Origin: Acidimicrobiales bacterium
GTDB taxonomy: Bacteria > Actinomycetota > Acidimicrobiia > Acidimicrobiales > Aldehydirespiratoraceae
Assembly: GCA_963422745.1 (NCBI GenBank)
Contig: OY730477.1
Span: forward strand, 759,734 to 823,733
DNA length: 64,000 nt
Direction: 5' to 3'
How positions within the stretch are numbered: position 1 is the first letter of the stretch; each line of letters starts with the position of its first letter. Shown one piece after another: positions 1 through 64,000 of the stretch. The translations under genes and the position numbers were made by a program. The notes beneath the pieces are model-generated. The model saw only the letters and a list, made by a program, of their open reading frames with translations. It had not been told where the DNA came from and ran no database searches.

Positions 1-2219
1 CCGACTGGTGCGGATGTTGTGTTGGTTGGTCCTGCGGTGACTTCTTATGCTAGTGATTATTCGGTTTCGTTTGAGGTAGCGGAGCAGAACTTGCGTCGTA
101 TTTCGGAGTTGCAGGAGCTGATGGTTTCGATCATTGGCCTGGAACGTTCGCGAGTCGCTGGTACTGGTATTGATCATGGTATGGACATGCGTGGGTGGGT
201 TTGGTTGGTTGGCGATGATCCAGCATCCGCGAGCGCGGCGCGGATCGCGGACGCGTATGATGATATGGAGATACGTTTCGGCGCAGATCACACGTATGCA
301 GAGCTGCGCGAAGCTCAGGACAGCTTAGATTTTGATAGTGTCGCTGGCCCGGAGACCAAAGCAAGGCTATCTGATATGGTGGTGTACACGGCTGTGGATG
401 TGGATGCCAACAGCGTTGAGATCGGAATTGACCCAGCCCGGGCATATACCCGTGTGCCTAGGTCCACCTCAGCGTCTCCGGTATCGGATGAAGAACTCGC
501 TACTGAAGCTGATTGGGTTGTGTCAGTGCTTAAGGGTTATGTTGATGTGCCGATAGTTATCGGCGATGGACGAGGTTACGGTTCAACGGCTAGTTTTCTG
601 GGTGGTGAAGAGATGGGACTGTGTACTTCGGGGTTTGCTGCTAAACAAAATGGTGGGCCTTACGGGATCATCACCGCTGGTCACTGCGAAGAGTTCATTG
701 TTATGAATGGAATTCGTTTACCGTATGTGGTTTGGTTGGGCGAGCAGAACCGCTGATGGCGCAGTTCCATGTCATCCCGCTGCCAGCAAACCCCGGAGAT
801 GAGTACCACAACCTGTCTAATACCTACAGAACTAGGCGTCATCAGTGCCATAATGTATATACAATATGTGAAGTCAGAAGCGACATATCCCGATTTGGCA
901 TGCAAGACTATGATCAGAATATCCAGGTCATAAGACGTGATTATGTTTGCCATACCGGAGAAAGTAGTGGTGTATCCTGCGGAACAATCACAAACATAGA
1001 TCTAGCACCAGAGTACGAAGATGACCTGGATGATCAGGGTGGCAATAGGCATGCTTGCCGAGAAGAAAACGACGCCGCTGTTGATTGTGATCCTGTCTTC
1101 GTCAGAGTATATGGTCCTTCGCTTAGACAATGTGGAGGAGATAGTGGCGGTCCTTGGTATGGCGGGCGGGGTGTTGCTTATGGAATCCATAAGGGCGGAA
1201 GTAATAGAGGCGATTGCACGACAGAAGGTAAGTACGCCTTCTTTTCTGCTGTAAGAGAAGTAGAAAATTTTCTTGGGGTTCAGGTATTGACCGCAGATCC
1301 GTCGCCGCCCGGCGCCTTGGGTGATGTCAGCGCTACTATAGACCCCAATGATGTGCGGGTTGGCTGGTCGGCTCCGAGTTCTGGTGCTGCTGGCTATATC
1401 ATATCTCGCAAGATCCATCTTTGGGATCAGCCATACCGTGAAATCGCCAGAACATCCATGAAAATCGTCTACAACCCTGATACCTATTTCTATGATCCTT
1501 TCTCGGGTTTGGTACCGGGGATGCGATACACCTATCGAGTCAAGGCTATCGACAACCTTGGTAATACCGGATCCTGGTCATACTCCAATACTATAACCGC
1601 CCCCACAAAAGAAACGATTCCACAAGAACCGGTTCCTGGCCCTCCAACAAATGTCCGCGTTACGAAAGGTCCTCGTTATGTGAGGGTTGGGTGGTCCGCT
1701 CCGTCTACCGGCGCGACCAAATATCAAATTTATCGGCGAATCGCGCGGCACGGGTATGAATACGCCAGGATTGCGACGACGTCTGATACCTATTTCTATG
1801 AACTACTGGCAGGTCTAAACCCTGGCACGGAATACTACTACCGGGTCAAAGCTGTCAACAGTCTCGGCGATGCCGGGCCCTGGTCAAACTATGGTGCTAT
1901 CATCACTCCCAAACAAGAAACGATTTCGCCAACAGCGATTCCTGGCCGTCCAACAAATGTCCGTGTTACTATGGGCCCCCGCTACATAAGGGTTGGGTGG
2001 TCCCCTCCGTCTACCGGCGCGACGAAATATCATATTTATAGGCTAATCGGGCGGGATGGCAATAAATTAACCAGGATCGCGACGACGTCTGAGATCTATT
2101 TCTATGAGCTAGTGGCAGGTCTAAACCCTGGCACCACATACTACTACCGGGTCAAAGCCGTCAACAGCCTCGGCGATACCGGGCCCTTGTCGACCGCCGG
2201 TGCTATCACCACCCCATAG
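1..2219 (+). pseudogene. Secreted S1 serine protease (alpha-lytic protease/streptogrisin-like) with 3 C-terminal FN3 domains, cassette copy 1; 5' end lies outside the window; reading frame broken
   Basis: ORFs 19..756 and 732..2219 are colinear with the intact paralog 4336..6660. Relative to that copy there are two 1-nt insertions (about 731 and 757) and a TGA at 754-756. TAGHC and GDSGGPWY motifs are present. The catalytic-Asp context TADAQFHV reads PLMAQFHV in the downstream frame. Confidence 0.8.
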
Positions 2220-2228
2220 CAATAACCT

Positions 2229-2396
2229 CAGTTGATCCACACACCTAACACTGAACCAAACCCAAACGGTGTGCGTGGTGTGGGTGAGACTGGCATTGTC
2301 GCGCCTATGGCAACGATCGGTAACGCGATCAATCGGGCTACGGGTGTGAGGTTGACGTCGTTGGCGATGTCAGCCGAAGGTGCTGGCAGCGCTTGA
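2229..2396 (+). pseudogene. 3' remnant (about 55 codons) of a xanthine dehydrogenase/aldehyde oxidase-family molybdopterin-binding subunit gene (cassette 1 copy)
   Basis: It translates to QLIHTPNTEPNPNGVRGVGETGIVAPMATIGNAINRATGVRLTSL... This fits the C-terminal block I remember for this family (G.GE....P..A..NA...ATG.R...LP..P..V). Stops at 2217-2228 leave no upstream coding continuation. A 2-nt deletion relative to 6670..6852 scrambles the last codons. Confidence 0.6.
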
Positions 2397-2410
2397 GGAG
2401 AGCGGTTGAT

Positions 2411-2656
2411 GTGGTGACCGTTCATTTGATGACGGATCATCGTCGCTTTACCGGCGGTGAGGGTGTTATTGAGGTGGACGGCCGAACCGTCGGCGAGGTG
2501 ATCGACAATCTTGAGGTTCGCTATCCGGGGTTGGGTGAGTTGTTGCGCAACGGGTCGTCTGCTGGGATGCACGGCGAGATCCACAGCGAACCCGACTATG
2601 TTGCTGTGCAACCTGGCACGGTGATCTACTTCGTTGCTCCCCTTGCTGGGGGTTGA
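2411..2656 (+). CDS. MoaD/ThiS-family ubiquitin-like small protein ending in Gly-Gly (cassette 1)
   Basis: About 81 aa: VVTVHLMTDHRRFTGGEG..VEVDGRTVGEVIDNLEVRYPGLGELL...VIYFVAPLAGG-stop. The length, the RYPGL motif and the C-terminal GG are typical of MoaD-like sulfur carriers. GAGGAG lies upstream of the GTG at 2411. The start is uncertain (TTG at 2393 is also in frame). Confidence 0.6.
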   Translation: MVTVHLMTDHRRFTGGEGVIEVDGRTVGEVIDNLEVRYPGLGELLRNGSSAGMHGEIHSEPDYVAVQPGTVIYFVAPLAGG

Positions 2657-2966
2657 ACTGTAGGTTCAAGAGGCGGCTGCCGGTTGGGGTAAGCAGTGCT
2701 TGAAGTGATCTCAGATCGGTGTCCGTCGGGGCCGATTGCTCGGTGGCCGGTTGGTTGGTGGCCGCCTTTGGTTCCTCCGAGACGTGGGTCGGCGTGGGCA
2801 TCTGTCTTTTTTGCTGAATGCCACATGGTTGGTTGCTGTGACCTTGCCGATCCCGGCGTGGTCGGCTGCGCAGGCCAGATTGATCATTGATGGTCTGGTC
2901 ATGGTTCGGCTTCCCCCTCTGAAGGGGCCTGGGAGCACACCAGTCGGGGTGGGAATGCTAGGTATT

Positions 2967-2996
2967 TTGTTTTCGTACGGTGGTGTGTGTTATGAT
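2967..2996 (+). promoter_or_regulatory. Candidate promoter TTGTTT-18 nt-TATGAT ending 7 nt before the lipoprotein ATG (leaderless-type arrangement)
   Basis: The hexamers were read directly. The same arrangement is conserved in cassette 2 (7194..7224, TTGTTT-19 nt-TATGGT, also 7 nt before the ATG). Confidence 0.3.
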
Positions 2997-3002
2997 GTGG
3001 TG

Positions 3003-4349
3003 ATGTTGGTGAAGCGTTTGTTACAGGGTGGTTGTGGGTTTTTGGTTCGTGGGGGTGTGTTGGTGCGGTGTGTGTTGTTGGGTTTGGTTGTGGTGGTGTT
3101 GGTTGGTTGTAGGGGTGGGTCATCTGCGGAGCCCGAGGTAACGGTAGAGCCTGTGGTGACGGGAGAGCCTGGGGAGACTGGGTTGCTTGGTGATGTGGCT
3201 GTTGGTGTGGGGGAGTTGTGTGGTGAGCCTGTGGTGTTGGATGAGCCTGAGGATCGTGATGAGATTATTGGGGTGCCGTGGCCTCAGCGGGGGTGGGTGT
3301 GGGATGTTGATGATCCGCTTTGGGATTGGGATGTTGATGAGTATGTAAGGGATTTTTCGGTGTCGCGTGAGGTGGCGCAGCGGAGAAAGGATCGTTTGGG
3401 TGTGGTTTTGTCTGCGATGAAATCGATTGTGAGTTTTGAGTATTCTAGGGTGGCGAATTGGGGAGTTCGCAATTCTGAAGATAACATGTCGGGGTATGTG
3501 TTGTTGGCTGGTTCGGGTCCTGTGTGTTTGGAGGCTTTCGAGTTGGCGGAGAGTTTTGTGGATTTGGAGATTCGTGTCGGGGCACCGGATTCAAGAGTTG
3601 AGTTGGTGGCTGCGGAGGCCCGGATGCGTGAGTTGTTCGGGGTGGGTGGTTCTTTGAGGAAGATTTCGGAGGGTGGAGAGGAATATCGTATTACCGGGCT
3701 TGCTTTTCGTGCTGTTGAGTCTAGTGGTGATGTTGGGTTCCCTGTGTTGCAGGTTCGGGTGTATCCTACTTCTTTGATTGATCGGGTGCCTGATCGTTTG
3801 GCTCCAGCGGATTTGGCGTTGGTGAGCGCGCAGGAGCGCCAGGCGATGTTTGATTGGGTGGCTGAGGGCCTGGCTGAGTATCTTGATGTGGGTTTCGTGA
3901 TGGTAGATCGCATCACGGAGGGCCCTCCCGGGGATTTGGTTGTGGCCCCGGATTATGGTCCGGGTGTGCCGGGATACGACCCGGATATGCCGCTGGAGAG
4001 ACTATTCAGGTATTCTCCTGATATGGTATTCTATTCTGCTTTGGTTGAAGGGGTTCTTAGCATTGAGGAGCCGTGTGTGTATATTGACGATTATATATTG
4101 AAGCTTCCGGAGTTTCTTACGCGTTATGATCCCGCAACGGGCCAGCTTTGGGTCCAAGGCGATGGTCCTTTCGTCACCGGTGATAAAGTCTTCGTTGGTG
4201 GAGGACAAGGTGGTAATAGTAAACCAGGATCAGTATGCGAACCGCGAAAAGAAATCAGATCGAGCGAGGATGGTTCATGGACCGGAGATAGAAATACATG
4301 GTCCGGAACCAGTATGACACTAGAGGAGGGCCGGTATGAAGGACCGTAA
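3003..4349 (+). CDS. Putative lipoprotein whose N-terminal region is homologous to the pro-region of the adjacent S1 protease; no protease domain (cassette 1)
   Basis: The signal MLVKRLLQGG..VLLGLVVVVLVGC has a lipobox-like LVGC. The segment DFSVSREVAQRR..SRVANWG..GYVLLAGSGP..LEIRVGAP..EL aligns with the protease pro-region DYSVSFEVAEQN..SRVAGTG..GWVWLVGDDP..IEIRFGAA..EL. The ORF-track start at 2736 is probably too far upstream. Confidence 0.7.
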   Translation: MLVKRLLQGGCGFLVRGGVLVRCVLLGLVVVVLVGCRGGSSAEPEVTVEPVVTGEPGETGLLGDVAVGVGELCGEPVVLDEPEDRDEIIGVPWPQRGWVWDVDDPLWDWDVDEYVRDFSVSREVAQRRKDRLGVVLSAMKSIVSFEYSRVANWGVRNSEDNMSGYVLLAGSGPVCLEAFELAESFVDLEIRVGAPDSRVELVAAEARMRELFGVGGSLRKISEGGEEYRITGLAFRAVESSGDVGFPVLQVRVYPTSLIDRVPDRLAPADLALVSAQERQAMFDWVAEGLAEYLDVGFVMVDRITEGPPGDLVVAPDYGPGVPGYDPDMPLERLFRYSPDMVFYSALVEGVLSIEEPCVYIDDYILKLPEFLTRYDPATGQLWVQGDGPFVTGDKVFVGGGQGGNSKPGSVCEPRKEIRSSEDGSWTGDRNTWSGTSMTLEEGRYEGP

Positions 4350-6660
4350 GATGGTTGGTTTGCAGGCAGGTACGATGACCTGGGTGAGGTATTATCATCT
4401 GGTTCTGTTGGTCTTAGTGTTTGGTGTGTTGTTGTTGGCTGGACCGGTTGCGGCTCAAGCGGATCCCGATGATGTTACGACTGGTGCGGATGTTGTGTTG
4501 GTTGGTCCTGCGGTGACGTCTTATGCTAGTGATTATTCGGTTTCGTTTGAGGTAGCGGAGCAGAACTTGCGTCGTATTGTCGAGTTGCAGGAGATTATGG
4601 TTTCGATCATTGGCCTGGAGCGTTCGCGAGTGGCTGGTACTGGTATTGATCATGGTGTGGACATGCGTGGGTGGGTTTGGTTGGTTGGCGATGATCCAGC
4701 ATCCGCGAGCGCGGCGCGGATCGCGGACGCGTATGGTGATATTGAGATACGTTTCGGCGCAGCTCACACGTATGCAGAGCTGCGCAAAGCTCAGGACAGC
4801 TTGGACTTTGATAGTGTCGCTGGCCCGGAAACCAAAGCAAGGCTATCTGATGTGGTGGTGTATACGGCTGTGGATGTGGATGCCAACAGCGTTGAGATCG
4901 GAATTGACCCAGCGCGGGCACATACCCGTGCGCGTAGATCTATTTCACCGGTTCCGGTATCGGATGAGGAACTCGCTACCGAAGCTGATTGGGTTGTGTC
5001 GATGTTTAAGGGTTATGTTGATGTGCCGATAGTTATCGGCGATGGACGAGGTTACGGCCCCACAGCTAGTTTTCTGGGTGGTGAAGAGATGGGACTGTGC
5101 ACTTCGGGGTTTGCTGCTAAACAGAATGGTGGGCCTTACGGGATCATCACCGCTGGTCACTGCGAAGAGAAGATTGTGATGAACGGAATTGAATTACCGA
5201 ATGTGGTTGGTTGGGAAAGCAGAACCGCTGACGCTCAGTTCCATGTCATCCCGCTACCAGCAAACCCCGGAGATGACTACCACAACCTGTCTAACACCTT
5301 TAGAACCAGGCGCCATCAGTGCCATAATGTATACACAATATGTGAAGTCAGAAGCGACATCAGCCGATTTAGCATGCAAGACTATGATCAGAACATCCAG
5401 GTGACAAGAGGTGATTATGTTTGTCATACAGGACATAGGAGTGGCGTATCCTGCGGAACAATCACAAATATACATCTAGTACCACGATTCCCTGAGGAGG
5501 ATGACCCTGCTTGCCGAGAAGAAGATAATGGTGCCGGGGTTGTCTGTGCCGCTGTCTTCGTCAGAGTTACTGGTCCTTCACTTAGAGAATGTCGAGGTGA
5601 TAGTGGCGGTCCCTGGTATAGCGGTCTGGGTGTTGCTTATGGAATCCATATGGGCGGAAATGGAAGAAGAGATTGCACGAACCCAGGCAAGCGGGCAATA
5701 TTTTCTGCTGTAAGAGAAGTAGAAAGTTTTCTTGGGGTTCAGGTATTGACTGCACCTCCGTCGCCGCCCGGCGCCCCGGGTGAGGTCAGCGCTACTATAG
5801 ACCCCAATGATGTGAGGGTTGGCTGGTCGGCTCCGAGTTCTGGTGCTGCTGGCTATATCATATCCCGCAAGATCCATCTTTGGGATCAGCCATACCGTGA
5901 AATCGCCAGAACATCCATGGAAATTGAATATAGTCCTGATACCTATTTCTATGATCGCCTCTCGGGTTTGGTACCGGGGATGCGATACACCTATCGAGTC
6001 AAGGCTATTGACAACCTTGGCAATACCGGATCCTGGTCATACTCCGATACGATAACCGCCCCCACACTAACCGCGATTCCTGGCCCTCCAACAAATGTCC
6101 GCGTTACGAAAGGTCCCCGTTATGTGAGGGTTGGGTGGTCCCCTCCGTCTACCGGCGCGACCAAATATCAAATTCATAGGCGAATCGCCCGGGATGGCTA
6201 TCAATACACCAGAATCGCGACGACGTCTGAAATCTATTTCTATGAGCTAGTGGCAGGTCTAAACCCCGGCACCGAATACTACTATCGGGTCGAAGCTGTT
6301 AACAGTGTCGGTGATACCGGGCCCTGGTCGAACTATGGTGCTATCACCATCCCTACACAAGAAACGACAATAACAGCGGTTCCTGCCAGCCCAGGAAATG
6401 TCAGTGTTACTCAAGGTCCTCGTTATGTGAGGGTTGGGTGGTCCGCTCCGTCTACCGGCGCGATGAGATATCATATTTATCGGCGAATCGCGCGGGACGG
6501 CTATAGATACGCTAGGATCGCGGCAACATCTGATACCTATTTCTATGAGCTAGTGGCAGGTCTAAGCCCCGGCACCGAATACTACTATCGTGTCAAAGCC
6601 GTCAACAGCCTCGGTACTACCGGACCCTTCTCAAACTATGGCGCCATCACCACCCCATAG
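4336..6660 (+). CDS. Secreted S1 serine protease (alpha-lytic protease/streptogrisin-like): signal peptide + pro-region + catalytic domain + 3 FN3 domains; the only intact copy
   Basis: 774 aa. GAGGAGGG lies before the ATG at 4336. The signal ends ..LLLAGPVAAQA. Catalytic motifs are ITAGHCE (His), TADAQFHV (Asp context), CHTG..SGVSCGTI and GDSGGPWY (Ser). Three approximately 95-aa repeats have the FN3 signature (P.NV.V....Y.RVGWS.P..GA..Y.IYR..........T....Y.....L.PGT.YYYRV.A.N..G..GP.S). Confidence 0.85.
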   Translation: MKDRKMVGLQAGTMTWVRYYHLVLLVLVFGVLLLAGPVAAQADPDDVTTGADVVLVGPAVTSYASDYSVSFEVAEQNLRRIVELQEIMVSIIGLERSRVAGTGIDHGVDMRGWVWLVGDDPASASAARIADAYGDIEIRFGAAHTYAELRKAQDSLDFDSVAGPETKARLSDVVVYTAVDVDANSVEIGIDPARAHTRARRSISPVPVSDEELATEADWVVSMFKGYVDVPIVIGDGRGYGPTASFLGGEEMGLCTSGFAAKQNGGPYGIITAGHCEEKIVMNGIELPNVVGWESRTADAQFHVIPLPANPGDDYHNLSNTFRTRRHQCHNVYTICEVRSDISRFSMQDYDQNIQVTRGDYVCHTGHRSGVSCGTITNIHLVPRFPEEDDPACREEDNGAGVVCAAVFVRVTGPSLRECRGDSGGPWYSGLGVAYGIHMGGNGRRDCTNPGKRAIFSAVREVESFLGVQVLTAPPSPPGAPGEVSATIDPNDVRVGWSAPSSGAAGYIISRKIHLWDQPYREIARTSMEIEYSPDTYFYDRLSGLVPGMRYTYRVKAIDNLGNTGSWSYSDTITAPTLTAIPGPPTNVRVTKGPRYVRVGWSPPSTGATKYQIHRRIARDGYQYTRIATTSEIYFYELVAGLNPGTEYYYRVEAVNSVGDTGPWSNYGAITIPTQETTITAVPASPGNVSVTQGPRYVRVGWSAPSTGAMRYHIYRRIARDGYRYARIAATSDTYFYELVAGLSPGTEYYYRVKAVNSLGTTGPFSNYGAITTP

Positions 6661-6669
6661 TAATCACGT

Positions 6670-6852
6670 CAGTTGATCCATACACCTAGCACTGAACCAA
6701 ACACAAACGGTGTGCGTGGTGTGGGTGAGACTGGCATTGTCCCGCCTATGGCAACGATCGGTAATGCCATCAATCGGGCTACAGGTGTGAGGTTGACGTC
6801 GCTGCCGATGTCACCGCCGAAGGTGCTGGCAGCGCTTGAGGAGAGCGGTTGA
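6670..6852 (+). pseudogene. 3' remnant (60 codons + stop) of a xanthine dehydrogenase/aldehyde oxidase-family gene (cassette 2 copy, C-terminus intact)
   Basis: It translates to QLIHTPSTEPNTNGVRGVGETGIVPPMATIGNAINRATGVRLTSLPMSPPKVLAALEESG-stop. It follows directly after the protease stop at 6660, leaving no room for the rest of the gene. Confidence 0.65.
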
Positions 6853-6853
6853 T

Positions 6854-7099
6854 GTGGCGACCGTTCACTTGATGACGGATCATCGTCGCTTTACCGGCGG
6901 TGAGGGTGTTATTGAGGTGGACGGCCGAACCGTCGGCGAGGTGATCGACAATCTTGAGGTGCGCTATCCCGGGCTGGGCGAGTTGTTGCGCAACGGGTCG
7001 TCCGCTGGGATTGATGGTGAGATCCACAGCGAACCCGACCATGTTGCTGTGCAACCCGACACAACGATCTACTTCGTAGCTCCCCTTGCTGGGGGCTGA
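6854..7099 (+). CDS. MoaD/ThiS-family ubiquitin-like small protein ending in Gly-Gly (cassette 2)
   Basis: Paralog of 2411..2656 (VATVHLMTDHRRFTGGEG...IYFVAPLAGG-stop). The GTG at 6854 is preceded by GAGGAGAG. It starts 2 nt after the stop of the upstream gene remnant. Confidence 0.6.
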   Translation: MATVHLMTDHRRFTGGEGVIEVDGRTVGEVIDNLEVRYPGLGELLRNGSSAGIDGEIHSEPDHVAVQPDTTIYFVAPLAGG

Positions 7100-7193
7100 A
7101 AAGCAGGCCCAAGAGGCGGCTCTCGGTCGGGGCAAGCGGTGGGCCCTCTGCAGGGCCTGGGAGCGAACCAGTCGGGGTGGTGATGCCAGGCAC

Positions 7194-7224
7194 TTGTTTT
7201 TCATACGGCGGTGTGTGTTATGGT
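7194..7224 (+). promoter_or_regulatory. Candidate promoter TTGTTT-19 nt-TATGGT ending 7 nt before the lipoprotein ATG (cassette 2)
   Basis: This is the positional equivalent of 2967..2996. Its conservation between diverged cassettes is the main support. Confidence 0.3.
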
Positions 7225-7230
7225 GTGGTG

Positions 7231-8532
7231 ATGTCTGAGAAGTGTTTGTTGTTGGGTGGTTGTGGGTTTTTGGTTCGTTGGGGTGTGTTGGTGCGGTGTG
7301 TTGTGTTGGGGTTGGTTGTGGGGGTGTTGGTTGGTTGTGGTGGCGGGTCTCCTGAGGTCCCTGCAGAGCCTGAGGTGCCGGTCGAGTCTGTGGTGACGGC
7401 TGGGTTGCTTGGTGATGTGGCTGTTGGTTCGGGGGAGTTGTGTGGTGAGCCTGTTGTGTTGGATGATGCCACGGAGAGATGGCCGTCGCATCGGTGGGAT
7501 TGGGATGATGCTGCCCGGCATTGGGATGTTGATCTGTATGCGAGGCATTTTTCGGTGTCGCGTGAGGTGGCACAGCAGAGAGTGGATCGTTTGGGTGTGG
7601 TTTTGTCTGCGATGAAATCAATTGTGAGTCTTGAGTATTCTAGGGTAGCGAGTTGGAGATTTCATCGTACTGAGGATGGGATTGTGGGTTATGTGTTGTT
7701 GGCTGGTTCGGATCCTGTGTGTTTGGAGGCTTATGAGTTGGCGGCTAGTCTTGTGGATTTGGAGATTCGTGTCGGGGCACCGGATTCAAGAGTTGAGTTG
7801 TTGGCTGCGGAAGCCCGGATGTTTGAGTTGTTCCGAAAACGTGGTTATTTCAGAATAACTTCCATGGGTGGAGAGGAATACCGTATTCCTGGCCCTTCTA
7901 TTCTTGCTGATGGGTCTAGCGATGTTCGGTTCCCTGTGTTAGAGGTTCGGGTGTTTCCTAGTTCTTTGATTGGTCGGGTGCCTGATCGTTTGGCTCCAGC
8001 GGATTTGGCGTTGGTGACTGCTCAGGAGCGTCAGGCTATGTTTGATTGGGTGGCTGAAGGCTTGGCTGAGTATCTTGATGTGGGTTTCGTGATGGTAGAT
8101 CCCATCACGGAGGGCCCTCCTGGGGATTTGGTTGTGGCCCCGGATTATGGTCCGGGTGTGCCGAAATACGACCCGGATATGCCGTTGCAAAGACTATTCA
8201 GAAATCGGCCTGAGCTTCCATTCATGTTAGCTGGATATGAAGGGGTTCTTAGCATTGAGGAACCGTGTGTGTATATAGACGACTATATATTGAAGCTTCC
8301 GGAGTTTTTCACGCGTTATGATCCCCACACAGGCCAGCTTTGGGTACACGGCAATGGTCCTTTCGTCACCGGTGACAAAGTCTTCGTTGGTGGAGGACAA
8401 AGTGGTAATACTAAACCAGGATCAGTATGTGAACCGCGAAAAGAAATTAGATCGAGCGAGGATGGTTCATGGACCGGAGATAGAAATACATGGGCCGGAG
8501 ACAGTATGAAATTTCAGGAGGAAACGGAATGA
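7231..8532 (+). CDS. Putative prodomain-like lipoprotein, cassette 2 paralog
   Basis: MSEKCLLLGG...VVLGLVVGVLVGC has the lipobox. It is colinear with 3003..4349 and shares the conserved C-terminal block EEPCVYIDDYILKLPEF.TRYDP.TGQLWV.G.GPFVTGDKVFVGGGQ. Its stop overlaps the next protease ATG (ATGA at 8529-8532). Confidence 0.7.
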   Translation: MSEKCLLLGGCGFLVRWGVLVRCVVLGLVVGVLVGCGGGSPEVPAEPEVPVESVVTAGLLGDVAVGSGELCGEPVVLDDATERWPSHRWDWDDAARHWDVDLYARHFSVSREVAQQRVDRLGVVLSAMKSIVSLEYSRVASWRFHRTEDGIVGYVLLAGSDPVCLEAYELAASLVDLEIRVGAPDSRVELLAAEARMFELFRKRGYFRITSMGGEEYRIPGPSILADGSSDVRFPVLEVRVFPSSLIGRVPDRLAPADLALVTAQERQAMFDWVAEGLAEYLDVGFVMVDPITEGPPGDLVVAPDYGPGVPKYDPDMPLQRLFRNRPELPFMLAGYEGVLSIEEPCVYIDDYILKLPEFFTRYDPHTGQLWVHGNGPFVTGDKVFVGGGQSGNTKPGSVCEPRKEIRSSEDGSWTGDRNTWAGDSMKFQEETE

Positions 8533-10843
8533 ACGATCCTAAACAGGTTAGTATACAGGCAGGAATATTGCCCTGGCTGACGTTTTATCATCTGGTGTTG
8601 GTGTTGGCGCTTGTGTTTGGGCTGATGTTGTTGGCTGGGCCGGTTACGGCTCAAACGGATCCCGATGATGTTCCGACTGACGCGGATGCTGTGTTTCTTC
8701 ATCCTGCGGTGACGTCTTATGCTAGTGATTATTCGGTTTCGTTTGAAGTAGCAGAGCAGAACTTGCGTCGTATTGCGGAGTTGCAGAGGATTATGGTTTC
8801 GATTATTGATCTGGAACGTTCGAGAGTGGCTGGTACTGGTATTGATCATGGTATGGATATGCGCGGGTGGGTTTGGTTGGTTGGCGATGAACCAGCATCC
8901 ACGAGCGCGGCACGGATCGCGGACGCGTATGGTGATGTGGAGATACGTTTGGGTGCGGCTCACACGTATGCAGAGCTGCGCAAAGCTCAGGACAGCTTGG
9001 ACTTTGATAGTGTGACTGACCCGGGGACCAACGCAAGGCTATCTGATATGGTGGTGTACACGGCTGTGGATGTGGATGCCAACAGCGTTGAGATCGGAAT
9101 TGACCCAACGCGGGCACATACCCGTGCGCGTAGGTCCACCTCGGCGGCTCCGGTATCGGATGAAGAACTCGCTACCGAAGCTGATTGGGTTACATCGATG
9201 CTAAAGGGTTATGTTGATGTGCCGATAGTGATCGGCGATGGACGAGGGTACGGTTCCACGGCTAGTTTTCTGGGCGGTGAAGAGATGGGACTGTGTACTT
9301 CGGGGTTTGCTGCCAACAAGACGGTGGGCCTTACGGGATCATCACCGCTGGTCACTGCGAAGAGATCATTGTTATGAACGGAATTAGGTTACCGAATGTG
9401 GTTGGTTGGAAAAGCAGAACCGCTGACGCGCAGTTCCATGTCATCCCACTACCGGCAAACCCCGGAGATGACTACCACAACCTGTCTAATACCTTCAGAA
9501 CCAGTCGCTTCATGTGCTATTATCTAAGCACAATATGTGCAGTCAGAAGCGATATCGCCCGTGATGACATGGAAAAGTCTACCGATGCCCAAAGAGGGGA
9601 TTATGTTTGCCATACCGGAAAAAATAGTGGCGTATCCTGCGGAACAATCACAAACAAAGATCTAGCACCAGGTTACCCTAATGATGATGTTTGCGAAGAA
9701 GAAGATCGCACCGGTATTGTCTGTGCCCCTGTCTTCGTTAGAGTCGATGGCCCTTCGCTGAAAGCATGTGGAGGGGACAGTGGCGGTCCCTGGTACAGCG
9801 GTCTAGGTGTTGCCTATGGAATTACTATGGCCGGAAAGCAAAGGGAGGATTGCACTACCCCAGGCCAGTTCGCCGTGTTTTCTGCTGTAAGAGAGGTAGA
9901 AGACTTTCTTGGAGTTCAGGTATTGACCGCACCTCCGTCGCCGCCCGGCGCCCCGGGTGATGTCAGCGCTACCATAAAACCTAATGATGTGAGGGTTGGC
10001 TGGACTGCTCCGAGTTCAGGTGCTGCAGGCTATATCATACACCGCAAGATCCATCTTTGGGATCAGCCATACCGTGAAATCGCCAGAACAGCCATGGAAA
10101 CCAACTATAGACCTGATACCTATTTCTATGATACTGTCTCTGGCTTGGTGCCGGGCGTACGACTCACATATCGAGTCAAGGCTATTGACAACCTCGGTAA
10201 CACCGGATCCTGGTCATACTCCAATACCATAACTATCCCCACACAAACAACGGTTCCGGGCCCTCCAACAAATGTGCGCGTTACGAAGGGTCCCCGTTAT
10301 GTGAGGGTTGGATGGTCCGCTCCGTCTACCGGCGCGGCGAGCTATTATATTTATAGGCGAATCGCGCGGGACGGCCATAGATACACCAAGATAGCGACAA
10401 CATCTAAAGTCTATTTCTATGAGCTATTGGCAGGTCTAAACCCCGGAACTGAATACTACTATCGGGTCGAAGCGGTCAACAGTGTCGGCCAAACCGGGCC
10501 CTGGTCGAACTATGGTGCTATCATCACCCCCACACAAGAAACGATTCTACAAACAGCGATTCCTGGCCGTCCAACAAATGTCCGCGTTACTATAGGCCCA
10601 CGTTATGTGAGGGTTGGGTGGTCCGCCCCGTCGAACGGAGCGACGAAATATGAAATTTACAGACTCATCGCGCGGGATGGCAATCAATTAACTTGGATAG
10701 CGACGACATCTGAAGTCTATTTCTATGAGTTAGTGGCAGGCCTAAACCCCGGAACCACACACTACTATCGGGTCAAAGCGGTCAACAGTGTCGGCCAAAC
10801 CGGGCCCTTGTCAACCGCCGGTGCTATAACCACCCCAAAGTAA
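8529..10843 (+). pseudogene. S1 protease-3xFN3, cassette copy 3; frame broken by a 1-nt deletion just upstream of the catalytic His codon
   Basis: ORFs 8490..9377 and 9293..10843 are colinear with 4336..6660. gctgccaacaagacggtgggcc here aligns with gctgctaaacagaatggtgggcc in the intact copy, so one nt is missing near 9316-9322. AGGAGGAAA lies before the ATG at 8529. Confidence 0.8.
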
Positions 10844-10854
10844 TAGCCCCAGTT

Positions 10855-10895
10855 GACAATCTTGAGGTGCGCTATCCCGGGCTGGGTGAGTTGTT
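10855..10895 (+). other. 41-nt internal fragment of the MoaD-like gene at the right edge of the cassette array
   Basis: gacaatcttgaggtgcgctatcccgggctgggtgagttgtt matches the interior of 6854..7099 (about 6948-6988). It is preceded by cagttga, which is the first 7 nt of the inter-cassette junction. Confidence 0.7.
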
Positions 10896-12181
10896 TATGT
10901 TCCGGCCCGCGAGCCGATCCGTGCACGAGAACCGATCCGTGTGATCAAGGGGTATAGACCCGCTCCGATTAGCGACAGGGCACCCACGGCGGCCCAGTGG
11001 CTCAGAAAACCGAAGTCTCGGGTCTCAACGATCACACCGGACAGCAATCCTGCGACAGCCCCGGCCATCACCATTGTGAAGTCCGCAGCTCCCTGCACGG
11101 TGGCTCGTTGAGTGACGTCAAATGACGCTGTCAACAGAGCCGATCCGGACAAGGTGGCGATTGACCAACCCAGCCCCACCAAGAAGAGGCCGACGAACAC
11201 GCCGGTGCTGTCTGCGGGATCGGTACGCGACGCAAACTCGCCGCCGATGAACAACGTCACACCGGCGACCGCAACCATCACACCGGCACGTACCCGGTCA
11301 ACTACCCAACCCACCGCCGGCGAGAGCATGAACATGCCAACGACGTGCAGAGAAATCACGTAACCGATTACGCGCACTTCGTGGTTGCCGTCGTCCATGT
11401 GCAGAGGGGTAACGGTCATGATCCCGACCATGACCGCTTGTCCCACAGCCATAGCAAACACTGCTACCGCAGCCGGTGGATAGCCAGCCAGCCTGACGAA
11501 TGACTCACGCAACGAAGGCCTGGTCTCCTCCGGGCCCGTGGCACCGGTCTTCAGTGCTAGCAGCAGAGGATCGGGACGCAGCAATGTGTGGACCACCACC
11601 GAGGCCAGAGCGAAGACCACCACCCCCATCAGGTACGGCCCGGCCAATTCGTTGAGCCCCAGGAGTTTGGCTACACGTCCGGTCCCGCCGAGGGCGACGG
11701 TCGGACCGAGCACGGCACCAATTGAGCTCGCCCACACGACGATGCCGATGTCGCGACCCCGGTTGTCGGGCTCGGCCAGATCTGCGGCGACGTAACGGGC
11801 CGCCAGATTGGCTGCCTGGCCGACACCGATGCAGATCACCCCTCCCAGCAGCAGCGGATAGATCCGGCTCTGGATCGCTAGAAAGGCCACCAAGCTGCCG
11901 ATGCCGCCCACTATCCAGGCTCGCAGAAGACCCGGTCGGCGGCCGTGGCGAGCCATGTAGCGGCCCAACGGAACCGCAGCGATCGCTCCGCCGATGGCGA
12001 TCATGGTTGCAGCGAGCGTGGATAAGGCGTCGTTGTCGGTGATCTCCTTAGCGGCGAGGCTCGAAGCGGCGAACCCGGCTGCCATCCCCATACCGGCAGG
12101 CAGCACCGAAGCGATCAGTACCCAGCGGGTCCGAGCGTGGACTCGGCTTATGTCGGTGCAGGTACCGGTGATTGATGACAC
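10895..12181 (-). CDS. MFS transporter
   Basis: 428 aa, about 12 hydrophobic segments, with the MFS loop motif GRYMARHGRRPG between TM2 and TM3. Confidence 0.75.
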   Translation of the reverse strand: MSSITGTCTDISRVHARTRWVLIASVLPAGMGMAAGFAASSLAAKEITDNDALSTLAATMIAIGGAIAAVPLGRYMARHGRRPGLLRAWIVGGIGSLVAFLAIQSRIYPLLLGGVICIGVGQAANLAARYVAADLAEPDNRGRDIGIVVWASSIGAVLGPTVALGGTGRVAKLLGLNELAGPYLMGVVVFALASVVVHTLLRPDPLLLALKTGATGPEETRPSLRESFVRLAGYPPAAVAVFAMAVGQAVMVGIMTVTPLHMDDGNHEVRVIGYVISLHVVGMFMLSPAVGWVVDRVRAGVMVAVAGVTLFIGGEFASRTDPADSTGVFVGLFLVGLGWSIATLSGSALLTASFDVTQRATVQGAADFTMVMAGAVAGLLSGVIVETRDFGFLSHWAAVGALSLIGAGLYPLITRIGSRARIGSRAGT

Positions 12182-12258
12182 CGCGGCATTTTGGCACGGT
12201 TACGCCGGTTCGGGCTGCTTAGACGGTTGTACAGACGGGGTGGCATAATCGTTGATTC

Positions 12259-12804
12259 GTGGAACCGATACACGTGTGGCGTTCGCCGAAGGTTGAGATC
12301 CGGCCCAGTCGGCTCGGCGGTCGAGCCGTTTTTGCTTCCGATGCGGTGGTCCGTGGCGAGCGGTTAGCGGTGAAGGTCGGTCACGTTGTTGACGGAACCG
12401 AGGTTGATCGCCTGACCGCCGAGATTGGTGACTACTCGTTACAGATCGACACTGACCTGTTCCTTTCGCCCCGCCACCTTGACGAGTACGACTCCATGGT
12501 CGTCCACATCAACCATTCGTGTGAAGCTAACGTGGGGTTCGCTGGCAACGTGACCTATGTGGCGCTACGTGACATCCAAGCCGGAGAGGAGCTGTGCCAC
12601 GACTACGCCATGGCTCGCACACGGGCCTACCGGTTGACCTGTGAGTGCGCAACTCAGCAATGCCGCGGCATTATCACCGAATCCGATTGGCAACGTAGCG
12701 ACCTTCAGCTCCGCTACGACGGCTACTTCATGCCCCATGTGCAGGCTCTCATCAATTCAATAAATGCTGGCCCACAAACAACGATCGGAGGTGACCGGGT
12801 GTGA
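12259..12804 (+). CDS. SET domain-containing protein (putative protein-lysine methyltransferase)
   Basis: Motifs HINHSCEANV, GEELCHDY and a post-SET-like C.C....C block. Confidence 0.7.
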   Translation: MEPIHVWRSPKVEIRPSRLGGRAVFASDAVVRGERLAVKVGHVVDGTEVDRLTAEIGDYSLQIDTDLFLSPRHLDEYDSMVVHINHSCEANVGFAGNVTYVALRDIQAGEELCHDYAMARTRAYRLTCECATQQCRGIITESDWQRSDLQLRYDGYFMPHVQALINSINAGPQTTIGGDRV

Positions 12805-12827
12805 GTCCTTCACGATCACACTGTTGG

Positions 12828-12990
12828 GCTCCGGCCCTGTCCGAGCAAGTACCCGGCCTGTTGACGTCTGCGCTTCGCTCGGAGGTGCGTTGCGCTCCGG
12901 CCCTGTCCGAGCAGATACCCGGCCTGTTGACGTCTGCGCTTCGCTCGGAGGTGCGTTGGGCTCCGGCCCTTTTTGAGCAGATACCCGGCC
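12828..12990. repeat. Intergenic tandem repeat, 66-bp unit x about 2.5
   Basis: gctccggccctgtccgagca recurs at 12828, 12894 and 12960. Confidence 0.9.
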
Positions 12991-13015
12991 CGAAGGTGAA
13001 TTCCATAAATCGTCG

Positions 13016-14560
13016 GTGCGGCAATTGACCGAAGGTGTATTGAGGCGAGGTCGCAGAGCACGCAGGCAGTCCGTTGCGAGTGGGCCGTCTCAGCCTCCGT
13101 GGCGTCTCTTCAGGCGCCACTTTGAGCCGACGCGGGTGGTGTCAGAAGATCAACTGGAGGCGATCCATTTAGCGTCGCTGGAGGTGTTGTCAAGGACCGG
13201 CATGGACTTCCTGCATCCAGAAGCCTTGCGGCTCTGGGCCGCCGCGGGTGCCTCAGTACACGACCAAAGGGTACGGATCGACAACGATCTCGTGCTCGAT
13301 CTCATTGCCGACGCACCCCGTGAGTTCAAGCTGCACGCACCGGACCCGCAGTTTGACGTCGTCGTTGGTGCTGACAACGTTGTGTTCACAGCGGTGGCCG
13401 GTGCACCTCACTACACCGACCGTCAGAGCGGTCGTCGCTCCGGCAACCGAGAGGATTTTCGGACGCTTCTCAAGCTCTGCAAGCAATTGAACGTCATCCA
13501 GTGCAATGGGGGCTACCCGGTCGAACCCATTGATCTACATCCGTCGATCCGGCACCTCGAGGCAACCCGTGACATTGTAACCCACACCGCCAAGGTCGTT
13601 GGTGTCTACAGCCTGGGCAAACAGCGCAACCTTGACTGCCTTGAGATGGTGCGCATAGTGCGAGGTCTGCGGCCCGATGAGATCGACACCCACCCGATCG
13701 TTCACACTGTCGTCAACACGTCGTCGCCGCTGCGACTCGACACCTCGATGGTTGAGGGAATCCTTCAGTACTCGGCTCGCAATCAGGTGGTCATCGTCAC
13801 CCCCTTCACCCTGGCCGGGGCGATGGCACCGGTTACGATCCCCGGTGCGATTGTGCAACAAAACGCAGAAGCCCTCGCCGGGATTGCCTTCACTCAGCTC
13901 GTTCGTCGTGGCGCGCCCGTCGTCTACGGAGGGTTCACATCCAACGTCGACATGCAGTCCGGTTCTCCCGCTTTCGGCACACCTGAATACATGCAGTCGA
14001 CCATGCTGGGCGGCCAGCTGGCTCGTCGTTACGGTCTGCCGTATCGATCCTCGAATGTGTGCGCCGCCAACACCATTGACACCCAGGCGGGCTACGAAAG
14101 CACCTTCGCCTTGTGGGGGGCCATCATGGGTGGTGCCAACATCGTGTTCCACGGCGCCGGATGGATGGAAGGCGGGTTGCATTCCTCGCCGGAGAAGATG
14201 GTGATAGACGCCGACCTGCTGCAGATGGTCGCCACGTTCTTGACGCCGATGACGATCGACGACGCCACACTGGCGGTGGACGCGATCGCCGAAGTCGGAC
14301 CCGGTAGCCATCATTTCGGCACCCGTCACACCCAGGACCGGTATCGCGATGCGTTCTACCATCCCATGATCTCGGACTGGCGCAACTTCGAGACCTGGGA
14401 CGAGGCCCAACGCCCAACCTCATATCAACACGCCGAACGTGTAGTGAAGGAACTCCTCGCCTGCTATGAACCACCAGCGATCGACGACGCGGTGCGGGCC
14501 GAACTCGACGAGTTCGTCGACCGGCGCATAGCCGAAGGCGGTGTGGAGACCGACTATTGA
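13016..14560 (+). CDS. MttB-superfamily (trimethylamine methyltransferase-like, non-pyrrolysine) quaternary-amine methyltransferase
   Basis: 514 aa with an N-terminal RRGRRARR. SEDQLEAIHLASLEVLSRTGMDF is typical of the family. The ORF is uninterrupted, with no in-frame TAG. Confidence 0.7.
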   Translation: MRQLTEGVLRRGRRARRQSVASGPSQPPWRLFRRHFEPTRVVSEDQLEAIHLASLEVLSRTGMDFLHPEALRLWAAAGASVHDQRVRIDNDLVLDLIADAPREFKLHAPDPQFDVVVGADNVVFTAVAGAPHYTDRQSGRRSGNREDFRTLLKLCKQLNVIQCNGGYPVEPIDLHPSIRHLEATRDIVTHTAKVVGVYSLGKQRNLDCLEMVRIVRGLRPDEIDTHPIVHTVVNTSSPLRLDTSMVEGILQYSARNQVVIVTPFTLAGAMAPVTIPGAIVQQNAEALAGIAFTQLVRRGAPVVYGGFTSNVDMQSGSPAFGTPEYMQSTMLGGQLARRYGLPYRSSNVCAANTIDTQAGYESTFALWGAIMGGANIVFHGAGWMEGGLHSSPEKMVIDADLLQMVATFLTPMTIDDATLAVDAIAEVGPGSHHFGTRHTQDRYRDAFYHPMISDWRNFETWDEAQRPTSYQHAERVVKELLACYEPPAIDDAVRAELDEFVDRRIAEGGVETDY

Positions 14561-14570
14561 TCCACGGACC

Positions 14571-15830
14571 ATGAGCACCGACCCCGTCGACTGGGGATCC
14601 GACTCCGCCTGGGTCAATACCCGGGCGCCACTGCGCGAATCCTTCGGTTTAGATCCAGCGGCTTACGCAGAAGAGCGCTTCTTTCACTACGAACAGCAAA
14701 GGCTGTTCGGACGGGCTTGGGTGATGATCGCAACGGCAGCCGCTGTCGCCGAACCGGGTCGCCTGCTCGTGCGTACGGTTGGGCGCCGGTCCATCATTGT
14801 CACGCGCTCCGACGATGGCGTACTCAGGGGCTTTATCAATTCGTGCAGGCACCGCGGAACCGAACTAGCCGACGCTGACTGTGACATCGCCGGAGTGATT
14901 CGTTGTCCGTATCACCGCTGGGGCTATCGAACAGACGGCACGCTAATCACAACCCCTGGGTTCAATCAGATCCCTCGCACGGATTTCGACAGGTCCGACT
15001 ATCCGCTGTTACCGGTGCAGGTGGATACCTGGGGGGCGCTGGTGTTCGCCTGTCTCGACCCGCAAACCCTGCCATTGAGTTCATGGTTGGGTGACCTCCC
15101 CGCTCGGATGTCTGGCTACCGCTTCGAGGACTGGCGAGTGCATTCGGAGATAGAGGTCGATGTGGCGGCCAACTGGAAGCTCATTACGGAGAACTTCCAG
15201 GAGTACTATCACCTTCGCTGGGTGCATCCCGAGTTGGCCAAGGTGAGCCGGGTGGCGGACCACTATCGGTATCAGGGCCCTGGGATGTACTGCGGTCAGA
15301 CCACCACACCGGTGTCAGGCGACGAACGCGACGAGTGGCTCAGGCTCCCTCCTGCTGCCGGGCTCGACGAATCCGACGGGTCGAGCGGGCGCTTCGTCGC
15401 CGTTTTTCCCAACCTGATGTTTGCTGTTCTGCCCAATCACGCATTCGTCATCCGCCTTGAGCCGATCACTGAGGGCTCGACCCGGGAGATCTGCACGTTT
15501 CTGCTGCCTCCGGGGACCACACCTGTTGATGCAGTCGATATGGCCCCCACCCGGGCTTTCTGGTTTGACGTGAACAACGAAGACATCGACATATGCGAAC
15601 GGGCCCAGCGAGGTATCGCCTCGGGACGAGTGCCAGCGGGACCGTTGTCCCCTCGCTTTGAGGAACCGCTGCACAGATTCCACAACATGGTCGCCGATTG
15701 CCTGACCGCCGATTCGCTAACTGCAGGATCCGGGTTCACGATTCCCGGTGGTGACGACGGCTCCGAAGGTTGCCGCCTCGGCACCGGCGTCAACCCGATG
15801 CCGGTGGCGATCGATCGGTTACATGCGTAG
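14571..15830 (+). CDS. Rieske [2Fe-2S] non-heme-iron oxygenase, alpha-subunit type
   Basis: Rieske motif CRHRG...CPYHRW. The C-terminal catalytic domain has EYYHLRWVH. The ATG at 14571 is preferred over the GTG at 14541. Confidence 0.75.
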   Translation: MSTDPVDWGSDSAWVNTRAPLRESFGLDPAAYAEERFFHYEQQRLFGRAWVMIATAAAVAEPGRLLVRTVGRRSIIVTRSDDGVLRGFINSCRHRGTELADADCDIAGVIRCPYHRWGYRTDGTLITTPGFNQIPRTDFDRSDYPLLPVQVDTWGALVFACLDPQTLPLSSWLGDLPARMSGYRFEDWRVHSEIEVDVAANWKLITENFQEYYHLRWVHPELAKVSRVADHYRYQGPGMYCGQTTTPVSGDERDEWLRLPPAAGLDESDGSSGRFVAVFPNLMFAVLPNHAFVIRLEPITEGSTREICTFLLPPGTTPVDAVDMAPTRAFWFDVNNEDIDICERAQRGIASGRVPAGPLSPRFEEPLHRFHNMVADCLTADSLTAGSGFTIPGGDDGSEGCRLGTGVNPMPVAIDRLHA

Positions 15831-15917
15831 CAGCTCTAACGGAGACGGCCTTGGTGGTCACGCCAGCAATGAGAGTGCAAGACCAGACCAAGCAAGACCA
15901 AACCAAGGGGTAAGTCC

Positions 15918-18455
15918 ATGAAGGCTCAGGCTCAGGTAGTGGTGATCGGTGGAGGCGTGGTCGGGGCGTCGGTGCTGTATCACCTAACCAAGGCAGGCTG
16001 CACCGATGTTGTGTTGTTGGAACGTTCGGAGTTGAGTGCCGGATCCACCTGGCACTCTGCGGGAGGCATGCACACCCTCAACGGCGACCCCAATGTCGCC
16101 AAGCTGCAGCAGTACACGATCGGCCTCTACCGCGAACTAGAACGCGAGTCCGGCATCGACGCGTCAATGCACCTGACCGGTGGCGTGATGCTGGCAGACA
16201 CGCCCGAACGGCTGGACTGGCTGAAGATGATCCAAGCCCGGAGCCGCTACCTGGGGATCCAGACCGAACTGATCTCTATTTCTGAGGCGAAGGAGATGAT
16301 GCCTCTGATTGACGAGCGGTACTTCGTAGGGGCCATGTGGGATGCCAACGAAGGCCACCTCGACCCCAGTCAGATTACAAACGCCTATGCAACCTGCGCC
16401 CGTCGGCGCGGCGCAGAGGTCTACCGCAACAGCTGGGTGCGTGCGATCGACCGGTCCGCCGACGGCGGCTGGAACCTGACCGTTTACGACACGGTGTCGA
16501 ACGCCGATAAGGCGATCGTGTACTGCGAGCACGTGGTCAACGCTGGCGGACTCTGGGCGCGAGAAGTCGGGCGCATGGTGGGCTTGGAGTTGCCGGTGCT
16601 TGCTATGGAGCACATGTACCTGCTCACCGATGAGATCCCCGAGGTTGTTGAGTACAACCGGCGCAGCGGCAAGGAGTTAATCCACGCGATTGATTTCAAA
16701 GGCGAGATCTACACCCGCCAAGAAGGCAACGGCATGCTCTTGGGCACCTACGAGCGGCGCTGTCGGCCTTGGTCGCCGACCGAAACCCCTTGGGACTTTG
16801 ATAAGCGCCTGCTGACGCCTGATCTTGATCGGATCGCCGAATCGCTCGAGACCGGTTTCCGGCACTTCCCGGCTTTGGCCACTGCTGGCATCAAGACGGT
16901 GGTCAACGGCCCGTTTACTTTCGCCCCCGACGGCAACCCGCTGCTGGGCCCGGTCCGCGGTCTGCGTGGGTACTGGTCGGCGTGCGCTGTGATGGCCGGT
17001 TTGTCCCAGGGTGGCGGTGTGGGGCTGTCACTGGCCAATTGGATTATCGAGGGTGACCCCGGCCATGACGTCTGGGGTATGGACATAGCCCGCTTCGGTG
17101 ACTACGCCACGATGTCTTACACAGATGCGAAGGTACGCGAGAACTATTCGCGGCGGTTCAGAATCACCTTTCCCAACGAATTCCTGCCCCGAGCTCGCAA
17201 TGTCGGGACATCGCCGATACATGACCGTCTGGTCGCCTGCAATGCTGTGTTCGGCGACAACTTCGGCCTTGAGTCGGCGCTGTGGTTCCAAACGACCGGT
17301 GAGGAACCGGTGGAAGACGTCATCTTCGGGCGCTCCAACGCGTGGCCCAAGGTGCGTGAGGAGACACTCGCCGTGCGCAGCAGCGTAGGCATGATTGAGA
17401 CCACCGGCTTCTCGAAGTTCCGGTTCGCGGGCTCCGGTGCTAGAGCCTTCCTAGACCGTATTCTCGCCGGTCGGGTTCCAATTGCAGGGCGCATGGCACT
17501 CACGCCGATGACCAATGAGGCTGGCAATCTCATTGGTGACCTCACCGTCGGTGCATTGGGCGCTGCAAGAGGTGAACCGGCTGGCCTTGCGTCGACCGTT
17601 ACTGGCGGTGCCACCGCCAACACCCGCCACGACACCGAGTACATTGTGTTCGGCTCCGGTGTGGCCGAGCGCTACTACGAGCGATGGTTTGACCTGCACA
17701 TGCCTGAAGACGGCTCGGTCCGATATCAAACTCTGGGCTGGGAGATGTGTGGGCTTTCGATAGCTGGCCCCAACGCTCGAGCAATGCTGGAGAAGGTCAC
17801 CGATGCTGACGTCTCACCCGCTGGCATGCGGTTCATGGCATTCACCGAGATCAACATCGGGTTTGCCCCGGTTGTGTGCGGGCGGATCACGTTCACCGGC
17901 GACCTTGGCTACGAATTCTGGATGCCCGCGCGATATCAGCGCTACATCTTCGACGTTCTGTGCGACGCCGGTCGGGAGTTTGATCTGAGGCTCTTCGGGT
18001 TGCACACGTTGAATTCGTTGCGCCTTGAGAAGGGATTCGGATCATGGGCTCGTGAGTACCGTCCGATCTATGATCCGTTTGAGGCTGGAGTCGGGCGGTT
18101 CGTCCGGATGGACTCCGACTTCGTCGGACGCGACGCCCTAGCCGCGAAGTACGGTGATGACGGCCCCGGGTCATCGTTACGTCTGGTCACCTTCACCGTA
18201 GAGAGCGCCGGAGGTCGCGGCGGGTTTGATGCGGTCGGTGATGAGCCGATCTGGCTCAACGATTCCGTCGTTGGTTGGGTCACCTCCGGTGGTTACGCTC
18301 ATCACAGCGAGAGATCCGTGGCGATGGGCTATATCCCCGCCGCGTTGGTCGGCTCCGCTGGCCGCTTCGAGGTTGAGATCCTAGGCGAGCGCAAGCATGC
18401 GGAGATGGTTGATGGCTGCCTGTGGGACACCGCCGGGGAACGGATGCGGGGTTGA
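15918..18455 (+). CDS. Dimethylglycine/sarcosine dehydrogenase-like FAD oxidoreductase fused to a GcvT-type folate-binding aminomethyltransferase domain
   Basis: 845 aa. The N-terminus VVVIGGGVVGASVLYHL is an FAD dinucleotide fold. The size and the C-terminal GcvT-like region (GDLGYEFW, GLHTLNSLRLEKG) also fit. Confidence 0.75.
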   Translation: MKAQAQVVVIGGGVVGASVLYHLTKAGCTDVVLLERSELSAGSTWHSAGGMHTLNGDPNVAKLQQYTIGLYRELERESGIDASMHLTGGVMLADTPERLDWLKMIQARSRYLGIQTELISISEAKEMMPLIDERYFVGAMWDANEGHLDPSQITNAYATCARRRGAEVYRNSWVRAIDRSADGGWNLTVYDTVSNADKAIVYCEHVVNAGGLWAREVGRMVGLELPVLAMEHMYLLTDEIPEVVEYNRRSGKELIHAIDFKGEIYTRQEGNGMLLGTYERRCRPWSPTETPWDFDKRLLTPDLDRIAESLETGFRHFPALATAGIKTVVNGPFTFAPDGNPLLGPVRGLRGYWSACAVMAGLSQGGGVGLSLANWIIEGDPGHDVWGMDIARFGDYATMSYTDAKVRENYSRRFRITFPNEFLPRARNVGTSPIHDRLVACNAVFGDNFGLESALWFQTTGEEPVEDVIFGRSNAWPKVREETLAVRSSVGMIETTGFSKFRFAGSGARAFLDRILAGRVPIAGRMALTPMTNEAGNLIGDLTVGALGAARGEPAGLASTVTGGATANTRHDTEYIVFGSGVAERYYERWFDLHMPEDGSVRYQTLGWEMCGLSIAGPNARAMLEKVTDADVSPAGMRFMAFTEINIGFAPVVCGRITFTGDLGYEFWMPARYQRYIFDVLCDAGREFDLRLFGLHTLNSLRLEKGFGSWAREYRPIYDPFEAGVGRFVRMDSDFVGRDALAAKYGDDGPGSSLRLVTFTVESAGGRGGFDAVGDEPIWLNDSVVGWVTSGGYAHHSERSVAMGYIPAALVGSAGRFEVEILGERKHAEMVDGCLWDTAGERMRG

Positions 18456-18665
18456 AGATGTCGCCCGGCGCGGTACCTTCAGTGCGTGACTGGCTGGCTG
18501 GAATACCCAAAGCCGCTCAGGCGACTTGGCAGCGAAGCTGGTCATGGATTCGGCGGGGATTGTACGGGGATTGTAGAGTCCTAGACTTAGCCGCAGACAA
18601 CCTGCTACGCTATCTTCGGAATCCGCGGGGTCTAGAGTCGGCACCGGATATGAGAGGTTGAGCCA

Positions 18666-19892
18666 ATGGTGGCTATGGGGGACAAAATCATCCTTGTAGA
18701 AGGCGTCTACAAGATTTTCGGGCCCCAGCCCGCAGGACGAGCCTTGGATCTTGCCCGGTCCGGTGTGGGCAAAGACCAAGTCCAAGCCGAGACGGGTCAT
18801 GTGATCGGCCTCCACGACGTGACTTTCTCAGTACGCAAAGGTGAAATCTTTGTGATTATGGGCCTATCCGGCTCAGGCAAATCCACGGCATTGCGTGCGG
18901 TTAACAAGCTTCATGAAGTCACCGTTGGCACTGTAGCGGTTGACGGCATTGACGTGCAAGCGTTGGAGGGCACTGATCTTCAGGCCTTCCGCCGGGAACA
19001 TATGGGCATGGTGTTCCAGCATTTTGCCCTGTTCCCGCATCGCAATGTCATAGATAATGTGAGCTATGGCCTCAAGGTTCAAGGTGTCAACAAGAAAACC
19101 CGCGAAGAAGCGGGCATGCGGGCATTGGGTCTTGTCGGTCTGGGCGCTTACGCCATGAATTTTCCGTCCGAGTTGTCGGGCGGCATGCAGCAGCGGGTTG
19201 GGCTGGCCCGGGCGCTGACCTCAGATCCTGAAATCTTGCTGATGGATGAGGCCTTCAGCGCGCTTGATCCGTTGATACGCCGTCAGATGCAGGATGAAAT
19301 GATGGAGATCCAAAATGAACTCCAGAAGACGATTCTTTTTATAACACATGATCTCAATGAGGCACTGCGCATTGGCGATAGGGTATGCATAATGAAAGAT
19401 GGCGCAGTTGTGCAGATCGGCACACCTGATGAGATTCTCACCGAGCCCGCTACCGGCTATGTGGCCGAATTCGTCCAAGACGTAGACCAAGGCCGAGTGA
19501 TACAGGTACAGGACATTATGGGTGCGTCCCGTCCGGTTGCGAAAGACACTACTCTGTCCAACGCGCTGGCCGAGATGGGTGAACGGAACGGAGACTTTGT
19601 TCTGGACAGCAGCGGCATTCCTACGCATTTGCTCACAATGGATGATGGCCTTCGAGCCGCGAGCATGGGCAGTACCGCGTTAACACCCGCTCTGCGTGCC
19701 GACTTCCCCAAATGCTGTCCTGAAGATACACTCAACACCGTGTACGCAGCAGCGGGACGGGGTCTACCGATCGCTGTGTGTGACAAGTCGACGGGCGAGC
19801 TTATGGGCAGTCTGGATCCCAGGGACATCTTGGAAGAGATGGGCCGAGTTGAGAACCTGATAGACGACTTTGAGCGTGAGGTGTTCATGTAA
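18666..19892 (+). CDS. proV: Glycine betaine/proline ABC transporter ATP-binding protein
   Basis: Walker A GLSGSGKST, signature LSGGMQQRV, Walker B ILLMDEAFSALD, plus a C-terminal CBS-like extension as in ProV/OpuAA. Confidence 0.85.
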   Translation: MVAMGDKIILVEGVYKIFGPQPAGRALDLARSGVGKDQVQAETGHVIGLHDVTFSVRKGEIFVIMGLSGSGKSTALRAVNKLHEVTVGTVAVDGIDVQALEGTDLQAFRREHMGMVFQHFALFPHRNVIDNVSYGLKVQGVNKKTREEAGMRALGLVGLGAYAMNFPSELSGGMQQRVGLARALTSDPEILLMDEAFSALDPLIRRQMQDEMMEIQNELQKTILFITHDLNEALRIGDRVCIMKDGAVVQIGTPDEILTEPATGYVAEFVQDVDQGRVIQVQDIMGASRPVAKDTTLSNALAEMGERNGDFVLDSSGIPTHLLTMDDGLRAASMGSTALTPALRADFPKCCPEDTLNTVYAAAGRGLPIAVCDKSTGELMGSLDPRDILEEMGRVENLIDDFEREVFM

Positions 19893-20005
19893 GTTGGCTC
19901 GGGGTTGAATTACTGCTCATGAAGTCAGCGTAATTGGCCCGCCAATGATACAAAGTCTAGCTTGACTGTCAAATAGACAATTAACAACCCAGGAGGGTAC
20001 CAAAT

Positions 20006-21253
20006 ATGAACAAAAGACATGGACGCTTGTTGCTGTCATTATTTGTTGTAGTAGCGTTGTTCGCGGCTGCCTGCGGCGATGATGATGACACGTCCCCTGA
20101 AGAGACTACGCCTCCTGAAGAGACTACGCCTTCAGGGACAGAGACTACGCCTCCTGAAGAGACTACGCCTCCAGAGACAGAGACTACGCCTCCTGAAGAG
20201 ACTACGCCTCCAGAGACCACGCCTCCTAAAGAGACTGATGAGATGCCTGGTGAGGGCGTAACGGTCAGAATGGCTCGAGCCGACTGGACAACAGGATATT
20301 TCCAGGCTCAGGTTCACAAGCAACTCTTGGAAGAGCTCGGCTATGAGGTGACCGAGCCGTCTGAACGGGAGCTAGGCCCGTCGTTGGCTTATTTGGCTAT
20401 GGCTCAGGGCGATATTGACTTCTGGGCTAACAGTTGGTACCCGGGCCATAAATCATGGTTGGCGCCAGAGATGCCTGACGGGTCTTTGGTGGGAGACCAT
20501 CTTGAGATTGTGGGCGAACAGATGATGGGTGGCGGCCCTCAGGGTTTCGTGATTACAAAGTCGGTCGCCGATGAGTATAACATCACTCATCTTGATCAGC
20601 TGAATGACGATCCGGAAATCACCGCTATGTTTGATACTGATGGAAACGGAAAGGCTAATATCTACGGCTGTCCCGAGAGTTGGACCTGCGATGATATCAT
20701 CAACAGCCAGATAGCATTTTCGGGTTGGGATAACATTGAACAGGTTCAAGCGGGTTACGACGCTATGGTGGCAGAGGCTGAGACAAAGGTCAATGCCGGT
20801 GAGCCCGCTGTACTCTATACATGGGCTCCTAGTGGATATGTCACCCAATTCCGGCCCGGCGACAACGTTGTGTGGCTGGCAGTTGAGGAAGTGATTGATG
20901 ATTCAAACCCGACCGGCCTAGAGGGCGGCGAGGGGCATGATCAGACACCCGGACAGGTTCCTATCGGGCCAGATCAGTGTCCTGCAGCTGCGGATTCAGG
21001 TGCCTGTCAGGTTGGTTGGATAGCAGCCGATATCCAGGTTACAGCCAATAGTGATTTCCTTGCAGCCAATCCGGCCGCGAAAGCTCTGTGGGAGGCGGTT
21101 ATCCTGTCACCCGTTGATGTGACGCTAGCAATCATTGAGCAGAATAGCGGGAAAGACTCGGAACCTGAAATAGCTCAGTTGGCTTCCGACTGGATCGCAG
21201 ACAATCGAGCTGTTGTTGATGAATGGATAGCAACTGCTAAGGCTGCTGCGTAA
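20006..21253 (+). CDS. proX: Glycine betaine ABC transporter substrate-binding lipoprotein
   Basis: The signal ..VVALFAAAC is followed by a TTPPEE-rich linker. It sits in the ProX-type context between proV and proW, and GGAGGG lies upstream of the start. Confidence 0.75.
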   Translation: MNKRHGRLLLSLFVVVALFAAACGDDDDTSPEETTPPEETTPSGTETTPPEETTPPETETTPPEETTPPETTPPKETDEMPGEGVTVRMARADWTTGYFQAQVHKQLLEELGYEVTEPSERELGPSLAYLAMAQGDIDFWANSWYPGHKSWLAPEMPDGSLVGDHLEIVGEQMMGGGPQGFVITKSVADEYNITHLDQLNDDPEITAMFDTDGNGKANIYGCPESWTCDDIINSQIAFSGWDNIEQVQAGYDAMVAEAETKVNAGEPAVLYTWAPSGYVTQFRPGDNVVWLAVEEVIDDSNPTGLEGGEGHDQTPGQVPIGPDQCPAAADSGACQVGWIAADIQVTANSDFLAANPAAKALWEAVILSPVDVTLAIIEQNSGKDSEPEIAQLASDWIADNRAVVDEWIATAKAAA

Positions 21254-21272
21254 TTCTAGCTAGTTGATTTTG

Positions 21273-21308
21273 AGAGATGAGGGTGGGGCCGATCCCACCC
21301 TCATCTCT
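21273..21308 (+). terminator. Stem-loop (15-bp perfect stem, 6-nt loop) just after proX; candidate intrinsic terminator
   Basis: agagatgagggtggg-gccgat-cccaccctcatctct. The following T-tract is weak (ttgttg). Confidence 0.5.
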
Positions 21309-21497
21309 TGTTGCTAGCCTCAATTATGTATGGAACATGCCCTCGGTGTCGGTTGTCACCTTGCATGCTGGCATATTGTGGTATCTGATTGTGCCTTGCC
21401 TCTTTTTGGTCCTGGCTGGGTGATGTCTCTTGATGTCCTCAAGATGAGCTGCTAACGTGAACCCAACCCAAGAAAAGATGAGAGATGGTGGGGGGCC

Positions 21498-23426
21498 ATG
21501 AGGGGAACCATGATGTGGTCGCCTAGGTGGGTACGCCTGCCCCTGTTGTGGTTTGTAAGTGTACTAATGGCCAGTGCAGCAGTAGCCATAATTCTGTCAG
21601 TTCCGGCTGTAGCAGGTGCCAATGCTGAAACTGGCAGGACTACTGGGCCAGGATCACAGTCCTGCCCGGACACTGGCCCAGGGGAAACAGTGGTATTGCG
21701 GGAGGGGACTTGCGTGATTTCCTGGACCAAGACAACTGACGGAGTAGCGGATTGCTCCAACCGCTCCGGTGATCCAAATCCGTGGACCCTAAACGGTGTG
21801 CAATGCATTCGTGTAGTCAATGAGGAATATCAGGTCCAGACCACACGACGGGTGGCGCCCTTTTCGGAGCGGGTGCGGGTGGCGCCGTTCTCAAAGCGGG
21901 TACGGGTGGCGCCCTTTTCGGAGCGGGTGCGGGTGGCGCCGTTCTCAAAGCGGGTGCGGGTGGTGCCCTTTTCGGAGCGGGTGCGGGTGGCGCCCTTTTC
22001 GGAGCGGGTGCGGGTGGCGCCGTTCTCAAAGCGGGTGCGGGTGGCGCCGTTCTCAAAGCTGATCTATCAGCCTGTCCCCTACACATACAATGTGGAGATC
22101 CGGGATAGATGCGTGCGTTGGAATTACCAGAATGGTGAATGTACAGGGTGGAGATATCGAACTGAGATTCGTAAAGGCTTTAAGGTTGGTCCAGTTAGGG
22201 TGCCATTATACAACTATGAAACCAGAGATCTCTATAAGTATGAAACTAGGCAGGTCTACAACTATGAAACCAGAGAAGTCTACAACTATGGCTCTAAGGA
22301 TGTCCATAACTATGGCTCCAAAGATGTCTACAATTATGAAACTCAAGAAGTCTACAACTACGATACTAGAGAGGTCTACAACTATGAGAAAATCTATGAC
22401 ACACGGACTAGACCGGTCACCAAAATAAAACCGCATATCTTGGTCTGCCCCGACGGGTTCGCTCGCGATGGTCAACGTTGCTCCCGGCAGATGATTAGGA
22501 GGGTGACACCAATACCATTGATGTCAGCTCCTTCAGCGCCTGAGGGCCGAGCTGTGATAGTCGGTGATGGGAAGGTGACGCTCAAGTGGGCATCAAATGG
22601 TAAAGATACCACGTCTGAATATCAATGTTGGTACAGACCCGTAGGTTATCGTGAGGCGTGGATTAGATCTGTAGTCACATCCAGCCTGAGTTGTACCATA
22701 ACAGGCTTGGCCAACGGGACTGCCTACCATTTTGCAGTACGGGCAAGCAATCAAGCTGGCACAAGTTCATCCTTCACATGGCCTCATGTTGCACTACCGT
22801 TGCCTAAACCGAATATGGTTATTGAAGTACAAGAAAGTATTTCAACTAGTTCTTCTAGTACAACCACTGATGGTAGTTGTAGAATCTGGTCAGATGTTGA
22901 TGCTCGTATAGTCTTTGAGCCTCTTCACCACATGCAAGCTGATATTACCTACCAATTTGAGTGCAACGGTATCTGGGAAATGCTTGATGAACCTATTGAG
23001 GCAAATTTCTTTGGTCCTGTATTGTGCCTCCATGATCTAAGCGATCTTGATCTTGATAAAACGATGTGGGTAAGTAAATCTTACTGCACTGTTTTCGTCG
23101 CCAAGAATGTAGGATTCTACCAGTCTGCAGTTGATGATATAGCAGCAAACCTTAAGAAAATGCTCAATGACGCTAATGTTGTAGTTGACACTAAATGGGT
23201 CGATTTTTCTCAGATAGCAGACTATACGACAAGTGTAAGTTTCGAGGTAGAGTATGTTTCAACTAGCATAGTTGCTTCAAGGGGTGGTGTCGAATCCTGG
23301 CAGCGTCAAATATATGGGACAGCCTTAGCAATAGGAAGCAATTCAGGGTTTTTCCCCATAGTGGCCTGGGGCAAAGAAGGTAGTCCCTATATCATAGACA
23401 ATGTCATTACTGTCCGCCCGAAGTGA
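21498..23426 (+). CDS. Secreted repeat-rich protein of unknown function with one FN3 domain and a low-GC C-terminal domain
   Basis: 642 aa. The signal peptide ends ..PAVAGANA. It contains VAPFS[EK]RVR x7.7, YNYETREV-type octads x7.5, and an FN3-like segment (KVTLKW....Y...YR......W........C.ITGL.NGTAYHF.V.A.N). Sample lines in the C-terminal third count 40-43% GC by hand. Confidence 0.6.
   Translation: MRGTMMWSPRWVRLPLLWFVSVLMASAAVAIILSVPAVAGANAETGRTTGPGSQSCPDTGPGETVVLREGTCVISWTKTTDGVADCSNRSGDPNPWTLNGVQCIRVVNEEYQVQTTRRVAPFSERVRVAPFSKRVRVAPFSERVRVAPFSKRVRVVPFSERVRVAPFSERVRVAPFSKRVRVAPFSKLIYQPVPYTYNVEIRDRCVRWNYQNGECTGWRYRTEIRKGFKVGPVRVPLYNYETRDLYKYETRQVYNYETREVYNYGSKDVHNYGSKDVYNYETQEVYNYDTREVYNYEKIYDTRTRPVTKIKPHILVCPDGFARDGQRCSRQMIRRVTPIPLMSAPSAPEGRAVIVGDGKVTLKWASNGKDTTSEYQCWYRPVGYREAWIRSVVTSSLSCTITGLANGTAYHFAVRASNQAGTSSSFTWPHVALPLPKPNMVIEVQESISTSSSSTTTDGSCRIWSDVDARIVFEPLHHMQADITYQFECNGIWEMLDEPIEANFFGPVLCLHDLSDLDLDKTMWVSKSYCTVFVAKNVGFYQSAVDDIAANLKKMLNDANVVVDTKWVDFSQIADYTTSVSFEVEYVSTSIVASRGGVESWQRQIYGTALAIGSNSGFFPIVAWGKEGSPYIIDNVITVRPK
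21852..22058 (+). repeat. In-frame 27-bp tandem repeat x about 7.7 (VAPFS[E/K]RVR)
   Basis: gtggcgcc recurs every 27 nt from 21852 to 22041. Confidence 0.9.
22209..22388 (+). repeat. In-frame 24-bp tandem repeat x 7.5 (Y[NK]Y[EGD][TS][RKQ][DEQ][LV])
   Basis: tacaactatgaa-type units were read directly. Confidence 0.9.
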
Positions 23427-23432
23427 GGAATC

Positions 23433-23537
23433 ATGGTCGCTCCGGTAGATCAAAGTAAGAAGTTGGTCTTTCTCTTCCTTGGCGTTCTATTTATGGTAAC
23501 TTGCTTGACGACTTTGAATGGAGGCGTTCATAAATGA
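23433..23537 (+). CDS. 34-aa hydrophobic micro-protein, translationally coupled to proW (below the ORF-track length cutoff)
   Basis: ATG at 23433 with GAGGA 4 nt upstream. It translates to MVAPVDQSKKLVFLFLGVLFMVTCLTTLNGGVHK. Its TGA (23535-23537) overlaps the proW ATG (23534-23536) as ATGA. Confidence 0.45.
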   Translation: MVAPVDQSKKLVFLFLGVLFMVTCLTTLNGGVHK

Positions 23538-25624
23538 GCTACTTAGCTCAAACTACTGACAAAGAGCCGGGTGATCCCTCGCTACTAGATAATCTTGTGC
23601 TTGACGAGTATGAGATTCCTTTTGGCGCGTGGATGGACCAGGCGGTTGACTGGATTTCGGTCAACCTCGGCTGGCTGCTAGATGTGATCAGGTGGCCCTT
23701 TAGGACCCTGATCAACTTCTTGGTCCAGGACATCTTGGAGCCGGTTTCCTGGGTATGGGTAATCCTGCTATTCTTTGTGATCGGCTCCCTGGTGAGAAAC
23801 ATCAAGGTCGGTGCCTTTGCCGGTATTGGCCTAGGGGTGTGCGGACTCCTCGGTAATGCTCTATGGCTTGAGACGGCGCGCACGATCGGTTATGTGGGTG
23901 TGGCCGTTCTGTTGTGTGTTTTGATCGGTATTCCGGTCGGAATAGCGTGCGGCCGGATGGACGCATTGTGGCAGGTGGTCAGACCGGCGTTGGATGCCAT
24001 GCAGGTCGTGCACTCATTCGTCTACATGCTTCCGTTCATCTATTTCTTTGGTGTAGGAGAAGTTTCGGCCACGATGGTGACGATGGTATTCGCGTTGCCG
24101 CCGCTGGTGCGGCTCACCAATCTCGGTATCCGTCAAGTACCTGAGGATGTTGTGGAGGCAAGCCGAGCTTACGGAGCTCCCGAGTGGCGGGTACTCATTG
24201 ATGTGCAGATTCCGTTGGCTCGATCTGCCATCATGACCGGCATCAATCAGACTTTGTTGCTAGCTATATCCATGCTAGGCATCGCGGCGATCATGGGCGC
24301 AGGAGGTCTGGGTCGCCCGCTCTTGGGCGCGCTGAACCGTCAAAGTGTGGCGGAGGGTGCTGCGGCCGGATTGGCCTTCTTCTTAGTTGCAGTCGTTCTT
24401 GATCGCGTTTCTCAGCCCGAGAAAACCGATGGAGGGAGCTTGTTCCGCCGTATCCGCTTAGCTTGGGCCCACCGTCGTGATCCGGAAACTCTATTGAAGG
24501 ATGACGTTGACCCCGCCGCGGATGAACCCGCTGCTGTTGACGTGACAACCCGGTCTGATGTTACCGTGGCTACGGTTACAACCGCGGAACGCAGGGCCAT
24601 TCTGGTGGCAGCAGCTGGCGGCGTGCTGGCGGCTCTTTCCGTGTTTTTCACGTGGAGTAGCGGAGCTGGCTTTCTGAGCGCCTACGGCCGCCGAGTTGAC
24701 GAAGAACTCATAGGTCAGTCCTTCAACGGCTTCTCGGCTAGTGGCGGGTCATGGTTTGGATATCTGGTTTTTGTTCTTGGGTTGTTCACGGTTGCTGCAG
24801 CCGTCACGACGGTTCTCGCCCCCGGCCGAGGGCCGCGCTGGTGGGCTACGGATGGCGCTGTGATATTCTCACTGGCCCTATTGGTTACGGTAGGCTGCTA
24901 CATGCTGGCCGCACCCTCTGATCTGACGGTCGGCCAAACCACTGGAATCGGCGTGTACTTGAGTCTGGTCGGGGCGCTGGTTGCAGTATTCGGATCAGTG
25001 TGGTGGTTACGTCTAGCGCCCTACTCGTCGGTTCGTCCACTGTCTACCGGAATCGGGTGGGGCCGGCTGGTCGGCTCGGGTGCGGCTGTGATTATTGTTG
25101 CTATAGGTGCGATCTCGGGGTGGAGCTTTGATGGTAGAGCTGACTTGATTTTCTCAGCCGATGCCCTAGCCCAAATTGAAGCTTTGGAAGCTGAAGCCCG
25201 AGCGAACCCCGCTGATGCGGGTGTTATAGCCATGAAGATCGCAACTCTCTCAGAAGAACTCAAAACCGAAAAGAGTATCATTGTTGATGGGATCAGTAGC
25301 GAGGGATCCGGGTTGGGGATCTGGACTTTTTTGGTCGGTTTGGCTGGTTTAGCCGTTTCATTGCCTGCGGCAGGGTGTTTCGGTTGTCTTGAACGTGATC
25401 GGTGGCTCTGGAGCACAATCACGGCTGGGATTGGGGCCGGAGTTGCGAGCGTGGCATTTGGATGGATTTTCACTCACGTGCGTTCTGCTGACGACAACTA
25501 CTTGAGCGGTGTTGGATCGTTTCTTGTGTTAGTGGGTGGTTGTGTGTTGGTGGCCAGTACGGCGGGAGTGCTCAAGGAGTTCCGCCGCTCTAAAGTGTAC
25601 TCGGGTGTGGTCAGCGCAAACTAA
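23534..25624 (+). CDS. proW: Glycine betaine ABC transporter permease fused to an approximately 390-aa C-terminal multi-TM extension
   Basis: The N-terminal approximately 300 aa look like ProW (FGAWMDQAVDWI.., EAS.AYGA motif, LPPLVRLTNLG). The rest is hydrophobic, with about 8 predicted TM segments. GGAGG lies 10 nt upstream. Confidence 0.8.
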   Translation: MSYLAQTTDKEPGDPSLLDNLVLDEYEIPFGAWMDQAVDWISVNLGWLLDVIRWPFRTLINFLVQDILEPVSWVWVILLFFVIGSLVRNIKVGAFAGIGLGVCGLLGNALWLETARTIGYVGVAVLLCVLIGIPVGIACGRMDALWQVVRPALDAMQVVHSFVYMLPFIYFFGVGEVSATMVTMVFALPPLVRLTNLGIRQVPEDVVEASRAYGAPEWRVLIDVQIPLARSAIMTGINQTLLLAISMLGIAAIMGAGGLGRPLLGALNRQSVAEGAAAGLAFFLVAVVLDRVSQPEKTDGGSLFRRIRLAWAHRRDPETLLKDDVDPAADEPAAVDVTTRSDVTVATVTTAERRAILVAAAGGVLAALSVFFTWSSGAGFLSAYGRRVDEELIGQSFNGFSASGGSWFGYLVFVLGLFTVAAAVTTVLAPGRGPRWWATDGAVIFSLALLVTVGCYMLAAPSDLTVGQTTGIGVYLSLVGALVAVFGSVWWLRLAPYSSVRPLSTGIGWGRLVGSGAAVIIVAIGAISGWSFDGRADLIFSADALAQIEALEAEARANPADAGVIAMKIATLSEELKTEKSIIVDGISSEGSGLGIWTFLVGLAGLAVSLPAAGCFGCLERDRWLWSTITAGIGAGVASVAFGWIFTHVRSADDNYLSGVGSFLVLVGGCVLVASTAGVLKEFRRSKVYSGVVSAN

Positions 25625-26198
25625 GGAAACCGTAGCCTCTGAAACCCGTAACTTCTGAAACCCGTAGCCAGTTGATGAAGTTCAGAGACGGAGTTTGAGA
25701 GGCGCGCCCAGCTTAGCCTGGAGAATTGACTAGCTGATCCTTGTGCTCCATGAGGCCGGTGTCAACAGCCATGATCGTCCCTTTGTGGCCGCGCCGACGA
25801 CCCTGTCAACATTACGGTGGCGCGAGCTTGAGGTAGCGCGGTGCCCTTCGCCTTTATGTAATTTGTGTGGTCGGCGCAAATGTGACCGAAGTCACCGCGG
25901 AATAGTTGCGATTCTTGGGTCTAACTGGCAAGATGCTGACATCGGCCCATGGGGCCGGACCTGAGCATCCGGGACTGCCGGCTCTTCCCAACGGTAAGCG
26001 CGCGACACGGTGTCGCCGCCATCTTTCCCAGGAGTACTGCCATGGTGCACTACAACGTTTCTTTCTCGCGTGTATGGCGTGAGGCAATGGGTCCCGGTTT
26101 CGTCTCGGGTCCAGGTGAGAAGACCATCGCGGTAATCGCCGCGGCATCGGTCGGTCCATCTGGGGCTGGGCGTCCCGGTCGTCGCCGCTAGACGACAA

Positions 26199-26339
26199 TC
26201 CGCAGTTGGCCAGGACGACCGTAGTTGGCCAGGCCGACGGCAGTTTGATAAGGCCGACCGTAGTTGGCCAGGCCGACGGCAGTTTGATAAGGCCGACCGC
26301 AGTTTCAACAGGCTGACCGCAGTTTGAACAGGCCGACCG
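26199..26339. repeat. Array of about 7 degenerate 19-20-bp direct repeats (includes a 39-bp higher-order unit x2)
   Basis: ccgcagttggccaggacga / ccgtagttggccaggccga / cggcagtttgataaggccga (x2 as a 39-mer) / ccgcagtttcaacaggctga / ccgcagtttgaacaggccga. Confidence 0.85.
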
Positions 26340-26401
26340 ATATCGCATCATGACTTAGGTGTTCAAGGTGATAGATGCCCGGTCCCTCTAGGCTCGGTGT
26401 T

Positions 26402-27694
26402 ATGACAGAAGCCGACTTTCTGCGATTCGACACTCTGAGCCTTCATGCAGGCCAGCATCCCGACCCTGTAACCGGGGCACGGGCGGTGCCGATTTACATG
26501 ACCACCTCGTACGTGTTTAACGACAGCGATCATGCCGCCAGTCTGTTCAACCTTGAAGTGCCAGGTTACATCTACTCACGCATCAACAACCCCACAGTTG
26601 CGGTCCTCGAGGAGCGCCTAGCTGCCCTTGAGGGAGGCGTTGGGGCTGTTTGCACAGCGTCGGGGCAGGCGGCCTTTCATCTGGCGGTGCTCACCTTGAT
26701 GGGCAGCGGCGGCCACATCGTCGCCGGGCGCAACATCTACGGGGGCACGCATCAGATGCTCAACGTCACGCTGCCCCGTTTCGGCATTGAAACCACGTTC
26801 GTGGACCCCCGCCATCCCGAGGAGTTCGCAGCTGCGATCCGTCCCGAGACCCGGCTGGTGTTCGCCGAGACTCTCGGCAATCCTGGCATTGAAGTGCTTG
26901 ACATTGAAGCAGTGGCCGATGAGGCCCATGCCGCGGGCTTGCCTCTGATGGTCGACTCGACCTTCAGCACGCCTTACCTGATGCGTCCGATCGAGTACGG
27001 TGCCGACATCATCATGCACTCGGCCACGAAATTCCTTGGCGGTCACGGGGTGGCCATTGGCGGTGCGCTTGTCGACAGTGGCCGGTTCGACTGGGAGGCC
27101 TCTGGGCGCTTCGACACGATGACCGAGCCCTACGCCGGTTATCACGGCATTTCGTTCGTTGACGAGTTCGGTCCTGCCGCGTTCGTCACCCGAGCCCGAG
27201 TCGAAGGCTTGCGTGATTTCGGCGCATGCCTTTCACCCGCTAACGCATTCCAGATACTGCAAGGCGTTGAGACCCTGTCGCTGCGGATGAGCCGACACGT
27301 CGAAAACACCGAAGCGATCGTTGAGATGCTCTCGGCTCACGATTCGGTTCGCTGGGTCAGCCATCCAAGCGCTTCAGATCACCCTGATCGGGAGCTGGCT
27401 CAGCGCCTCTACCCCCGCGGTACTGGTGCCATCTTGAGCTTCGGCATCAAAGGAGGCCGCGAAGCCGGTAGGAAGTTCATCGATTCGGTGAGGTTGGCTT
27501 CGCACCTCGCCAACGTCGGTGACGCCAAGACCCTGGTCTTGCACCCGGCGACCACTACGCATCGTCAACTCTGTGCTGCCGACCTTGCCGAAGCTGGGAT
27601 CACCGAAGACATGATCCGTATGTCTGTCGGTCTTGAGGATCGCCGAGACATCATCGACGATCTCTCCGCCGCACTGAAGGCCTCGCAGCGGTAG
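26402..27694 (+). CDS. metY: O-acetylhomoserine sulfhydrylase
   Basis: MTEADFLRFDTLSLHAGQ.., YSRINNPT, and SATKFLGGHG (PLP lysine). Confidence 0.85.
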   Translation: MTEADFLRFDTLSLHAGQHPDPVTGARAVPIYMTTSYVFNDSDHAASLFNLEVPGYIYSRINNPTVAVLEERLAALEGGVGAVCTASGQAAFHLAVLTLMGSGGHIVAGRNIYGGTHQMLNVTLPRFGIETTFVDPRHPEEFAAAIRPETRLVFAETLGNPGIEVLDIEAVADEAHAAGLPLMVDSTFSTPYLMRPIEYGADIIMHSATKFLGGHGVAIGGALVDSGRFDWEASGRFDTMTEPYAGYHGISFVDEFGPAAFVTRARVEGLRDFGACLSPANAFQILQGVETLSLRMSRHVENTEAIVEMLSAHDSVRWVSHPSASDHPDRELAQRLYPRGTGAILSFGIKGGREAGRKFIDSVRLASHLANVGDAKTLVLHPATTTHRQLCAADLAEAGITEDMIRMSVGLEDRRDIIDDLSAALKASQR

Positions 27695-27779
27695 AGGTTC
27701 CGCCCTGGAAGTCACCGTCCACGGTCGCAAGGTCCGCTACGCCAACGGCGGAAGGCACCACGATCCGCGCCTGCCCGCA

Positions 27780-28508
27780 ATGGTGTTAGTGCACGGCGCA
27801 GGCATGAACCGTTCGGTCTGGCAGCTCCAGACGCGGTTCTTTGCACATCACGGCTACCGAGTAGCCGCCGTTGACCTGCCCGGACACGGCCGATCCGATG
27901 GCCCAGCGCTGGACTCCATGTCTGCTCTTGGGGCCTGGGTCGGTGACGTGATCAAAGCACTGGACCTTAGCCCTGCCCACGTGATCGGCCATTCGATGGG
28001 CACCTACGTGGCCTTAGAAGCCGCTGCCGGGCACAGCAAACACATCCGCTCGCTGGTATTGATCGGCACGGCCGCGGCGATGCCAGTGCACCCTGAACTC
28101 CTTCACGCTGCAGCTAGAGACGTTGAACACGCCAGCCGGTTGATGTCATCGTGGGGTTTCGGGCCCAGGGCCCACATCGGCCGTCACGCCGCACCCGGGA
28201 TGTGGCTCATCGGTGGCTCGACTGCTCTGCTTGATACGTCACGCCCGGATTCGCTCGGGGTCGATTTGGCGATGTGCAATGCCTACAACGGGGCCACGTC
28301 AGCGGCTGCAGAGGTGTCGTGTCCGGTCTCATTCGTTCTCGGCTCGCTCGACAAGATGACCCCCGTTAGGCGTGCCGCGGCGCTGATTGAAGCCTGCAGC
28401 GATTCTCATGTGGTCACCGTGCAGGGAGTAGGCCATATGATTCCGATCGAAGCGCCGGATGCCACCCGCGATTCGATCCTCAACGCGTTGCGCCCGTTCG
28501 AGCACTAG
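27780..28508 (+). CDS. Alpha/beta-fold hydrolase (start uncertain; the coding signal seems to extend upstream to about 27705)
   Basis: VLVHGAGMNRSVW, nucleophile elbow GHSMG, and a late GHM.P His. Confidence 0.7.
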   Translation: MVLVHGAGMNRSVWQLQTRFFAHHGYRVAAVDLPGHGRSDGPALDSMSALGAWVGDVIKALDLSPAHVIGHSMGTYVALEAAAGHSKHIRSLVLIGTAAAMPVHPELLHAAARDVEHASRLMSSWGFGPRAHIGRHAAPGMWLIGGSTALLDTSRPDSLGVDLAMCNAYNGATSAAAEVSCPVSFVLGSLDKMTPVRRAAALIEACSDSHVVTVQGVGHMIPIEAPDATRDSILNALRPFEH

Positions 28509-28559
28509 ACCCGCCTGTTTGAAAATTAGACCCTAGAGCGAACCTCAGGTACTAACGGC

Positions 28560-29531
28560 TCAGGTCAGGTGGTCGACCAGACCCCATTCACAGGCAGTGG
28601 TGGCGTCGAGTTCGAGGTCCAGCAGAAACCACTTGAGGGTCCGCTGACGGCCGATGCGGTTCGTGATGCTGACCGTGCCCCCGGCACCGGGTATCAGGCC
28701 CATGGCGAGCTCGGGTAGCCGGAATCGTGCACGCGGACCCGCTTGGACGGTTCCGCAGAATGCCGCTAGCTCAATCCCCGCGCCAACGGCTGGGCCGTCA
28801 ATTGTGACGGTGACCCGATCCGCGACCGAGGCCAGTAGTGGCGCAACGTTGGCCGAGGAACGGATGAGGTGAGCTTGGGCAGGGTCGGGTACCCGGCCGA
28901 ACTCGGCTGGATCACCGCCAGCGCAGAAGCTAGGCCCATTGGCCCGCCATCGGATGGTGCGCTTTGTGGCTGCGATAGTGCGGAACGCTTCACTGAGCTG
29001 GTCCCGCATCGCCGTGTCACAGAGATTGTGCAAACGGGGACGGTCAAGCACGACTTCGATGTGGTCGACGCGGTCAACCAGCAGCACGCGGGGCGCGCTG
29101 AGGTCGCGTCGTACCCGCCGTGGCTGCGCGGCCAGCCAGGCCTGATGTTCCTCACCGGCCTGGAGGACGGCGTAAGCCAGCGACTCAACCAACAGCGCAT
29201 CGGAGACCGAGTACCGCTCGACGACTCGCAGGATCTGCGCGGCCGTAACGGCGGCGATCGGGTGCGACAGCACCGCGGACAGGATCGGTTCGGGATCGTC
29301 GGAGACCACGTCGAACCCGTCGCCAGCAGGGTCTCGGGTGCCGGTAGCGACGGATACGACGGGCAGGGCGGCGAGGCGTTTGGCCATGAGTGTTGCTGGC
29401 TTGCCAGCTACCTCATTGAGCCCATCCACCACCACGACCGGAACGTCGACTGCGCAGCCGACCTGCAGCTCAAGGTCCGGGCTGTGCACTGCGGCGAGTG
29501 CCTCATCCAGCGTCCATACGATGGCGTCCAT
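28560..29531 (-). CDS. Enoyl-CoA hydratase/isomerase (crotonase) family protein with an N-terminal extension
   Basis: FCAGGDPAEFG, GPAVGAGIELAAF and PELAMGLIPGAGGT. The ATG at 29531 was chosen because it lies 4 nt after the stop of the upstream ligase gene. Confidence 0.7.
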   Translation of the reverse strand: MDAIVWTLDEALAAVHSPDLELQVGCAVDVPVVVVDGLNEVAGKPATLMAKRLAALPVVSVATGTRDPAGDGFDVVSDDPEPILSAVLSHPIAAVTAAQILRVVERYSVSDALLVESLAYAVLQAGEEHQAWLAAQPRRVRRDLSAPRVLLVDRVDHIEVVLDRPRLHNLCDTAMRDQLSEAFRTIAATKRTIRWRANGPSFCAGGDPAEFGRVPDPAQAHLIRSSANVAPLLASVADRVTVTIDGPAVGAGIELAAFCGTVQAGPRARFRLPELAMGLIPGAGGTVSITNRIGRQRTLKWFLLDLELDATTACEWGLVDHLT

Positions 29532-29535
29532 GGGG

Positions 29536-31128
29536 TCATCCGTCGTCGCCAAGCGAGGCGAACTGTTCGCGCAACACCCGGCGCAGGAGTTTGCCAGTCT
29601 CGCTGTAGGGAAGGGCGTCGACAAACACCACGTGTGCGGGCACCCGACTCGACCGGAGCTGGCCTCTCACCAGCTCTCTCAAAGCGTCTGACAGTCCGTC
29701 GAAGGTGCTGTCCGGCCCGCCGGACATCACCTTCCGGGACTCCGAGTAGGTGACGGTAGAGAGCTCGGAGTTCTCCGCCGTCACTGCGGCCGCAACGACG
29801 ACCAGCACCACCTGCTCTCCCCACTGGTTGCTGGGCACACCAATGGCCGCGGCGTCACGAACGCCCGGGTGTTCGAGCACCACGTTCTCAATCTCGCCCG
29901 GCGACATATTTTCGCCGCCGCGGATGATGACGTCGTCGCTGCGGCCGGTCACGAACAGGTAGCCGCCGGTATCGACCCAGCCACCATCTCGGGTACCGAA
30001 CCAGCCGTCGACGAGCAGCGAGCCCTCCTCGGTGTACTCGCCCGCGATCTGCTCGCCCCGCACATAGATCTCGCCCGGGGTGCCAGCCGGGAGGTCACGC
30101 CCGGAGCTGTCGCGGATCGCCACCTCAACCGCGGGGAGCGCCCGCCCGACGCTGGTCAGCCTGCGCTGGGAATCCGGATCGTCGCCGTACTGGGCCGCCC
30201 GGTGGTCGTCGGGGCCGAGCAGAGCGATGGTTGAGCTGGTCTCGGTGAGCCCGTAGGCGTTGACGAAGTTCGTAATTGGGAACAGCTCAAGCGCGCGTCG
30301 GATTACCGGTAGCGGCATTCTCCCGCCGCCGTAGGACAAGGTCTCAGGAGCGAGCATCTCGGTGCCCCCTCGGGCTTCAAGGGCTTCCACGATGCGGGCC
30401 ATCATGGTCGGAACGACCATGGCGTGGGTTATGCCCTCACACTTGACGGTGTCGATCCAGTTGAAGGGGTCGAAGCTCGGTAGCTGCACGATCCGGCGGC
30501 CAGCGTAGAGCGACGACAGCACGGCGGCCACACCGGCTATGTGGTATGGCGGCACGCTCACGATCGTCGCTTCGTCGAGACCAGCGCCCATGAACTCAAC
30601 CGAGCCGAGTATGTAGGACACCAAGTGCCGATGGCGTAGAACCGCCGACTTCGGCTCGCCGGTGGTTCCGCTCGTGAACAAGAGCACGGCGATGAGATCG
30701 GGGTCCGTGGACGAGGGAGGCTCAGGAGCCGTCTTGAGCGGTTCTTGTACTAAGTCCAAGAACCGGATCCGATCCATCACATCAATGCCAGCGATTCCGT
30801 CAAGGCGGGCGATGCTTGCAACATCGCCAATCGCCATTGCTGGTGCGGTGCGGGCCGCGAGGCGACGGAGGTCGCTGTCTGCGAGACGGTAGTTGAGCGG
30901 AACGTATGGCACGCCAGCCCACGCCGCACCGAAAAGGGCGATCGGCACTGCCGGGCTTGACTCGTCGCAGAGCACAACATGTGATGCCTGCGCTGAGCGG
31001 AAACGGGCTGCCGCGGCACCGGCAGCCTCATGGAGCTGCCTGTAGGTGAATCCGTCGTGGCGAGAACCGACGGCGACGCGGTTGGTCTGAGCGTCGGCAG
31101 CCATCTCTAACAACGTCATCAGATTCAT
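29536..31128 (-). CDS. AMP-dependent acyl-CoA synthetase/ligase
   Basis: LLFTSGTTGEPK, YGLTET and GWFGTRDGGW.. motifs. Confidence 0.85.
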   Translation of the reverse strand: MNLMTLLEMAADAQTNRVAVGSRHDGFTYRQLHEAAGAAAARFRSAQASHVVLCDESSPAVPIALFGAAWAGVPYVPLNYRLADSDLRRLAARTAPAMAIGDVASIARLDGIAGIDVMDRIRFLDLVQEPLKTAPEPPSSTDPDLIAVLLFTSGTTGEPKSAVLRHRHLVSYILGSVEFMGAGLDEATIVSVPPYHIAGVAAVLSSLYAGRRIVQLPSFDPFNWIDTVKCEGITHAMVVPTMMARIVEALEARGGTEMLAPETLSYGGGRMPLPVIRRALELFPITNFVNAYGLTETSSTIALLGPDDHRAAQYGDDPDSQRRLTSVGRALPAVEVAIRDSSGRDLPAGTPGEIYVRGEQIAGEYTEEGSLLVDGWFGTRDGGWVDTGGYLFVTGRSDDVIIRGGENMSPGEIENVVLEHPGVRDAAAIGVPSNQWGEQVVLVVVAAAVTAENSELSTVTYSESRKVMSGGPDSTFDGLSDALRELVRGQLRSSRVPAHVVFVDALPYSETGKLLRRVLREQFASLGDDG

Positions 31129-31163
31129 GGCAGAACCGTCGGTAGCATTACCCGCAGGTGTGG

Positions 31164-31469
31164 TCAGTCAGAGGCGGGTAGCGTCTTGGCTTGGGCCATC
31201 TCGAGTCGCTCGCCGGCGATCGCCATGGAGCCATCGCCGGACTTGGTGACCAGCACTTCCACTGTCGCATCGGCATTCGTGTAGCGCTTACCAATTTGGG
31301 AACCGTCGGCCGCGCCAAGCGACGGGGTGCCGTCAATCGATGAGGTGCCGACAGCAACCATAGGGGCTCCGCCGCAGGTCAAGTCGACCTCGGTAGATCC
31401 CCTCACCACGATCAGCTCGGTGGTGCAGACGGTGCTCTGGAACCGAGCTCCTGGGGTGAGTGCGGCCAT
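31164..31469 (-). CDS. Small conserved-looking hypothetical protein (101 aa) with two degenerate zinc-ribbon-like half repeats
   Basis: AGGAGG lies 5 nt before the ATG at 31469. FQSTVCTTELIVVRGSTEVDLTCGGAPM and GKRYTNADATVEVLVTKSGDGSMAIAGERLEM look like a duplicated motif. The remainder of the 370-aa ORF upstream is read-through of a 36-bp repeat. Confidence 0.45.
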   Translation of the reverse strand: MAALTPGARFQSTVCTTELIVVRGSTEVDLTCGGAPMVAVGTSSIDGTPSLGAADGSQIGKRYTNADATVEVLVTKSGDGSMAIAGERLEMAQAKTLPASD

Positions 31470-31539
31470 TGGTCCTCCTGACGCAGTGGTCGGGCATACG
31501 GTTAGCGCTAGCAGCCGAGTCTTGCCGCAGACGGCCAGC

Positions 31540-31850
31540 GAAGCAAAGCAACGCCTCGTGGGTTTGGTGGTTGTTGAGGAGAGGTAGGGCTTCGTGGGTT
31601 GTTGGTCGGTGAGGCATAGCAACGTCTCGTGGGTTTGTTGGTCGGTGAGGCATAGCAACGTCTCGTGGGTTTGTTGGTCGGTGAGGCATAGCAACGTCTC
31701 GTGGTTGTTGGTTGTTGAGGCATAGCAACGTCTCGTGGGTTTGTTGGTTGTTGAGGCATAGCAACGCCTGGGTTTGTTGGTCGGTGAGGTGAGGTAGGGC
31801 TTGGTGGGTTTGGTGGTCGGTGAGGCGAAACAACGTCCCACTGGTTGGTG
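31540..31850. repeat. Intergenic tandem repeat, 36-bp unit x about 8 (outer units degenerate)
   Basis: gaggcatagcaacg recurs at 31611, 31647, 31683, 31717 and 31753, with degenerate units on both sides. Confidence 0.85.
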
Positions 31851-31943
31851 GCCCGCGGGTGCGCCGGTTGCGGACGGTGCAGGGGCGCGTCTGGTGGCCA
31901 CCTTGACGAGACTTCGTCGTAGAATTGGGGCTGCGAGGCCATC

Positions 31944-33407
31944 GTGCAGGGCGCGTCTCGCGTTACTGTCGGCGGGTGCGGCCCCGCTACGAGTTGCGGC
32001 CATCGTGTCGGGCGCGCCTCGCGTTACGGTCGGCGTGTGCGGTCCGTCCAAGCCGATATCGCTGCTGATGTAGCTGCCTGGGCCAGCAGCGGCGCCATGG
32101 CGCTTACCGGCGAGTGTGACGGTCCGCCGAGACCGGAACCTGCTGCTGCTGCTAGTGCAGCCGCAGAGGCCGCAACCGCGCTGGGAACCGCGACGGCTCG
32201 TTGGGGACGACGCGTCGACGTTGACGGGCCAGCGATTCTTGGTGAACGGGCCGCGATTGCGGGCCTGGTACGGCATGGTTCGGTGTCGGTGGGAGGGTCT
32301 GCAACCTTCGTAGCCGTCGCTGACGGCTGGGTGGCGCTCAACCTTGGAAGGCCTTGCGACGTGGACGCGCTGCCAGCCCTGGTAGCCGCCGACATCAACG
32401 CCGCGGACTGGTTCACCGTGACCCGCGAACTAGCGCAGATGCCAACGGCTGTTGTGTTGGAGCGCGCAAGACTCTTGGGCCTCGCCGCGGCTTCACCGCC
32501 ACCTCTGAAACGGCGAGGTTGGCGCGCCCCCGCCTCCGAAACGTCGTCCGGGATGCCAGCGGCGTCGGTCCCGGGGTCGTCGTTAGCGCTTGCGCCTGAG
32601 CCTTGCCCGGCATTGCTGGGCAAGGGCGAGTGTCTGGGATCGGCTGTTGGCGAGATCCACCGCGGCGGAACCCGTCGCCGGGGTGCCCGCCCACTGGTTA
32701 TCGACATGACGTCGCTTTGGGCTGGCCCGCTCGCGGGTTCGCTGCTGGTCGCCGCTGGGGCTCGAGTGATCAAAGTTGAGGGAGTCAACCGGGCCGACGG
32801 CGCCCGGCGCGGACCCCGTCAGTTCTTCGACCTCCTCAACGCAGGCAAGGAATGCTTTGCCGTTGACTTCGACAGCCGACAAGGGAGAAGTCTCCTGGTG
32901 GCGCTGATCGCAGCCGCGGACTTGGTGTTGGAGGGTTCGCGTCCGAGGGTCATGGACCGCCTCGGAATTGACCCTGTCGCTGTCGCCGACGCTGGTATAT
33001 CTTGGCTGTCGATTAACGGACACGGACGTTACGGAGCTTGCGCGGAGCGGGTCGCGTTCGGTGACGACGCGGCAGTCGCCGGGGGACTGTTCGTTCACGC
33101 ACCAAGGCCCATGTTCGCGGCTGACGCCATAGCGGATCCGCTGACGGGACTCGTCGCAGCAGCAGCCGCGGCGGACATGCTTGCAAACGCCACAGCATCG
33201 GTAGCAGAGGTTCCACTCGCGCGGGTTGCTCACTGGGCAGCGGGTCCCGCCGCAACCAACCAAGTCATACGATCCGGCTCCGGATGGTCCGTGGTCGTAG
33301 GCGCAGAGCGAGTGCGGGTCGCGGAACCAAGGGCGCGCCCGCCAACGGGGCAAGCCTGCGCGCACGGCGCACACACCGAATCGATCGCATCAGCTGGCAT
33401 CGCCTGA
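31944..33407 (+). CDS. Family III (CaiB/BaiF) CoA-transferase-like protein with an approximately 240-aa N-terminal region of unclear origin; start uncertain
   Basis: LVIDMTSLWAGPLAGSLLVAAGARVIKVE, FDLLNAGKE, ADLVLEGSRP, GDDAAVAGGL. Confidence 0.6.
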   Translation: MQGASRVTVGGCGPATSCGHRVGRASRYGRRVRSVQADIAADVAAWASSGAMALTGECDGPPRPEPAAAASAAAEAATALGTATARWGRRVDVDGPAILGERAAIAGLVRHGSVSVGGSATFVAVADGWVALNLGRPCDVDALPALVAADINAADWFTVTRELAQMPTAVVLERARLLGLAAASPPPLKRRGWRAPASETSSGMPAASVPGSSLALAPEPCPALLGKGECLGSAVGEIHRGGTRRRGARPLVIDMTSLWAGPLAGSLLVAAGARVIKVEGVNRADGARRGPRQFFDLLNAGKECFAVDFDSRQGRSLLVALIAAADLVLEGSRPRVMDRLGIDPVAVADAGISWLSINGHGRYGACAERVAFGDDAAVAGGLFVHAPRPMFAADAIADPLTGLVAAAAAADMLANATASVAEVPLARVAHWAAGPAATNQVIRSGSGWSVVVGAERVRVAEPRARPPTGQACAHGAHTESIASAGIA

Positions 33408-33505
33408 CAAGAGGCCTGGGCCCGGTGGCATCGCTGGACAAGCGGCCTGACAACGCCTGAGTCCGGTACCCGGGGGCGCACCGCATCTGAGTACGATCCA
33501 AAATC

Positions 33506-35002
33506 ATGGCCGATACCGGCGACTGGTCCGCAACGCTTGACGACCTCAATGCCCGCAGGGGTTCGGCACAGGCCATGGGTGGTCTCAAGAAGCTCGCGGC
33601 CCGCCAGCTGGCAGGGCGTCTCAACGCCCGGGAGCGGATAGACACGCTGCTGGATCCAAGATCCTTCACAGAGATCGGAATCCTCGCCGGGGCGGTTCCC
33701 GCCGACGCACTCGTGGCTGGGGTTGGTCGGATCAATGAGCGTCCCGTAGCGGTCGGCGCTGAGGATTTCACCACCCTCGGTGGCTCGATCGGTCCCGCCG
33801 AGTCCCGCAAGCGCTGGCGCATAGCTGACATCGCCCGCCGCGAACGCATCCCCTTGGTGATGCTGCTTGAGGGCGCTGGCCACCGTCCGCCGATGCCGGG
33901 CGATCCAAGCGGTGGCGGCCCCGGTGACCTGCAAGCCCAGGGTCGGCTATCCGGGTACGTCCCGATGGTCTGCGCGGTGATGGGATCCTCAGCTGGGCAC
34001 GGCGCCATCACGGCCCCGTTGTGCGATTTCTCGTTGATGACACCCGACGCGGCCATTTTCACCGCCGGACCTCCCGTGGTGAAGGCGGCGCTCGGGGAGG
34101 ACATCAACAAAGCCGACCTTGGCGGGCCGTCGGTGGCGATATCTGGTGGTGTCATTCACAACCTCGCCGTGGACGACAAAGCAGTGCTCGCCGACATTGC
34201 CGCCTATCTGTCGTACTTCGGGTCATCGGCCTGGGAGCATCCACCGTTCCTTGACACGGGTGACCTTGAACCCCGCCCGCTTGACGACATTCTGAGCCTT
34301 ATTCCCCGAGACGGCGCTGCCGCCTACGACATGTGTCAACTGCTGAGCCGCCTCGTGGATACAGGCAGCTTCTTTCGCATCCAGCCCGATTTCGGCAAGT
34401 CGATTATCTGCGCCTTGGCACGCATCGGAGGAAGCGCCGTCGGGGTCGTCGCCAACCAGCCCGCAGTAATGGCAGGCGCGCTCGACGTTGACGCCGCCGA
34501 CAAGGCCGCCCACTTCATCGGCGTTTGCGACAGCTTTCATTTGCCGCTGGTGTTCCTTACCGACAATCCAGGCGTGCTCGCTGGCCGTGCAGCCGAGACA
34601 TCGGGTATTCTGCGCGCCGGGGCACGCATGTTCGCCGCGCAGACACGGGCCTCCACGGTGAAGATCCAGGTCACCATCCGCAAGGCCTACGGCTTCGGGT
34701 CATGCGTGATGGCAATGAATCCCTACGACAAGCAAACGATCAGTTACGGATTGCCGGGCGCAACAACCGGGGCCATGGGATCCGCAGGCGCAGCCAACGC
34801 GCTCGACGCCACCGCCGAGGACCGTATCCGGCTCGAACAGGCCGAGAACGAAAGCGCCTACCGCTCAGCGAGCGGTCTCAGCTTCGATGACCTGATCGAT
34901 CCCCGAGACTTGCGCAACGCGGTGCTCGCTGGCCTCAAGGTCTCCGAGCGTCGCCGGGCGCTGCCAGTGCAACCCGTTGCTCGGGTGGGTATCACCCCCT
35001 GA
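33506..35002 (+). CDS. Acyl-CoA carboxylase carboxyltransferase (beta) subunit family protein
   Basis: 498 aa with a two-lobed crotonase-like layout. FTTLGGSIGPAESRK.., GGPSV and FLTDNPGV.. motifs. Confidence 0.75.
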   Translation: MADTGDWSATLDDLNARRGSAQAMGGLKKLAARQLAGRLNARERIDTLLDPRSFTEIGILAGAVPADALVAGVGRINERPVAVGAEDFTTLGGSIGPAESRKRWRIADIARRERIPLVMLLEGAGHRPPMPGDPSGGGPGDLQAQGRLSGYVPMVCAVMGSSAGHGAITAPLCDFSLMTPDAAIFTAGPPVVKAALGEDINKADLGGPSVAISGGVIHNLAVDDKAVLADIAAYLSYFGSSAWEHPPFLDTGDLEPRPLDDILSLIPRDGAAAYDMCQLLSRLVDTGSFFRIQPDFGKSIICALARIGGSAVGVVANQPAVMAGALDVDAADKAAHFIGVCDSFHLPLVFLTDNPGVLAGRAAETSGILRAGARMFAAQTRASTVKIQVTIRKAYGFGSCVMAMNPYDKQTISYGLPGATTGAMGSAGAANALDATAEDRIRLEQAENESAYRSASGLSFDDLIDPRDLRNAVLAGLKVSERRRALPVQPVARVGITP

Positions 35003-35050
35003 CAGTCAAGTAGTGGTCTAGTCGAGTAGTGGTCTAAGTCGAGTAATGGT

Positions 35051-36319
35051 CTAAAGGGCGGCCACCACGTAGTCGAGGCACCTCGTGAGGGCCTCGGTGT
35101 CAGCCGGGTCGATCGCGGGGAACATCCCGATTCGCAGCTGGTTGCGACCGAGTTTGCGGTAGCCGTTGGTGTCGATGATGCCGTTGGAGCGCAATACGTC
35201 GCTGACGGTATCGGCGTTGAGGGAGTCGTCGAAGTCAATGGTGGCAACCGTTGGCGAACGCTGCGCCTTGTCGGCCACGAACGGTTCAGCGAAGTCCACT
35301 TCCTCGGCCCACCCGTACAGAATCTCAGCATTCGCACGACTCCTGCCAGCCGACCATGCCAGGCCCCCGTTGTTGTTGAACCAGTTGACCGTCTCAAGAG
35401 TCAACAACACCGTGGCCAGCGCTGGCGTGTTGTAGGTCTGATCTTTGCGGGAGTTCGCAACGGCCTGGGCGAGGTTGAGTGTTGGCGGTATCCAGCGGCC
35501 GGACGACGCGATCGTCTCGATCCGCTCGATGGCGGCTGGCGACAGCATGGCCATCCACACCCCCCCGTCAGACGCGAGGGCCTTTTGCGGCGCGAAGTAG
35601 TAGACGTCGGTGGCGCGCGGGTCAAACATCACCGCGCCTGCACCAGACGTGGCGTCAACGATCATAAGGTCGCCCGGGCCACCAACTCTCACCGGTTCCA
35701 GAACCACCCCAGTGGACGTCTCGTTGTGCGGGTAGCAGTAGGCGTCCACCCTTTGGCTCCCGGTGCTACCCGCAGACTCGCTAATCCCCGCCACACCGTC
35801 AATGTCAGTAGCGCCATCAATATCAGCAGCGCCGTTGATGGTCTCCAGCGGTGGGTGCGTGCCCATGGCGGATTCGGCAATAGACGGCGCCTCAAGGTGT
35901 GGGGCCATGGCGACGGCTTTGGCGAACTTTGAGCCGAACTCGCCGAAGCAAAGGTGGTGGCTGCGTCGGTTGATCAGGCTGAACGTGGCGCAGTCCCAGA
36001 ACACCGTGGATCCACCGTTGCCGAGGATGATCTCGTAGCCGTCGGGTGCACGCAGCAGCTCGGCCAGTCCTCGGCGAAGATCTGCGACCACGCTACGCAC
36101 CGTTGCTTGACGGTGCGACGTGCCGAGATAGTCGCAGGCCCGGTCAAGCAGGGATTGCACGGCCTGGGGTCGAACCTTGGTTGGTCCGCTGCCGAAACGG
36201 CCGTCGGCGGGCAACAGATCGGCCGGTATCACGATATTGGGGATATTCACGGCCACTAGCGTTGCAGCAACGGACCCGAACGCCACACCTGGATATGAAC
36301 CAAACTCGATGATCCTCAA
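35051..36319 (-). CDS. serC: Phosphoserine aminotransferase (actinobacterial type); start uncertain (the track start is a TTG)
   Basis: LLPADGRFGSGPTKVRP.. and YFAPQKALASDGG. It contains an in-frame 18-bp repeat insertion (35796..35846). Confidence 0.75.
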   Translation of the reverse strand: MRIIEFGSYPGVAFGSVAATLVAVNIPNIVIPADLLPADGRFGSGPTKVRPQAVQSLLDRACDYLGTSHRQATVRSVVADLRRGLAELLRAPDGYEIILGNGGSTVFWDCATFSLINRRSHHLCFGEFGSKFAKAVAMAPHLEAPSIAESAMGTHPPLETINGAADIDGATDIDGVAGISESAGSTGSQRVDAYCYPHNETSTGVVLEPVRVGGPGDLMIVDATSGAGAVMFDPRATDVYYFAPQKALASDGGVWMAMLSPAAIERIETIASSGRWIPPTLNLAQAVANSRKDQTYNTPALATVLLTLETVNWFNNNGGLAWSAGRSRANAEILYGWAEEVDFAEPFVADKAQRSPTVATIDFDDSLNADTVSDVLRSNGIIDTNGYRKLGRNQLRIGMFPAIDPADTEALTRCLDYVVAAL

Positions 36320-36858
36320 ACCGGCTATTTGTCACCAAAGGCAGCACTCGCCGCTTCGAAGCCATCGTAGATGCACGGTGTGCTCTCCGACCGGCTCCTG
36401 CTACTCAACAGCATTCGCCGGTTCGAAGCCATCGTAGATGCACGGTGTGCTCTCCGACCGGCTCCTGCTACTCAACAGCATTCGCCGGTTCGAAGCCATC
36501 GTAGATGCACGGTGTGCTCTCCGACCGGCTCCTGCTACTCAACAGCATTCGCCGGTTCGAAGCCATCGTAGATGCACGGTGTGCTCTCCGACCGGCTCCT
36601 GCTACTCAACAGCATTCGCCGGTTCGAAGCCATCGTAGATGCACGGTGTGCTCTCCGACCGGCTCCTGCTACTCAACAGCATTCGCCGGTTCGAAGCCAT
36701 CGTAGATGCACGGTGTGCTCTCCGACCGGCTCCTGCTACTCAACAGCATTCGCCGGTTCGAAGCCATCGTAGATGCACGGTGTGCTCTCCGACCGGCTCC
36801 TGCTACTCAACAGCATTCGCCGGTTCGAAGCCATCGTAGATGCACGGTGTACTCTCCG
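36320..36858. repeat. Tandem minisatellite: one diverged 70-bp unit + seven 67-bp units (near-perfect) filling the serC-aspC divergent intergenic region
   Basis: accggct recurs at 36320, 36390, then every 67 nt to 36792. The ORF track shows identical 66-aa ORFs at 36371, 36438, 36505, 36572 and 36639. Confidence 0.95.
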
Positions 36859-36861
36859 CAG

Positions 36862-38058
36862 ATGATGATGGATCGCATCTCAAGGCGTGTAGGCGCCATC
36901 ACACCCTCGGCCACGCTCGCCGTGTCAGCCAAGGCGCGGTCCTTACGTGCCGCTGGAGAACATGTCATTGGTTTTGGTGCCGGAGAGCCCGACTTCGCCA
37001 CGCCTGCCCATATCGTTGAGGCCGCGGCGCGTGCATGTCGTGATCCCAGGAACCACAAGTACACCGCTGTCGGAGGATTGCCTGAGTTCAAAGAGGCGAT
37101 CGCGGCGAAGACCCTTCGTGACAGTGGTCTCGAAACCGACCCGGCATGCGTGTTGGTCACCAACGGCGGCAAACACGCCGTATACAACTGCTTCGAGGCG
37201 TTGCTGAACCCAGGCGAGGAGGTGCTGCTACCGGCACCGTACTGGACCACCTACCCCGAACCGATCGCCCTCGCTGGCGGAGTCGCAGTACCGGTCGTGA
37301 CCACGGCGGATGCCGGATTCCGGGTCACTCTTGAGCAACTCGAAAGCGCCCGCACGCCAGCCACCAAGGCGCTGGTATTCGTGTCGCCCTCCAACCCCAC
37401 TGGAGCGGTTTATCCCAAAGCAGAGATAGTTGCCATCGGTGAATGGGCCGTGAAGCACGGGATCTGGGTTGTGACCGACGAGATCTATGAGCACCTCGTC
37501 TACGGAGACAATGAGTTCCACTCGCTGCCCACCCTCGTGCCCGAGGTGCGCGATCACTGCGTGGTTCTCAACGGCGTGGCCAAGACCTACGCCATGACCG
37601 GATGGCGAGTCGGGTGGATGATCGGCCCGCCTGATCTGGTACGGGCTGCGCAGAACCTTCAGTCGCACTCCACCAGCAATGTGGCCAACGTCTCACAAGC
37701 GGCGGCTCTGGCGGCCGTTTCGGGCCCGCTCGACTCCGTGGCCGAAATGCGGGCCGCTTTCGACCGCCGTCGCCGAACCATGTATTCGATGCTGAGCGGC
37801 ATCGAAGGCGTGCACTGCGGTGAACCACAGGGCGCCTTCTACGCTTACCCGGACATGACGGGCGTTCTTGGTCGGCACTACGGAGCCGTCGCGGTCAACA
37901 CCACGATCGAGCTAGCCAGCGTGCTGTTGGATCGGGCCAAGGTCGCCATCGTTGCTGGCGAAGCGTTTGGTGTCGGCGGCGGTGCTCGTCTCTCTTTCGC
38001 CCTAGGCGATGACGACCTGCTCGAGGGCGTGCAGCGCATCGTCGATTTCCTGAGCTGA
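36862..38058 (+). CDS. aspC: Class I pyridoxal-phosphate aminotransferase (aspartate aminotransferase type)
   Basis: [21 protein letters not shown].., [16 protein letters not shown] and [13 protein letters not shown]. The track ORF start at 36706 lies inside the repeat array and was rejected. Confidence 0.8.
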
Positions 38059-38076
38059 ACTTAGGCGGCGTCGACA

Positions 38077-40175
38077 ATGAACAGTAACGATCCGGTCATC
38101 GCTGGATACGGCGCATGGCCCTCGCCGATCTCAGCGGCAGACCTGGTATCGGGGGCTGTCGGCATCAGCGAGGTATGCGTTGACGGAACCGACATCTGGT
38201 GGGCTGAGAGTCGCCCCAACGAAGCAGGCCGCACAGCGGTCATGCGGTGGGGCAACGGACAAACCACCGAGATGACACCCCCCGGGGCCAACGTTCGCAC
38301 ACTCGTTCACGAATACGGCGGCGGCGCGTGGTGGGCGGATCGGGGCGTGTTGTACTACGTTGACTACTCCGATCAGCGTCTCCGGCGGCTCGAACCCGGC
38401 CAAGACGCAGTGATGCTCACGCCTGAGCCGCCGATCAAGCGGGGTCTGCGCTACGCCGACGGGCGGGTCAGCCCAGACGGGCGCTGGTTCGTCTGCGTCC
38501 GTGAACGTCACAGTGGATGTCCTGACGAAACGCTGACGCCAAGAACCGATGCCGGTGTTGGTGGGTCGGCGAATGAATCGACATTGGCCGGTGGCGAGAA
38601 TTCGGCAGCGGAACCAATCAACGAACTCGTCGCCGTGGCCACGGACAGCTCCGGGATCGTCAATGTCTTGTGGGCTGGTGCGGACTTCGTGTCGTCGCCG
38701 AGGATCTCACCCGACGGAACACTGATCGCCTGGGTGTCCTGGGACCACCCCAACATGCCCTGGGATGCCACCACCTTGAGAGTGCACCAATTCTCCAGAG
38801 GCTGCCTCGGACCCGTTGTGTTTGCGATCGGCAACGGCACGGAGTCCTGGCTGCAACCAGACTGGACCCCCAACAATGAACTACTGGCCTGCAGTGACCG
38901 CAACGAATGGTGGAGCCTTTACCGGATCAATGTCTCCGGGATCGATCCGGCGACTCGTGGTCCAGAGCCGGTGATCAAGCCGGTGATCGCAGGACCCTAC
39001 GACATCGCCACGCCGCCGTGGGTGTTCGGTATGCAGCGTTGGGCTGTAGACGGCTCTCACACCGTTGCCGTGGCCGCGATCAACACGGGCGACGAATTGG
39101 TGATTAACGGTGCAACCGTGGCGACCGTCGACACGTCGATCGAGTGCCTTCGTGCCATCTCCGAAGGCGTCGTATACGCCGGCTCGGGATACGGCAGCGA
39201 GACCGAGGTAGTGCGGCTGAGGATCCGTGAACGAGGTATCGAACGAGAGGTGATTTCCTCGAAGCGTGCACTGCCGGTCGGCACCGATTATCTCATCGAG
39301 CCCGAGTCCATTACGTTTCGGACCGGTACCACGCACGGTGCCACCGGTGAGGAAAGCCGCACCGATTCCTCTGGTGATTGTGCTGGCTCTCCCGTCGCTC
39401 ATGGCCTGTATTACCGGCCCACCAACCCCGATCACGTCGGAGCGCCCGACGAGCGTCCACCACTGCTGGTGCTCGCTCACGGAGGGCCAACCGGGCGTGC
39501 GAGACGCACGCTCCAACTGGCATCCTGTACTGGACATCGAGAGGTATCGCAGTGGTGGATGTTGATTACCGTGGATCCACGGGCTACGGACGGACCTATC
39601 GCCGTGCCTTGGAAGGCCAATGGGGGATTGCCGACGTTGAGGATTGCGTCTCAGCAGCCCGGTTCCTCGCCGAGCGTGGAGACGTGGATCCCGACCGGAT
39701 GATGATCCGCGGTGGCAGCGCGGGAGGGTTCACGGTCCTCTCCGCGCTTGCGTTTCACGATGTTTTTGCCGCCGGCGCCAGCCGCTACGGAGTAGCCGAT
39801 CTCGAAGCCCTCGCCACCGACACACACAAGTTCGAGTCTCGTTATCTCGACACGCTGATCGGTCGCTGGCCTGAGGACAAACAAACTTACGAACGTCGTT
39901 CGCCGATCAACCATCTCGAGCGGTTCAACACTCCAATGATCGTGCTTCAAGGAGCAGAAGATGTCATCGTGGCGCCAAACCAATCGGAGATGGTCGTGGC
40001 GGCTCTGCAGGAGCGATCCGTGCCCGTGTGCTACTTGCTCTTTGAAGGGGAACAGCACGGCTTCAGAAGGGCCGAATCGTTGATCACGGCCTTGGAAGCC
40101 GAACTCCGTTTCTTTGGTGAGATCCTCGGTTTTATTCCCGATGGGAACCTGCCCGACATCAAGATGCTGCGCTGA
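38077..40175 (+). pseudogene. S9 (prolyl oligopeptidase/acylaminoacyl peptidase family) serine peptidase with an N-terminal beta-propeller; apparent frameshift near 39505-39520
   Basis: ORF 38077..39702 ends ..LVLAHGGPTGRARRTLQL then becomes nonsense. ORF 39378..40175 picks up GILYWTSRGIAVVDVDYRGSTGYG.., GGSAGGF (Ser) and a late EGEQHGF (His). Confidence 0.75.
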
Positions 40176-40295
40176 AGGTATCGTCGTTGCACTGTCGCCG
40201 CGGAGTTGTCGCAAAGCGTCACCTTGGCATCAAGCACAGATTGGCATCAAGCACAGACAATTCCGGGACGGGTTGTCGTTAACACAGATGGACGA

Positions 40296-41282
40296 ATGTC
40301 GAGGGTTGTAGTAACCGAATCGATTGCCGAGGCCGGTCTGCGGTTGTTGCGCGAAGCGGGCCACGAAGTCGTGGAACGCCTTGATCTAACGCCAGCGGAG
40401 GTGATTGCTTCGGTCGCCGATGCCGAAGTGCTGATCGTACGCTCGGCTACCAAGATTACATCCAACGTGATTGCGGCAGCACCGAAACTTCGTGTCATCG
40501 GCCGAGCCGGGGTCGGGCTCGACAATGTTGATGTCGTCGCTGCAACCAACTCAGGAGTGATCGTCGTCAATGCCCCTTCCGCCAACGTTATCTCGGCAGC
40601 CGAGCACACCATGGCGCTTCTCTTGGCCGTTGCCCGAAATGTGCCGCAGGGCCATTCCGCCCTGCTCGACGGCCGATGGGAACGCGAACTCTGGGGAGGC
40701 GTTGAACTTCACGGCAAGACCCTCGCCATCATCGGTCTGGGCCGAATAGGCCAACTCGTGGCGCAGCGCGCGCAGGCGTTCGAGATGAGGCTTATCGGTT
40801 ACGACCCATTTGTGTCGCCCGACACTGCCGCAGAGTTTGGTGTGCTGCACCTAGGGATGGATGAACTGGTTGACCAGGCCGACTTCTTGACCTTGCACGT
40901 AGCCCTGACGCCCGAAACGTTGGGACTCATCGGGCAGGAATTCCTAGCGCGTGCCAAACCCAACCTACGGGTAATCAACGTGTCTCGGGGTCCAGTGATT
41001 GACGAGGTTGCCCTTGCCGAAGCGATCCGCTCCGGGGTGATCGCAGGAGCAGCCCTTGACGTGTTCGAAAACGAGCCCTGCACCGACTCCCCCCTGTTTG
41101 GATTGCCGGGGGTGGTGGTCACACCGCACCTAGGTGCAAGCACCGAAGATGCGCAGATCCGTGTGGGCGTCACGATCGCAGAACAAGTGAACTTGGCTCT
41201 AGCGGACAAGCACGCCGACAACGTGATCAACCCGGAGGCATCCGTGAATCGGGTTCCACGCGCAAATATGCGGACCCCTTAG
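40296..41282 (+). CDS. D-isomer-specific 2-hydroxyacid dehydrogenase (phosphoglycerate dehydrogenase-like, no ACT domain)
   Basis: GLGRIGQLVAQR (NAD fold), INVSRGPVID and VVTPHLGAST. Confidence 0.75.
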   Translation: MSRVVVTESIAEAGLRLLREAGHEVVERLDLTPAEVIASVADAEVLIVRSATKITSNVIAAAPKLRVIGRAGVGLDNVDVVAATNSGVIVVNAPSANVISAAEHTMALLLAVARNVPQGHSALLDGRWERELWGGVELHGKTLAIIGLGRIGQLVAQRAQAFEMRLIGYDPFVSPDTAAEFGVLHLGMDELVDQADFLTLHVALTPETLGLIGQEFLARAKPNLRVINVSRGPVIDEVALAEAIRSGVIAGAALDVFENEPCTDSPLFGLPGVVVTPHLGASTEDAQIRVGVTIAEQVNLALADKHADNVINPEASVNRVPRANMRTP

Positions 41283-41307
41283 GCAATTATGCCGACCCCT
41301 TAGGGGC

Positions 41308-41820
41308 TCAGCGTTTGGCGGCGCGATAACCGTCGGACTCGGCATCCGCCGACGTGGCGTAGCAACGCCACGGCACGGTCCGGTCGTAGAACGCACCTCC
41401 TTGAACATGGAAAACCATTGAACCTTCGGTGACCTTGACCGGATGATCAATAGGGCATTGATTGTTGATGGGCTGTACCCATGGTGTTGAGGACTTCACC
41501 GTGGCATCGGTCGGGGTTTCGGTGCCGGGCAAGGTGTTGGTGTTGGATGGTGTTGTTGGGTGTGCGCTGGCTGTGGCATTGGTTTCGTCGGTCTTCACGG
41601 TGGCGTCGGTCTCGGTCGTGGGAGTCGGCGTCTGGAAGTGAACAGGTTCCAAACGTTGGGGGTGACCGGGTTCGTCCACGAGTGCAGGCCAGGTTGGCGC
41701 ACCTGTCGGCTTGGGCTTTCTGGGCAGTCTCAACGCCCGGGCGATGCCCACCACAACGGCCGCCAACAAGCCAGCGCTCGCGATTCGGGCAACGCGTGAA
41801 CAAGCAGATCTCATAGCCAA
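41308..41820 (-). CDS. Membrane-anchored Thr/Pro-rich protein with a C-terminal sunset-type domain
   Basis: N-terminal TM segment, low-complexity T/P linker, and C-terminus CPIDHPVKVTEGSMVFHVQGGAFYDRTVPWRCYATSADAESDGYRAAKR. Confidence 0.55.
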   Translation of the reverse strand: MAMRSACSRVARIASAGLLAAVVVGIARALRLPRKPKPTGAPTWPALVDEPGHPQRLEPVHFQTPTPTTETDATVKTDETNATASAHPTTPSNTNTLPGTETPTDATVKSSTPWVQPINNQCPIDHPVKVTEGSMVFHVQGGAFYDRTVPWRCYATSADAESDGYRAAKR

Positions 41821-41926
41821 ATGCTAGTTGCCGATCTGGTTGTACTGGTCACCAACGCTGTTGACAACAGTTTAGGTTCCCCTTGGGCTTGGGTCATCCT
41901 TTCAGCTATCGGAATCGACAAGAACG

Positions 41927-44323
41927 TCACCCTATTTCGATGACGTCAAGCCGTGCGAGACTTGTGAGGTCGTTGACCTGGATACGGGCGGGTGCTAAAG
42001 CGCTAGGCCCACGGCGTCCACTTATTGACCAGAGTTCATCGCGATCAATCACCATGGTGCGACCGATAGCCCACAGCGGGTCCCTGGAGTGCACTCCTCC
42101 CCAGCAAATCACTATGTGCTTGTCGTCAAAGCTAGCTCCCATTGTTTCGATAATCTCAACTATTCCGATCATCTGAATTAGATCATTTCTTTCGGAGCAG
42201 TCCTTGTTGGCCAACTGAGACAGGTCTTCGGAGTCGCAGATCAAGACGCCGACGCCGTCATCGGCAAAAGATTGATATAGGTCAATCCCGGTCTGTGAAC
42301 CCAGGTTTCTCAGTTGCTCTTCGGTGATGTGATCACAGTCGGTGTTGATGAGAATGGAGTTGTCATGGTCGATGCGGCCGACCTCTATGAGTTCGCTACC
42401 GTCGACTCGCAGTATCACTGCGCCAGCCCACGGCATCACTGCGCCAGCCCACGGCATCACTGCGCCAGCCCACGGCCTGTCCTGCGCGGGAATGATGGCG
42501 ATTTGTTCAGGCTCCCACCAGTTGAAGGCCCGGTGGTCCCAGCCGATATCAGACCTCCCGTCGGGCAGAGCCCAAACCGCGACCTCGCGTGGATCTGCGG
42601 GATCGTTCACATCAAACAGCGACACCTTGGAGCCTGTTACCTGTCCTTGCTCGGTTGCGGTGGAGCCGACGCCGAGGACTCTGCCGTTGCCGATCGGGTG
42701 GAGGTAACTTGAGAAACCCGGGATCTTGAGTTCGCCGACCACAAGTGGGTTGGTGTGATCGCTGAGATCAAGCGTATAGAACGGGTCGATTTGTTCAAAG
42801 GTGACGACGTAGCCGACGTCGCCCACAAGCCGTACCGACTGCACGGCCTCGCCCTTGCCCATGTTACCAACGGAGCCGACCTCAACCAGATCGCCGTCGT
42901 CTTCGCGCAGGATCCGTAGGAAGGTCTCTGAAGATCCCTCCCATGGTCTACCCGTGGTTGTAACCACCCGCAAGTGGCCGTCGTATTCCGACATCGAGAA
43001 CTGATTGTGTAGGTAACCCGGAATCGATCCCGAGGCGGTGTAGGCGGCACTGTCGGCGGATAGTTCGAAGCGGTGGATGGAGGTTCGGTAATTGTCGAGT
43101 GCTTGTCGTAATGCTTCGGGATCTTCCTCGAAAGCCGCGGTGTCGATCCAGGATTGCGTTGTGACAAAGATCGATTCCGGGGAGGCATAGATCTTCTTTC
43201 CAGGAGCCAGAACAGCGGTGGTGGTGCCGGTGTCGATCGCTCCGTCGATTGGGATGCTCAGCACCGAAACCACTCCGAAACCGGCGAACTCGGTAGGGGC
43301 GTGCACTTGCTCACAAGTTGTGAGTAGCTCCTCTTGATTGGTGGATCCGTCGCTATCGAAACTCACAAAATGAGGAAGCCAATCCGATAATTCCGAATTC
43401 ATGACCGACTCCCTATTTGTCTGAGTGGCGGCATCAACACGGCGGTCATCGGATGGATCCGATGGGTAGACGAACCCCAACCTGTGGGGCTGGCTTCGCA
43501 GGATGATCCGGGCGACACCATTGATCGATCGGGCATTCACGTAGCTGCCCTCAACGACGATGCCGGACACCAGCACAGGATCGCTGTCAGTTATTTTGAC
43601 TCTGCTGATCAGGGTCAGGTAAATATTGTAGGAAGTGTTCTTCGGGAAGAGCTGGGCCCAGTTTTTGTCGTTGCGACGCGACGTCTGAGAGACGATCAGC
43701 AAGTCGTCGCCGTTCAGGAACATCTCAATGCCATAATCGGCCCAGGCCTTGTCCCGAAGGTCCAACGTGCCGGTGATTGATCGTTGTTGGGCGTCAATCA
43801 CGACCAGTTGTTGATCGGCAAGCACCAAGACCCGCTTTCCGTCGGTCTTGATCATGTCGGCCTCTTCGACACCGATCTCCGCGACGTTCGTTCCCGAGAA
43901 GTTGACGCCAGCCAACATCGCGGGGCCGGTCGCTGCAGCAGCCTGAGGAGAGCTGGCTGCGGATTCCGCTTCATCTTGTGCGTCAGCCAACGCATCGGGT
44001 TCCGTGGCATCATCCATGAGGTACCAATCCGGTGACATGAATCCGTATGGTCCGACCCGCTTGGCCGCGGCAGTCCGAAGATGCTCTAGCAGATCGTCGC
44101 AATTCGCGAAGCCCGACAAGGTGGATGTGAGTCGGATTTCTGAGCTGTTGGGTGCGGTATCGGCAGGGGCTGGATCAGCGCCCAGAGATCGAGGATCATC
44201 GCCACGACAAGCTGCCGTGGCGACGGTAATTACGGCGATCATGAGCATCGCCCGACGGGCTCGTATTGCACGACTGGCTCGTGGTTTGAGCCAAGCGATC
44301 ATTGTGGGCATGGATATGCTCAT
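41927..44323 (-). CDS. Beta-propeller domain lipoprotein (Pfam Beta_propel-type secreted protein), paralog A
   Basis: Signal ..MLMIAVITVATAAC. FSGTNVAEIGVEEADMIKTDG, HNQFSMSEYDGHLRVVTT and VGYVVTFEQIDPFYTLDLSDHTNPLVVGELKIPGFSSYLHPIG. The ATG at 44323 has GAGGT upstream. Confidence 0.7.
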   Translation of the reverse strand: MSISMPTMIAWLKPRASRAIRARRAMLMIAVITVATAACRGDDPRSLGADPAPADTAPNSSEIRLTSTLSGFANCDDLLEHLRTAAAKRVGPYGFMSPDWYLMDDATEPDALADAQDEAESAASSPQAAAATGPAMLAGVNFSGTNVAEIGVEEADMIKTDGKRVLVLADQQLVVIDAQQRSITGTLDLRDKAWADYGIEMFLNGDDLLIVSQTSRRNDKNWAQLFPKNTSYNIYLTLISRVKITDSDPVLVSGIVVEGSYVNARSINGVARIILRSQPHRLGFVYPSDPSDDRRVDAATQTNRESVMNSELSDWLPHFVSFDSDGSTNQEELLTTCEQVHAPTEFAGFGVVSVLSIPIDGAIDTGTTTAVLAPGKKIYASPESIFVTTQSWIDTAAFEEDPEALRQALDNYRTSIHRFELSADSAAYTASGSIPGYLHNQFSMSEYDGHLRVVTTTGRPWEGSSETFLRILREDDGDLVEVGSVGNMGKGEAVQSVRLVGDVGYVVTFEQIDPFYTLDLSDHTNPLVVGELKIPGFSSYLHPIGNGRVLGVGSTATEQGQVTGSKVSLFDVNDPADPREVAVWALPDGRSDIGWDHRAFNWWEPEQIAIIPAQDRPWAGAVMPWAGAVMPWAGAVILRVDGSELIEVGRIDHDNSILINTDCDHITEEQLRNLGSQTGIDLYQSFADDGVGVLICDSEDLSQLANKDCSERNDLIQMIGIVEIIETMGASFDDKHIVICWGGVHSRDPLWAIGRTMVIDRDELWSISGRRGPSALAPARIQVNDLTSLARLDVIEIG

Positions 44324-44537
44324 GGTTACCTCAGATCCGTGAGATCGACTGGACATATAGCTAAGACCCATACAACTAAGACGAAGTGCAGCCCTGTCTG
44401 GTTCCCGCCTGATTCTTGTATCTCGCTGGCCGTGATTTGTCGACGAGGTCCTCAATGCTCCAGCTGGCTGCGCTCCCGCAGGCTACGACGGACTCATCGG
44501 ACACGTGAGGTCTTGGTTCCCGAGGTGATGATAGGAC

Positions 44538-47048
44538 TCAGCCGATTTCTATTGCGTCAAGGCGGGCCAGGCTGGTTAGGTCATTGATCTGGACTCGGGC
44601 GGGTTGGCTTGAGTCGACTCTCCAGCGTCCGCTGATTGACCAGAACTCGTCGCCGTCAATCACCATGGTACGGCCGATTATCGGCATTCGCTCGGTGGGC
44701 CAACACAAAGCAATAGTCTCACTGTCGGTGAAGTCGATTCCGACCCATTCGGCTTCCTCGCTCAGGAATTCGTCCGCGAAGCATTCGTATCCGGTTACCT
44801 GAGTGCGATCGTCGGGTCCACATATGATGACCTGACCGACATCTTGCGACGTGCTTTCCAGCACGGTCTTTTCCAGTAGGGACTTTATGTTCTCGTTCTC
44901 GCCGACGTGGATGTCATCTGCGGTGACAAAGGTGCAGTCCGTCCTGCCGAGAATGTCGGTATCGGAAGTGTCGTGGTCGATTCGGCCGGTTTCAATGATC
45001 TCGTTGCCGTCGATACGCAGCACCACAGCGCCCGCCCAACTGCTGATGTGATCCTCGGTGTATGTTTCAAACGGTATGACGGCCACTTGTTCGGGTTCCC
45101 ACCACAAGAAACTGTGGTGGTCCCAGCCGATATAGGACCACCCGTCGGGCAGAGTCCAAACCGCGACCTCGCGAGGATCTGCGGGATCGTTCACATCAAA
45201 CAGCGATACCTTGGAGCCTGTTACCCGTCCTTGCTCGGTTGCGTCGGAGCCGACGCCGATGACACGACCGTTGCCGATCGGGTGGAGATAGCTGGAGAAA
45301 CCCGGGATCTTGAGTTCTCCGACCACCCGGGGGTCTGTGTGGTCGCTGAGATCCAAGGTGTAGAACGGGTCAACCTGTTCAAAGGTGACGACGTATCCGA
45401 CGTCGCCGATTAGTCGCACCGACTGCACAGTTTCGCCCTTGCCCATGTCGCCTACCGAGCCGATCTCAATCAGCTCACCTTCGCTCTCGCGCAGGACACG
45501 CAGGAAGGTCTCTGAGGATCCATCCCACGGATCGCCGGTGCTGGTAACCACCCGGAGATGGCCGTCGTATTCCGACATCGAGAACTGATTGTGCAGGTCG
45601 CCTGGGACGGACCCCGAAGCAGTGTAGGCGGCGCTGTTTGATGACAGCTCGAACCGGTGGATCGCGGTTTCACGAGCTTCCAATGCTCGCTGGGAGATAT
45701 CAGGGTCCTCTGCAGAGGCTGCGACGTCGATCCATGCCTGCGTGGCAACGAACACAGACTGGGTGGAGGCGTAGGTCATTTCGCCGGGGGCTAGCACGGC
45801 TGTGGTAGTGCCAATGTCGATATCGCCATCCACCGGGATGCTCAGCACCGACAACACACCGAATCCGGCAAACACGGTGGGGACATGAACCTGCTCACAA
45901 CCCAACAGTGATGTGCTGGTCTCCTCGTAGCCGCGGTTATCGAACCGCACGGTGCGAGGTAGCCAATCCGACAGCTCGGTAGCAAGTACCGCTTCGCGGT
46001 TGATTCGTGTGGCCGCATCGTGTCCCTGTTCGTTCTCCGGGTAGACGAACCCCAGATTGTGGTCGGGATGGCTTCGCACGATTATGCGGGCGACACCGTC
46101 GATCGATCGGGAATCCACGTAGCTGCCCTCAATGACAAGGCCCGATACCAGCACAGGATCGCCATCGGTCAACTCAACTCTGCTGATCAAGGTCAGGTTG
46201 GTTTGATCGTCAATGTCGTCGGGAAGGGCCCGGACTTGTGGTTCGGGGTCGTAGCTTGGCCACTGCTGTGAGACGATCAGCAGGTCATCGCCTTGCAGGA
46301 ACATCTCTGTGCCTGAATCTGCCCAGGCCTTTTCTCTGAGCTTCAATCTGCCGGTGACCAGTCGCTGTTGGGCGTCGATCACGACCAGTTCGTCGTTGGC
46401 GAGAACCAAGACCCGTTTCCCGTCTGTCTTGATGAGGTCGGCTTCGTCAACACCAATCTCAGCCACGTTCGTTCCCGAGAAATTCACACCGAATAATGGC
46501 CCTGAGTTGTCCGAATCCAATGCTGCGTCCGCGCTGCGGTTTACCCGAACTCCCGAAGCAGCACTGCTGGCAGGCCCCGTGCCAGCTTCCGTGCCGCCCA
46601 TCTGCGGGCCGAACCCGCCGCTTGAGTCGAATCCGTAGGGACCGACCCTTGCTGCTGCGGTGGTATGGATGTGCTGGAGCAGATCGTCGCAGTTCCCGAA
46701 GTTCGAAAGGGTGGACGTGAATCGGATTTCCGAGTGGGCTGGCACAATCCCCGCAAGCTCGCCTGTGCTGGGATCGGTGACAGAGGGATCCGCGCCACTC
46801 GGATTGGTGCCTAGCGACAGGGGGTCATCGCCTCTACACGCTGCCGCAACGACCGTAGCGATGGCGATCGTTAGAACCGCCAGGCTTGCACGCAGCCTTG
46901 ACCTAGACGTTGATTCGGGTTTGCTCATGGGTTTGCCCAGCGACTCGGGTTTGCTCATGGCGGGTTTGCTCATGGCGACTTTGCCCAGTGAGGCGACTTT
47001 GCTCATGGCGGGTTTGCTCATGGCGACTTTGATCCTGACTTGAGTCAA
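44538..47048 (-). CDS. Beta-propeller domain lipoprotein, paralog B (start uncertain; MSKP-repeat N-terminus)
   Basis: Colinear with paralog A. Signal ..LAVLTIAIATVVAAAC. Several in-frame ATGs lie in a short-repeat region at 46905..47030. Confidence 0.7.
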   Translation of the reverse strand: MTQVRIKVAMSKPAMSKVASLGKVAMSKPAMSKPESLGKPMSKPESTSRSRLRASLAVLTIAIATVVAAACRGDDPLSLGTNPSGADPSVTDPSTGELAGIVPAHSEIRFTSTLSNFGNCDDLLQHIHTTAAARVGPYGFDSSGGFGPQMGGTEAGTGPASSAASGVRVNRSADAALDSDNSGPLFGVNFSGTNVAEIGVDEADLIKTDGKRVLVLANDELVVIDAQQRLVTGRLKLREKAWADSGTEMFLQGDDLLIVSQQWPSYDPEPQVRALPDDIDDQTNLTLISRVELTDGDPVLVSGLVIEGSYVDSRSIDGVARIIVRSHPDHNLGFVYPENEQGHDAATRINREAVLATELSDWLPRTVRFDNRGYEETSTSLLGCEQVHVPTVFAGFGVLSVLSIPVDGDIDIGTTTAVLAPGEMTYASTQSVFVATQAWIDVAASAEDPDISQRALEARETAIHRFELSSNSAAYTASGSVPGDLHNQFSMSEYDGHLRVVTSTGDPWDGSSETFLRVLRESEGELIEIGSVGDMGKGETVQSVRLIGDVGYVVTFEQVDPFYTLDLSDHTDPRVVGELKIPGFSSYLHPIGNGRVIGVGSDATEQGRVTGSKVSLFDVNDPADPREVAVWTLPDGWSYIGWDHHSFLWWEPEQVAVIPFETYTEDHISSWAGAVVLRIDGNEIIETGRIDHDTSDTDILGRTDCTFVTADDIHVGENENIKSLLEKTVLESTSQDVGQVIICGPDDRTQVTGYECFADEFLSEEAEWVGIDFTDSETIALCWPTERMPIIGRTMVIDGDEFWSISGRWRVDSSQPARVQINDLTSLARLDAIEIG

Positions 47049-47123
47049 CTATACGACATTGCGACGTTATGGGTCTCCGGTTTGGTTCCTGTCAGCGGCC
47101 GGATCGCCACATCTGCGACTCGA

Positions 47124-47717
47124 TCAGTTCGTTACCGGTAGCCATTTCTGCCGCTGTGACTCAAAAGCCGAGATGTCGGATACATGGCGCATCGTCACGG
47201 AGATATCGTCAAGGCCTTCCAGAAAGCGTTCGCGTGTGGCTTGATCCATAGCGAAAGCGGCCTCGAACTGCATTGCAGGAACCTCCACGGTCAGTCGTGC
47301 GACGTCAACCGTGATCTCGATTGTCGGGTCGACCTCAACGGCTTGCATCAGCGCCGCGCAGACATCGGCGTCCAGCGTCACCGGCACCAAACCGTTCTTG
47401 GTGCAGTTGTTGGCGAAGATGTCGGCGAAGCGTGGGGACATCACGGCTTCGAATCCGGACTGTTGTATAGCCCACACGGCATGTTCGCGTGAGGACCCAA
47501 TGCCGAAGTCGGCACCGGCAAGCAGGATACGCGCTCCGGCATATCTCTCATCGTTGAACACAAAGCCGCGATCGTCGCGCCACTCCGAGAACAAGCCCTT
47601 CTCAAAGCCTGTGCGCTCAATCCGTTTCAACCAGTCCGATGGGATGATCTGGTCGGTGTCGACGTTGGTGCGGTTCAGTGGCAACGCAGTGCCGCTGACA
47701 ATGTGAACCGCCTTCAT
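47124..47717 (-). CDS. leuD: 3-isopropylmalate dehydratase small subunit
   Basis: [26 protein letters not shown].. and [13 protein letters not shown]. Its ATG overlaps the leuC stop (ATGA). Confidence 0.9.
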
Positions 47718-49126
47718 CTCGGCCCCAGATCCGACGGAGTGGCAAATGTGCCAGCCACGGCGGTGGCGGCCGCGACGGCAGGGGACACCAGATGGGTTCT
47801 CCCACCCCGACCCTGGCGTCCTTCGAAGTTGCGGTTGGAGGTGGATGCTGCACGCTCGCCGGGTTGCAGCTTGTCGGGATTCATGGCCAGACACATCGAG
47901 CATCCCGGCTCGCGCCAATCGAACCCGGCGGAGCGGAAAGTCCTGTCAAGCCCCTCGGCCTCGGCCTGGGCTTTCACCCGACCCGAGCCGGGAACGACCA
48001 GCGTCCGAACGCCGCCATGCACCCGCCGACCCTCGATCACCTCGGCCGCCGCTCGCAGATCCTCGATTCGGCTGTTGGTGCACGAACCGATGAAGACGGT
48101 GTCAACCTTCACGTCTCGGATCGGGGTGCCCGGCTTCAGACCCATGTAGTCCAAAGCATGTGCCGCGGTGTTGCGTGCGGATGGATCGTCGAAACTATCA
48201 GGATCCGGGACGATGTCGTCGATTGCGATGACCTGCGCTGGGTTGGTCCCCCACGAAACCTGGGGGACGATGTCGGATCCGTCGATGACAACCTCATGGT
48301 CAAAGGTCGCATCCTCGTCACCGACCAGCGACATCCAGTCCTGAACAGCAGCGTCCCAGTCGCTGCCCTTGGGTGCCTTTTCGCGTCCTTGGAGATAGCT
48401 CAACGTCACGTTGTCGGGAGCGATCAGTCCGGCCTTGGCACCACCCTCAATCGACATGTTGCACACCGTCATACGGCTCTCCATCGACAAGTTACGGATC
48501 AGGCTTCCCCGGTACTCGATGATCTTGCCGCTCCCGCCGCCCGTGCCGATTCGGCCTATCACGGCCAATATCACGTCCTTGGCTGTCGACCCCGCGGGGA
48601 GCGCGCCGTTGATGGTGATCGCCATAGTGCCGGGCCGGGTCTGCGGCAGTGTCTGGGTGGCGAGGACATGTTCCACTTCGCTTGTCCCGATTCCGAAGGC
48701 GATGGCACCGAACGCGCCGTGTGTGGATGTGTGGGAGTCGCCACACACGATCGTCATGCCCGGATGGGTGAGTCCCTGCTCCGGGCCGATCACATGGACG
48801 ATGCCCTGATCCGGGTGCCCCATCGGGTAGTTGACAACGCCGAACTCTTCGGCGTTACGTCTCAACGCTTCGACCTGTCGACGGCTGATCTCATCGGCGA
48901 TCGGCTGGTCAATGTCGGCGGTGGGGACATTGTGATCCTCTGTGGCGATCGTCAGGTCCGGTCGGCGGACCTGACGCCGAGAGAGCCTCAGCCCGTCAAA
49001 GGCTTGCGGTGATGTGACCTCGTGGATGAGGTGAAGATCGATATACAGAAGGTCCGGTTCGCCGTCGCTGCCGACCTTGACGACATGTCGATCCCAGATC
49101 TTTTCGCTGAGTGTGCGTGCTGTCAT
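47714..49126 (-). CDS. leuC: 3-isopropylmalate dehydratase large subunit
   Basis: [12 protein letters not shown].., [14 protein letters not shown] and [12 protein letters not shown]. Confidence 0.9.
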
Positions 49127-50277
49127 CTGTGTGTTTTCCTGTTGGTTCGCCTGGATTGCGCCTCCATGGTTACGTTGCGTATGAGATCAACGAAGGGCTT
49201 TACAAAAACGTCGGGCCTGGTGACGCAACCAGCGTGGGTTATTGGTATGTGAGTGATTCGTGCCTGAGGCAGCTGTGACGCCAGCACGTGTTGGGTTCCG
49301 GCGTCAACGACTTGGTCCAGGGTGGTTACCGCTATGCCCACCGCCGCGTTGATCCCCGACACCCAGGAGCGACTGTCAAACCTTGCCAGCTCGCCGCCAG
49401 CCTCCAGTAGGGCTGGTAGTTCAGCGGACCCGATTTCTGTTGCGAACCATCGCAGTGGCTCGGTGTCACCAGGACGCGAAGCGACCCTAAATCCACGCGC
49501 AAGCAATGCCAGTTGCCGGCGCCGACTCAATGGTTTCGTGAGTGGGGCGACCGCACCTGCGGTGTGCAATAGTCGGGTTTGGCGGGCGCTTCTCGGTAAA
49601 CGGGCCCAGGTCGCCGCCAAGACGACACCGTCGACTAACTCCGGGTGGTCGCGGGCGACGAGTTGGGCCACGGCACCTCCCATGGAATATCCGACAACCA
49701 CTATGGGGTTTTCGCACCTCATCGTGTGCAACATGGCCGCCACGTCATCCGCGGCATCAACAAGCCTGAACCGGCTCCGGCTACGGATTCCTTGACCGTG
49801 ACCACGATGATCGATGCTGATGACGTCGGCGAACTCTGCGAGAGGCTCATAGACCCGGAACCAGTTCAATGCACCGGTGACCGACCATCCGTGAAGCAAT
49901 ATCAAGGTGGGGCGATGCTTTGGGTATGCGTCACTGAGTTGGCGCACGAAAGTCGTGCCACGTCCAGACAACTCCAAGGAATATCCAACCGGCAGACGTG
50001 GGCGGCCGGTGCTGGGATCGCCTTGCTCGAATCTTTCGTCACCGGACCGAAATAGCTTCGTCGGGGCTCTCAGAACGTCATCACTAGTTGCCGTTGTGGT
50101 GTCTGACGCGTGGGTGGGGGCGGTCAGAATGTCATCACTGGTTGCGGTTGTGGTGTCTGACGCATGGGTGAGGGCCGACCCGGGTGCGTCTGGGTCACCG
50201 AAAACGCAGTCAGGTCGAGGCGATGGCATCGTGCACTTGTAGGACGCTGCGAGCGGTTTTGGGTTCCGCAGTTGCAT
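49123..50277 (-). CDS. Alpha/beta-fold hydrolase (start uncertain) with an N-terminal 18-aa duplication
   Basis: ILLHGWS and the nucleophile elbow GYSMGG. There is a 4-nt overlap with the leuC start. Confidence 0.65.
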
Positions 50278-50285
50278 AGAACGCC

Positions 50286-50756
50286 TTATTCGATTGCAAC
50301 GACAACGACCTTCATTGTCGCTCCCGTGGGTGTGTTGAATGTCACTACGTCCTTCACCGACGCTCCCAGCAGGGCCGCCCCCATAGGTGAGCGAGGCGAA
50401 ACCACAGTCACGTCGCTGGACTGCTCCTCAATCGATCCGACCAGGTATTTTTGGGTTTCGTGTTCGCCGTGGTGAAGCACTGTCACAGTTGTTCCAGTTC
50501 GAACGGTCTCAGAATCCTTGCCGCCAACCACGATCTCGGCATAATCGAGAATGTGCGCCAGGTGCAGAATTCGGCCCTCCATCCTGCCCTGCTCCTCTTT
50601 GGCTGCGTGATAGTCGCCGTTCTCGGACAGGTCGCCGAGCTCTCGTGCGGATTCGATCTTGCGTGCGATGTCAATGCGACCGCGGGTGGTGAGGTCGCGA
50701 TGCTCGGCGGCGAGCCGATCGAAGGCGGCTTGCGAAAGCTGTTGTACCTCGGCCAT
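50286..50756 (-). CDS. greA: Transcription elongation factor GreA
   Basis: GDLSENGDYHAAKEEQ. 156 aa from the ATG at 50756. The longer track ORF (to 51233) was rejected. Confidence 0.85.
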   Translation of the reverse strand: MAEVQQLSQAAFDRLAAEHRDLTTRGRIDIARKIESARELGDLSENGDYHAAKEEQGRMEGRILHLAHILDYAEIVVGGKDSETVRTGTTVTVLHHGEHETQKYLVGSIEEQSSDVTVVSPRSPMGAALLGASVKDVVTFNTPTGATMKVVVVAIE

Positions 50757-50915
50757 GCCATCAACGCTACCTACCCGAGGCATCGATTGGGTAGCTGCAC
50801 GACACCGCCCAAGATCGAGCAGAACGTGAATCGGTGCTGTCATTCGCGCCCGGAAATCCCCGCCGGTAGACTTATGTGAAGCGAACACCGAGCGAGAGTA
50901 TGAAGGGTCGCGGAG

Positions 50916-51881
50916 ATGGCGCACCGAGTCGCAGTCGTGGGGGGTGACGGGATCGGTCCCGAAGTCGTCGCAGAGGGACTCAAAGTTGTTGCTGCGGCGG
51001 GTGTTGATCTCGATGTCGTTGATTACGACCTCGGAGGCGAGCGTTATCTTCGCGACGGTGTGGTCCTGCCTGATGAGATCGTCGCTGAGTGGCGCAGTTT
51101 TGACGCGATTTACCTCGGCGCCGTCGGAACACCCGCCGTTGCGCCCGGCGTGATCGAGCGAGGGCTCTTGTTGAAGATGCGGTTTGATCTTGACCTCTAC
51201 GTCAATCTGCGGCCTTTCGTCGCGGACACCCATGACTTTGTGGTGATCCGGGAGAACACCGAGGGCACCTACACCGGCGAGGGTGGGTTCCTACGCCGCA
51301 ACACACCTCATGAGATCGCAACCCAGGGCTCGGTCAACACCCGTCATGGCGTGGAGCGGGTTTGTCGCTACGCCTTTGACCTCGCCACGAAGCGCAACGG
51401 TCACGTCACGCTGGTTCACAAGACCAACGTGTTGACCTATTCGGGTGACCTTTGGCAGCGCACATTCAACGACGTTGCAGTCGATTATCCCGGCTGCAGT
51501 ACCGCCTACAACCACGTTGACGCAGCCTGTATCTACTTCGTGCAAGACCCGCAGCGCTACGACGTCATCGTCACCGATAACCTCTTCGGTGACATCCTGA
51601 CCGATCTCGGCGGCGCCGTCTCCGGTGGCATCGGCCTGGCACCGACAGCAAACATCAACCCCGAAGGGGTGTCCATGTTCGAACCCGTGCACGGTTCGGC
51701 ACCCGACATCGCCGGCACCGGCAAGGCCAACCCGATCGCGGCTGTACTATCGGCCGCCATGATGCTTGATCACCTAGGTGAAGGCTCCACGGCGGAACGG
51801 ATTCGCGTTATATGTTCCGGTCATGCCTGCATGACCGGCACCACATCGCACATCGGGGACGCCATAGTCGCCCGTCTGTGA
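50916..51881 (+). CDS. leuB: 3-isopropylmalate dehydrogenase
   Basis: RVAVVGGDGIGPEV, NLFGDILTDLGG and HGSAPDIAG. Confidence 0.85.
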   Translation: MAHRVAVVGGDGIGPEVVAEGLKVVAAAGVDLDVVDYDLGGERYLRDGVVLPDEIVAEWRSFDAIYLGAVGTPAVAPGVIERGLLLKMRFDLDLYVNLRPFVADTHDFVVIRENTEGTYTGEGGFLRRNTPHEIATQGSVNTRHGVERVCRYAFDLATKRNGHVTLVHKTNVLTYSGDLWQRTFNDVAVDYPGCSTAYNHVDAACIYFVQDPQRYDVIVTDNLFGDILTDLGGAVSGGIGLAPTANINPEGVSMFEPVHGSAPDIAGTGKANPIAAVLSAAMMLDHLGEGSTAERIRVICSGHACMTGTTSHIGDAIVARL

Positions 51882-51967
51882 TCGGCTCACCGTCCGAACC
51901 ACGTCCGCATGAAATCACCCGCAATTCCTGACACCCCGTCGGCTTCATAAGCCAGGAGGATCCGCCC

Positions 51968-52885
51968 ATGCCGATAACGCCCACGCCCAACATCTGGATG
52001 AATGGCGAGATGGTGCCCTGGAACGACGCAAAGATCCATGTGCTCACCCACACCCTGCACTACGGCACAGGGGTGTTTGAAGGTATCCGTGCATATGAGA
52101 CAGCTGATGGACCAGCTCTGTTTCGTCTCACCGACCACATCAAACGCCTATACGACTCTGCCCGGATACTCGGGATGGTCATGCCTTTCTCGGTGCCTGA
52201 GATTGTGCAGGCATGCAAAGACGTCGTTGCCGACTCGGGCCTGTTGGAGTGCTACCTACGTCCGATCGCCTACTACGGCTACGGCGAGATGGGACTCGCA
52301 ACCACTGACTGCAACATCGACATCGCCATCGCTGCGTGGCCATGGGGCGCCTACCTCGGTGACGACGCCGCTACCCGAGGTGTGCGCATGAAGATCAGTT
52401 CCTGGAACCGCCATGATCACAACATCATGCCGCCGTCGTCGAAGACCACCGGCAACTATGCCAACTCAACGCTCGCCAAGATGGAGGCGCTGCGGGCGGG
52501 ATACGACGAAGCGATCATGTTGAACAGTGTGGGGCTGGTGAGCGAATGCTCTGGCGAGAATCTGTTCTGTCGCAAAGGCGACGTTGTGATCACACCGCCG
52601 ATCAGCTCGGGTGCCCTTGCCGGGATAACCCAGGATTCGGTGACCCGACTCGCCCAAGATCACGGCATTGAAATCAGGATCGGCGACATGTCCCGCAGCG
52701 ATCTGTACACCGCCGATGAGATCTTCGTAGTCGGCACAGCCGCTGAGATCAGCGCGGTCAACTCCGTCGACGACCGGCCTATCCGTTGTCCGGGCCGGTG
52801 CACCTCAACGTTGGCTACGGCGTACGCTGAACTGGTTCGCGGCAAGAACCCGAAGTATGCAGCCTGGAATGAACTGGCGGCCTGA
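51968..52885 (+). CDS. ilvE: Branched-chain amino acid aminotransferase
   Basis: IWMNGEMVPWNDAKIHVLTHTLHYGTGVFEGIRAY and ECSGENLF. Confidence 0.85.
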   Translation: MPITPTPNIWMNGEMVPWNDAKIHVLTHTLHYGTGVFEGIRAYETADGPALFRLTDHIKRLYDSARILGMVMPFSVPEIVQACKDVVADSGLLECYLRPIAYYGYGEMGLATTDCNIDIAIAAWPWGAYLGDDAATRGVRMKISSWNRHDHNIMPPSSKTTGNYANSTLAKMEALRAGYDEAIMLNSVGLVSECSGENLFCRKGDVVITPPISSGALAGITQDSVTRLAQDHGIEIRIGDMSRSDLYTADEIFVVGTAAEISAVNSVDDRPIRCPGRCTSTLATAYAELVRGKNPKYAAWNELAA

Positions 52886-53051
52886 GATCGTGTCCACTGC
52901 TCGCGTCGCGGCTGGCCTATCCGTTGTCCGGGCGGGTGCACCTCAACGTTGGCTACGGCGTACGCTGAACTGGTTCGCGGCAAGAACCCGAAGTATGCAG
53001 CCTGGAATGAACTGGCGGCCTGAGATCGTGTCGACTGCTCGCGTCGCGGCC
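52776..53051 (+). repeat. 138-bp tandem duplication (x2) spanning the last 36 codons, the stop and 28 nt downstream of ilvE
   Basis: ggcctatccgttgtccggg occurs at 52776 and 52914. cctgagatcgtgtc occurs at 52881 and 53019. Confidence 0.9.
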
Positions 53052-53076
53052 GTGATGTTCTAAGGGAGCAGCCGAC

Positions 53077-54744
53077 GTGATATCGCGATCTTCGTCAACG
53101 CTGCGTGTTCCTAGTGCGGGTGTTGATAGATCTCCGCGCCACGACCCTGCGTGGCCGCTGCACGTCGACATCTATGACACCACCCTGCGTGATGGCAGTC
53201 AGCTTGAGGGGATATCACTCACCGTTGATGACAAGCTCAGGATCGCCGAGCAACTCGATCATTTGGGCGTGGCCTACATCGAGGGTGGCTGGCCTGGTGC
53301 CAACCCCAAAGACGACGAGTTCTTTGCCCGAGCCCGAGACGAGCTTCGCTTCGACACCTCGGAGTTCGTGGCGTTCGGCTCCACCCGCCGGCCCCGTGGC
53401 AAGGTCGACTCGGATTCGACGCTCACCAATCTGGTGGGAGCGGGCACCGCGGTGGTGTGCATTGTCGGCAAGTGCTGGGACTATCACGTCACCGAAGCAC
53501 TGGCGACTTCCCTCAACGAGGGCGTGGAAATGGTGGCCGACTCGGTCGCATACCTGAGAGCGCGAGGCAAGAGGGTGTTCTTTGATGCCGAGCATTTCTT
53601 CGACGGATACCTGCGCAATCCCGAGTACTCGCTTCGTGTAGTTGAGGCCGCGGCCTTGGCGGGTGCGGAAGTGGTGGTGTTGTGCGACACCAACGGCGGC
53701 ACCTTGCCTCCCGACGTCGAGACCGCTGTGGCCGCAGTGGTAGGCAACATCGATTGTCGGGTCGGGATCCATCTCCACAACGACACCGGCTGCGGCATAG
53801 CCAACGCATTGGCCTCGGTGCGCGCCGGGGCCACCCAGGTACAGGGCACGATCAACGGCTACGGTGAAAGAGTCGGGAACTGCGACCTGGTTCCGATCAT
53901 CGCGAACCTTGAACTCAAGATGGGGATTCGCTGCTTGCCCGATGGTCGCCTGAACAGGCTCACCTCGGCTGCTCATCACGTTGCCGAGCTCGTCAATTTC
54001 TCCGTCGATCCTCAGCAGCCCTATGTTGGTGCCACTGCCTTCGCGCACAAGGCCGGGCTGCATACCTCAGCGCTTGCGCGCACCGCGGATGCCTATGAGC
54101 ATGTTGATCCCACAGCGGTCGGCAACGACACCCGGGTGCTCGTGTCGGAGATGGCGGGACGTTCCACTCTTGAGATGAAGGCCAAGAGTCTCGGCATCGT
54201 GATCAGCGCCAAAGCGCTCGGCGAGGTTGTGGACACTCTCAAGAAGCTGGAGCACGAGGGTTACCACTTCGAAGCTGCGGATGCATCACTGGAGTTGCTG
54301 ATGCGTGGGGCGGCCGGCTGGGAGCAGCCCTACTTTCGACTTGAGTCGTTTTCGGTGGATATGGCGCATCGCTCCGGGACAGGAGCTCGGGCATGGAACG
54401 ACGTCGCTGTTGATATCAACACTGAGGCCATTGTGAAGCTCTGGGTCGGCGGCGAGCGCTGCATGGCCTTGGGCGAGGGAAATGGCCCCGTCAATGCTTT
54501 GGATTCGGCTCTGCGTTTGGCTCTTGATGGGCGCTACGACGGGCTCGATCGCATATCACTAACGGATTTCAAGGTCCGAGTTCTAGACACCGCCCGCGGC
54601 ACTGGTGCGGTAACACGTGTGCTGATCCGCTCGACCGACGGTAAGCGTGAGTGGTCCACCATAGGTGTCAGCGAGAACATCATCGAGGCGTCTTGGCAGG
54701 CGCTGATGGATTCCATCGTGTTCGGTCTGCTGCATTCTAACTGA
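53077..54744 (+). CDS. cimA: Citramalate synthase (LeuA/CimA family)
   Basis: IYDTTLRDGSQLEGISLTVDDKLRIAEQLDHLGVAYIEGGWPGANPKDDEFF. HLHNDTG. AAGGGAG lies upstream of the GTG at 53077. Confidence 0.8.
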   Translation: MISRSSSTLRVPSAGVDRSPRHDPAWPLHVDIYDTTLRDGSQLEGISLTVDDKLRIAEQLDHLGVAYIEGGWPGANPKDDEFFARARDELRFDTSEFVAFGSTRRPRGKVDSDSTLTNLVGAGTAVVCIVGKCWDYHVTEALATSLNEGVEMVADSVAYLRARGKRVFFDAEHFFDGYLRNPEYSLRVVEAAALAGAEVVVLCDTNGGTLPPDVETAVAAVVGNIDCRVGIHLHNDTGCGIANALASVRAGATQVQGTINGYGERVGNCDLVPIIANLELKMGIRCLPDGRLNRLTSAAHHVAELVNFSVDPQQPYVGATAFAHKAGLHTSALARTADAYEHVDPTAVGNDTRVLVSEMAGRSTLEMKAKSLGIVISAKALGEVVDTLKKLEHEGYHFEAADASLELLMRGAAGWEQPYFRLESFSVDMAHRSGTGARAWNDVAVDINTEAIVKLWVGGERCMALGEGNGPVNALDSALRLALDGRYDGLDRISLTDFKVRVLDTARGTGAVTRVLIRSTDGKREWSTIGVSENIIEASWQALMDSIVFGLLHSN

Positions 54745-54855
54745 CCGCTGCGTTGTCCTGTTTGATTGCGGGTCTTTGATTGCGACGTTGTCGTTGATTG
54801 CTCCTCTGGTCGGTTCTGAGGCTTTGTTTGGTGCCGGGTCGGTTCCGCTCGGTGA

Positions 54856-56298
54856 GTGACCGTTAGCCTCGGCTTGGTGAATGCTCCTCGTGTCCGGTTC
54901 GCGCCAGCCCCGACCGGTTACCTGCACGTCGGCAGCGCACGATCGGCGCTGTTCAACTGGCTCTATGCGCGTGGTCACGGCGGCACGATGGTGTTGCGAA
55001 TCGAAGACACCGATGCGTCGCGCAAGACCCAAGCCTTCGTGGACGCCATCCTGGAGCCGCTCAGATGGCTGGGCATCGACTGGGACGAGGGCCCGTACTT
55101 CCAAAGCGACCGGACCGAATCCCATGTCTGTGCGGTCCAGCGTCTGGTTCGTAGCGGCTGGGCATACAACTGTGATCTAACCCGCGACGAGATTATTGCC
55201 CTGTGTCGTTCATCGGGCTTGCCTGAGGGCTACCACGGATGGTCTCGTGACCGTGACGTTCAAGACGGCCCCGGTGTGGTTGTCCGGTTCCGGGTGCCCA
55301 ACGATCAACAGGTGGTCGTAAACGACATCGTTCGTGGACGCGTTGAGTTCGCAAGCCACACGATCGAGGACTTTGTCATCAGGCGAGGCAACGGAACCCC
55401 GACCTTCCATATCGCCAACACCGTCGACGATCACGACATGGGCATAACGCACGTGATTCGTGGCGAGGATCTGCTCAACACAACGCCCAGGGTGCTGCTG
55501 TTGTGGCGCGCGCTCGGCTACGGAGACCCTCCGAACTACGCCCATCTTCCGTTGCTGGTGAATGCCCAGCGCAAGAAGCTGTCGAAACGCCGTGACGACG
55601 TGGCGCTGGGGACCTACATGGCTCGCGGGTACCTGCCCGAGGCCATGGTCAATGCTCTGGCTCTGCTGGGTTGGGGACCGCGCGACGGGGTCGAGATCCG
55701 CCCGATCGCAGAGATCGTTGAGTTGTTCACGCTGGCTGAGGTGAACCGGTCGCCCGCGTTTTTTGATATCGACAAGCTCAACCACCTCAATGCTGCCTAC
55801 ATAAAGGCGCTCCGGCCTGCTCGGTTCGCGGAACTGGTAGAGCCCTATCTGTTGGGCCCGGATGTGGGTTGGCCAGTCGAGGCCTACCGCGCCGAGGTGG
55901 TCGAGGCGCTGGCACCCGATATCCAGCAGCGTATCTCGGTGCTGTCAGAAGCTCCGCAGTGGCTGCGCTGGCTGTTCGTTGACGGGATCGATAGCTTCGA
56001 CCAGCGATCGTGGACCAAAGCGATGATCAAGGGCCGTGCGGCCGCCCGTGTGATTGACGAGGTCGCCGAAGCGCTGCGTGAATTGGACTTCAAGAACCCA
56101 GACGAGATCGAAGCCGCGGTAATGGGTGTCGGAAACCGTCTGACGGCTGAGCTCGGTAGCCGGGTGATGTCACAGGCACCGGTGCGGGTCGCGCTAACCG
56201 GTCATAGCGCTGGCATTCCGCTGTGGCGGGCTATGACCCTGTTGGGTCGCGATGCTTGCCTCGCCCGCTTGGCCGCTGCTCGTTCCCGACTGTTGTAA
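54856..56298 (+). CDS. gltX: Glutamate--tRNA ligase
   Basis: RFAPAPTGYLHVGSARSALFNW (HIGH-type) and KLSKRR (KMSKS-type). It is followed by tRNA-Gln and tRNA-Glu. Confidence 0.9.
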   Translation: MTVSLGLVNAPRVRFAPAPTGYLHVGSARSALFNWLYARGHGGTMVLRIEDTDASRKTQAFVDAILEPLRWLGIDWDEGPYFQSDRTESHVCAVQRLVRSGWAYNCDLTRDEIIALCRSSGLPEGYHGWSRDRDVQDGPGVVVRFRVPNDQQVVVNDIVRGRVEFASHTIEDFVIRRGNGTPTFHIANTVDDHDMGITHVIRGEDLLNTTPRVLLLWRALGYGDPPNYAHLPLLVNAQRKKLSKRRDDVALGTYMARGYLPEAMVNALALLGWGPRDGVEIRPIAEIVELFTLAEVNRSPAFFDIDKLNHLNAAYIKALRPARFAELVEPYLLGPDVGWPVEAYRAEVVEALAPDIQQRISVLSEAPQWLRWLFVDGIDSFDQRSWTKAMIKGRAAARVIDEVAEALRELDFKNPDEIEAAVMGVGNRLTAELGSRVMSQAPVRVALTGHSAGIPLWRAMTLLGRDACLARLAAARSRLL

Positions 56299-56650
56299 TA
56301 ACCCGACTGTTATAGCACCCAGCGCGATGAGCTGGCTATGACCCTGTTGGGTCGCGATGCTTGCCTCGCCCGCTTGGCCGCTGCTCGTTCCCGACTGTTG
56401 TAATAACCCGACTGTTATAGCACCCAGCGCGATGAGCTGGCTATGACCCTGTTGGGTCGCGATGCTTGCCTCGCCCGCTTGGCCGCTGCTCGTTCCCGAC
56501 TGTTGTAATAACCCGACTGTTATAGCACCCAGCGCGATGAGCTGGCTATGACCCTGTTGGGTCGCGATGCTTGCCTCGCCCGGCTGGCCGCTGCTCGTTC
56601 CCGACTGTTGTAACAACCCGACTGCTATAGCACCCAGCGCGATCAGCTGG
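56231..56650 (+). repeat. 105-bp tandem repeat x4 whose first unit contains the last 22 codons and stop of gltX
   Basis: ctatgaccctgttggg occurs at 56231, 56336, 56441 and 56546. The last unit is slightly diverged. Confidence 0.95.
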
Positions 56651-56739
56651 GTTTTCTGGGTAGTTCAACTGGGTTGCTGGGAACTTCGTTACTGGGGACT
56701 TCGGTAGTCCTGGGAACTTCGGTAGCCTGCAAGCAACCT

Positions 56740-56811
56740 TCGGGGATGGTGTAATAGGTAACACTACTGGTTCTGGTCCAGTCATTGGGGGTTCGAGTCC
56801 TCCTCCCCGAG
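56740..56811 (+). tRNA. tRNA-Gln (anticodon CTG)
   Basis: Hand-folded cloverleaf: acceptor TCGGGGA/TCCCCGA, D stem GTGT/ACAC, anticodon stem ACTGG/CCAGT with loop TTCTGGT, and a T arm with loop TTCGAGT. CCA is not encoded. Confidence 0.85.
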
Positions 56812-56918
56812 CCGATTGATCCGAGCAACACCACACCGGTGTGGCGCGCGGCAACGCCAAACGACAACTGCATCTGGTTATGCTCGCTGAGCCAGCCGCC
56901 TCTGGTGGTAACACACAG

Positions 56919-56991
56919 GCCCCGTTCGTCTAGCGGCCGAGGACGCCACCCTCTCAAGGTGGTAGCACGGGTTCAAATCCCGTACGGGGTA
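56919..56991 (+). tRNA. tRNA-Glu (anticodon CTC)
   Basis: Hand-folded cloverleaf: acceptor GCCCCGT/ACGGGGT, anticodon stem CCACC/GGTGG with loop CTCTCAA, T arm ACGGG-TTCAAAT-CCCGT. Confidence 0.85.
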
Positions 56992-57167
56992 CCCAATACA
57001 CACCGGCGACTCAAGTATCCGCCACAGCGGTGTCGTCGCTGGGAGGCGATGAATTTGCGGCCTCAATTGGAGGCAGACCGAACCCTTCCTAGGTACTGGC
57101 GTCGCTTACCGCTCACACATGGCATTCTCTACGTTGCGTCGGAGCTGTGTTGTGGATCTAGGGTGAT

Positions 57168-58202
57168 TCACCCAGCCACCACAACACGCATGGCGTCTAT
57201 GGACTTCTGGTCGCCCAGCACCACGAGAACATCGCCTGGGTTCACTCTCGTATCCGGATTTGGGGCAACGACATAGACGTTGTCGGTGCGGATGGCCAGG
57301 GTCAGCGCATGGTGGGTGCTGGTGGCGAATGTGTCGCCGAGCCGACGGTTGAGCACCGGTGATCCGTCCGAGACAGCAATCTCAACGATTTGCATACCTT
57401 GGGTCTCGCCGTGGAGTGCCTCATCCATGAAATCCGCAAGGGTCGGGTGCAGAGCCAGAGCACCCATTCTTGCTCCGCCGATCTCGTAGGGACTAACGAC
57501 TCGATCCGCTCCCGCTTGGTGGAACTTAGCTGTGTTCGCCCGTGAGCGGGTGCGCGCGACGATGAACAAATCGGGGTTCAGGGCCTTGGCGGACAACGTG
57601 ACATAGAGGTTGTCCGGGTCGGAGTCAAGTGCCGTGATCAGCGTACGCGCCCGGTCTACCCCTGCTCGGCGCAAGGTTTCATCGTCGGTCGCCTCACCGG
57701 TGATCTGCAGATGGTCGCTCTGCGGTTTCGATAGTTGGTCTATCACCACGCATGTGACGTCGTGATGACCGATGTACCGAAGGATCGCTTGGCCCACACG
57801 GCCTGCCCCGACAAGGATGACATGGTCAGAAACTTGATCAATCATGCGTTGTGTTCTCCGGAGACGAAGACTGTCATTGAATGTGCCCGCCATCAGGGAC
57901 TCCACGAACACGCCGAGGGTGTATAGGACAGCCCCCACGCCGAACACGACAAGCAGCAGGGTGAAGACCCTGTAGCCGCGGTCAATTCGGGCGGTTGGTC
58001 CGATCTCGCCGAACCCTACGGTGGTGACCGTTATGGCGGTCTGGTAAAGAGCATCAAAGAGGCTCAACCCAAGCAGCCGATAACCGATCACGCCGAATGC
58101 CGTGACGGTGCAGAATGTGGCGAGGCTGATCTGCACCCGCCTCCACGGATCCGATTCCGATGGTGAGATTCGGAGCCGAAGGCCTCGAAGAGGGAACTTC
58201 AC
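57168..58202 (-). CDS. Two-TM potassium channel with a cytoplasmic RCK/TrkA-N domain
   Basis: Selectivity filter TVTTVGFGE and Rossmann-type ILVGAGRVGQ. Confidence 0.8.
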   Translation of the reverse strand: MKFPLRGLRLRISPSESDPWRRVQISLATFCTVTAFGVIGYRLLGLSLFDALYQTAITVTTVGFGEIGPTARIDRGYRVFTLLLVVFGVGAVLYTLGVFVESLMAGTFNDSLRLRRTQRMIDQVSDHVILVGAGRVGQAILRYIGHHDVTCVVIDQLSKPQSDHLQITGEATDDETLRRAGVDRARTLITALDSDPDNLYVTLSAKALNPDLFIVARTRSRANTAKFHQAGADRVVSPYEIGGARMGALALHPTLADFMDEALHGETQGMQIVEIAVSDGSPVLNRRLGDTFATSTHHALTLAIRTDNVYVVAPNPDTRVNPGDVLVVLGDQKSIDAMRVVVAG

Positions 58203-58669
58203 TGCCGCCGACGTCTCGGCGCTGTGTGCCAGTCGAGGCCTGGCTGATGCATCATCCAGGATTCGGCGATGCGTCCCCCTTCGATCCGGTAATCGCCGAT
58301 GGTGGAGATCACCATCGGGTCACCGGTCGTGAGACTCACGCCCAGCAGGGTCAGGCGGGCGTATACGTGATCGCCTACTTGTTCGATGTGGTCAATGCGC
58401 ACCTCGGTACCGGTCGTGTTGCGGGTGGCATCACCCACCGATCGTCGGTAACCGGACGGTGTTTGGTAAGTCGTGCCCTCGCGTGTGTGACGAACAAACG
58501 ATTCCGTCAACAGTTCCTCAAAAGTGTCGGATCGCTCACCGAGCCAGACGAGGTTCCACAACCGCAAAACTAGATCCACACCCGTTTCGCCGGAACCGAA
58601 CGGGTCACTATGGCTGTCGTCAACCCCACAAACGGGTTGGCTGGGTTCGGTTGGGGATTGCTCGGTCAT
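58199..58669 (-). CDS. SnoaL-like/ester-cyclase (NTF2-fold) family protein
   Basis: The C-terminal pattern GDHVYARLTL.G......G.......I..YRIEGGRIAESW is typical of the family. There is a 4-nt overlap with the channel gene. Confidence 0.5.
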   Translation of the reverse strand: MTEQSPTEPSQPVCGVDDSHSDPFGSGETGVDLVLRLWNLVWLGERSDTFEELLTESFVRHTREGTTYQTPSGYRRSVGDATRNTTGTEVRIDHIEQVGDHVYARLTLLGVSLTTGDPMVISTIGDYRIEGGRIAESWMMHQPGLDWHTAPRRRRQ

Positions 58670-58762
58670 CGGGATCGTTGGCTGTTAAGTCCGCGCAACA
58701 GTAGTTGAGCCATCAGGCCACAATTTCTGTAAGGGATTGCTGGCACTGTAAGGGATTTCTGG

Positions 58763-59983
58763 TCACAGCGGTGGGACATGAGTGGCACGGATCCGGTTGT
58801 GCCAGAGGCCCCCGATGGCTGTGGCGACTAGGACAAGAACACCAAGCGCGGCGAGTGTGTGACGGATTCCGAAGCGATCCGCGAGCAGCCCGATCGGCAG
58901 CGTCACGAGACCCAACGCGCTGAAGCTGAGCATCAGCAAAGACTGGACCCGACCGTGGTACTCCATAGCCGACAGCGAGATGGCAAGCGAGCCGTTGAGC
59001 GACTGAAACGCAGACATAGCCGCACCGACCAAAGCCATTACAACCACTGCACCCCAGAACCAGGGACTTGTTGCGAAACCGATGAGCGACGCTCCCAGCA
59101 CCACTGCGGCGAGCGTGTGACGGCGTTGCAACCTACCTGGGGTGGTGTCGGCGAGCACGATGGACACGATGACAGCCCCTAGCGCGGCCGCGGTCGTCAT
59201 CAGACCCAAAGAGGCGGCATCACGACCGAAGAGGTCCCCCACAACCACGGGCAAAAAGACCTGAACCGGAAACCCGAACACGACTGTGGCCATAGACATC
59301 ACGATGATTCTCATCAGGTCGCTGCGAGCACGGACGTATCTGATGGCGTCGCTGAGATCCTTCAGAGGCCCGCCGGGTCGGCGAAGTGATGGCCCGCTAC
59401 GAGGAAGCAGCATTGTGAGCACGACCGAAACGCCCGAAAGAACCGACCCGATGAAAAAGACACCTCCGAGGCCGACCCAGACCACGCCGATCAGCGTTCC
59501 CGCGATCGCAGGACCCAGGATCCGGGTGGCCTGCAAGCTCATCGTAGACAACATCACCGCGTTGGTCAGCCGGTCTCTTTGTACGAGTTCCGCGATCATC
59601 GCCATCCGGGCGGGTGCAAGCAACGAGATCGCCGCCCCACCCAGTATCGCCGCGGCTACCACCATCCAGTAGGCGACCATTCCCGTCTTGACGGCGGTAC
59701 CCATCGCCACAGCGGTCAGCGTGTTTACCAGCTGGCAACCGATCATGACTGCACGTTTGTCGACCCGGTCTGCGAGCACACCACCGACGGGGATCGCAAC
59801 GAGCCCGGCAAGGCCGAAGCCGAGCATCACCCCGCCGAGGGCAGCGTTGGTCCCGGTGATCTCATATGTGAGCCATGCTCGGGCGATCTGTTGCACCTGC
59901 ATAGCCAAAAAGACGAAAGTGCCACCCCACCAGAGCCGCCGGAAGGTCACGATTCCGAGGCTGTCGAATCGTGAGCTCGTCAC
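58763..59983 (-). CDS. MFS transporter
   Basis: 406 aa, about 12 TM segments, with the GGVLADRVDKR loop motif. Confidence 0.75.
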   Translation of the reverse strand: MTSSRFDSLGIVTFRRLWWGGTFVFLAMQVQQIARAWLTYEITGTNAALGGVMLGFGLAGLVAIPVGGVLADRVDKRAVMIGCQLVNTLTAVAMGTAVKTGMVAYWMVVAAAILGGAAISLLAPARMAMIAELVQRDRLTNAVMLSTMSLQATRILGPAIAGTLIGVVWVGLGGVFFIGSVLSGVSVVLTMLLPRSGPSLRRPGGPLKDLSDAIRYVRARSDLMRIIVMSMATVVFGFPVQVFLPVVVGDLFGRDAASLGLMTTAAALGAVIVSIVLADTTPGRLQRRHTLAAVVLGASLIGFATSPWFWGAVVVMALVGAAMSAFQSLNGSLAISLSAMEYHGRVQSLLMLSFSALGLVTLPIGLLADRFGIRHTLAALGVLVLVATAIGGLWHNRIRATHVPPL

Positions 59984-60090
59984 TCGGGTGCCGCCTCAAG
60001 TCTCGACACGATTCTCGGGTTGGTCATCTCGGTGACCGTAGACGCAGATATGGCCTGCACCGACATCTCTGGGCGTGTCCACACATCGTC

Positions 60091-60255
60091 TGCTCACCCT
60101 GCTGCCGGGGCACAGCGGTGCCTGGCAGCGGAGACCACCCATCCCACACCAGGTGTGCTCACCCTGTCGTCAGGGGCACAGCGGTGCCTGGCAGCGGAGA
60201 CCACCCATCCCACACCAGGTGTGCTCACCCTGTCGTCAGGGGCACAGCGGTGCCC
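60091..60255. repeat. Tandem repeat, 66-bp unit x about 2.5, upstream of the CoA-transferase gene
   Basis: cacagcggtgcc recurs at 60111, 60177 and 60243. Confidence 0.9.
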
Positions 60256-60329
60256 AATCTTGCGAATTTCGTGACCCGCCGCGAACATCATGGGATGCAG
60301 CATCTCTACGAACCAACCGAGATTCGATA

Positions 60330-62807
60330 GTGTCGACCCTGCTCAGCGACATTCGTGTGGTTGACCTAGCTGGCTATCTTGGTGAAGCCACCGGCCGTGT
60401 ACTGGTTGATCTAGGTGCTGAGGTAATAAAAGTTGAGCCCCCTCAAGGCTGCGAGTCTCGCCGCGTGGGACCATTTCGCGACACCGACGGTGAGTCGCTT
60501 CACTGGCAGGCCTGGGGCCGCGGCAAAAAGAGTGTGGTGGCCGATCTCACCTCCCGAACGGATCAGGCCTTGGTGCGTGCGCTCATTGCCAGCACCGACA
60601 TTCTCATCGACACCGCCGAGCCCACCGAACTCTCAGCCGTCGGTCTCGATCCCGACGTTCTAGCCAAGGAGAACCCCGGCCTTATCCATGTGAGCGTTAC
60701 GCCGTTCGGTCTGACCGGACCCCGAGCCGGCCATCGGGGCACCGACATGACGCTTTCTGCTGCAGGCGGCTTCTTGAACCATCAGGGCGACAAGGACCGA
60801 CCCCCGATACCGATCGGGTTCCCGGAGACCTCCAATCACGGTGCGGTGCAGGCCGCCGCGGATGCTCTGGCTGCCTTGTACGAACGTGACCGGTCGGGGC
60901 TCGGGCAGCGACTGGACGTGTCGATGCAAGCCGCTGTGGTCGGAACTTTGTTGTGGAGCAGCAGCTACGCCGTGATCGACAAGAACCCCGGGTTTACTGC
61001 CGATGATCGCGCCGACGGCGGTTCCGACCGTGGTGGCGAAGTGGTTCCCGGTGTGCGCAACCTGGTGCTGGAGGCCTGCGCCGACGGTCATGTGGTGTTG
61101 ATTTTCGTCTTGGGCGAACAGGGGAACAAGGCCTTCGCTGGCACTATGGCCTGGGTCGAGGAGGACGGCTATCTCGACGCCGATTTGTGCGGGCGGAATT
61201 GGGTGAACTGGATCTCTGAGATGCAGTCCGGTGAGTTGGCGGTGTCCGACGGACAACGGGCGATTGAGGCCGTTGTCGCATGGCTCAAGACGAAGACGAA
61301 AGCCGAATTGATGCAACGGTCACTGCGTGACAAGTTGCTGATCGCGCCGTGCAACACCGCCGCTGATCTGTTGGCCGATCCGCAGCTCCAAGCCCGCGAT
61401 TTTTGGGTTGAAGTGGACGGGGTTGTCCACCCCGGCCCGTTCATTGCTATGGACGCAACACCGATCACATACTCTGCCGGTGCGCCCGCTCTGGGAGCTC
61501 ATCAACATTTGCTGCGGACCGACGATTCGGAACCCGAACTGAGCCCGACACCCGAACCGAGCCGGACACCCGAACCGAGCCCGCCTCGCTCAGCGCGTGT
61601 TCGTGGCCCGATCTTCGCCGGGCTGAGGGTTGCTGACTTCACCTGGATGGCAGCTGGCCCGCTCATCACCCGTGAACTCGCTAACCACGGGGCGACGGTT
61701 GTGCACGCCGAAACGATGACCAAGGTCGACACTATGCGGTGGCTACCCCCGTTTCAGGACAACGAAATCGACCCCGACGCGGCCCTGCCCGCCGCCAACG
61801 CAAACCAGTCGAAGCTCGGGCTCGCATGTAACTTCGCGGCTCTTGAAGCGCGCACGGTTATCGAGCGGCTGATCCGCTGGGCCGATGTGATCGTTGAGAA
61901 CTTCCGCCCCGGAACAGCAGGCCGGAACGGCTTCGATTGGGAACACGTCCACAGGCTCAACCCCGGTGCGGTGATGTTGTCGACGTCAATGCGGGGGCAG
62001 ACCGGACCGGAGTCGTCATTCACCGGGTTCGGACTGCAGGGGGCGGCTCTGGGCGGTTATGCCGCCATTACCGGCTGGCCCGATCGTTCGCCCATCGCCC
62101 CGTGGGGTGCCTATACCGATTTCGTATCGCCGAGGTTCGCGTTGGCGGCGCTAATAGCCGCTATCCGTGAGCGCAACCGGACCGGTAAGGGCCAATACCT
62201 TGATCTTTCCCAGAACGAGGCGGGTATTCATTTCCTCGCGCCGATGATTCTGGACTACACAGTCAACGGTCGAGTCCGGCAGCGGGTGGGATACTCAGGT
62301 GAGGATGGTGCCCCCAGCGGGGTGTTCAGGGGAGAGGGCCGCGAGCGTTTCATTGTCGTGTCCGCCGTGGAAGACTCGCACTGGGCTGGCGCACGCACCG
62401 TGATCGCACCGCTGCGAGAACCGCGATTCGATGATCTCGATTCGGAGGCCCGCCGCGAGCGTCGCGCCGAGATTGAGGCTGTCTTCACGACATGGATGGT
62501 GAACCGGGACGTGTTCGAAACGGCAGAGGCTCTGCTTGCTGCTGGCTGCCCAGCGTATGCCTCGTTGCGCCCCACCGATCTCATTCGTGATCCCCAACTC
62601 AAGCATCGTGATTTCTTTGTGCCGTTGCCCCATCGCGTGATTGAAGCCAGATTTGATGGTCCGGTAACTCTGTTCTCGGCCACGCCCGCTGTGCCATGGC
62701 GGGCAGGACCCACGATCGGGGAGAATACCGAGGAGGTACTTCGGGATCATCTGGGATTCCACGACGAAGAGATAACAGATCTGGCTACGGCAGGGGTCTT
62801 GACGTGA
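60330..62807 (+). CDS. Tandem fusion of two family III (CaiB/BaiF) CoA-transferase modules
   Basis: Module 1: IRVVDLAGYLGEATGRVLVDLGAEVIKVE. Module 2: LRVADFTWMAAGPLITRELANHGATVVHAE ... VIVENFRPG. A PEPS-rich linker lies near 61540-61590. The GTG at 60330 is preferred, because the first 85 codons of the track ORF translate the 66-bp repeat. Confidence 0.7.
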   Translation: MSTLLSDIRVVDLAGYLGEATGRVLVDLGAEVIKVEPPQGCESRRVGPFRDTDGESLHWQAWGRGKKSVVADLTSRTDQALVRALIASTDILIDTAEPTELSAVGLDPDVLAKENPGLIHVSVTPFGLTGPRAGHRGTDMTLSAAGGFLNHQGDKDRPPIPIGFPETSNHGAVQAAADALAALYERDRSGLGQRLDVSMQAAVVGTLLWSSSYAVIDKNPGFTADDRADGGSDRGGEVVPGVRNLVLEACADGHVVLIFVLGEQGNKAFAGTMAWVEEDGYLDADLCGRNWVNWISEMQSGELAVSDGQRAIEAVVAWLKTKTKAELMQRSLRDKLLIAPCNTAADLLADPQLQARDFWVEVDGVVHPGPFIAMDATPITYSAGAPALGAHQHLLRTDDSEPELSPTPEPSRTPEPSPPRSARVRGPIFAGLRVADFTWMAAGPLITRELANHGATVVHAETMTKVDTMRWLPPFQDNEIDPDAALPAANANQSKLGLACNFAALEARTVIERLIRWADVIVENFRPGTAGRNGFDWEHVHRLNPGAVMLSTSMRGQTGPESSFTGFGLQGAALGGYAAITGWPDRSPIAPWGAYTDFVSPRFALAALIAAIRERNRTGKGQYLDLSQNEAGIHFLAPMILDYTVNGRVRQRVGYSGEDGAPSGVFRGEGRERFIVVSAVEDSHWAGARTVIAPLREPRFDDLDSEARRERRAEIEAVFTTWMVNRDVFETAEALLAAGCPAYASLRPTDLIRDPQLKHRDFFVPLPHRVIEARFDGPVTLFSATPAVPWRAGPTIGENTEEVLRDHLGFHDEEITDLATAGVLT

Positions 62808-63102
62808 TTCCGCAATTGGTGCCTGTGGAAACGGGCGATTGGAAATGGCGATGACTACACCGGGAGGCAATCTGAATCGGGCCAGATTCAACGCCGGTGA
62901 GAATATGATTTCCCCGACCACGATTTCGCCCGACTATTCGTCAGGGTGGCGCTGTCAGCGACCGCACGCCTGATTGAATGCGGGTTGATGAGCAGCCCGG
63001 GGATTGTCCGCCGTCGGCGGGGTGACGACCGCACGCCCGATTGAATGCGCATTGACTGGTCTGTTGCTATGGGTCAGGTGACGAACTGCTACTTGTAGTG
63101 GC

Positions 63103-63122
63103 CCACATTGTGCACAATGTGG
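63103..63122. promoter_or_regulatory. Perfect 20-bp palindrome ccacattgtgcacaatgtgg (candidate operator or hairpin)
   Basis: Read directly. It is intergenic, between the CoA-transferase gene and tRNA-Pro. Confidence 0.3.
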
Positions 63123-63206
63123 CAACCAAAACTCCCAAGGCGTTGTCTCTCAAGGTGTCTATAGCGGCCCGGGCTTCAACCCGGTACATGTCTGCGCGAC
63201 ATCAAA

Positions 63207-63283
63207 TGGTCGGGACGGCGGGATTTGAACCCACGACCCCCTGCTCCCAAAGCAGGTGCGCTACCTAGCTGCGCCACGTCCCG
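63207..63283 (-). tRNA. tRNA-Pro (anticodon TGG), CCA encoded
   Basis: The reverse complement CGGGACGTGGCGCAGCTAGGTAGCGCACCTGCTTTGGGAGCAGGGGGTCGTGGGTTCAAATCCCGCCGTCCCGACCA folds as a cloverleaf. Confidence 0.9.
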
Positions 63284-63391
63284 AAACTTGGTGTTGACTG
63301 TACTTGTCGCTATTCACTTACTGCTTGTCGTGAGGCTGTTGCGTGTGAGTAGATCAATTGTTCAAGTAGCGGCCGGTCGTCAACTGCCGGG

Positions 63392-64000
63392 TTAGCGGTT
63401 GCGGGGCAGCCCCAGATGCATCTCGGCTATGAGGTTACGGCTGATCTCGCTTGTGCCGCCGTAGATGGTGGTGACCGGCGAATGACGAACATGTTCTTCA
63501 ACCAACCCACCGAGCGGAGCGTCCGCGTTGTGATGCGTCAACAGCCCGTCTGGGCCCAACAGGTCCTGGAGTTCTTGGCAGTGACGTTTGTACGCCTCCG
63601 ACGAGAACAGTTTGGTCATCGACCCTTCGACCCCGAACATGACACCCGATGAGGCGAGCGATGCCGTGTGATAGGCAAGACTTCGGCAGACCTCAACGTC
63701 AATCATGGCGCGCAACAGCGTTTCACGCACGGTCGGGTCATCAAGCATGGCTGACCCGTCGGGCATCGACTGTGTGCGAATCCACGAAATCGCAGCGTCA
63801 ATCACCGGCGGTGATGGAAGCTGCCCACCTGTGACTCCACGTTCATATTTGAGTGCGGTCTTCATCACCTCCCAGCCTCCGTTGATCTCCCCAACCCGAT
63901 ACCGATCAGGTAGCCGCACGTCGTCATAGAACGTTGCGTTGGAGCGCTCGGTCCCCATCGTGTGCACGGCTTGGATCTCGATCCCGGGAAGGTCCAGCGG
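63392..64000 (-). CDS. Acyl-CoA dehydrogenase family protein, C-terminal part (gene continues beyond the window)
   Basis: The C-terminus ..IYGGTSEISRNLIAEMHLGLPR is typical of ACADs. The frame stays open to the window edge. Confidence 0.7.
   Translation of the reverse strand, partial: PLDLPGIEIQAVHTMGTERSNATFYDDVRLPDRYRVGEINGGWEVMKTALKYERGVTGGQLPSPPVIDAAISWIRTQSMPDGSAMLDDPTVRETLLRAMIDVEVCRSLAYHTASLASSGVMFGVEGSMTKLFSSEAYKRHCQELQDLLGPDGLLTHHNADAPLGGLVEEHVRHSPVTTIYGGTSEISRNLIAEMHLGLPRNR

Follow-up and report, generated by a model that had tools for sequence, protein, structure and literature searches.

The window analysed here, a stretch of 64,000 nucleotides from the genome of a member of Acidimicrobiales, opens with a head-to-tail array of repeat units that occupies positions 1–10895 of the plus strand. 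The units combine a lipoprotein gene, a protease gene, a small moaD-like (MoaD/ThiS-like) gene and, immediately in front of the latter, a short segment related to the xanthine dehydrogenase (XDH) family, referred to below as the tail. The parts of the array and its right-hand neighbour are the following:

1–2219, plus strand: unit 0 with protease 0; the window opens about 140 nt into this gene
2217–2219, plus strand: stop codon of protease 0, the left edge of cassette A
2268–2409, plus strand: tail A, in a frameshifted reading frame at 2232–2396; the tail B fragment with a 2-nt deletion and two replacements of P by A
2411–2656, plus strand: MoaD/ThiS-like gene A, 81 amino acids with a C-terminal GG; GGAGAG at 2397–2402
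2736–4349, plus strand: lipoprotein A (P0194), called start at 2784; it belongs to the repeat unit
4336–6660, plus strand: protease A, trypsin/alpha-lytic-like with three FN3 domains
6658–6663, plus strand: TAG of protease A and an in-frame TAA, the left edge of cassette B
6664–6708, plus strand: pre-tail B, open frame SRQLIHTPSTEPNTN with TTG at 6673
6709–6852, plus strand: tail B, 47 codons and TGA, GVRGVGET...ALEESG followed by the stop; contains the conserved GxGE
6854–7099, plus strand: MoaD/ThiS-like gene B, 81 amino acids with a C-terminal GG; GTG start
7177–8532, plus strand: lipoprotein B (P0195)
8490–10843, plus strand: protease B, split into two open reading frames
10844–10854, plus strand: post-protease flank of this third protease, common to the other two junctions up to CAGTTGA; no tail follows
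10855–10895, plus strand: moaD-like remnant of 41 nt, codons 32–45, DNLEVRYPGLGEL; it abuts the stop codon of the MFS gene
10895–12181, minus strand: convergent MFS gene

The array is also set apart by its base composition, the G+C content being 0.51–0.56 in positions 1–10000 against about 0.60 in positions 10000–64000, and by a strongly positive GC skew (0.11–0.32), unlike that of the 10000–64000 flank; the module formed by the lipoprotein and the protease may be of foreign origin or simply unusual in composition. Repeats of other kinds occur elsewhere in the window. Further tandem repeats lie at 36275–36925, 56121–56750, 21795–22410 and 31526–31838; one has a 67-nt period and about nine copies with 99% identity, one a 105-nt period and about five copies, another a period of about 36 nt, and repeats with 27-nt and 24-nt periods are found inside the reading frame 21498–23426. 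Two adjacent paralogous beta-propeller proteins (PF09826) of about 840 amino acids are encoded on the minus strand at 41927–44455 and 44538–47048, with 71–86% DNA identity over the repeat segments compared.

The tail frame of cassette B is open from 6664, has TTG at 6673 as its first start codon and ends with TGA at 6850–6852, its translation being SRQLIHTPSTEPNTNGVRGVGETGIVPPMATIGNAINRATGVRLTSLPMSPPKVLAALEESG. The earlier note, made from the DNA itself, had quoted this frame exactly as we find it, except that it placed the frame 9–10 nt past the protease stop, whereas the TTG actually lies 12 nt past the stop TAG (6658–6660) of protease A. It had also described the copy at 2229..2396 as further decayed by a 2-nt deletion, and this deletion is readily located: copy A (2232–2396) lacks 2 nt at position 2373 relative to copy B, which shifts the frame and leads to an early TGA at 2394–2396, the original TGA falling at 2407–2409. 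The tail frame and the protease preceding it are in one frame, with two stop codons between them (TAG TAA in B, TAG CAA TAA in A); in the third copy, AAG takes the place of the first stop and is followed by TAA TAG. At its other end, tail B is closely joined to the next gene, its TGA ending 1 nt before the GTG of moaD-like gene B and a Shine–Dalgarno-like GGAGAG (6840–6845) being located within the tail, 8 nt before that GTG. No Shine–Dalgarno sequence was seen before TTG 6673. A search of the tail region against Rfam matched no family, a check for promoters and terminators there returned nothing beyond chance, and its RNA folding is unconvincing (z-score of only −2.2).

The tail is clearly homologous to the C-termini of molybdenum-binding (Mo) subunits of the XDH family. 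A phmmer search against PDB matched it to residues 861–906 of the 907-residue aldehyde oxidoreductase of D. gigas (1SIJ; E 8.9e-6) and, with E below 0.01, also to PaoC, two aldehyde oxidase/dehydrogenase large subunits, nicotinate dehydrogenase and 6-hydroxypseudooxynicotine dehydrogenase, while the weaker matches (E 0.09–1.7) include 4-hydroxybenzoyl-CoA reductase, quinoline oxidoreductase and CoxL; all the PDB matches, those with E from 8.9e-6 to 1e-4 included, are at the C-terminus of the respective chain. Eight NCBIfam models of the XDH, AOR, CODH, PaoC and 4-HBCR types match the tail with E from 2.6e-9 to 3e-3, all in the last ~50 profile positions. The assignment of the peptide to the conserved C-terminus of XDH/AOR/CoxL Mo subunits in the earlier note is thereby borne out by significant matches, all of them C-terminal, and the tail qualifies as a homologous C-terminal segment of these proteins. 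Over its full 47 residues it can be aligned with the final ~47 of the xanthine oxidase family Mo subunits (1SIJ/1VLB, PaoC 5G5G, CoxL, XdhA, NdhM), including the GxGE and the ...TGVR...LP..P..V/L motif. The GVGE/GxGE of the tail is the active-site motif that bears the catalytic glutamate of the family. No Pfam family was matched by the 62-amino-acid tail frame in a Pfam scan; in a full-length gene of a relative (locus L008, see below), Pfam MoCoBD_2 reaches only to about residue 785 of 848, short of the region corresponding to the tail.

Compared with complete Mo subunits of the xanthine oxidase family, however, the tail represents only about 6% of the protein and is devoid of the hammerhead domain, MoCoBD_1 and nearly all of MoCoBD_2; PF01315, PF02738 and PF20256, which together account for about 740–860 amino acids, were not found by Pfam in the tail frame. 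The 64-kb window contains no intact XDH-family gene anywhere, nor any genes for FAD-binding (PF00941) or 2Fe-2S (PF00111/PF01799) subunits. The previously noted lack of room for the other ~700 codons is likewise evident, as a complete unrelated protease ends 12 nt upstream of tail B. The tail is therefore a gene fragment rather than a member Mo-enzyme subunit, and with ~700 codons and the partner subunits missing it has no catalytic capacity and cannot be an enzyme.

A search of 5.8 billion proteins with the tail peptide retrieved 66 homologs (P0001–P0066), all of them short (34–103 amino acids). The prefilter of this search evidently favoured short targets: a search with the full-length ortholog yielded about 8,000 homologs, the best 120 of which have 737–758 amino acids. 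A free-standing family of mini-proteins was considered and rejected, given that the four inspected short homologs are products of contig-end truncation or of split genes. P0005 is cut by a contig end, and P0010, P0049 and P0063 are pieces of Mo-subunit genes that are frameshift-split in long-read assemblies. Dozens of short database entries annotated as 'CO/xanthine dehydrogenase Mo-binding subunit' thus appear to be C-terminal fragments and not a real small-protein family.

Could the tails of the array themselves be an artefact of assembly or gene calling, with the repeats and the truncation produced by misassembly of a metagenome-derived genome? The origin of the inspected short homologs, together with the broken frames of protease copies 0 and B, would fit such an explanation, yet we regard it as exceedingly improbable. 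What precedes the tail, up to a stop only 12 nt away, is the complete unrelated protease and not frameshifted XDH sequence; the units differ by 7–25% along their length, which is not expected of collapsed or duplicated reads; and the same junction is present twice, each time with its own substitutions.

The source of the fragment could be identified in the genome from which the window comes. P0076, a 745-amino-acid Mo subunit with PF01315, PF02738 and PF20256, was recovered as the third-best match of the Mo subunit of L008 in a protein search (87% identical), and its contig, 3,328,718 bp long, is also that of the window proteins P0067–P0072. Its C-terminus reads ...HPYGVRGVGETGIVPPMATIGNAINRATGVRMTSLPMSPPKVLAALEESV, and its last 47 residues, with the end ...GVRGVGETGIVPPMATIGNAINRATGVRMTSLPMSPPKVLAALEESV, are identical to tail B at 45 of 47 positions. 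In a tblastn comparison with the window, P0076 matches positions 6709–6846 with 97.8% identity and tail A in two frames (2232–2372 and 2374–2403). It is closer to tail B than is any ortholog: the tail identity of L008, the best one, is 89% and its gene ends with ...KVLAAIDAAG, and the ending ...KVLAALEES was not found in any ortholog examined, which argues that the tails are copies of the source genome's own gene. An intact parent Mo-enzyme gene, as anticipated by the earlier note, is thus indeed present in the source genome. Tails A and B share two states unlike the parent (M replaced by L, and the final V by G), and these shared derived residues indicate that both stem from one truncated copy.

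Insights into the original setting of the parent gene come from relatives. A scan of 185,579 GTDB species genomes with a profile of the moaD-like protein yielded 46 loci, nearly all from metagenome-assembled genomes of Acidimicrobiia/Actinomycetota (one is labelled Gammaproteobacteria and one just 'bacterium'); the source genome is not among them. A homolog of the tail is located 0–55 nt upstream of the moaD-like gene in 45 of the 46, and the same succession is seen in five metagenome loci (L002–L004, L051, L052), in all of which the ThiS/MoaD-like reading frame is the next gene. The tail is 67–91% identical to its homologs in 48 relatives, the homology always beginning at the G of GVRGVGET, and wherever the contig allows, these homologs terminate a reading frame of 740–860 amino acids. 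In two loci, L004 and L008, genes for the FAD and 2Fe-2S subunits lie beside the full-length Mo-subunit ortholog, which in L008 carries PF01315, PF02738 and PF20256.

L008 (OZ243946.1) is the best tail match among the loci that are syntenic with the right flank of the window. It carries, in this order, the genes for the FAD, 2Fe-2S and Mo subunits, moaD, unrelated small genes over 3.7 kb, and then MFS (minus strand), SET, MttB, Rieske oxygenase and DAO/GCVT; those from MFS to DAO/GCVT are arranged as in the window (10895–18455) and are 69–83% identical. The arrangement from moaD to the MFS gene on the minus strand recurs in seven further loci, with gaps of 1.2–4.3 kb. Synteny with L008 and these seven loci suggests that the array fills a variable slot between moaD and the MFS gene. 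An MFS gene on the minus strand also follows moaD in L002 and L003, but this candidate synteny had to be rejected, the two MFS proteins being unrelated.

The moaD-like genes of the cassettes fall in the MoaD/ThiS family: the two copies score 27.7 (E 4e-6, copy B) and 24.1 bits with the Pfam ThiS profile (PF02597; cutoff 22.5), and both have the C-terminal Gly-Gly, ending with ...APLAGG. Their orthologs in the XDH operons of Acidimicrobiia (L005–L049; L004, L051, L052) are 52–79% identical to them and share the C-terminal GG and the place after the XDH tail. Unlike in the cassettes, the Mo gene upstream in these loci is full length and no lipoprotein or protease gene comes after. Retention of a MoaD/ThiS-like gene with GG directly behind an XDH-family operon, in 45 of 46 genomes and mostly in Acidimicrobiia, is an observation in its own right, and the possible roles of this gene include sulfur transfer for the cofactor and protein modification. 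As for the ancestral order Mo-enzyme gene, moaD-like gene, lipoprotein, protease that had been proposed for the locus, its first two elements are found in this succession in 45 of 46 loci, but the lipoprotein and the protease in no relative.

The lipoprotein has indeed a very narrow distribution. A search with its profile found exactly three members among the 5.8 billion proteins, namely P0194, P0195 and P0196, all encoded on the source contig; a scan of the genome collection with the same profile found no relatives, and the moaD–MFS gap of eight relatives contains no homologs of the lipoprotein or the protease, even at E 10. The protein matches no Pfam domain and has a lipobox-like motif, L-V-G-C. 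Its residues ~184–375 share about 30% identity with the N-terminal part of the neighbouring protease (window 37–567, 4513–5112 and 8709–9239). P0196, 78% identical to lipoprotein A and 71% to lipoprotein B, is not encoded in the window. It must therefore be assigned to unit 0, immediately to the left of the window, and the three lipoproteins match the three proteases seen. It starts with MATVHLMTDHRRFTGAEAVIEVDGRTVGEVID, that is, with moaD codons 1–32 fused in frame to the lipoprotein. Among the three proteases, 0 and A form the closest pair, and only the frame of protease A is uninterrupted; protease 0 is split into the overlapping frames 19–756 and 732–2219, with two 1-nt insertions within 25 nt near 730–760, and protease B into 8490–9377 and 9293–10843. 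These breaks reflect either real pseudogenization or errors in a long-read assembly.

From the synteny with L008, the number of exactly three lipoproteins and the fusion of P0196 with MoaD, we infer that P0076 would adjoin the array. Since moaD is located behind the Mo-subunit gene in relatives, P0076 would come first in the full layout and probably be followed by the fusion of moaD codons 1–32 with lipoprotein 0, by protease 0 and by cassettes A and B.

How far the XDH-derived sequence extends upstream can be delimited fairly closely. Secure homology begins at 6709 in copy B and at 2268 in copy A and comprises 47 codons, fewer than the last ~55–60 originally attributed to each tail. The 36 nt upstream of GVRG in copy B, LIHTPSTEPNTN, can be aligned to the parental sequence MIETIIVEVPNPSHPY by allowing for 3-nt and 9-nt deletions, with marginal significance against shuffled sequences (p 0.01–0.27 for DNA and 0.018–0.06 for protein). 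Pre-tail B is thus either strongly decayed XDH sequence or the 3' flank of the protease, and the 36 nt before GVRG, if XDH-derived at all, are far more decayed than the 141 nt after. The breakpoint itself falls somewhere from 6664 to 6709. Cassettes A and B are 87.5% identical over the 48 nt that separate the protease stop from GVRG (2220–2267 and 6661–6708, respectively), and as both tails have this one junction in common, the truncation happened once and was then copied. The possibility that each unit lost a full XDH gene on its own was likewise rejected, since A and B share one junction.

The right end of the array departs from this pattern. The claim that each cassette begins with a tail holds after the protease stops at 2219 and 6660, but not after the stop of the third protease (10841–10843). 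The sequence there follows the other junctions for 11–14 nt (to CAGTTGA) and then continues with 41 nt from the middle of moaD, with one mismatch to copy B and three to copy A. This remnant is a further unit that has lost the tail and moaD codons 1–31 on one side and everything past codon 45 on the other. It begins at moaD codon 32 (GAC AAT CTT...), exactly where the moaD of unit 0 (P0196) is cut, and this site (GGTGATCGAC followed by AAT) shares TGATC with the junction between the protease flank and the tail, CAGTTGATCC. Either the site is a recombination hotspot or there is a relation between the two junctions. A simple one-step duplication predicts neither the shared codon-32 site nor the third junction without a tail.

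These features might be read in the opposite direction, with the protease flank joined first to moaD codon 32, as in 10844–10895, and the tail representing a later conversion patch from the parental locus that restored a full-length moaD. A junction of the protease with moaD codon 32 does exist (10854/10855), unit 0 is broken at the same site in P0196, and the distribution of differences between the cassettes fits a younger patch, the island from GVRG to moaD codon 32 being about 96–98% identical (substitutions only) and the identity then dropping to 88.7%. We nevertheless consider this order of events unlikely. It needs a conversion tract with an identical end in A and B, or conversion followed by re-duplication; the L for M and G for V shared by A and B imply that the patch was not acquired recently from the parent as it now is; and the remnant differs from copy B at just one of 41 positions, which is what one would expect if it arose from a normal unit by a recent deletion.

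The divergence between cassettes A and B provides a further view of the fragment. Outside the island, the rest of the unit is about 85–89% identical (67–94% for all units outside the tail and the moaD 5' region), and the drop within moaD is steep, with two differences in the 96 nt of codons 1–32 and 17 in the remaining 150 nt. Synonymous divergence is 0.23 for moaD, 0.25 for the lipoprotein and 0.24–0.36 for the protease, with dN/dS of 0.17, 0.56 and 0.37–0.42, respectively. The tails differ by six substitutions in 141 nt (four synonymous and two not) and by the 2-nt deletion, the resulting values (pN 0.027, pS 0.135, dN/dS 0.18) being based on only these six substitutions. Copy B is intact, the frameshift and the two nonsynonymous changes all being found in copy A. 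Relative to the neighbouring genes, the tail is thus too well preserved for a neutral relic, and either gene conversion or selection is needed.

Selection would act on the fragment if it served as an upstream reading frame that couples translation into the moaD-like gene and carries its ribosome-binding site, or if it were expressed as a 59-amino-acid micro-protein. Frame B runs without interruption from TTG 6673 to its stop, which is separated from the GTG of moaD by 1 nt, and GGAGAG lies 8 nt before this GTG; 45 of 47 parental residues are retained; and the dN/dS of the tail is close to that of moaD and unlike the 0.37–0.56 of the lipoprotein and the protease. However, this ratio rests on a handful of substitutions, copy A bears the frameshift along with both nonsynonymous changes, TTG 6673 has no Shine–Dalgarno sequence, the third junction has lost the tail altogether, neither the Rfam search nor RNA folding points to a functional element, and a 47-residue piece of a buried 750-amino-acid domain would hardly fold by itself. 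Copies that are refreshed from a selected parent would also show a low dN/dS, without any selection on the fragment itself, and we thus find a selected role of the fragment very unlikely. Co-option of the entire stretch that extends from the tail through moaD codon 32 (about −145 to +96, counted from the start of moaD) as a translated leader frame or a translational-coupling element, which would account for its 96–98% identity between the cassettes, likewise seems quite improbable; if true, each cassette would need this stretch to express the MoaD-like protein with no full Mo-subunit gene upstream. The preservation of the tail is most simply read as the outcome of sequence exchange (gene conversion) between copies, or else of their being refreshed from the parent gene, which is itself under selection, and not as the sign of a function of the peptide.

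A duplication breakpoint located inside a gene leaves a fragment of this gene at every internal unit boundary and an intact parent at the edge of the array; tandem arrays gain further units by unequal recombination, and their copies exchange sequence. The 47-codon frame is very probably just such a remnant, i.e. a dead 3' fragment of the source genome's own gene for an XDH-family Mo subunit, left behind by amplification of a segment. The tail has an intact, closer parent in the same genome, and the same junction occurs in units A and B. The match to P0076, the junction common to A and B and the order of genes in relatives together support the view, put forward before, that the amplified unit runs from inside the Mo-enzyme gene to just past the protease stop.

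The ancestral locus would have consisted of genes for the FAD, 2Fe-2S and Mo subunits, the MoaD/ThiS-like gene within a few bases, a variable slot, and the convergent MFS gene with SET and MttB; in the source genome, the slot would have been occupied by a lineage-specific lipoprotein and a secreted protease. Illegitimate recombination may then have joined a point ~12–48 nt past the protease stop to a point 47–63 codons before the end of the Mo-subunit gene, and this joining would have duplicated the segment comprising the tail, the moaD-like gene, the lipoprotein and the protease. Unequal homologous recombination would subsequently have added at least one unit and later deletions eroded both ends of the array, each internal unit carrying the tail as a passenger. 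What is directly observed is the homology, the intact paralog in the source genome, the junction common to A and B and the arrangement of genes in relatives, while the position of the parent beside the array, the succession of events and gene conversion are inferred.

Partial gene duplicates as a general phenomenon have been reviewed previously (PMC3449122). With respect to partial duplicates at the boundaries of tandem segmental duplications, nothing is essentially different here: the tail is an ordinary partial duplicate, a new instance of a well-known kind. What is particular to this case, compared with partial duplicates in general, is that the fragment keeps the region in which translation of the following gene starts, and that both ends of the array are eroded at a common moaD site.

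The tail adds no new biology of molybdenum enzymes, and annotators should refrain from calling tail frames xanthine dehydrogenase genes. Its value lies elsewhere, as it fixes one breakpoint of the amplification and shows that the array grew from the XDH–moaD locus of the source Acidimicrobiia genome. The more interesting biology is found beside the tail, in the unique lipoprotein/protease pair, amplified and diverging fast, and in the MoaD-like gene conserved after the XDH operon.

Follow-up and report, generated by a model that had tools for sequence, protein, structure and literature searches.

A secreted repeat-protein gene between proX and proW in an uncultured acidimicrobiial genome: a probable long-standing neighbor of a rearranged transporter operon

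ProU/OpuA-type glycine betaine operons have the order proV-proW-proX in Escherichia coli and opuAA-opuAB-opuAC in Bacillus subtilis. Streptococcal antigen I/II (SpaP/AgI/II) forms a long stalk through the association of A and P repeat regions that are separated in the sequence, pairing an alpha-helix with a polyproline-II helix and carrying a large domain at its tip. Polymorphic toxin systems have been described (Zhang et al. 2012, PMC3482391), as have the Sec-dependent S8-PTS/BetaH toxins of Gram-positive bacteria (PMC9424270), and sponge-associated Acidimicrobiia are reported to be enriched in fn3 and Calx-beta proteins (PMC11706023).

Here we analyze a stretch of 64,000 nucleotides (the window) from an Acidimicrobiales bacterium (GCA_963422745.1 OY730477.1:759734-823733), in which a gene for a 642-amino-acid, apparently secreted protein lies between proX and proW. 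The host is an uncultured member of the Acidimicrobiia, its source environment being suggested by its nearest named relatives, the sponge symbionts Candidatus Poriferisodalis and Candidatus Poriferisocius. The original prediction was that the gene is a foreign insertion. The reading that we favor, and hold to be probable though well short of certain, is that it encodes a member of a rare family whose A and B repeats appear to pair and is an old neighbor of a transporter operon that has been reshuffled.

A ProU/OpuA-type operon with a displaced permease gene

As judged from profile matches, the window encodes all three components of a ProU/OpuA-type transporter intact (Table 1): an ATPase whose CBS match is weak, a permease that fits ProW/ChoW models, and a binding lipoprotein of the OpuAC family with a T/P/E-rich tether encoded by repeats at 20096 to 20236 (TRF). 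The permease matched the NCBIfam models for choline permease (TIGR03416, E = 3e-68) and ProW (NF008196, E = 2e-62), both below the equivalog cut-offs, and differs from ProU/OpuA permeases in a long additional multi-TM C-terminal region of roughly 400 amino acids. Betaine/methylamine catabolic genes (MTTB, Rieske oxygenase, and DMGDH-like) surround the locus, and on the basis of this neighborhood and the family-level matches we predict a glycine betaine/choline-type ABC transporter with a putative substrate of that kind.

We compared the window with seven related loci (L003 to L006, L011, L014, and L015). The window ProV is 72 to 75% identical to those of all seven, and the window ProX and ProW are 72 to 78% and, over the full length, 72 to 73% identical, respectively, to those of L014 and L015. 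All seven loci keep the canonical order proV-proW-proX, with proV and proW overlapping by 1 to 4 nt and translationally coupled; the proV-proX-proW order that the original prediction took as the norm was mistaken. In the window, by contrast, the order is proV-proX-hairpin-642-aa gene-proW, so that the three transporter genes do not form a contiguous operon, and 3.6 kb, including what was probably the hairpin at the operon end, parts the intact permease gene from the ATPase gene by way of an unrelated gene. Because the reference order is proV-proW-proX, the window represents a rearrangement of gene order for which insertion alone is insufficient.

The 34 nt directly upstream of proW read as a decayed copy of the 3' end of a proV gene. 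Local alignment with the window proV (19854 to 19888) gave 28 identities in 35 columns with one gap and a score of 33, against 14.4 +/- 2.3 for shuffled sequences (z = 8.0), and alignment with the L011 proV gave z = 10.0; both alignments stop at the junction between the proV stop and the proW start. The position of the relic implies that proW once directly followed a proV. It retains a GGAGG ribosome-binding site and would thereby supply both the translation signal of proW and the end of a 34-aa micro-ORF.

This micro-ORF, which had been predicted to be coupled to proW, is indeed present, and its TGA overlaps the proW ATG (ATGA). The encoded peptide is hydrophobic, and the last third of the reading frame is the proV relic read out of frame. 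We consider the micro-ORF probably a by-product of the junction, derived largely from the relic; it would have no independent origin and, as a candidate role, may at most relay ribosomes from the 642-aa gene into proW. Folding revealed no stable RNA structure in the micro-ORF region (z = +0.7) and nothing resembling a terminator from the end of the 642-aa gene to proW. Since a strong hairpin lies upstream and no terminator-like fold precedes proW, it is plausible, as originally predicted, that proW depends on read-through or on the promoter of the upstream gene. Most likely, proW would be co-transcribed with the secreted-protein gene from the promoter of that gene, together with any read-through of the hairpin.

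The hairpin downstream of proX was originally described as having a 15-bp stem (21273 to 21308); it is genuine, and its stem is in fact 17 bp long. It is the stable, GC-rich stem-loop expected of an intrinsic terminator (-38.8 kcal/mol, z = -6.6, with 0 of 200 shuffles folding as well). The sequence directly 3' of it, UCUCUUGUUGCU, does not contain the U-tract of an intrinsic terminator (at least five U in eight), and a terminator consensus scan did not call the hairpin because there is no T-run. In Actinobacteria, terminators without a U-tract have been reported. Related hairpins (GGGUGGGGC...CCCACCC) lie 3' of proX in all seven comparator loci, and the hairpin DNA of the window aligned to that of L011 with z = 9.1. 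The window hairpin is probably the counterpart of these, either an ancestral operon terminator or an mRNA-stabilizing stem, and its presence after proX in every relative argues against its having arrived with inserted DNA. The spacer that follows was predicted to be AT-rich and about 190 nt long; the length was nearly right, and the composition is only mildly AT-rich against a window mean of 59% GC. Past the hairpin it has no detectable similarity to the L011 spacer, and a sigma-70 consensus scan found no site on its + strand. It presumably holds the predicted promoter and ribosome-binding site of the 642-aa gene.

Table 1. Features of the locus, with positions counted from the first nucleotide of the window
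Feature	Position	Strand	Remarks
proV/OpuAA-type ATPase gene	18666..19892	+	Pfam ABC_tran, E = 1.2e-30; weak CBS match, E = 0.007
proX/OpuAC-type substrate-binding lipoprotein gene	20006..21253	+	Pfam OpuAC, E = 1.4e-32, 113.8 bits (cut-off, 21.2)
GC-rich hairpin	21271..21310	+	Perfect 17-bp stem (21271-21287/21294-21310), 6-nt loop
Spacer	21311..21497	+	187 nt, 50% GC, 5' of the 642-aa gene
Gene for 642-aa modular protein, predicted secreted	21498..23426	+	ORF; alternative start at 21510 used for P0001
Predicted Sec-type signal peptide	21498..21620	+	aa 1-41; predicted cleavage after AVAGA
Cys-rich head	21651..21845	+	aa 52-116; 4 Cys; family-wide conservation (alignment A1)
Proposed stalk arm 1	21848..22059	+	Eight 9-aa A repeats, RVRVAPFS[E/K]; TRF period 27, 7.8 copies
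Proposed stalk tip	22062..22208	+	aa 189-237; two conserved Cys flanking a turn
Proposed stalk arm 2	22209..22424	+	Eight 8-aa B repeats, VYNYETRE, ending YNYEKIYDTRTRPV
Fibronectin type III domain	22536..22775	+	aa 347-426; Pfam fn3, E = 8.5e-7, 29.5 bits (cut-off, 25)
Domain D	22794..23423	+	aa 433-642; four Cys; no annotated family
34-aa micro-ORF	23433..23537	+	Starts 7 nt past the stop of the 642-aa gene; preceded by GAGGA
Apparent proV relic	23498..23531	+	34 nt; last 12 codons of a proV with a 1-nt deletion
proW/OpuAB-type permease gene	23534..25624	+	Pfam BPD_transp_1, E = 2.7e-20; NCBIfam ProW/ChoW type

Origin and history of the locus

The composition of the 642-aa gene is atypical, as the original prediction had noted. 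Its C-terminal third (aa 433 to 642), estimated then at 40 to 43% GC, has 41.7% GC, and the drop falls at synonymous sites (GC3 of 0.36, compared with 0.70 to 0.74 in the flanking housekeeping genes). Across most of the gene, GC3 is 0.36 to 0.49. The A repeats have a GC3 of 0.85 and the B repeats a GC content of 38%, and the arginine codons change between the two arrays, from CGG to AGA/AGG. These features would be expected had a foreign gene or C-terminal cassette been inserted recently into a proV-proX-proW operon, bringing its own hairpin, spacer, and promoter, and the rare and patchy distribution of the family points the same way, as does the lack of such an adjoining gene in five of the seven comparator loci. 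However, the copies of domain D in L011 and L014 have GC3 values of 0.35 and 0.41 among neighboring genes at 0.76 to 0.87, even though the three copies are only 19 to 30% identical to one another, so that low GC3 is not evidence of recent transfer. The gene is internally mosaic, as was proposed, and the recurrence of its anomaly argues against recent horizontal origin at this site.

The position of the counterparts in the relatives argues further against insertion. L011, whose genes for MTTB, Rieske oxygenase, a DMGDH-like protein, a Cys/Met PLP enzyme, and an MFS transporter recur in the window flanks at 60 to 82% identity, has a counterpart of the 642-aa gene directly 3' of proX and the proX hairpin; in L014, a 1,199-aa ORF with FN3 domains and domain D lies immediately before proV. 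That such genes adjoin the operon in both genomes implies a long-standing neighbor. No integrase, transposase, tRNA, or repeat boundary was found flanking the 642-aa gene, and the proV relic bears witness to the loss of a proV copy. Together with the conserved hairpin and the reference gene order, these observations make the insertion of foreign DNA an unlikely account of the locus.

We propose instead that an ancestor had the arrangement proV-proW-proX-hairpin with a domain D secreted-protein gene alongside. Two copies of the operon, or a tandem duplication of the unit, would then have come to flank that gene, and reciprocal losses would have deprived the left copy of proW and the right copy of both proV and proX, leaving proV-proX-hairpin, the secreted-protein gene, and the 34-nt proV relic with proW. 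The relic before proW is the only one found: the proV-proX spacer has no trace of a lost proW, and a possible trace of the proW-proX spacer 3' of proW is marginal, its score being reached by 5 of 500 shuffles. The window proV is about equally distant from every comparator, proW and proX fall with L014 and L015, and the flanks with L011; these mixed groupings imply a mixing of paralogues or lineages that goes beyond the simple model. The closest genomes compared share about 70 to 80% protein identity with the window.

A rearranged region might also harbor decaying genes, and the ORF, or its AT-rich C-terminal third, could be a nonfunctional remnant, with proW a dying gene. Two of the three neighboring FN3-protease cassettes in the window are frameshifted, and in L011 the counterpart gene is broken at a G17 tract. 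Yet 642 codons remain open through DNA of 38 to 42% GC, where stop codons would be frequent; distant homologues keep the cysteines and motifs; the signal peptide and the FN3 domain are intact; and proW is full length, as similar to its orthologues as stated above, and keeps its ribosome-binding site. We therefore regard decay as very improbable.

Architecture of the 642-residue protein and its family

The prediction of a secreted repeat/FN3 protein gene between proX and proW proved correct. A database protein, P0001, encoded on a 3.33-Mb contig, is 100% identical to the window protein, and we interpret the ORF, from its sequence features, as a functional gene whose product is modular, extracellular, and secreted by the Sec route. 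The signal peptide was called by eye from a basic N-region, a hydrophobic core, and small residues at -3/-1. In the AlphaFold model, the head (aa 51 to 115, pLDDT of 73 to 90), the tip (aa 180 to 240, pLDDT of 73 to 93, with strands at 167 to 209 and 214 to 253), and the base of the proposed stalk are confident. Long strands span residues 102 to 209 and 214 to 312, with low confidence in the repeat arrays (pLDDT of 40 to 60). Of the two tip cysteines, C205 is invariant and C215 is present in at least 90% of 20 aligned sequences (alignment A3); both are invariant among the 11 sequences of A1. TRF detected the B array at 22209 to 22387 (period 24, 7.5 copies).

The FN3 domain scored above the curated fn3 threshold, matched FN3 sequences in the PDB with E-values as low as 4e-7, and shares 42% identity with the FN3 domains encoded by the L014 ORF; its AlphaFold model is not confident. 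Further FN3 proteins are encoded in the same window. The protein thus resembles the eukaryotic-like FN3/Calx-beta proteins described from Acidimicrobiia (PMC11706023) in being secreted and FN3 containing. It differs from them in that FN3 makes up only about 13% of its length, the A/B stalk and domain D are undescribed there, and neither has a Pfam or NCBIfam model.

The window protein belongs to a rare, undescribed, and unannotated family of secreted proteins, a few dozen among 5.8 billion (homologues P0002 to P0015 and P0052 to P0067), in which a signal peptide is followed by V[AP]PF-type 9-aa and YNYE-type 8-aa repeats around a two-cysteine tip. It has eight units of each type, and its tip cysteines are C205 and C215. 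Homologues extend over just the N-terminal 36 to 46% of the query, and sequence searches of Pfam, NCBIfam, and the PDB matched nothing to the A/B module. Equal numbers of A and B copies occur in 15 of 18 curated members, over a range of 3 to 11 (r = 0.95; 0 of 100,000 permutations reached the observed value), the counts having been curated by eye from regex hits in members that are mutually related. Other members order the two motifs differently and complementarily, antiparallel from the cysteine tip: ABBBBBBB/AAAAAAAB, AAAAB/ABBBB, and (BA)6/(BA)6.

Because of the matched copy numbers, the complementary repeat order, and the hairpin in the AlphaFold model, we propose that the A and B repeats appear to fold back on each other and pair one to one. 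The head would be followed by eight A repeats running out to the cysteine-flanked tip, and eight B repeats would run back, each A set antiparallel to a B, giving an elongated beta stalk, its length determined by copy number. The base of this stalk would bear a payload, here one FN3 domain and the fast-evolving, four-cysteine domain D. Short strands arranged in two layers would also account for both the matched copy numbers and the complementarity.

The proposed stalk would resemble AgI/II in having two different, separated repeat arrays that pair one to one in a chain folded back on itself, with a length set by the matched copy numbers. In contrast to AgI/II, both arms are predicted to be beta strands, the tip is a small turn with two conserved cysteines, and the functional domains would lie at its base; the two are unrelated in sequence. 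The best Foldseek matches of the model were protomers with very long beta-hairpins and were nonsignificant (TM-score of at most 0.07, probability of at most 0.23), including the best pore-forming toxin (E = 4.5e-3, probability of 0.20, TM-score of 0.06), so that no significant similarity to a beta-pore-forming-toxin fold was found by Foldseek. The 8-aa repeat of P0005 weakly matched Gp5_trimer_C (E = 1.3e-4, below the cut-off). Likeness to long beta-hairpin and beta-helix assemblies (the stems of aerolysin, lysenin, and anthrax PA and the C-terminal triple beta-helix of T4 gp5) is therefore weak, and the repeats differ from these in being highly charged and polar rather than membrane-like.

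Payload domains and their possible roles

The C-terminal domains vary between members of the family, and include, at the payload position, a metzincin-like motif (HELGHxxGxxH/D), phospholipase A2 (PLA2; PF09056, E = 1e-11), Calx-beta, FN3, and domains of no known type. Domain D itself matched nothing in Pfam, NCBIfam, or the PDB by sequence or profile, and an exhaustive phmmer search against 1.84 billion representatives retrieved no sequence besides the protein itself. The structure prediction proposed for the C-terminal region gave a model with a pLDDT of 34. Distant homologues of domain D do exist in L011 and L014. The window domain D is 27% identical to that of P0010 from L011 (19% in the three-way alignment, with 4 of 4 cysteines aligned). 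Against L014, a colinear block of FN3 plus domain D matched with E = 4e-26, with 25% identity over domain D. Taken alone, domain D gives weak homology in both cases (E = 5e-4 for L011 and 1e-4 for L014). In L014 it occupies an internal position within a protein that has six FN3 domains.

The family's combination of a signal peptide, a conserved N-terminal module, and diverse, exchangeable C-terminal domains is the architecture of polymorphic toxins and effectors (PMC3482391, PMC9424270). On that reading, domain D would be the toxic payload and the micro-ORF, a hydrophobic product encoded where an immunity gene is expected, its immunity protein. Other members lend some color to this: the metzincin-type genes in L001 and L002 are followed by three to five tandem paralogous lipoprotein genes, candidate inhibitors or immunity proteins, an arrangement suggestive of immunity for those members only. 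The window copy, however, has neither a releasing peptidase nor an immunity gene, the only ORF between it and proW being the micro-ORF, a third of which is out-of-frame proV relic; the L011 copy is followed by a rhodanese gene and no comparable small ORF. Domain D lacks a recognizable catalytic motif and, across Pfam, NCBIfam, the PDB, and the 1.84 billion representatives, any known toxin-family relative, and its mid-protein position in L014 fits a binding module better than a released toxin. Moreover, the N-terminal module of the family appears to be a repeat stalk, whereas that of BetaH is a globular trafficking/receptor-binding domain, and the family payloads (protease, PLA2, Calx-beta, and FN3) look extracellular or host directed rather than nuclease type. 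We consider a toxin-immunity pair quite unlikely here.

No catalytic activity or motif was recognized in the window protein, and most likely it would act by binding or interaction, either on the cell surface or within the host matrix. Such a role might be tied to the transporter, through docking on host material or the release or capture of quaternary amines, with linkage to proVWX under selection. A domain D gene adjoins this operon type in three genomes and three arrangements, co-transcription with proW is probable in the window, where no terminator-like fold intervenes, the locus lies among the betaine-related genes named above, and other members of the family bear hydrolases such as PLA2 and protease. 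Set against this, the operon stands without such a neighbor in four of the seven comparators, other family members occur in unrelated contexts, inherited synteny with local rearrangement would explain the linkage, and no binding or enzymatic motif is recognizable. A selected functional tie to the transporter thus seems improbable as an explanation of the locus, and we prefer the reading of an old neighbor of a reshuffled operon. If the two genes are co-transcribed, the output of the permease would nevertheless be tied to expression of the secreted protein.

Taken further, the comparisons within the family suggest a bolder possibility, which we offer tentatively and would put at somewhat less than even: that the stalk is of a new kind, with a two-letter A:B pairing rule under which arrays have changed only complementarily (A8/B8, AB7/A7B, A4B/AB4, and (BA)6/(BA)6), displaying interchangeable effector or binding domains in symbiotic Acidimicrobiia. 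Domain D would then be a hypervariable binding module whose silent sites stay AT-rich in every genome and which is retained beside the betaine transporter for functional reasons. If this is true, the family would provide a length-tunable stalk in which each A unit (RVRVAPFx) pairs with nothing but a B unit (VYNYETRx) across the antiparallel fold and the arrays lengthen, shorten, or permute complementarily.

Layout and composition of the locus

The ORF map contains proV, proX, the 642-aa ORF, a 34-aa micro-ORF, and proW in the layout originally predicted. The hairpin downstream of proX is also present, but it has a perfect stem of 17 bp, not 15 bp (−38.8 kcal/mol, z = −6.6), and is therefore stronger than had been noted; the spacer that follows, described as AT rich, is only mildly so (GC, 50%). 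The drop in GC within the 642-aa gene was borne out and located at synonymous sites. The FN3 match (29.5 bits against a cutoff of 25, Pfam/NCBIfam) is the only domain found in the encoded protein. A sigma-70 scan returned zero plus-strand sites across the whole operon and so is uninformative on promoters at this locus, and an Rfam scan found no RNA element there, its only matches being three distant tRNAs.

Features of the locus and of comparator loci (window coordinates unless a locus is named)
Feature	Position	GC3	Basis or content
Three tandem protease cassettes	19-10843	0.47-0.53	strong GC skew
First protease copy	19-756/732-2219		frameshift-split
Third protease copy	8490-9377/9293-10843		frameshift-split
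Quaternary-amine demethylation neighborhood	13016-18455
DMGDH-like gene	15918-18455		ORF map
proV	18666-19892	0.61	ORF map; ABC_tran (Pfam/NCBIfam)
proV segment aligned with relic	19854-19888
proX	20006-21253	0.51	ORF map; OpuAC (Pfam/NCBIfam)
Hairpin	21271-21310
642-aa ORF	21498-23426 (+)	0.49	ORF map; sole domain match, FN3
A repeats of 642-aa gene		0.85
B repeats of 642-aa gene		0.49
FN3 domain of 642-aa gene	aa 347-426	0.44
C-terminal domain (domain D) of 642-aa gene	aa 433-642	0.36
34-aa micro-ORF	23433-23537		ORF map; stop overlaps proW start
proV relic	23498-23531
proW	23534-25624	0.59	ORF map; BPD_transp_1 and ProW/ChoW-type matches (Pfam/NCBIfam)
C-terminal extension of proW	24434-25624
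Stretch 3′ of proW	25625-26374		750 bp without a convincing gene
16-bp repeats	25626-25669
Possible proW-proX spacer trace	25700-25730
~39-bp tandem repeats	26200-26340
Flanking housekeeping genes		0.70-0.74
Metzincin-like genes and tandem lipoprotein genes	L001 11931-15328; L002 11699-17433
G17 homopolymer	L011 9716-9732
1199-aa ORF	L014 5028-8627
WXG100 and FtsK/SpoIIIE (EccC-like) type VII secretion ATPase genes	L014 16183-21060; L015 14995-19548

The transporter lies beside genes for an MTTB-family methyltransferase, a Rieske oxygenase, and a DMGDH-like protein. As this is a quaternary-amine demethylation neighborhood, the imported substrate probably serves as a nutrient and not solely as an osmoprotectant. 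Each of the three cassettes at the start of the window encodes an unannotated protein of 450 to 537 aa and a secreted protein of ~770 aa with S1-protease motifs (TAGHC, GDSGGP) and three FN3 domains.

Operon order and the proV relic upstream of proW

The original prediction took proV-proX-proW to be the normal gene order. We compared seven related loci, comprising four from a genome scan with proX (L003 to L006), the locus of database protein P0010 (L011), and the loci of the closest proW homologs (L014 and L015). In each of the seven, proV comes first, followed by proW, which it overlaps by 1 to 4 nt, and then by proX; the premise was thus wrong. A GC-rich hairpin of related sequence lies shortly 3′ of proX in every one of them (DNA alignment of the window and L011 hairpins, z 9.1), which argues that the window hairpin is probably the ancestral operon-end hairpin, with proW now downstream of it.

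The 34 nt directly 5′ of the proW start can be aligned with the final 12 proV codons. With the window proV, 28 of 35 alignment columns are identical, with one gap (score of 33 versus 14.4 ± 2.3 for shuffles, z 8.0), and against L011 proV the z value is 10.0; both alignments end precisely at the proV stop/proW start junction. Translation of the relic in the frame of proV gives NLLDDFE-EAF, where proV itself has NLIDDFEREVFM, and the GGAGG acting as ribosome-binding site for proW is retained. The position of the relic implies that proW formerly followed directly on a proV copy that has since been lost, and because an intact proV lies upstream, at least this junction must once have existed in a second copy.

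The 3′ end of the micro-ORF is the relic read out of frame. We therefore dropped the micro-ORF as an independent conserved gene and regard it as a by-product. Ribosomes could be handed on to proW through the GAGGA-ATG start of the micro-ORF, 7 nt past the 642-aa stop codon, and the ATGA at which it overlaps proW. A search for stable RNA structure between the 642-aa gene and proW found none (z +0.7). Cotranscription of the two would be the simplest expectation from this arrangement, and a transcriptional link between them is probable.

The gene carrying domain D lies 3′ of the operon in L011 and 5′ of it in L014, and the window order is proV-proX-hairpin-D gene-relic-proW. The simplest path to this order would pass through a stage in which operon copies, arising by tandem duplication of the unit or present as two paralogous operons, flanked the D gene on both sides; reciprocal losses would then have removed proW from the left copy and proV and proX from the right copy. 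Searches for further relics detected neither remains of a deleted proW between proV and proX nor remains of proX 3′ of proW, and there was no repeat linking the 750-bp stretch 3′ of proW to the rest of the locus; a possible trace of a proW-proX spacer in that stretch is marginal and is not relied on.

The contig scan of genomes with proX returned no close relative (best match, 63% identical). L003 to L006 and L011 were dropped as the nearest orthologs because the proW search pointed to L014 and L015 as having closer copies of both proW and proX, and a simple orthologous series is no longer claimed. Window proV is 72 to 75% identical to that of every comparator (L014 and L015 proV, 86% identical to each other), whereas window proW and proX are 72 to 78% identical to those of L014, the closest copies, and L015 only. 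Such discordance also occurs among the comparators (L005 versus L006, proV 86% and proW 44% identical; L006 versus L011, proV 74% and proX 73 to 82% identical), which suggests that modules may have been exchanged recurrently at the proV/proW boundary and that such exchange is common in the group.

Several further features of these loci were observed. The proW products of the window and of L003 to L015 have a C-terminal extension of ~400 aa with several hydrophobic segments, conserved in length and poorly conserved in sequence, giving a total of 685 to 884 aa in these Acidimicrobiia versus ~350 aa for Escherichia coli ProW. In addition to its two sets of repeats, the stretch 3′ of proW contains a folded region (z −4.2). 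The WXG100 and ATPase genes found just downstream of the operon in L014 and L015 have no counterpart in the window.

A probable resident gene with a fast-evolving C-terminal domain

Low GC content had been the ground for regarding the 642-aa gene as foreign and wedged into the operon. In L011, the flanks match those of the window (MTTB, Rieske oxygenase, DMGDH-like protein, Cys/Met pyridoxal phosphate [PLP] enzyme, and MFS transporter, 60 to 82% identity), with the transporter block inverted with respect to these genes. There, a gene of the same family comes next after proV-proW-proX-hairpin. It is made up of a signal-peptide ORF, a G17 tract shifting the frame by one base, and P0010, which is the mature part; the tract represents either a switch for phase variation or an error of long-read sequencing in a homopolymer. 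The stalk module of P0010 (the shared A/B repeat module) is 40% identical to that of the window protein, and the C-terminal domain of P0010 is distantly related to domain D (27% pairwise identity, four of four cysteines aligned, E 5e-4). In L014, an ORF of 1199 aa directly 5′ of proV was overlooked by gene calling, which placed short ORFs there, mostly on the opposite strand. It encodes, in order, a signal-like N terminus, T/P-rich repeats, two FN3 domains, a domain D homolog, and four further FN3 domains; the colinear block of FN3 and domain D matches the window protein with an E value of 4e-26 (domain D alone, 25% identity, E 1e-4).

The GC3 of domain D is low in all three genomes (window, 0.36; L011, 0.35; L014, 0.41; neighboring genes, 0.70 to 0.87), and the part of the L014 ORF downstream of domain D has a GC3 of 0.82. 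The three copies are only 19 to 30% identical yet all have low GC3, and they cannot all be recent imports. The low GC3 thus appears to belong to the fast-evolving domain D segment itself, possibly through weaker selection or weaker biased gene conversion. An exhaustive search with the C-terminal domain returned just the 642-aa protein and Ser/Thr-rich low-complexity matches, an orphan outcome that partly reflects uncalled or diverged copies. Taken together, gene order, hairpin, relic, and the L011 and L014 neighbors largely replace the foreign-insert reading with one in which the operon was rearranged about a secreted-protein gene that was already resident and evolves fast.

A secreted family with matched repeat arrays

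Homologs cover just the N-terminal 36 to 46% of the 642-aa query. A profile search added members, and the family is still small (a few dozen of 5.8 billion proteins); JGI metagenome contigs, scanned with the protein and with a module profile, gave no confirmed relative, and exact-sequence lookups of the 642-aa protein and of its database version, P0001, matched no contig. Named members come from the sponge-associated Acidimicrobiia “Candidatus Poriferisodalis” and “Candidatus Poriferisocius”; a literature search found no publication on “Poriferisodalis.” The shared module runs from a signal peptide through a Cys-rich head, the 9-aa A repeats (RVRVAPF[ST]x), a linker with two conserved cysteines, and the 8-aa B repeats (VYNYETRx) to a YNYEPVYETRTR end and a CPxGF...C loop, and sequence models from Pfam, NCBIfam, and the PDB leave this module uncovered.

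Beyond the module, the C termini differ. Some carry a metzincin-like signature, recognized by inspection of the sequence as HELGHxxGxxH/D and a Met farther downstream; that of P0033 is a prokaryotic phospholipase A2 (PF09056, E 1e-11); others are Calx-beta, FN3, or unidentified domains. Two members start with a type IV pilin-like methylation motif. The metzincin-type genes in L001 and L002 are followed by three to five tandem paralogous lipoprotein genes with Thr/Pro-rich tails, whose products could be inhibitors or immunity proteins. Elsewhere, family genes of other genomes occupy unrelated contexts.

In 15 of 18 curated members with separate A and B arrays, the numbers of A and B copies are equal (range, 3 to 11; Pearson r 0.95), an outcome that none of 100,000 permutations attained; at copy numbers of 7 to 12, equality holds in 10 of 13 (P = 3e-5), these P values overstating independence because the members are mutually related. 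Where the motif order differs, each A still faces a B in the opposite arm, counting outward from the Cys tip: ABBBBBBB/AAAAAAAB in P0022, AAAAB/ABBBB in P0063, P0066, and P0067, (BA)6/(BA)6 in P0054, and, read from the sequence by eye, BABABABABAB/ABABABABABA in P0058.

An AlphaFold model from a 20-sequence alignment had a mean pLDDT of 51, with confident values for the head (73 to 90), tip (73 to 93), and base (83 to 90), and DSSP assigned it long strands at residues 102 to 209 and 214 to 312. These strands may form one very long hairpin, the repeat interior being of low confidence; the sequence evidence would be explained equally well by short strands packed in two layers. Foldseek against the PDB gave only nonsignificant matches, to long-hairpin pore toxins, and a Pfam match to the gp5 beta-helix was weak and nonsignificant, so a pore-forming-toxin or gp5-like assignment was dropped. 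The FN3 and C-terminal regions had a pLDDT of <50 in the full-length run, the C-terminal domain modeled alone (two-sequence alignment) had a pLDDT of 34, and a domain D profile had zero matches among PDB sequences.

The 642-aa protein is an intact secreted modular protein in which FN3 is present and the domain D cysteines are conserved. We infer an extracellular stalk that displays FN3 and domain D as binding domains, acting on the cell surface or within the host matrix, a reading that fits the reported enrichment of sponge-symbiotic Acidimicrobiia in fn3 and Calx-beta proteins (PMC11706023). The family as a whole resembles polymorphic toxin/effector systems in architecture (PMC3482391, PMC9424270), but the window copy differs from them on two defining points, having no known toxin domain and no immunity gene. 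The three linked occurrences make a direct functional tie to betaine uptake possible, if weakly so.

The locus offers a clean, datable example of an essential transporter operon that has been reordered with every component kept, in which a 34-nt relic preserves the displaced gene's ribosome-binding site and the housekeeping permease proW is predicted to have come under the transcriptional control of a surface-protein gene. It also shows that low GC and atypical codons are unreliable evidence of recent horizontal transfer, since domain D is AT rich at silent sites in three long-diverged genomes. What is new here is chiefly domain D and the A/B stalk family, which had not been described; the operon rearrangement, although well marked, is new to a smaller extent. 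The family may follow a simple, previously unrecognized rule of beta-strand pairing that carries its own test in the complementary order of the repeats and their matched copy numbers; such a rule could interest protein designers and could explain how these symbionts display variable effectors. With this family, unannotated secreted proteins bearing protease, phospholipase, FN3, or Calx-beta payloads join the candidate host-interaction factors of sponge symbiosis.

Follow-up and report, generated by a model that had tools for sequence, protein, structure and literature searches.

The spacer between the divergent genes serC and aspC of this uncultured Acidimicrobiales bacterium contains a 67-bp tandem array in which only the copy next to aspC keeps the conserved A of the aspC -10 element. 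The most reasonable explanation for it, and one that we hold to be probable, is that the array is a young, ordinary minisatellite (VNTR) of the aspC promoter that has pushed two leaderless promoters apart and is itself near-neutral. We examined it within the window, that is, the whole 64,000-nt (64-kb) stretch of DNA analysed, and by comparison with 80 related loci.

An exact search allowing up to three mismatches finds seven head-to-tail copies of the 67-mer at 36390–36858, where none is expected in shuffled sequence (100 shuffles), and TRF calls an array at 36342–36858 (period 67, 7.7 copies, 99% matches) whose score of 1013 is the highest of any array in the window. Six of the units (36390–36791, plus strand) are mutually identical, with no mismatch among them, and read TGCTCT where a -10 hexamer would be. 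The terminal unit (36792–36858, plus strand), the putative working copy of the aspC promoter, differs from these six solely by a G to A change at 36851, which gives TACTCT at 36850–36855; the array ends at 36858, three bases (cag) before the aspC ATG at 36862. At the serC-facing edge lies unit 0, a diverged unit of 70 nt (36320–36389, plus strand) whose homology is detected by BLAST and TRF from 36342 only. Its 3' 48 nt (36342–36389) match the unit at 46 of 48 positions (96%), with G at the position equivalent to -11, whereas the alignment of its 5' 22 nt comprises 14 identities, 4 mismatches and 5 gap columns, so that the 3' part is much the better conserved (Fisher p = 0.04 on mismatches, plus the indels). 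This contrast could reflect constraint on the promoter segment, or its gene conversion, from a cause that lies outside our preferred explanation. Both the exact search and TRF bear out the preliminary description of seven 67-bp units plus one diverged unit between divergent serC and aspC, and the high identity of the units supports its proposal that the expansion is recent.

Contiguous head-to-tail copies of a 10–100-bp unit without spacers, here seven and a diverged eighth, are what characterizes a minisatellite; as the units abut without unique spacers, the array is not a CRISPR array. Nor is it a known structured RNA, since a search of 36150–36950 against Rfam returned only chance-level matches (E > 3), also at a permissive threshold, and in the whole window the gathering score is reached by tRNAs only. 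As 67 is not divisible by three (3 x 67 = 201), the array generates the ladder of identical 201-nt phantom ORFs that had been noticed previously: five identical ORFs of 66 aa (36371–36839, plus strand) start at 36371, 36438, 36505, 36572 and 36639, and a sixth, beginning with the ATG at 36706, continues in frame into aspC. The 66-aa translations have no match in Pfam.

This sixth ORF bears on the annotation of aspC, which encodes an aspartate aminotransferase-type PLP enzyme (NCBIfam aspartate transaminase, E 8e-108). The public protein call (P0001) is 450 aa long and begins at ATG 36706 within the sixth repeat unit (36706–38058), and most of the aspC homologues listed are 398–403 aa long and align from residue 1. 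These comparisons indicate that the true start is the ATG at 36862, for a protein of 398 aa (36862–38058, plus strand), and that the 450-aa call is misannotated. The array in this way leads gene callers to place the aspC start 52 codons too early, and it makes the longest-ORF start of serC seem to touch the repeat.

With the start at 36862, the TACTCT of the terminal unit (36850–36855, plus strand) is very probably the -10 hexamer of a leaderless aspC transcript: its first T is the twelfth nucleotide upstream of the ATG, which predicts that transcription begins at the A of that codon. In M. tuberculosis, 73% of primary start sites have a TANNNT 7–12 bp upstream, with no -35 consensus, and SNPs that create a TANNNT often yield new start sites (PMC3898074); where genes of high-GC bacteria are leaderless, the hexamer begins ~12 bp before the start codon (PMC3160421), which is the placement found here. 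Of 19 close relatives, 18 have a TANNNT that ends 6–8 nt before the aspC ATG, with middle bases that vary freely (TAGCCT, TACGAT, TACTAT, TATTAT, TAGTCT, TAGTGT, TATGGT, TACCCT and TACTCT). When the 60 nt before the ATG were aligned with MAFFT across 16 genomes, the columns of T36850, A36851 and T36855 were the only invariant ones. The suggestion that aspC is leaderless, at first a guess, is thus supported by comparative evidence. Elsewhere in the window TANNNT peaks 12–13 nt before candidate starts (9 observed against ~3 expected), which fits with leaderless initiation being common in the Acidimicrobiales source organism. Candidate starts preceded by TANNNT at 12–14 nt include 33506 (gTACGATccaaaatcATG), 54877, 26402, 41814 and 32037, and this placement suggests that the window may hold several further leaderless genes. 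A consensus scan for sigma-70 promoters and terminators found nothing; as the scan demands an E. coli-like -35 element, a null result was expected.

The serC side of the spacer required a revised gene start. serC encodes a phosphoserine transaminase of actinobacterial type on the minus strand (NCBIfam TIGR01366 serC_3, E 2e-147), and its longest open frame, of 422 aa, opens with a TTG at 36319, the position at which the preliminary description had started the gene. This TTG is merely the first one of the longest frame. Homology to relatives begins at residue 12–27 of that frame, depending on the relative, and places the start at the GTG at 36250–36248 (CDS 35051–36250), because a GTG occupies the aligned position in all 18 close relatives and three relatives have an in-frame stop three codons upstream of it with no alternative start. 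Between this GTG and the array lie 69 bp of unique DNA if the boundary is set at 36320, or 91 bp if the TRF boundary is used. The segment 36251–36319 has no match to the unit and holds both a block resembling the 'gccgttttg' region of the relatives and a predicted extended -10 element, TGCAACGCT (36258–36266, minus strand), 7 nt before the GTG. The same pattern, TGnNAnnnT ending 6–8 nt before the serC GTG, is shared by the window and by 18 of 18 close relatives, which implies that the serC mRNA would likewise be leaderless and would start from its own conserved extended -10 promoter. The promoters of both genes had been thought to lie necessarily within the repeat; since the serC box lies in unique DNA, the array does not fill the serC promoter. 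Within the serC coding region, at 35799–35833, there is also a small in-frame repeat of 18 bp x 1.9 (…DIDGATDIDGVAG…); it lies in an insertion that interrupts the serC_3 profile match, leaving two stretches.

The single base that distinguishes the terminal unit was originally seen as a G-to-A change that had made a -10 element. TACTCT as the -10 element stands, and its creation by such a change does not, since A is the conserved, ancestral state. A36851 is best taken as ancestral, and the G of the other seven copies as derived and likely to disable the -10, because relatives that have no array carry TANNNT at the same distance from the ATG and their A column is invariant. The converse order of events, in which an array made up wholly of TGCTCT units came into being first and the last of them later mutated from G to A, giving aspC its leaderless -10, is what a majority rule within the array would favour, G being present in seven of the eight copies. 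We consider this order very unlikely, as 18 of 19 relatives already have TANNNT at the exact distance from the ATG without any array, the relative L013 reads ggTACTCTccggacATG with the A column invariant across the 16 genomes, and a promoterless interim for a housekeeping gene such as aspC is implausible.

A single random substitution in a 67-nt unit would fall in any of the invariant columns with p = 0.045 and in the column of A36851 with p = 0.015. The pattern of A and G is therefore suggestive of selection against additional live promoters, or of an expansion in which only a disabled copy was tolerated. Unequal crossing-over would keep the terminal A passively, and the pattern, which amounts to one observation, is no proof of selection.

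The position of the conserved -10 element at the 3' end of the unit also indicates where the unit came from. By eye, the 3' 40 nt of the unit resemble the sequence upstream of aspC in relatives, for example in L013, where window ggtgTACTCTccgcagATG corresponds to cggTACTCTccggacATG, and in L009, where GAAATCC...TCGT corresponds to GAAGCC...TCGT of the unit; in the MAFFT alignment the -10 region alone aligns convincingly between unit and relatives. Judged by this comparative inference, the unit holds the promoter elements of the gene downstream of it, as in a promoter VNTR, and what has been amplified in tandem would be the aspC core promoter (positions -3 to -69, counted from the ATG), with the gene-proximal copy alone intact.

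tblastn searches showed that the divergent arrangement of serC and aspC is conserved in the lineage. The two start codons are separated by 71–146 bp in 17 relatives, by 231 bp in one and by 611 bp here; with the array collapsed to one copy, the spacer of the window would measure 142 bp. The serC–aspC spacer is free of arrays in all 80 related loci, and no copy of the unit was found in those loci or, even with BLAST at word size 7, elsewhere in the window. These results weigh on the idea that the array belongs to a dispersed repeat family, MIRU-like or REP-like, and was inserted from elsewhere. The genome is rich in arrays with units of 66–138 bp, and the heads of some of them share short words with one another, such as GGCTAT and CCCTG, as members of one family might. 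We find the idea scarcely credible all the same: the window and the related loci hold no further copy of the unit, the arrays of the window are mutually unrelated in sequence, the shared words are no commoner than in resampled segments, and the 3' part of the unit is recognizable as the local, ancestral aspC promoter. A common 'head' motif of the arrays (GGC(C)TAT, CCCTGT, ACCGGC...GCCGGT), which would have hinted at a site-specific mechanism or at such a family, was considered separately and rejected, as resampling gave p = 0.03 with 5-mers and p = 0.15 with 6-mers, with no excess over whole units.

Beyond the related loci, larger collections were searched for the unit and for its flanking proteins. 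A protein-guided scan with one genome per species gave, as the closest aspC relatives, uncultured Acidimicrobiales and Acidimicrobiia MAGs at 73–82% amino acid identity, and in a collection of 5.8 billion proteins the sole 100% match to aspC is the 450-aa call, the next being 82–83% identical. A 24-mer of the unit has zero matches in 185,579 species-representative GTDB genomes, as does a 29-mer, with R at the variable site, in JGI metagenome contigs. Exact-protein look-ups of aspC with three alternative starts and of the downstream peptidase returned no match, and no second genome of the source species was found in the collections searched. The accD-like neighbour gene is present, identical, in one short Logan contig built from short reads (ERR11641160, L081), which ends inside serC before reaching the array.

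The copy number given here is accordingly that of a single assembly, and an assembly artefact, in which one or two real units were inflated or their number misjudged, has to be weighed as a rival reading. There is one assembly of the species, the sole independent contig (Logan ERR11641160) stops short of the array, and a frameshift in the neighbouring peptidase gene could be a consensus error. These points are countered by the source contig, whose length of 3.33 Mb suggests long reads able to span 540 bp, and by the edges of the array, which are sensible in that the first unit is diverged and the last carries the conserved -10 base. The same architecture was noted in four further arrays of the window. 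Graph assemblers usually collapse perfect repeats and do not expand them, and this also speaks against inflation. On balance we regard an artefact as highly improbable. The peptidase gene in question, which is S9-type peptidase/esterase-like (38077–40175), is split into overlapping frames at 38077–39702 and 39378–40175; the frame changes near 39480–39520 at no obvious homopolymer, and the gene is a pseudogene or contains a consensus error.

The array is not the only one at a gene boundary in the window. A 66 bp x 2.5 array is intergenic (12823–12990), and a second of the same dimensions (60091–60254) lies in the divergent spacer between the ORF at 58763–59983, on the minus strand, and a plus-strand gene with 60075 as the start of its longest ORF and with a further in-frame GTG downstream, at 60330. 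A 138 bp x 2 duplication with 98% identity (52776–53050) covers the stop codon of the ORF at 51968–52885 and the whole spacer up to the GTG at 53077. Finally, a 105 bp x 4 array (56229–56650), consisting of three identical units and a last one with five mismatches, duplicates the 3' end and stop region (taataa, read as taacaa in the last unit) of the ORF at 54856–56298, just upstream of genes for tRNA-Gln (56740) and tRNA-Glu (56919); in having inner units that are identical and an outer one that has diverged, it recalls the 67-bp array. No sequence relationship links these four arrays with one another or with the 67-bp unit. Counting arrays with a period of at least 30 under the same TRF settings (score of at least 100), we found ~13 in the 64-kb window and 13 in 686 kb of relatives (L001–L080, Acidimicrobiia and actinobacterial loci), a difference of about ten-fold in density. 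Because other, unrelated arrays sit at gene boundaries and the density is in excess, these data point to a genome-wide propensity to form and keep minisatellites rather than to a device specific to serC–aspC. An excess of young minisatellites of this size suggests a lineage-specific repeat dynamic, and the arrays of the window could become markers for strain typing.

Other repeats in the window lie within genes. Four arrays inside long ORFs have periods that are multiples of three, namely 36 bp (31543–31837), 21 bp (42414–42476), 48 bp (46916–47031) and 54 bp (50063–50175), and presumably are in-frame coding repeats. Three related repeats of 303–306 bp x 2 are found within large plus-strand ORFs at 1601–2216, 6093–6656 and 10243–10812. 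The block from 1 to 12000 has a GC content of 51–56%, compared with ~60%, and a strongly positive GC skew; it may encode paralogous repeat-containing surface proteins or be an acquired island.

Could the serC–aspC array nevertheless be a selected regulatory device whose copy number tunes aspC and/or serC? Its units, each with -35-region sequence and an inverted repeat, would then offer RNA polymerase or some regulator multiple operator or decoy sites, or else the stack would serve to uncouple the divergent promoters by spacing them. An imperfect inverted repeat, ACCGGCTCCTGCT / AGCATTCGCCGGT, with 13-nt arms 7 nt apart (36390–36422), recurs once per unit, and as a single strand the unit folds modestly better than shuffled sequence (z of -1.8 to -4.0 as RNA and of -2.1 to -2.5 as DNA). 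The inverted repeat could be a protein-binding site. Unit 0 adds a perfect 10-bp palindrome, GCTTCGAAGC (36353–36362). The pattern ACCGGC-N-GCCGGT occurs eight times in the window where 0.3 are expected, though seven of the eight are the array itself and the other is at the edge of another minisatellite. That the altered base of the internal copies is the key base of the -10 element (a chance of ~1.5–4.5%) would fit with silencing of these copies while their upstream sites were kept, and in M. tuberculosis the copy number of a promoter VNTR has been linked to the expression of lpdA (cited in PMC9213004). On the other side, no other gene of the window has the inverted repeat as an upstream motif, the array is absent from all 80 related loci, unrelated arrays occur at gene 3' ends of the same genome where promoter logic does not apply, and a period of 67 bp is no whole number of helical turns. 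We therefore consider a selected device unlikely; a regulatory role through copy number is possible, the support for it being limited to the existence of the inverted repeat. Two further elements were given no weight. The palindrome GCTTCGAAGC is also present in the serC–aspC spacers of L015, L017 and L018, at other positions, and is not conserved in other relatives; we take it to be a coincidence, and the minus-strand TACGAT (a TANNNT) that points toward serC in each unit is expected by chance at a rate of about one TANNNT per unit.

A more elaborate proposal, to which we give a decidedly small chance, is that selection keeps the stack as an evolvable dial that retunes both genes, the formation of boundary minisatellites at a high rate having been exploited for regulation. 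If so, each internal unit would be a single G-to-A reversion away from providing a second aspC promoter, with a leadered transcript, slippage would alter how far apart the serC and aspC promoters lie as well as the number of binding sites upstream, and the lineage could quickly retune two amino-acid biosynthesis genes.

In our preferred explanation, that of a young promoter minisatellite with little effect, the 67 bp directly upstream of aspC would have undergone repeated tandem duplication, most probably by replication slippage or unequal recombination, in a genome that appears unusually prone to such duplications; the hairpin-forming inverted repeat in each unit could favour slippage. The internal copies, having G at the second position of the hexamer, would be poor or dead promoters. 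The serC promoter would be untouched, retaining its own -10 element and ~140 bp that resemble the collapsed spacer, and aspC would keep one complete promoter unit. Two back-to-back leaderless promoters would thus have been moved ~470 bp further apart by seven inert promoter-like copies. Because both genes keep their ancestral proximal context, the effect would be limited to spacing and inert copies, and the influence of the array on the expression of serC and aspC is probably near-neutral. It would then provide a clean natural example of tandem promoter duplication in which the conserved A of the -10 element is kept only by the gene-proximal copy.

Several known systems share features with this array. 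The short-repeat contingency loci of Neisseria and Haemophilus, with their phase-variable promoters, likewise have repeats in promoter regions, the number of which could in principle alter expression. Their units are 1–9 nt long and change the spacing between the -35 and -10 elements, whereas in the serC–aspC spacer whole 67-bp promoter copies have been added upstream and the geometry of the working promoter is unchanged. MIRUs resemble the array in having head-to-tail units of 40–100 bp in intergenic DNA of a high-GC actinobacterium. They form a dispersed family, with related units at many loci that typically lie within an operon, between two of its genes, and their small ORFs overlap the stop and start codons of the genes on either side. 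The serC–aspC unit, in contrast, has no dispersed relatives within the 64-kb window, where it is specific to its locus; it lies in a divergent promoter region, between genes that are not co-directional members of an operon, and derives from the local promoter, and its ORFs are a by-product of frame cycling.

The putative aspC promoter itself is like the leaderless sigma-A-type promoters of actinobacteria, in which the first T of TANNNT is 12 nt before the ATG, as is the first T of the conserved TACTCT (PMC3898074, PMC3160421). It is unlike the usual promoters of this type in having been amplified in tandem. Among described systems, the nearest are VNTRs located in promoters of M. tuberculosis, an example being VNTR3690 upstream of lpdA (Rv3303c), where copy number together with differences in promoter sequence has been linked to expression, according to PMC9213004. 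VNTR3690 and the serC–aspC array are both tandem repeats with units of tens of bp in actinobacterial intergenic DNA, directly upstream of a gene and with promoter sequence inside the repeat. They differ in that the host of the latter belongs to the class Acidimicrobiia, its array is set between two divergent, predicted leaderless housekeeping genes, and all of its copies but the last have a base that should disable the -10 element. The literature searched contained no report linking Acidimicrobiia with tandem repeats, and the serC–aspC array would extend promoter-type VNTRs from the mycobacteria to this poorly studied class.
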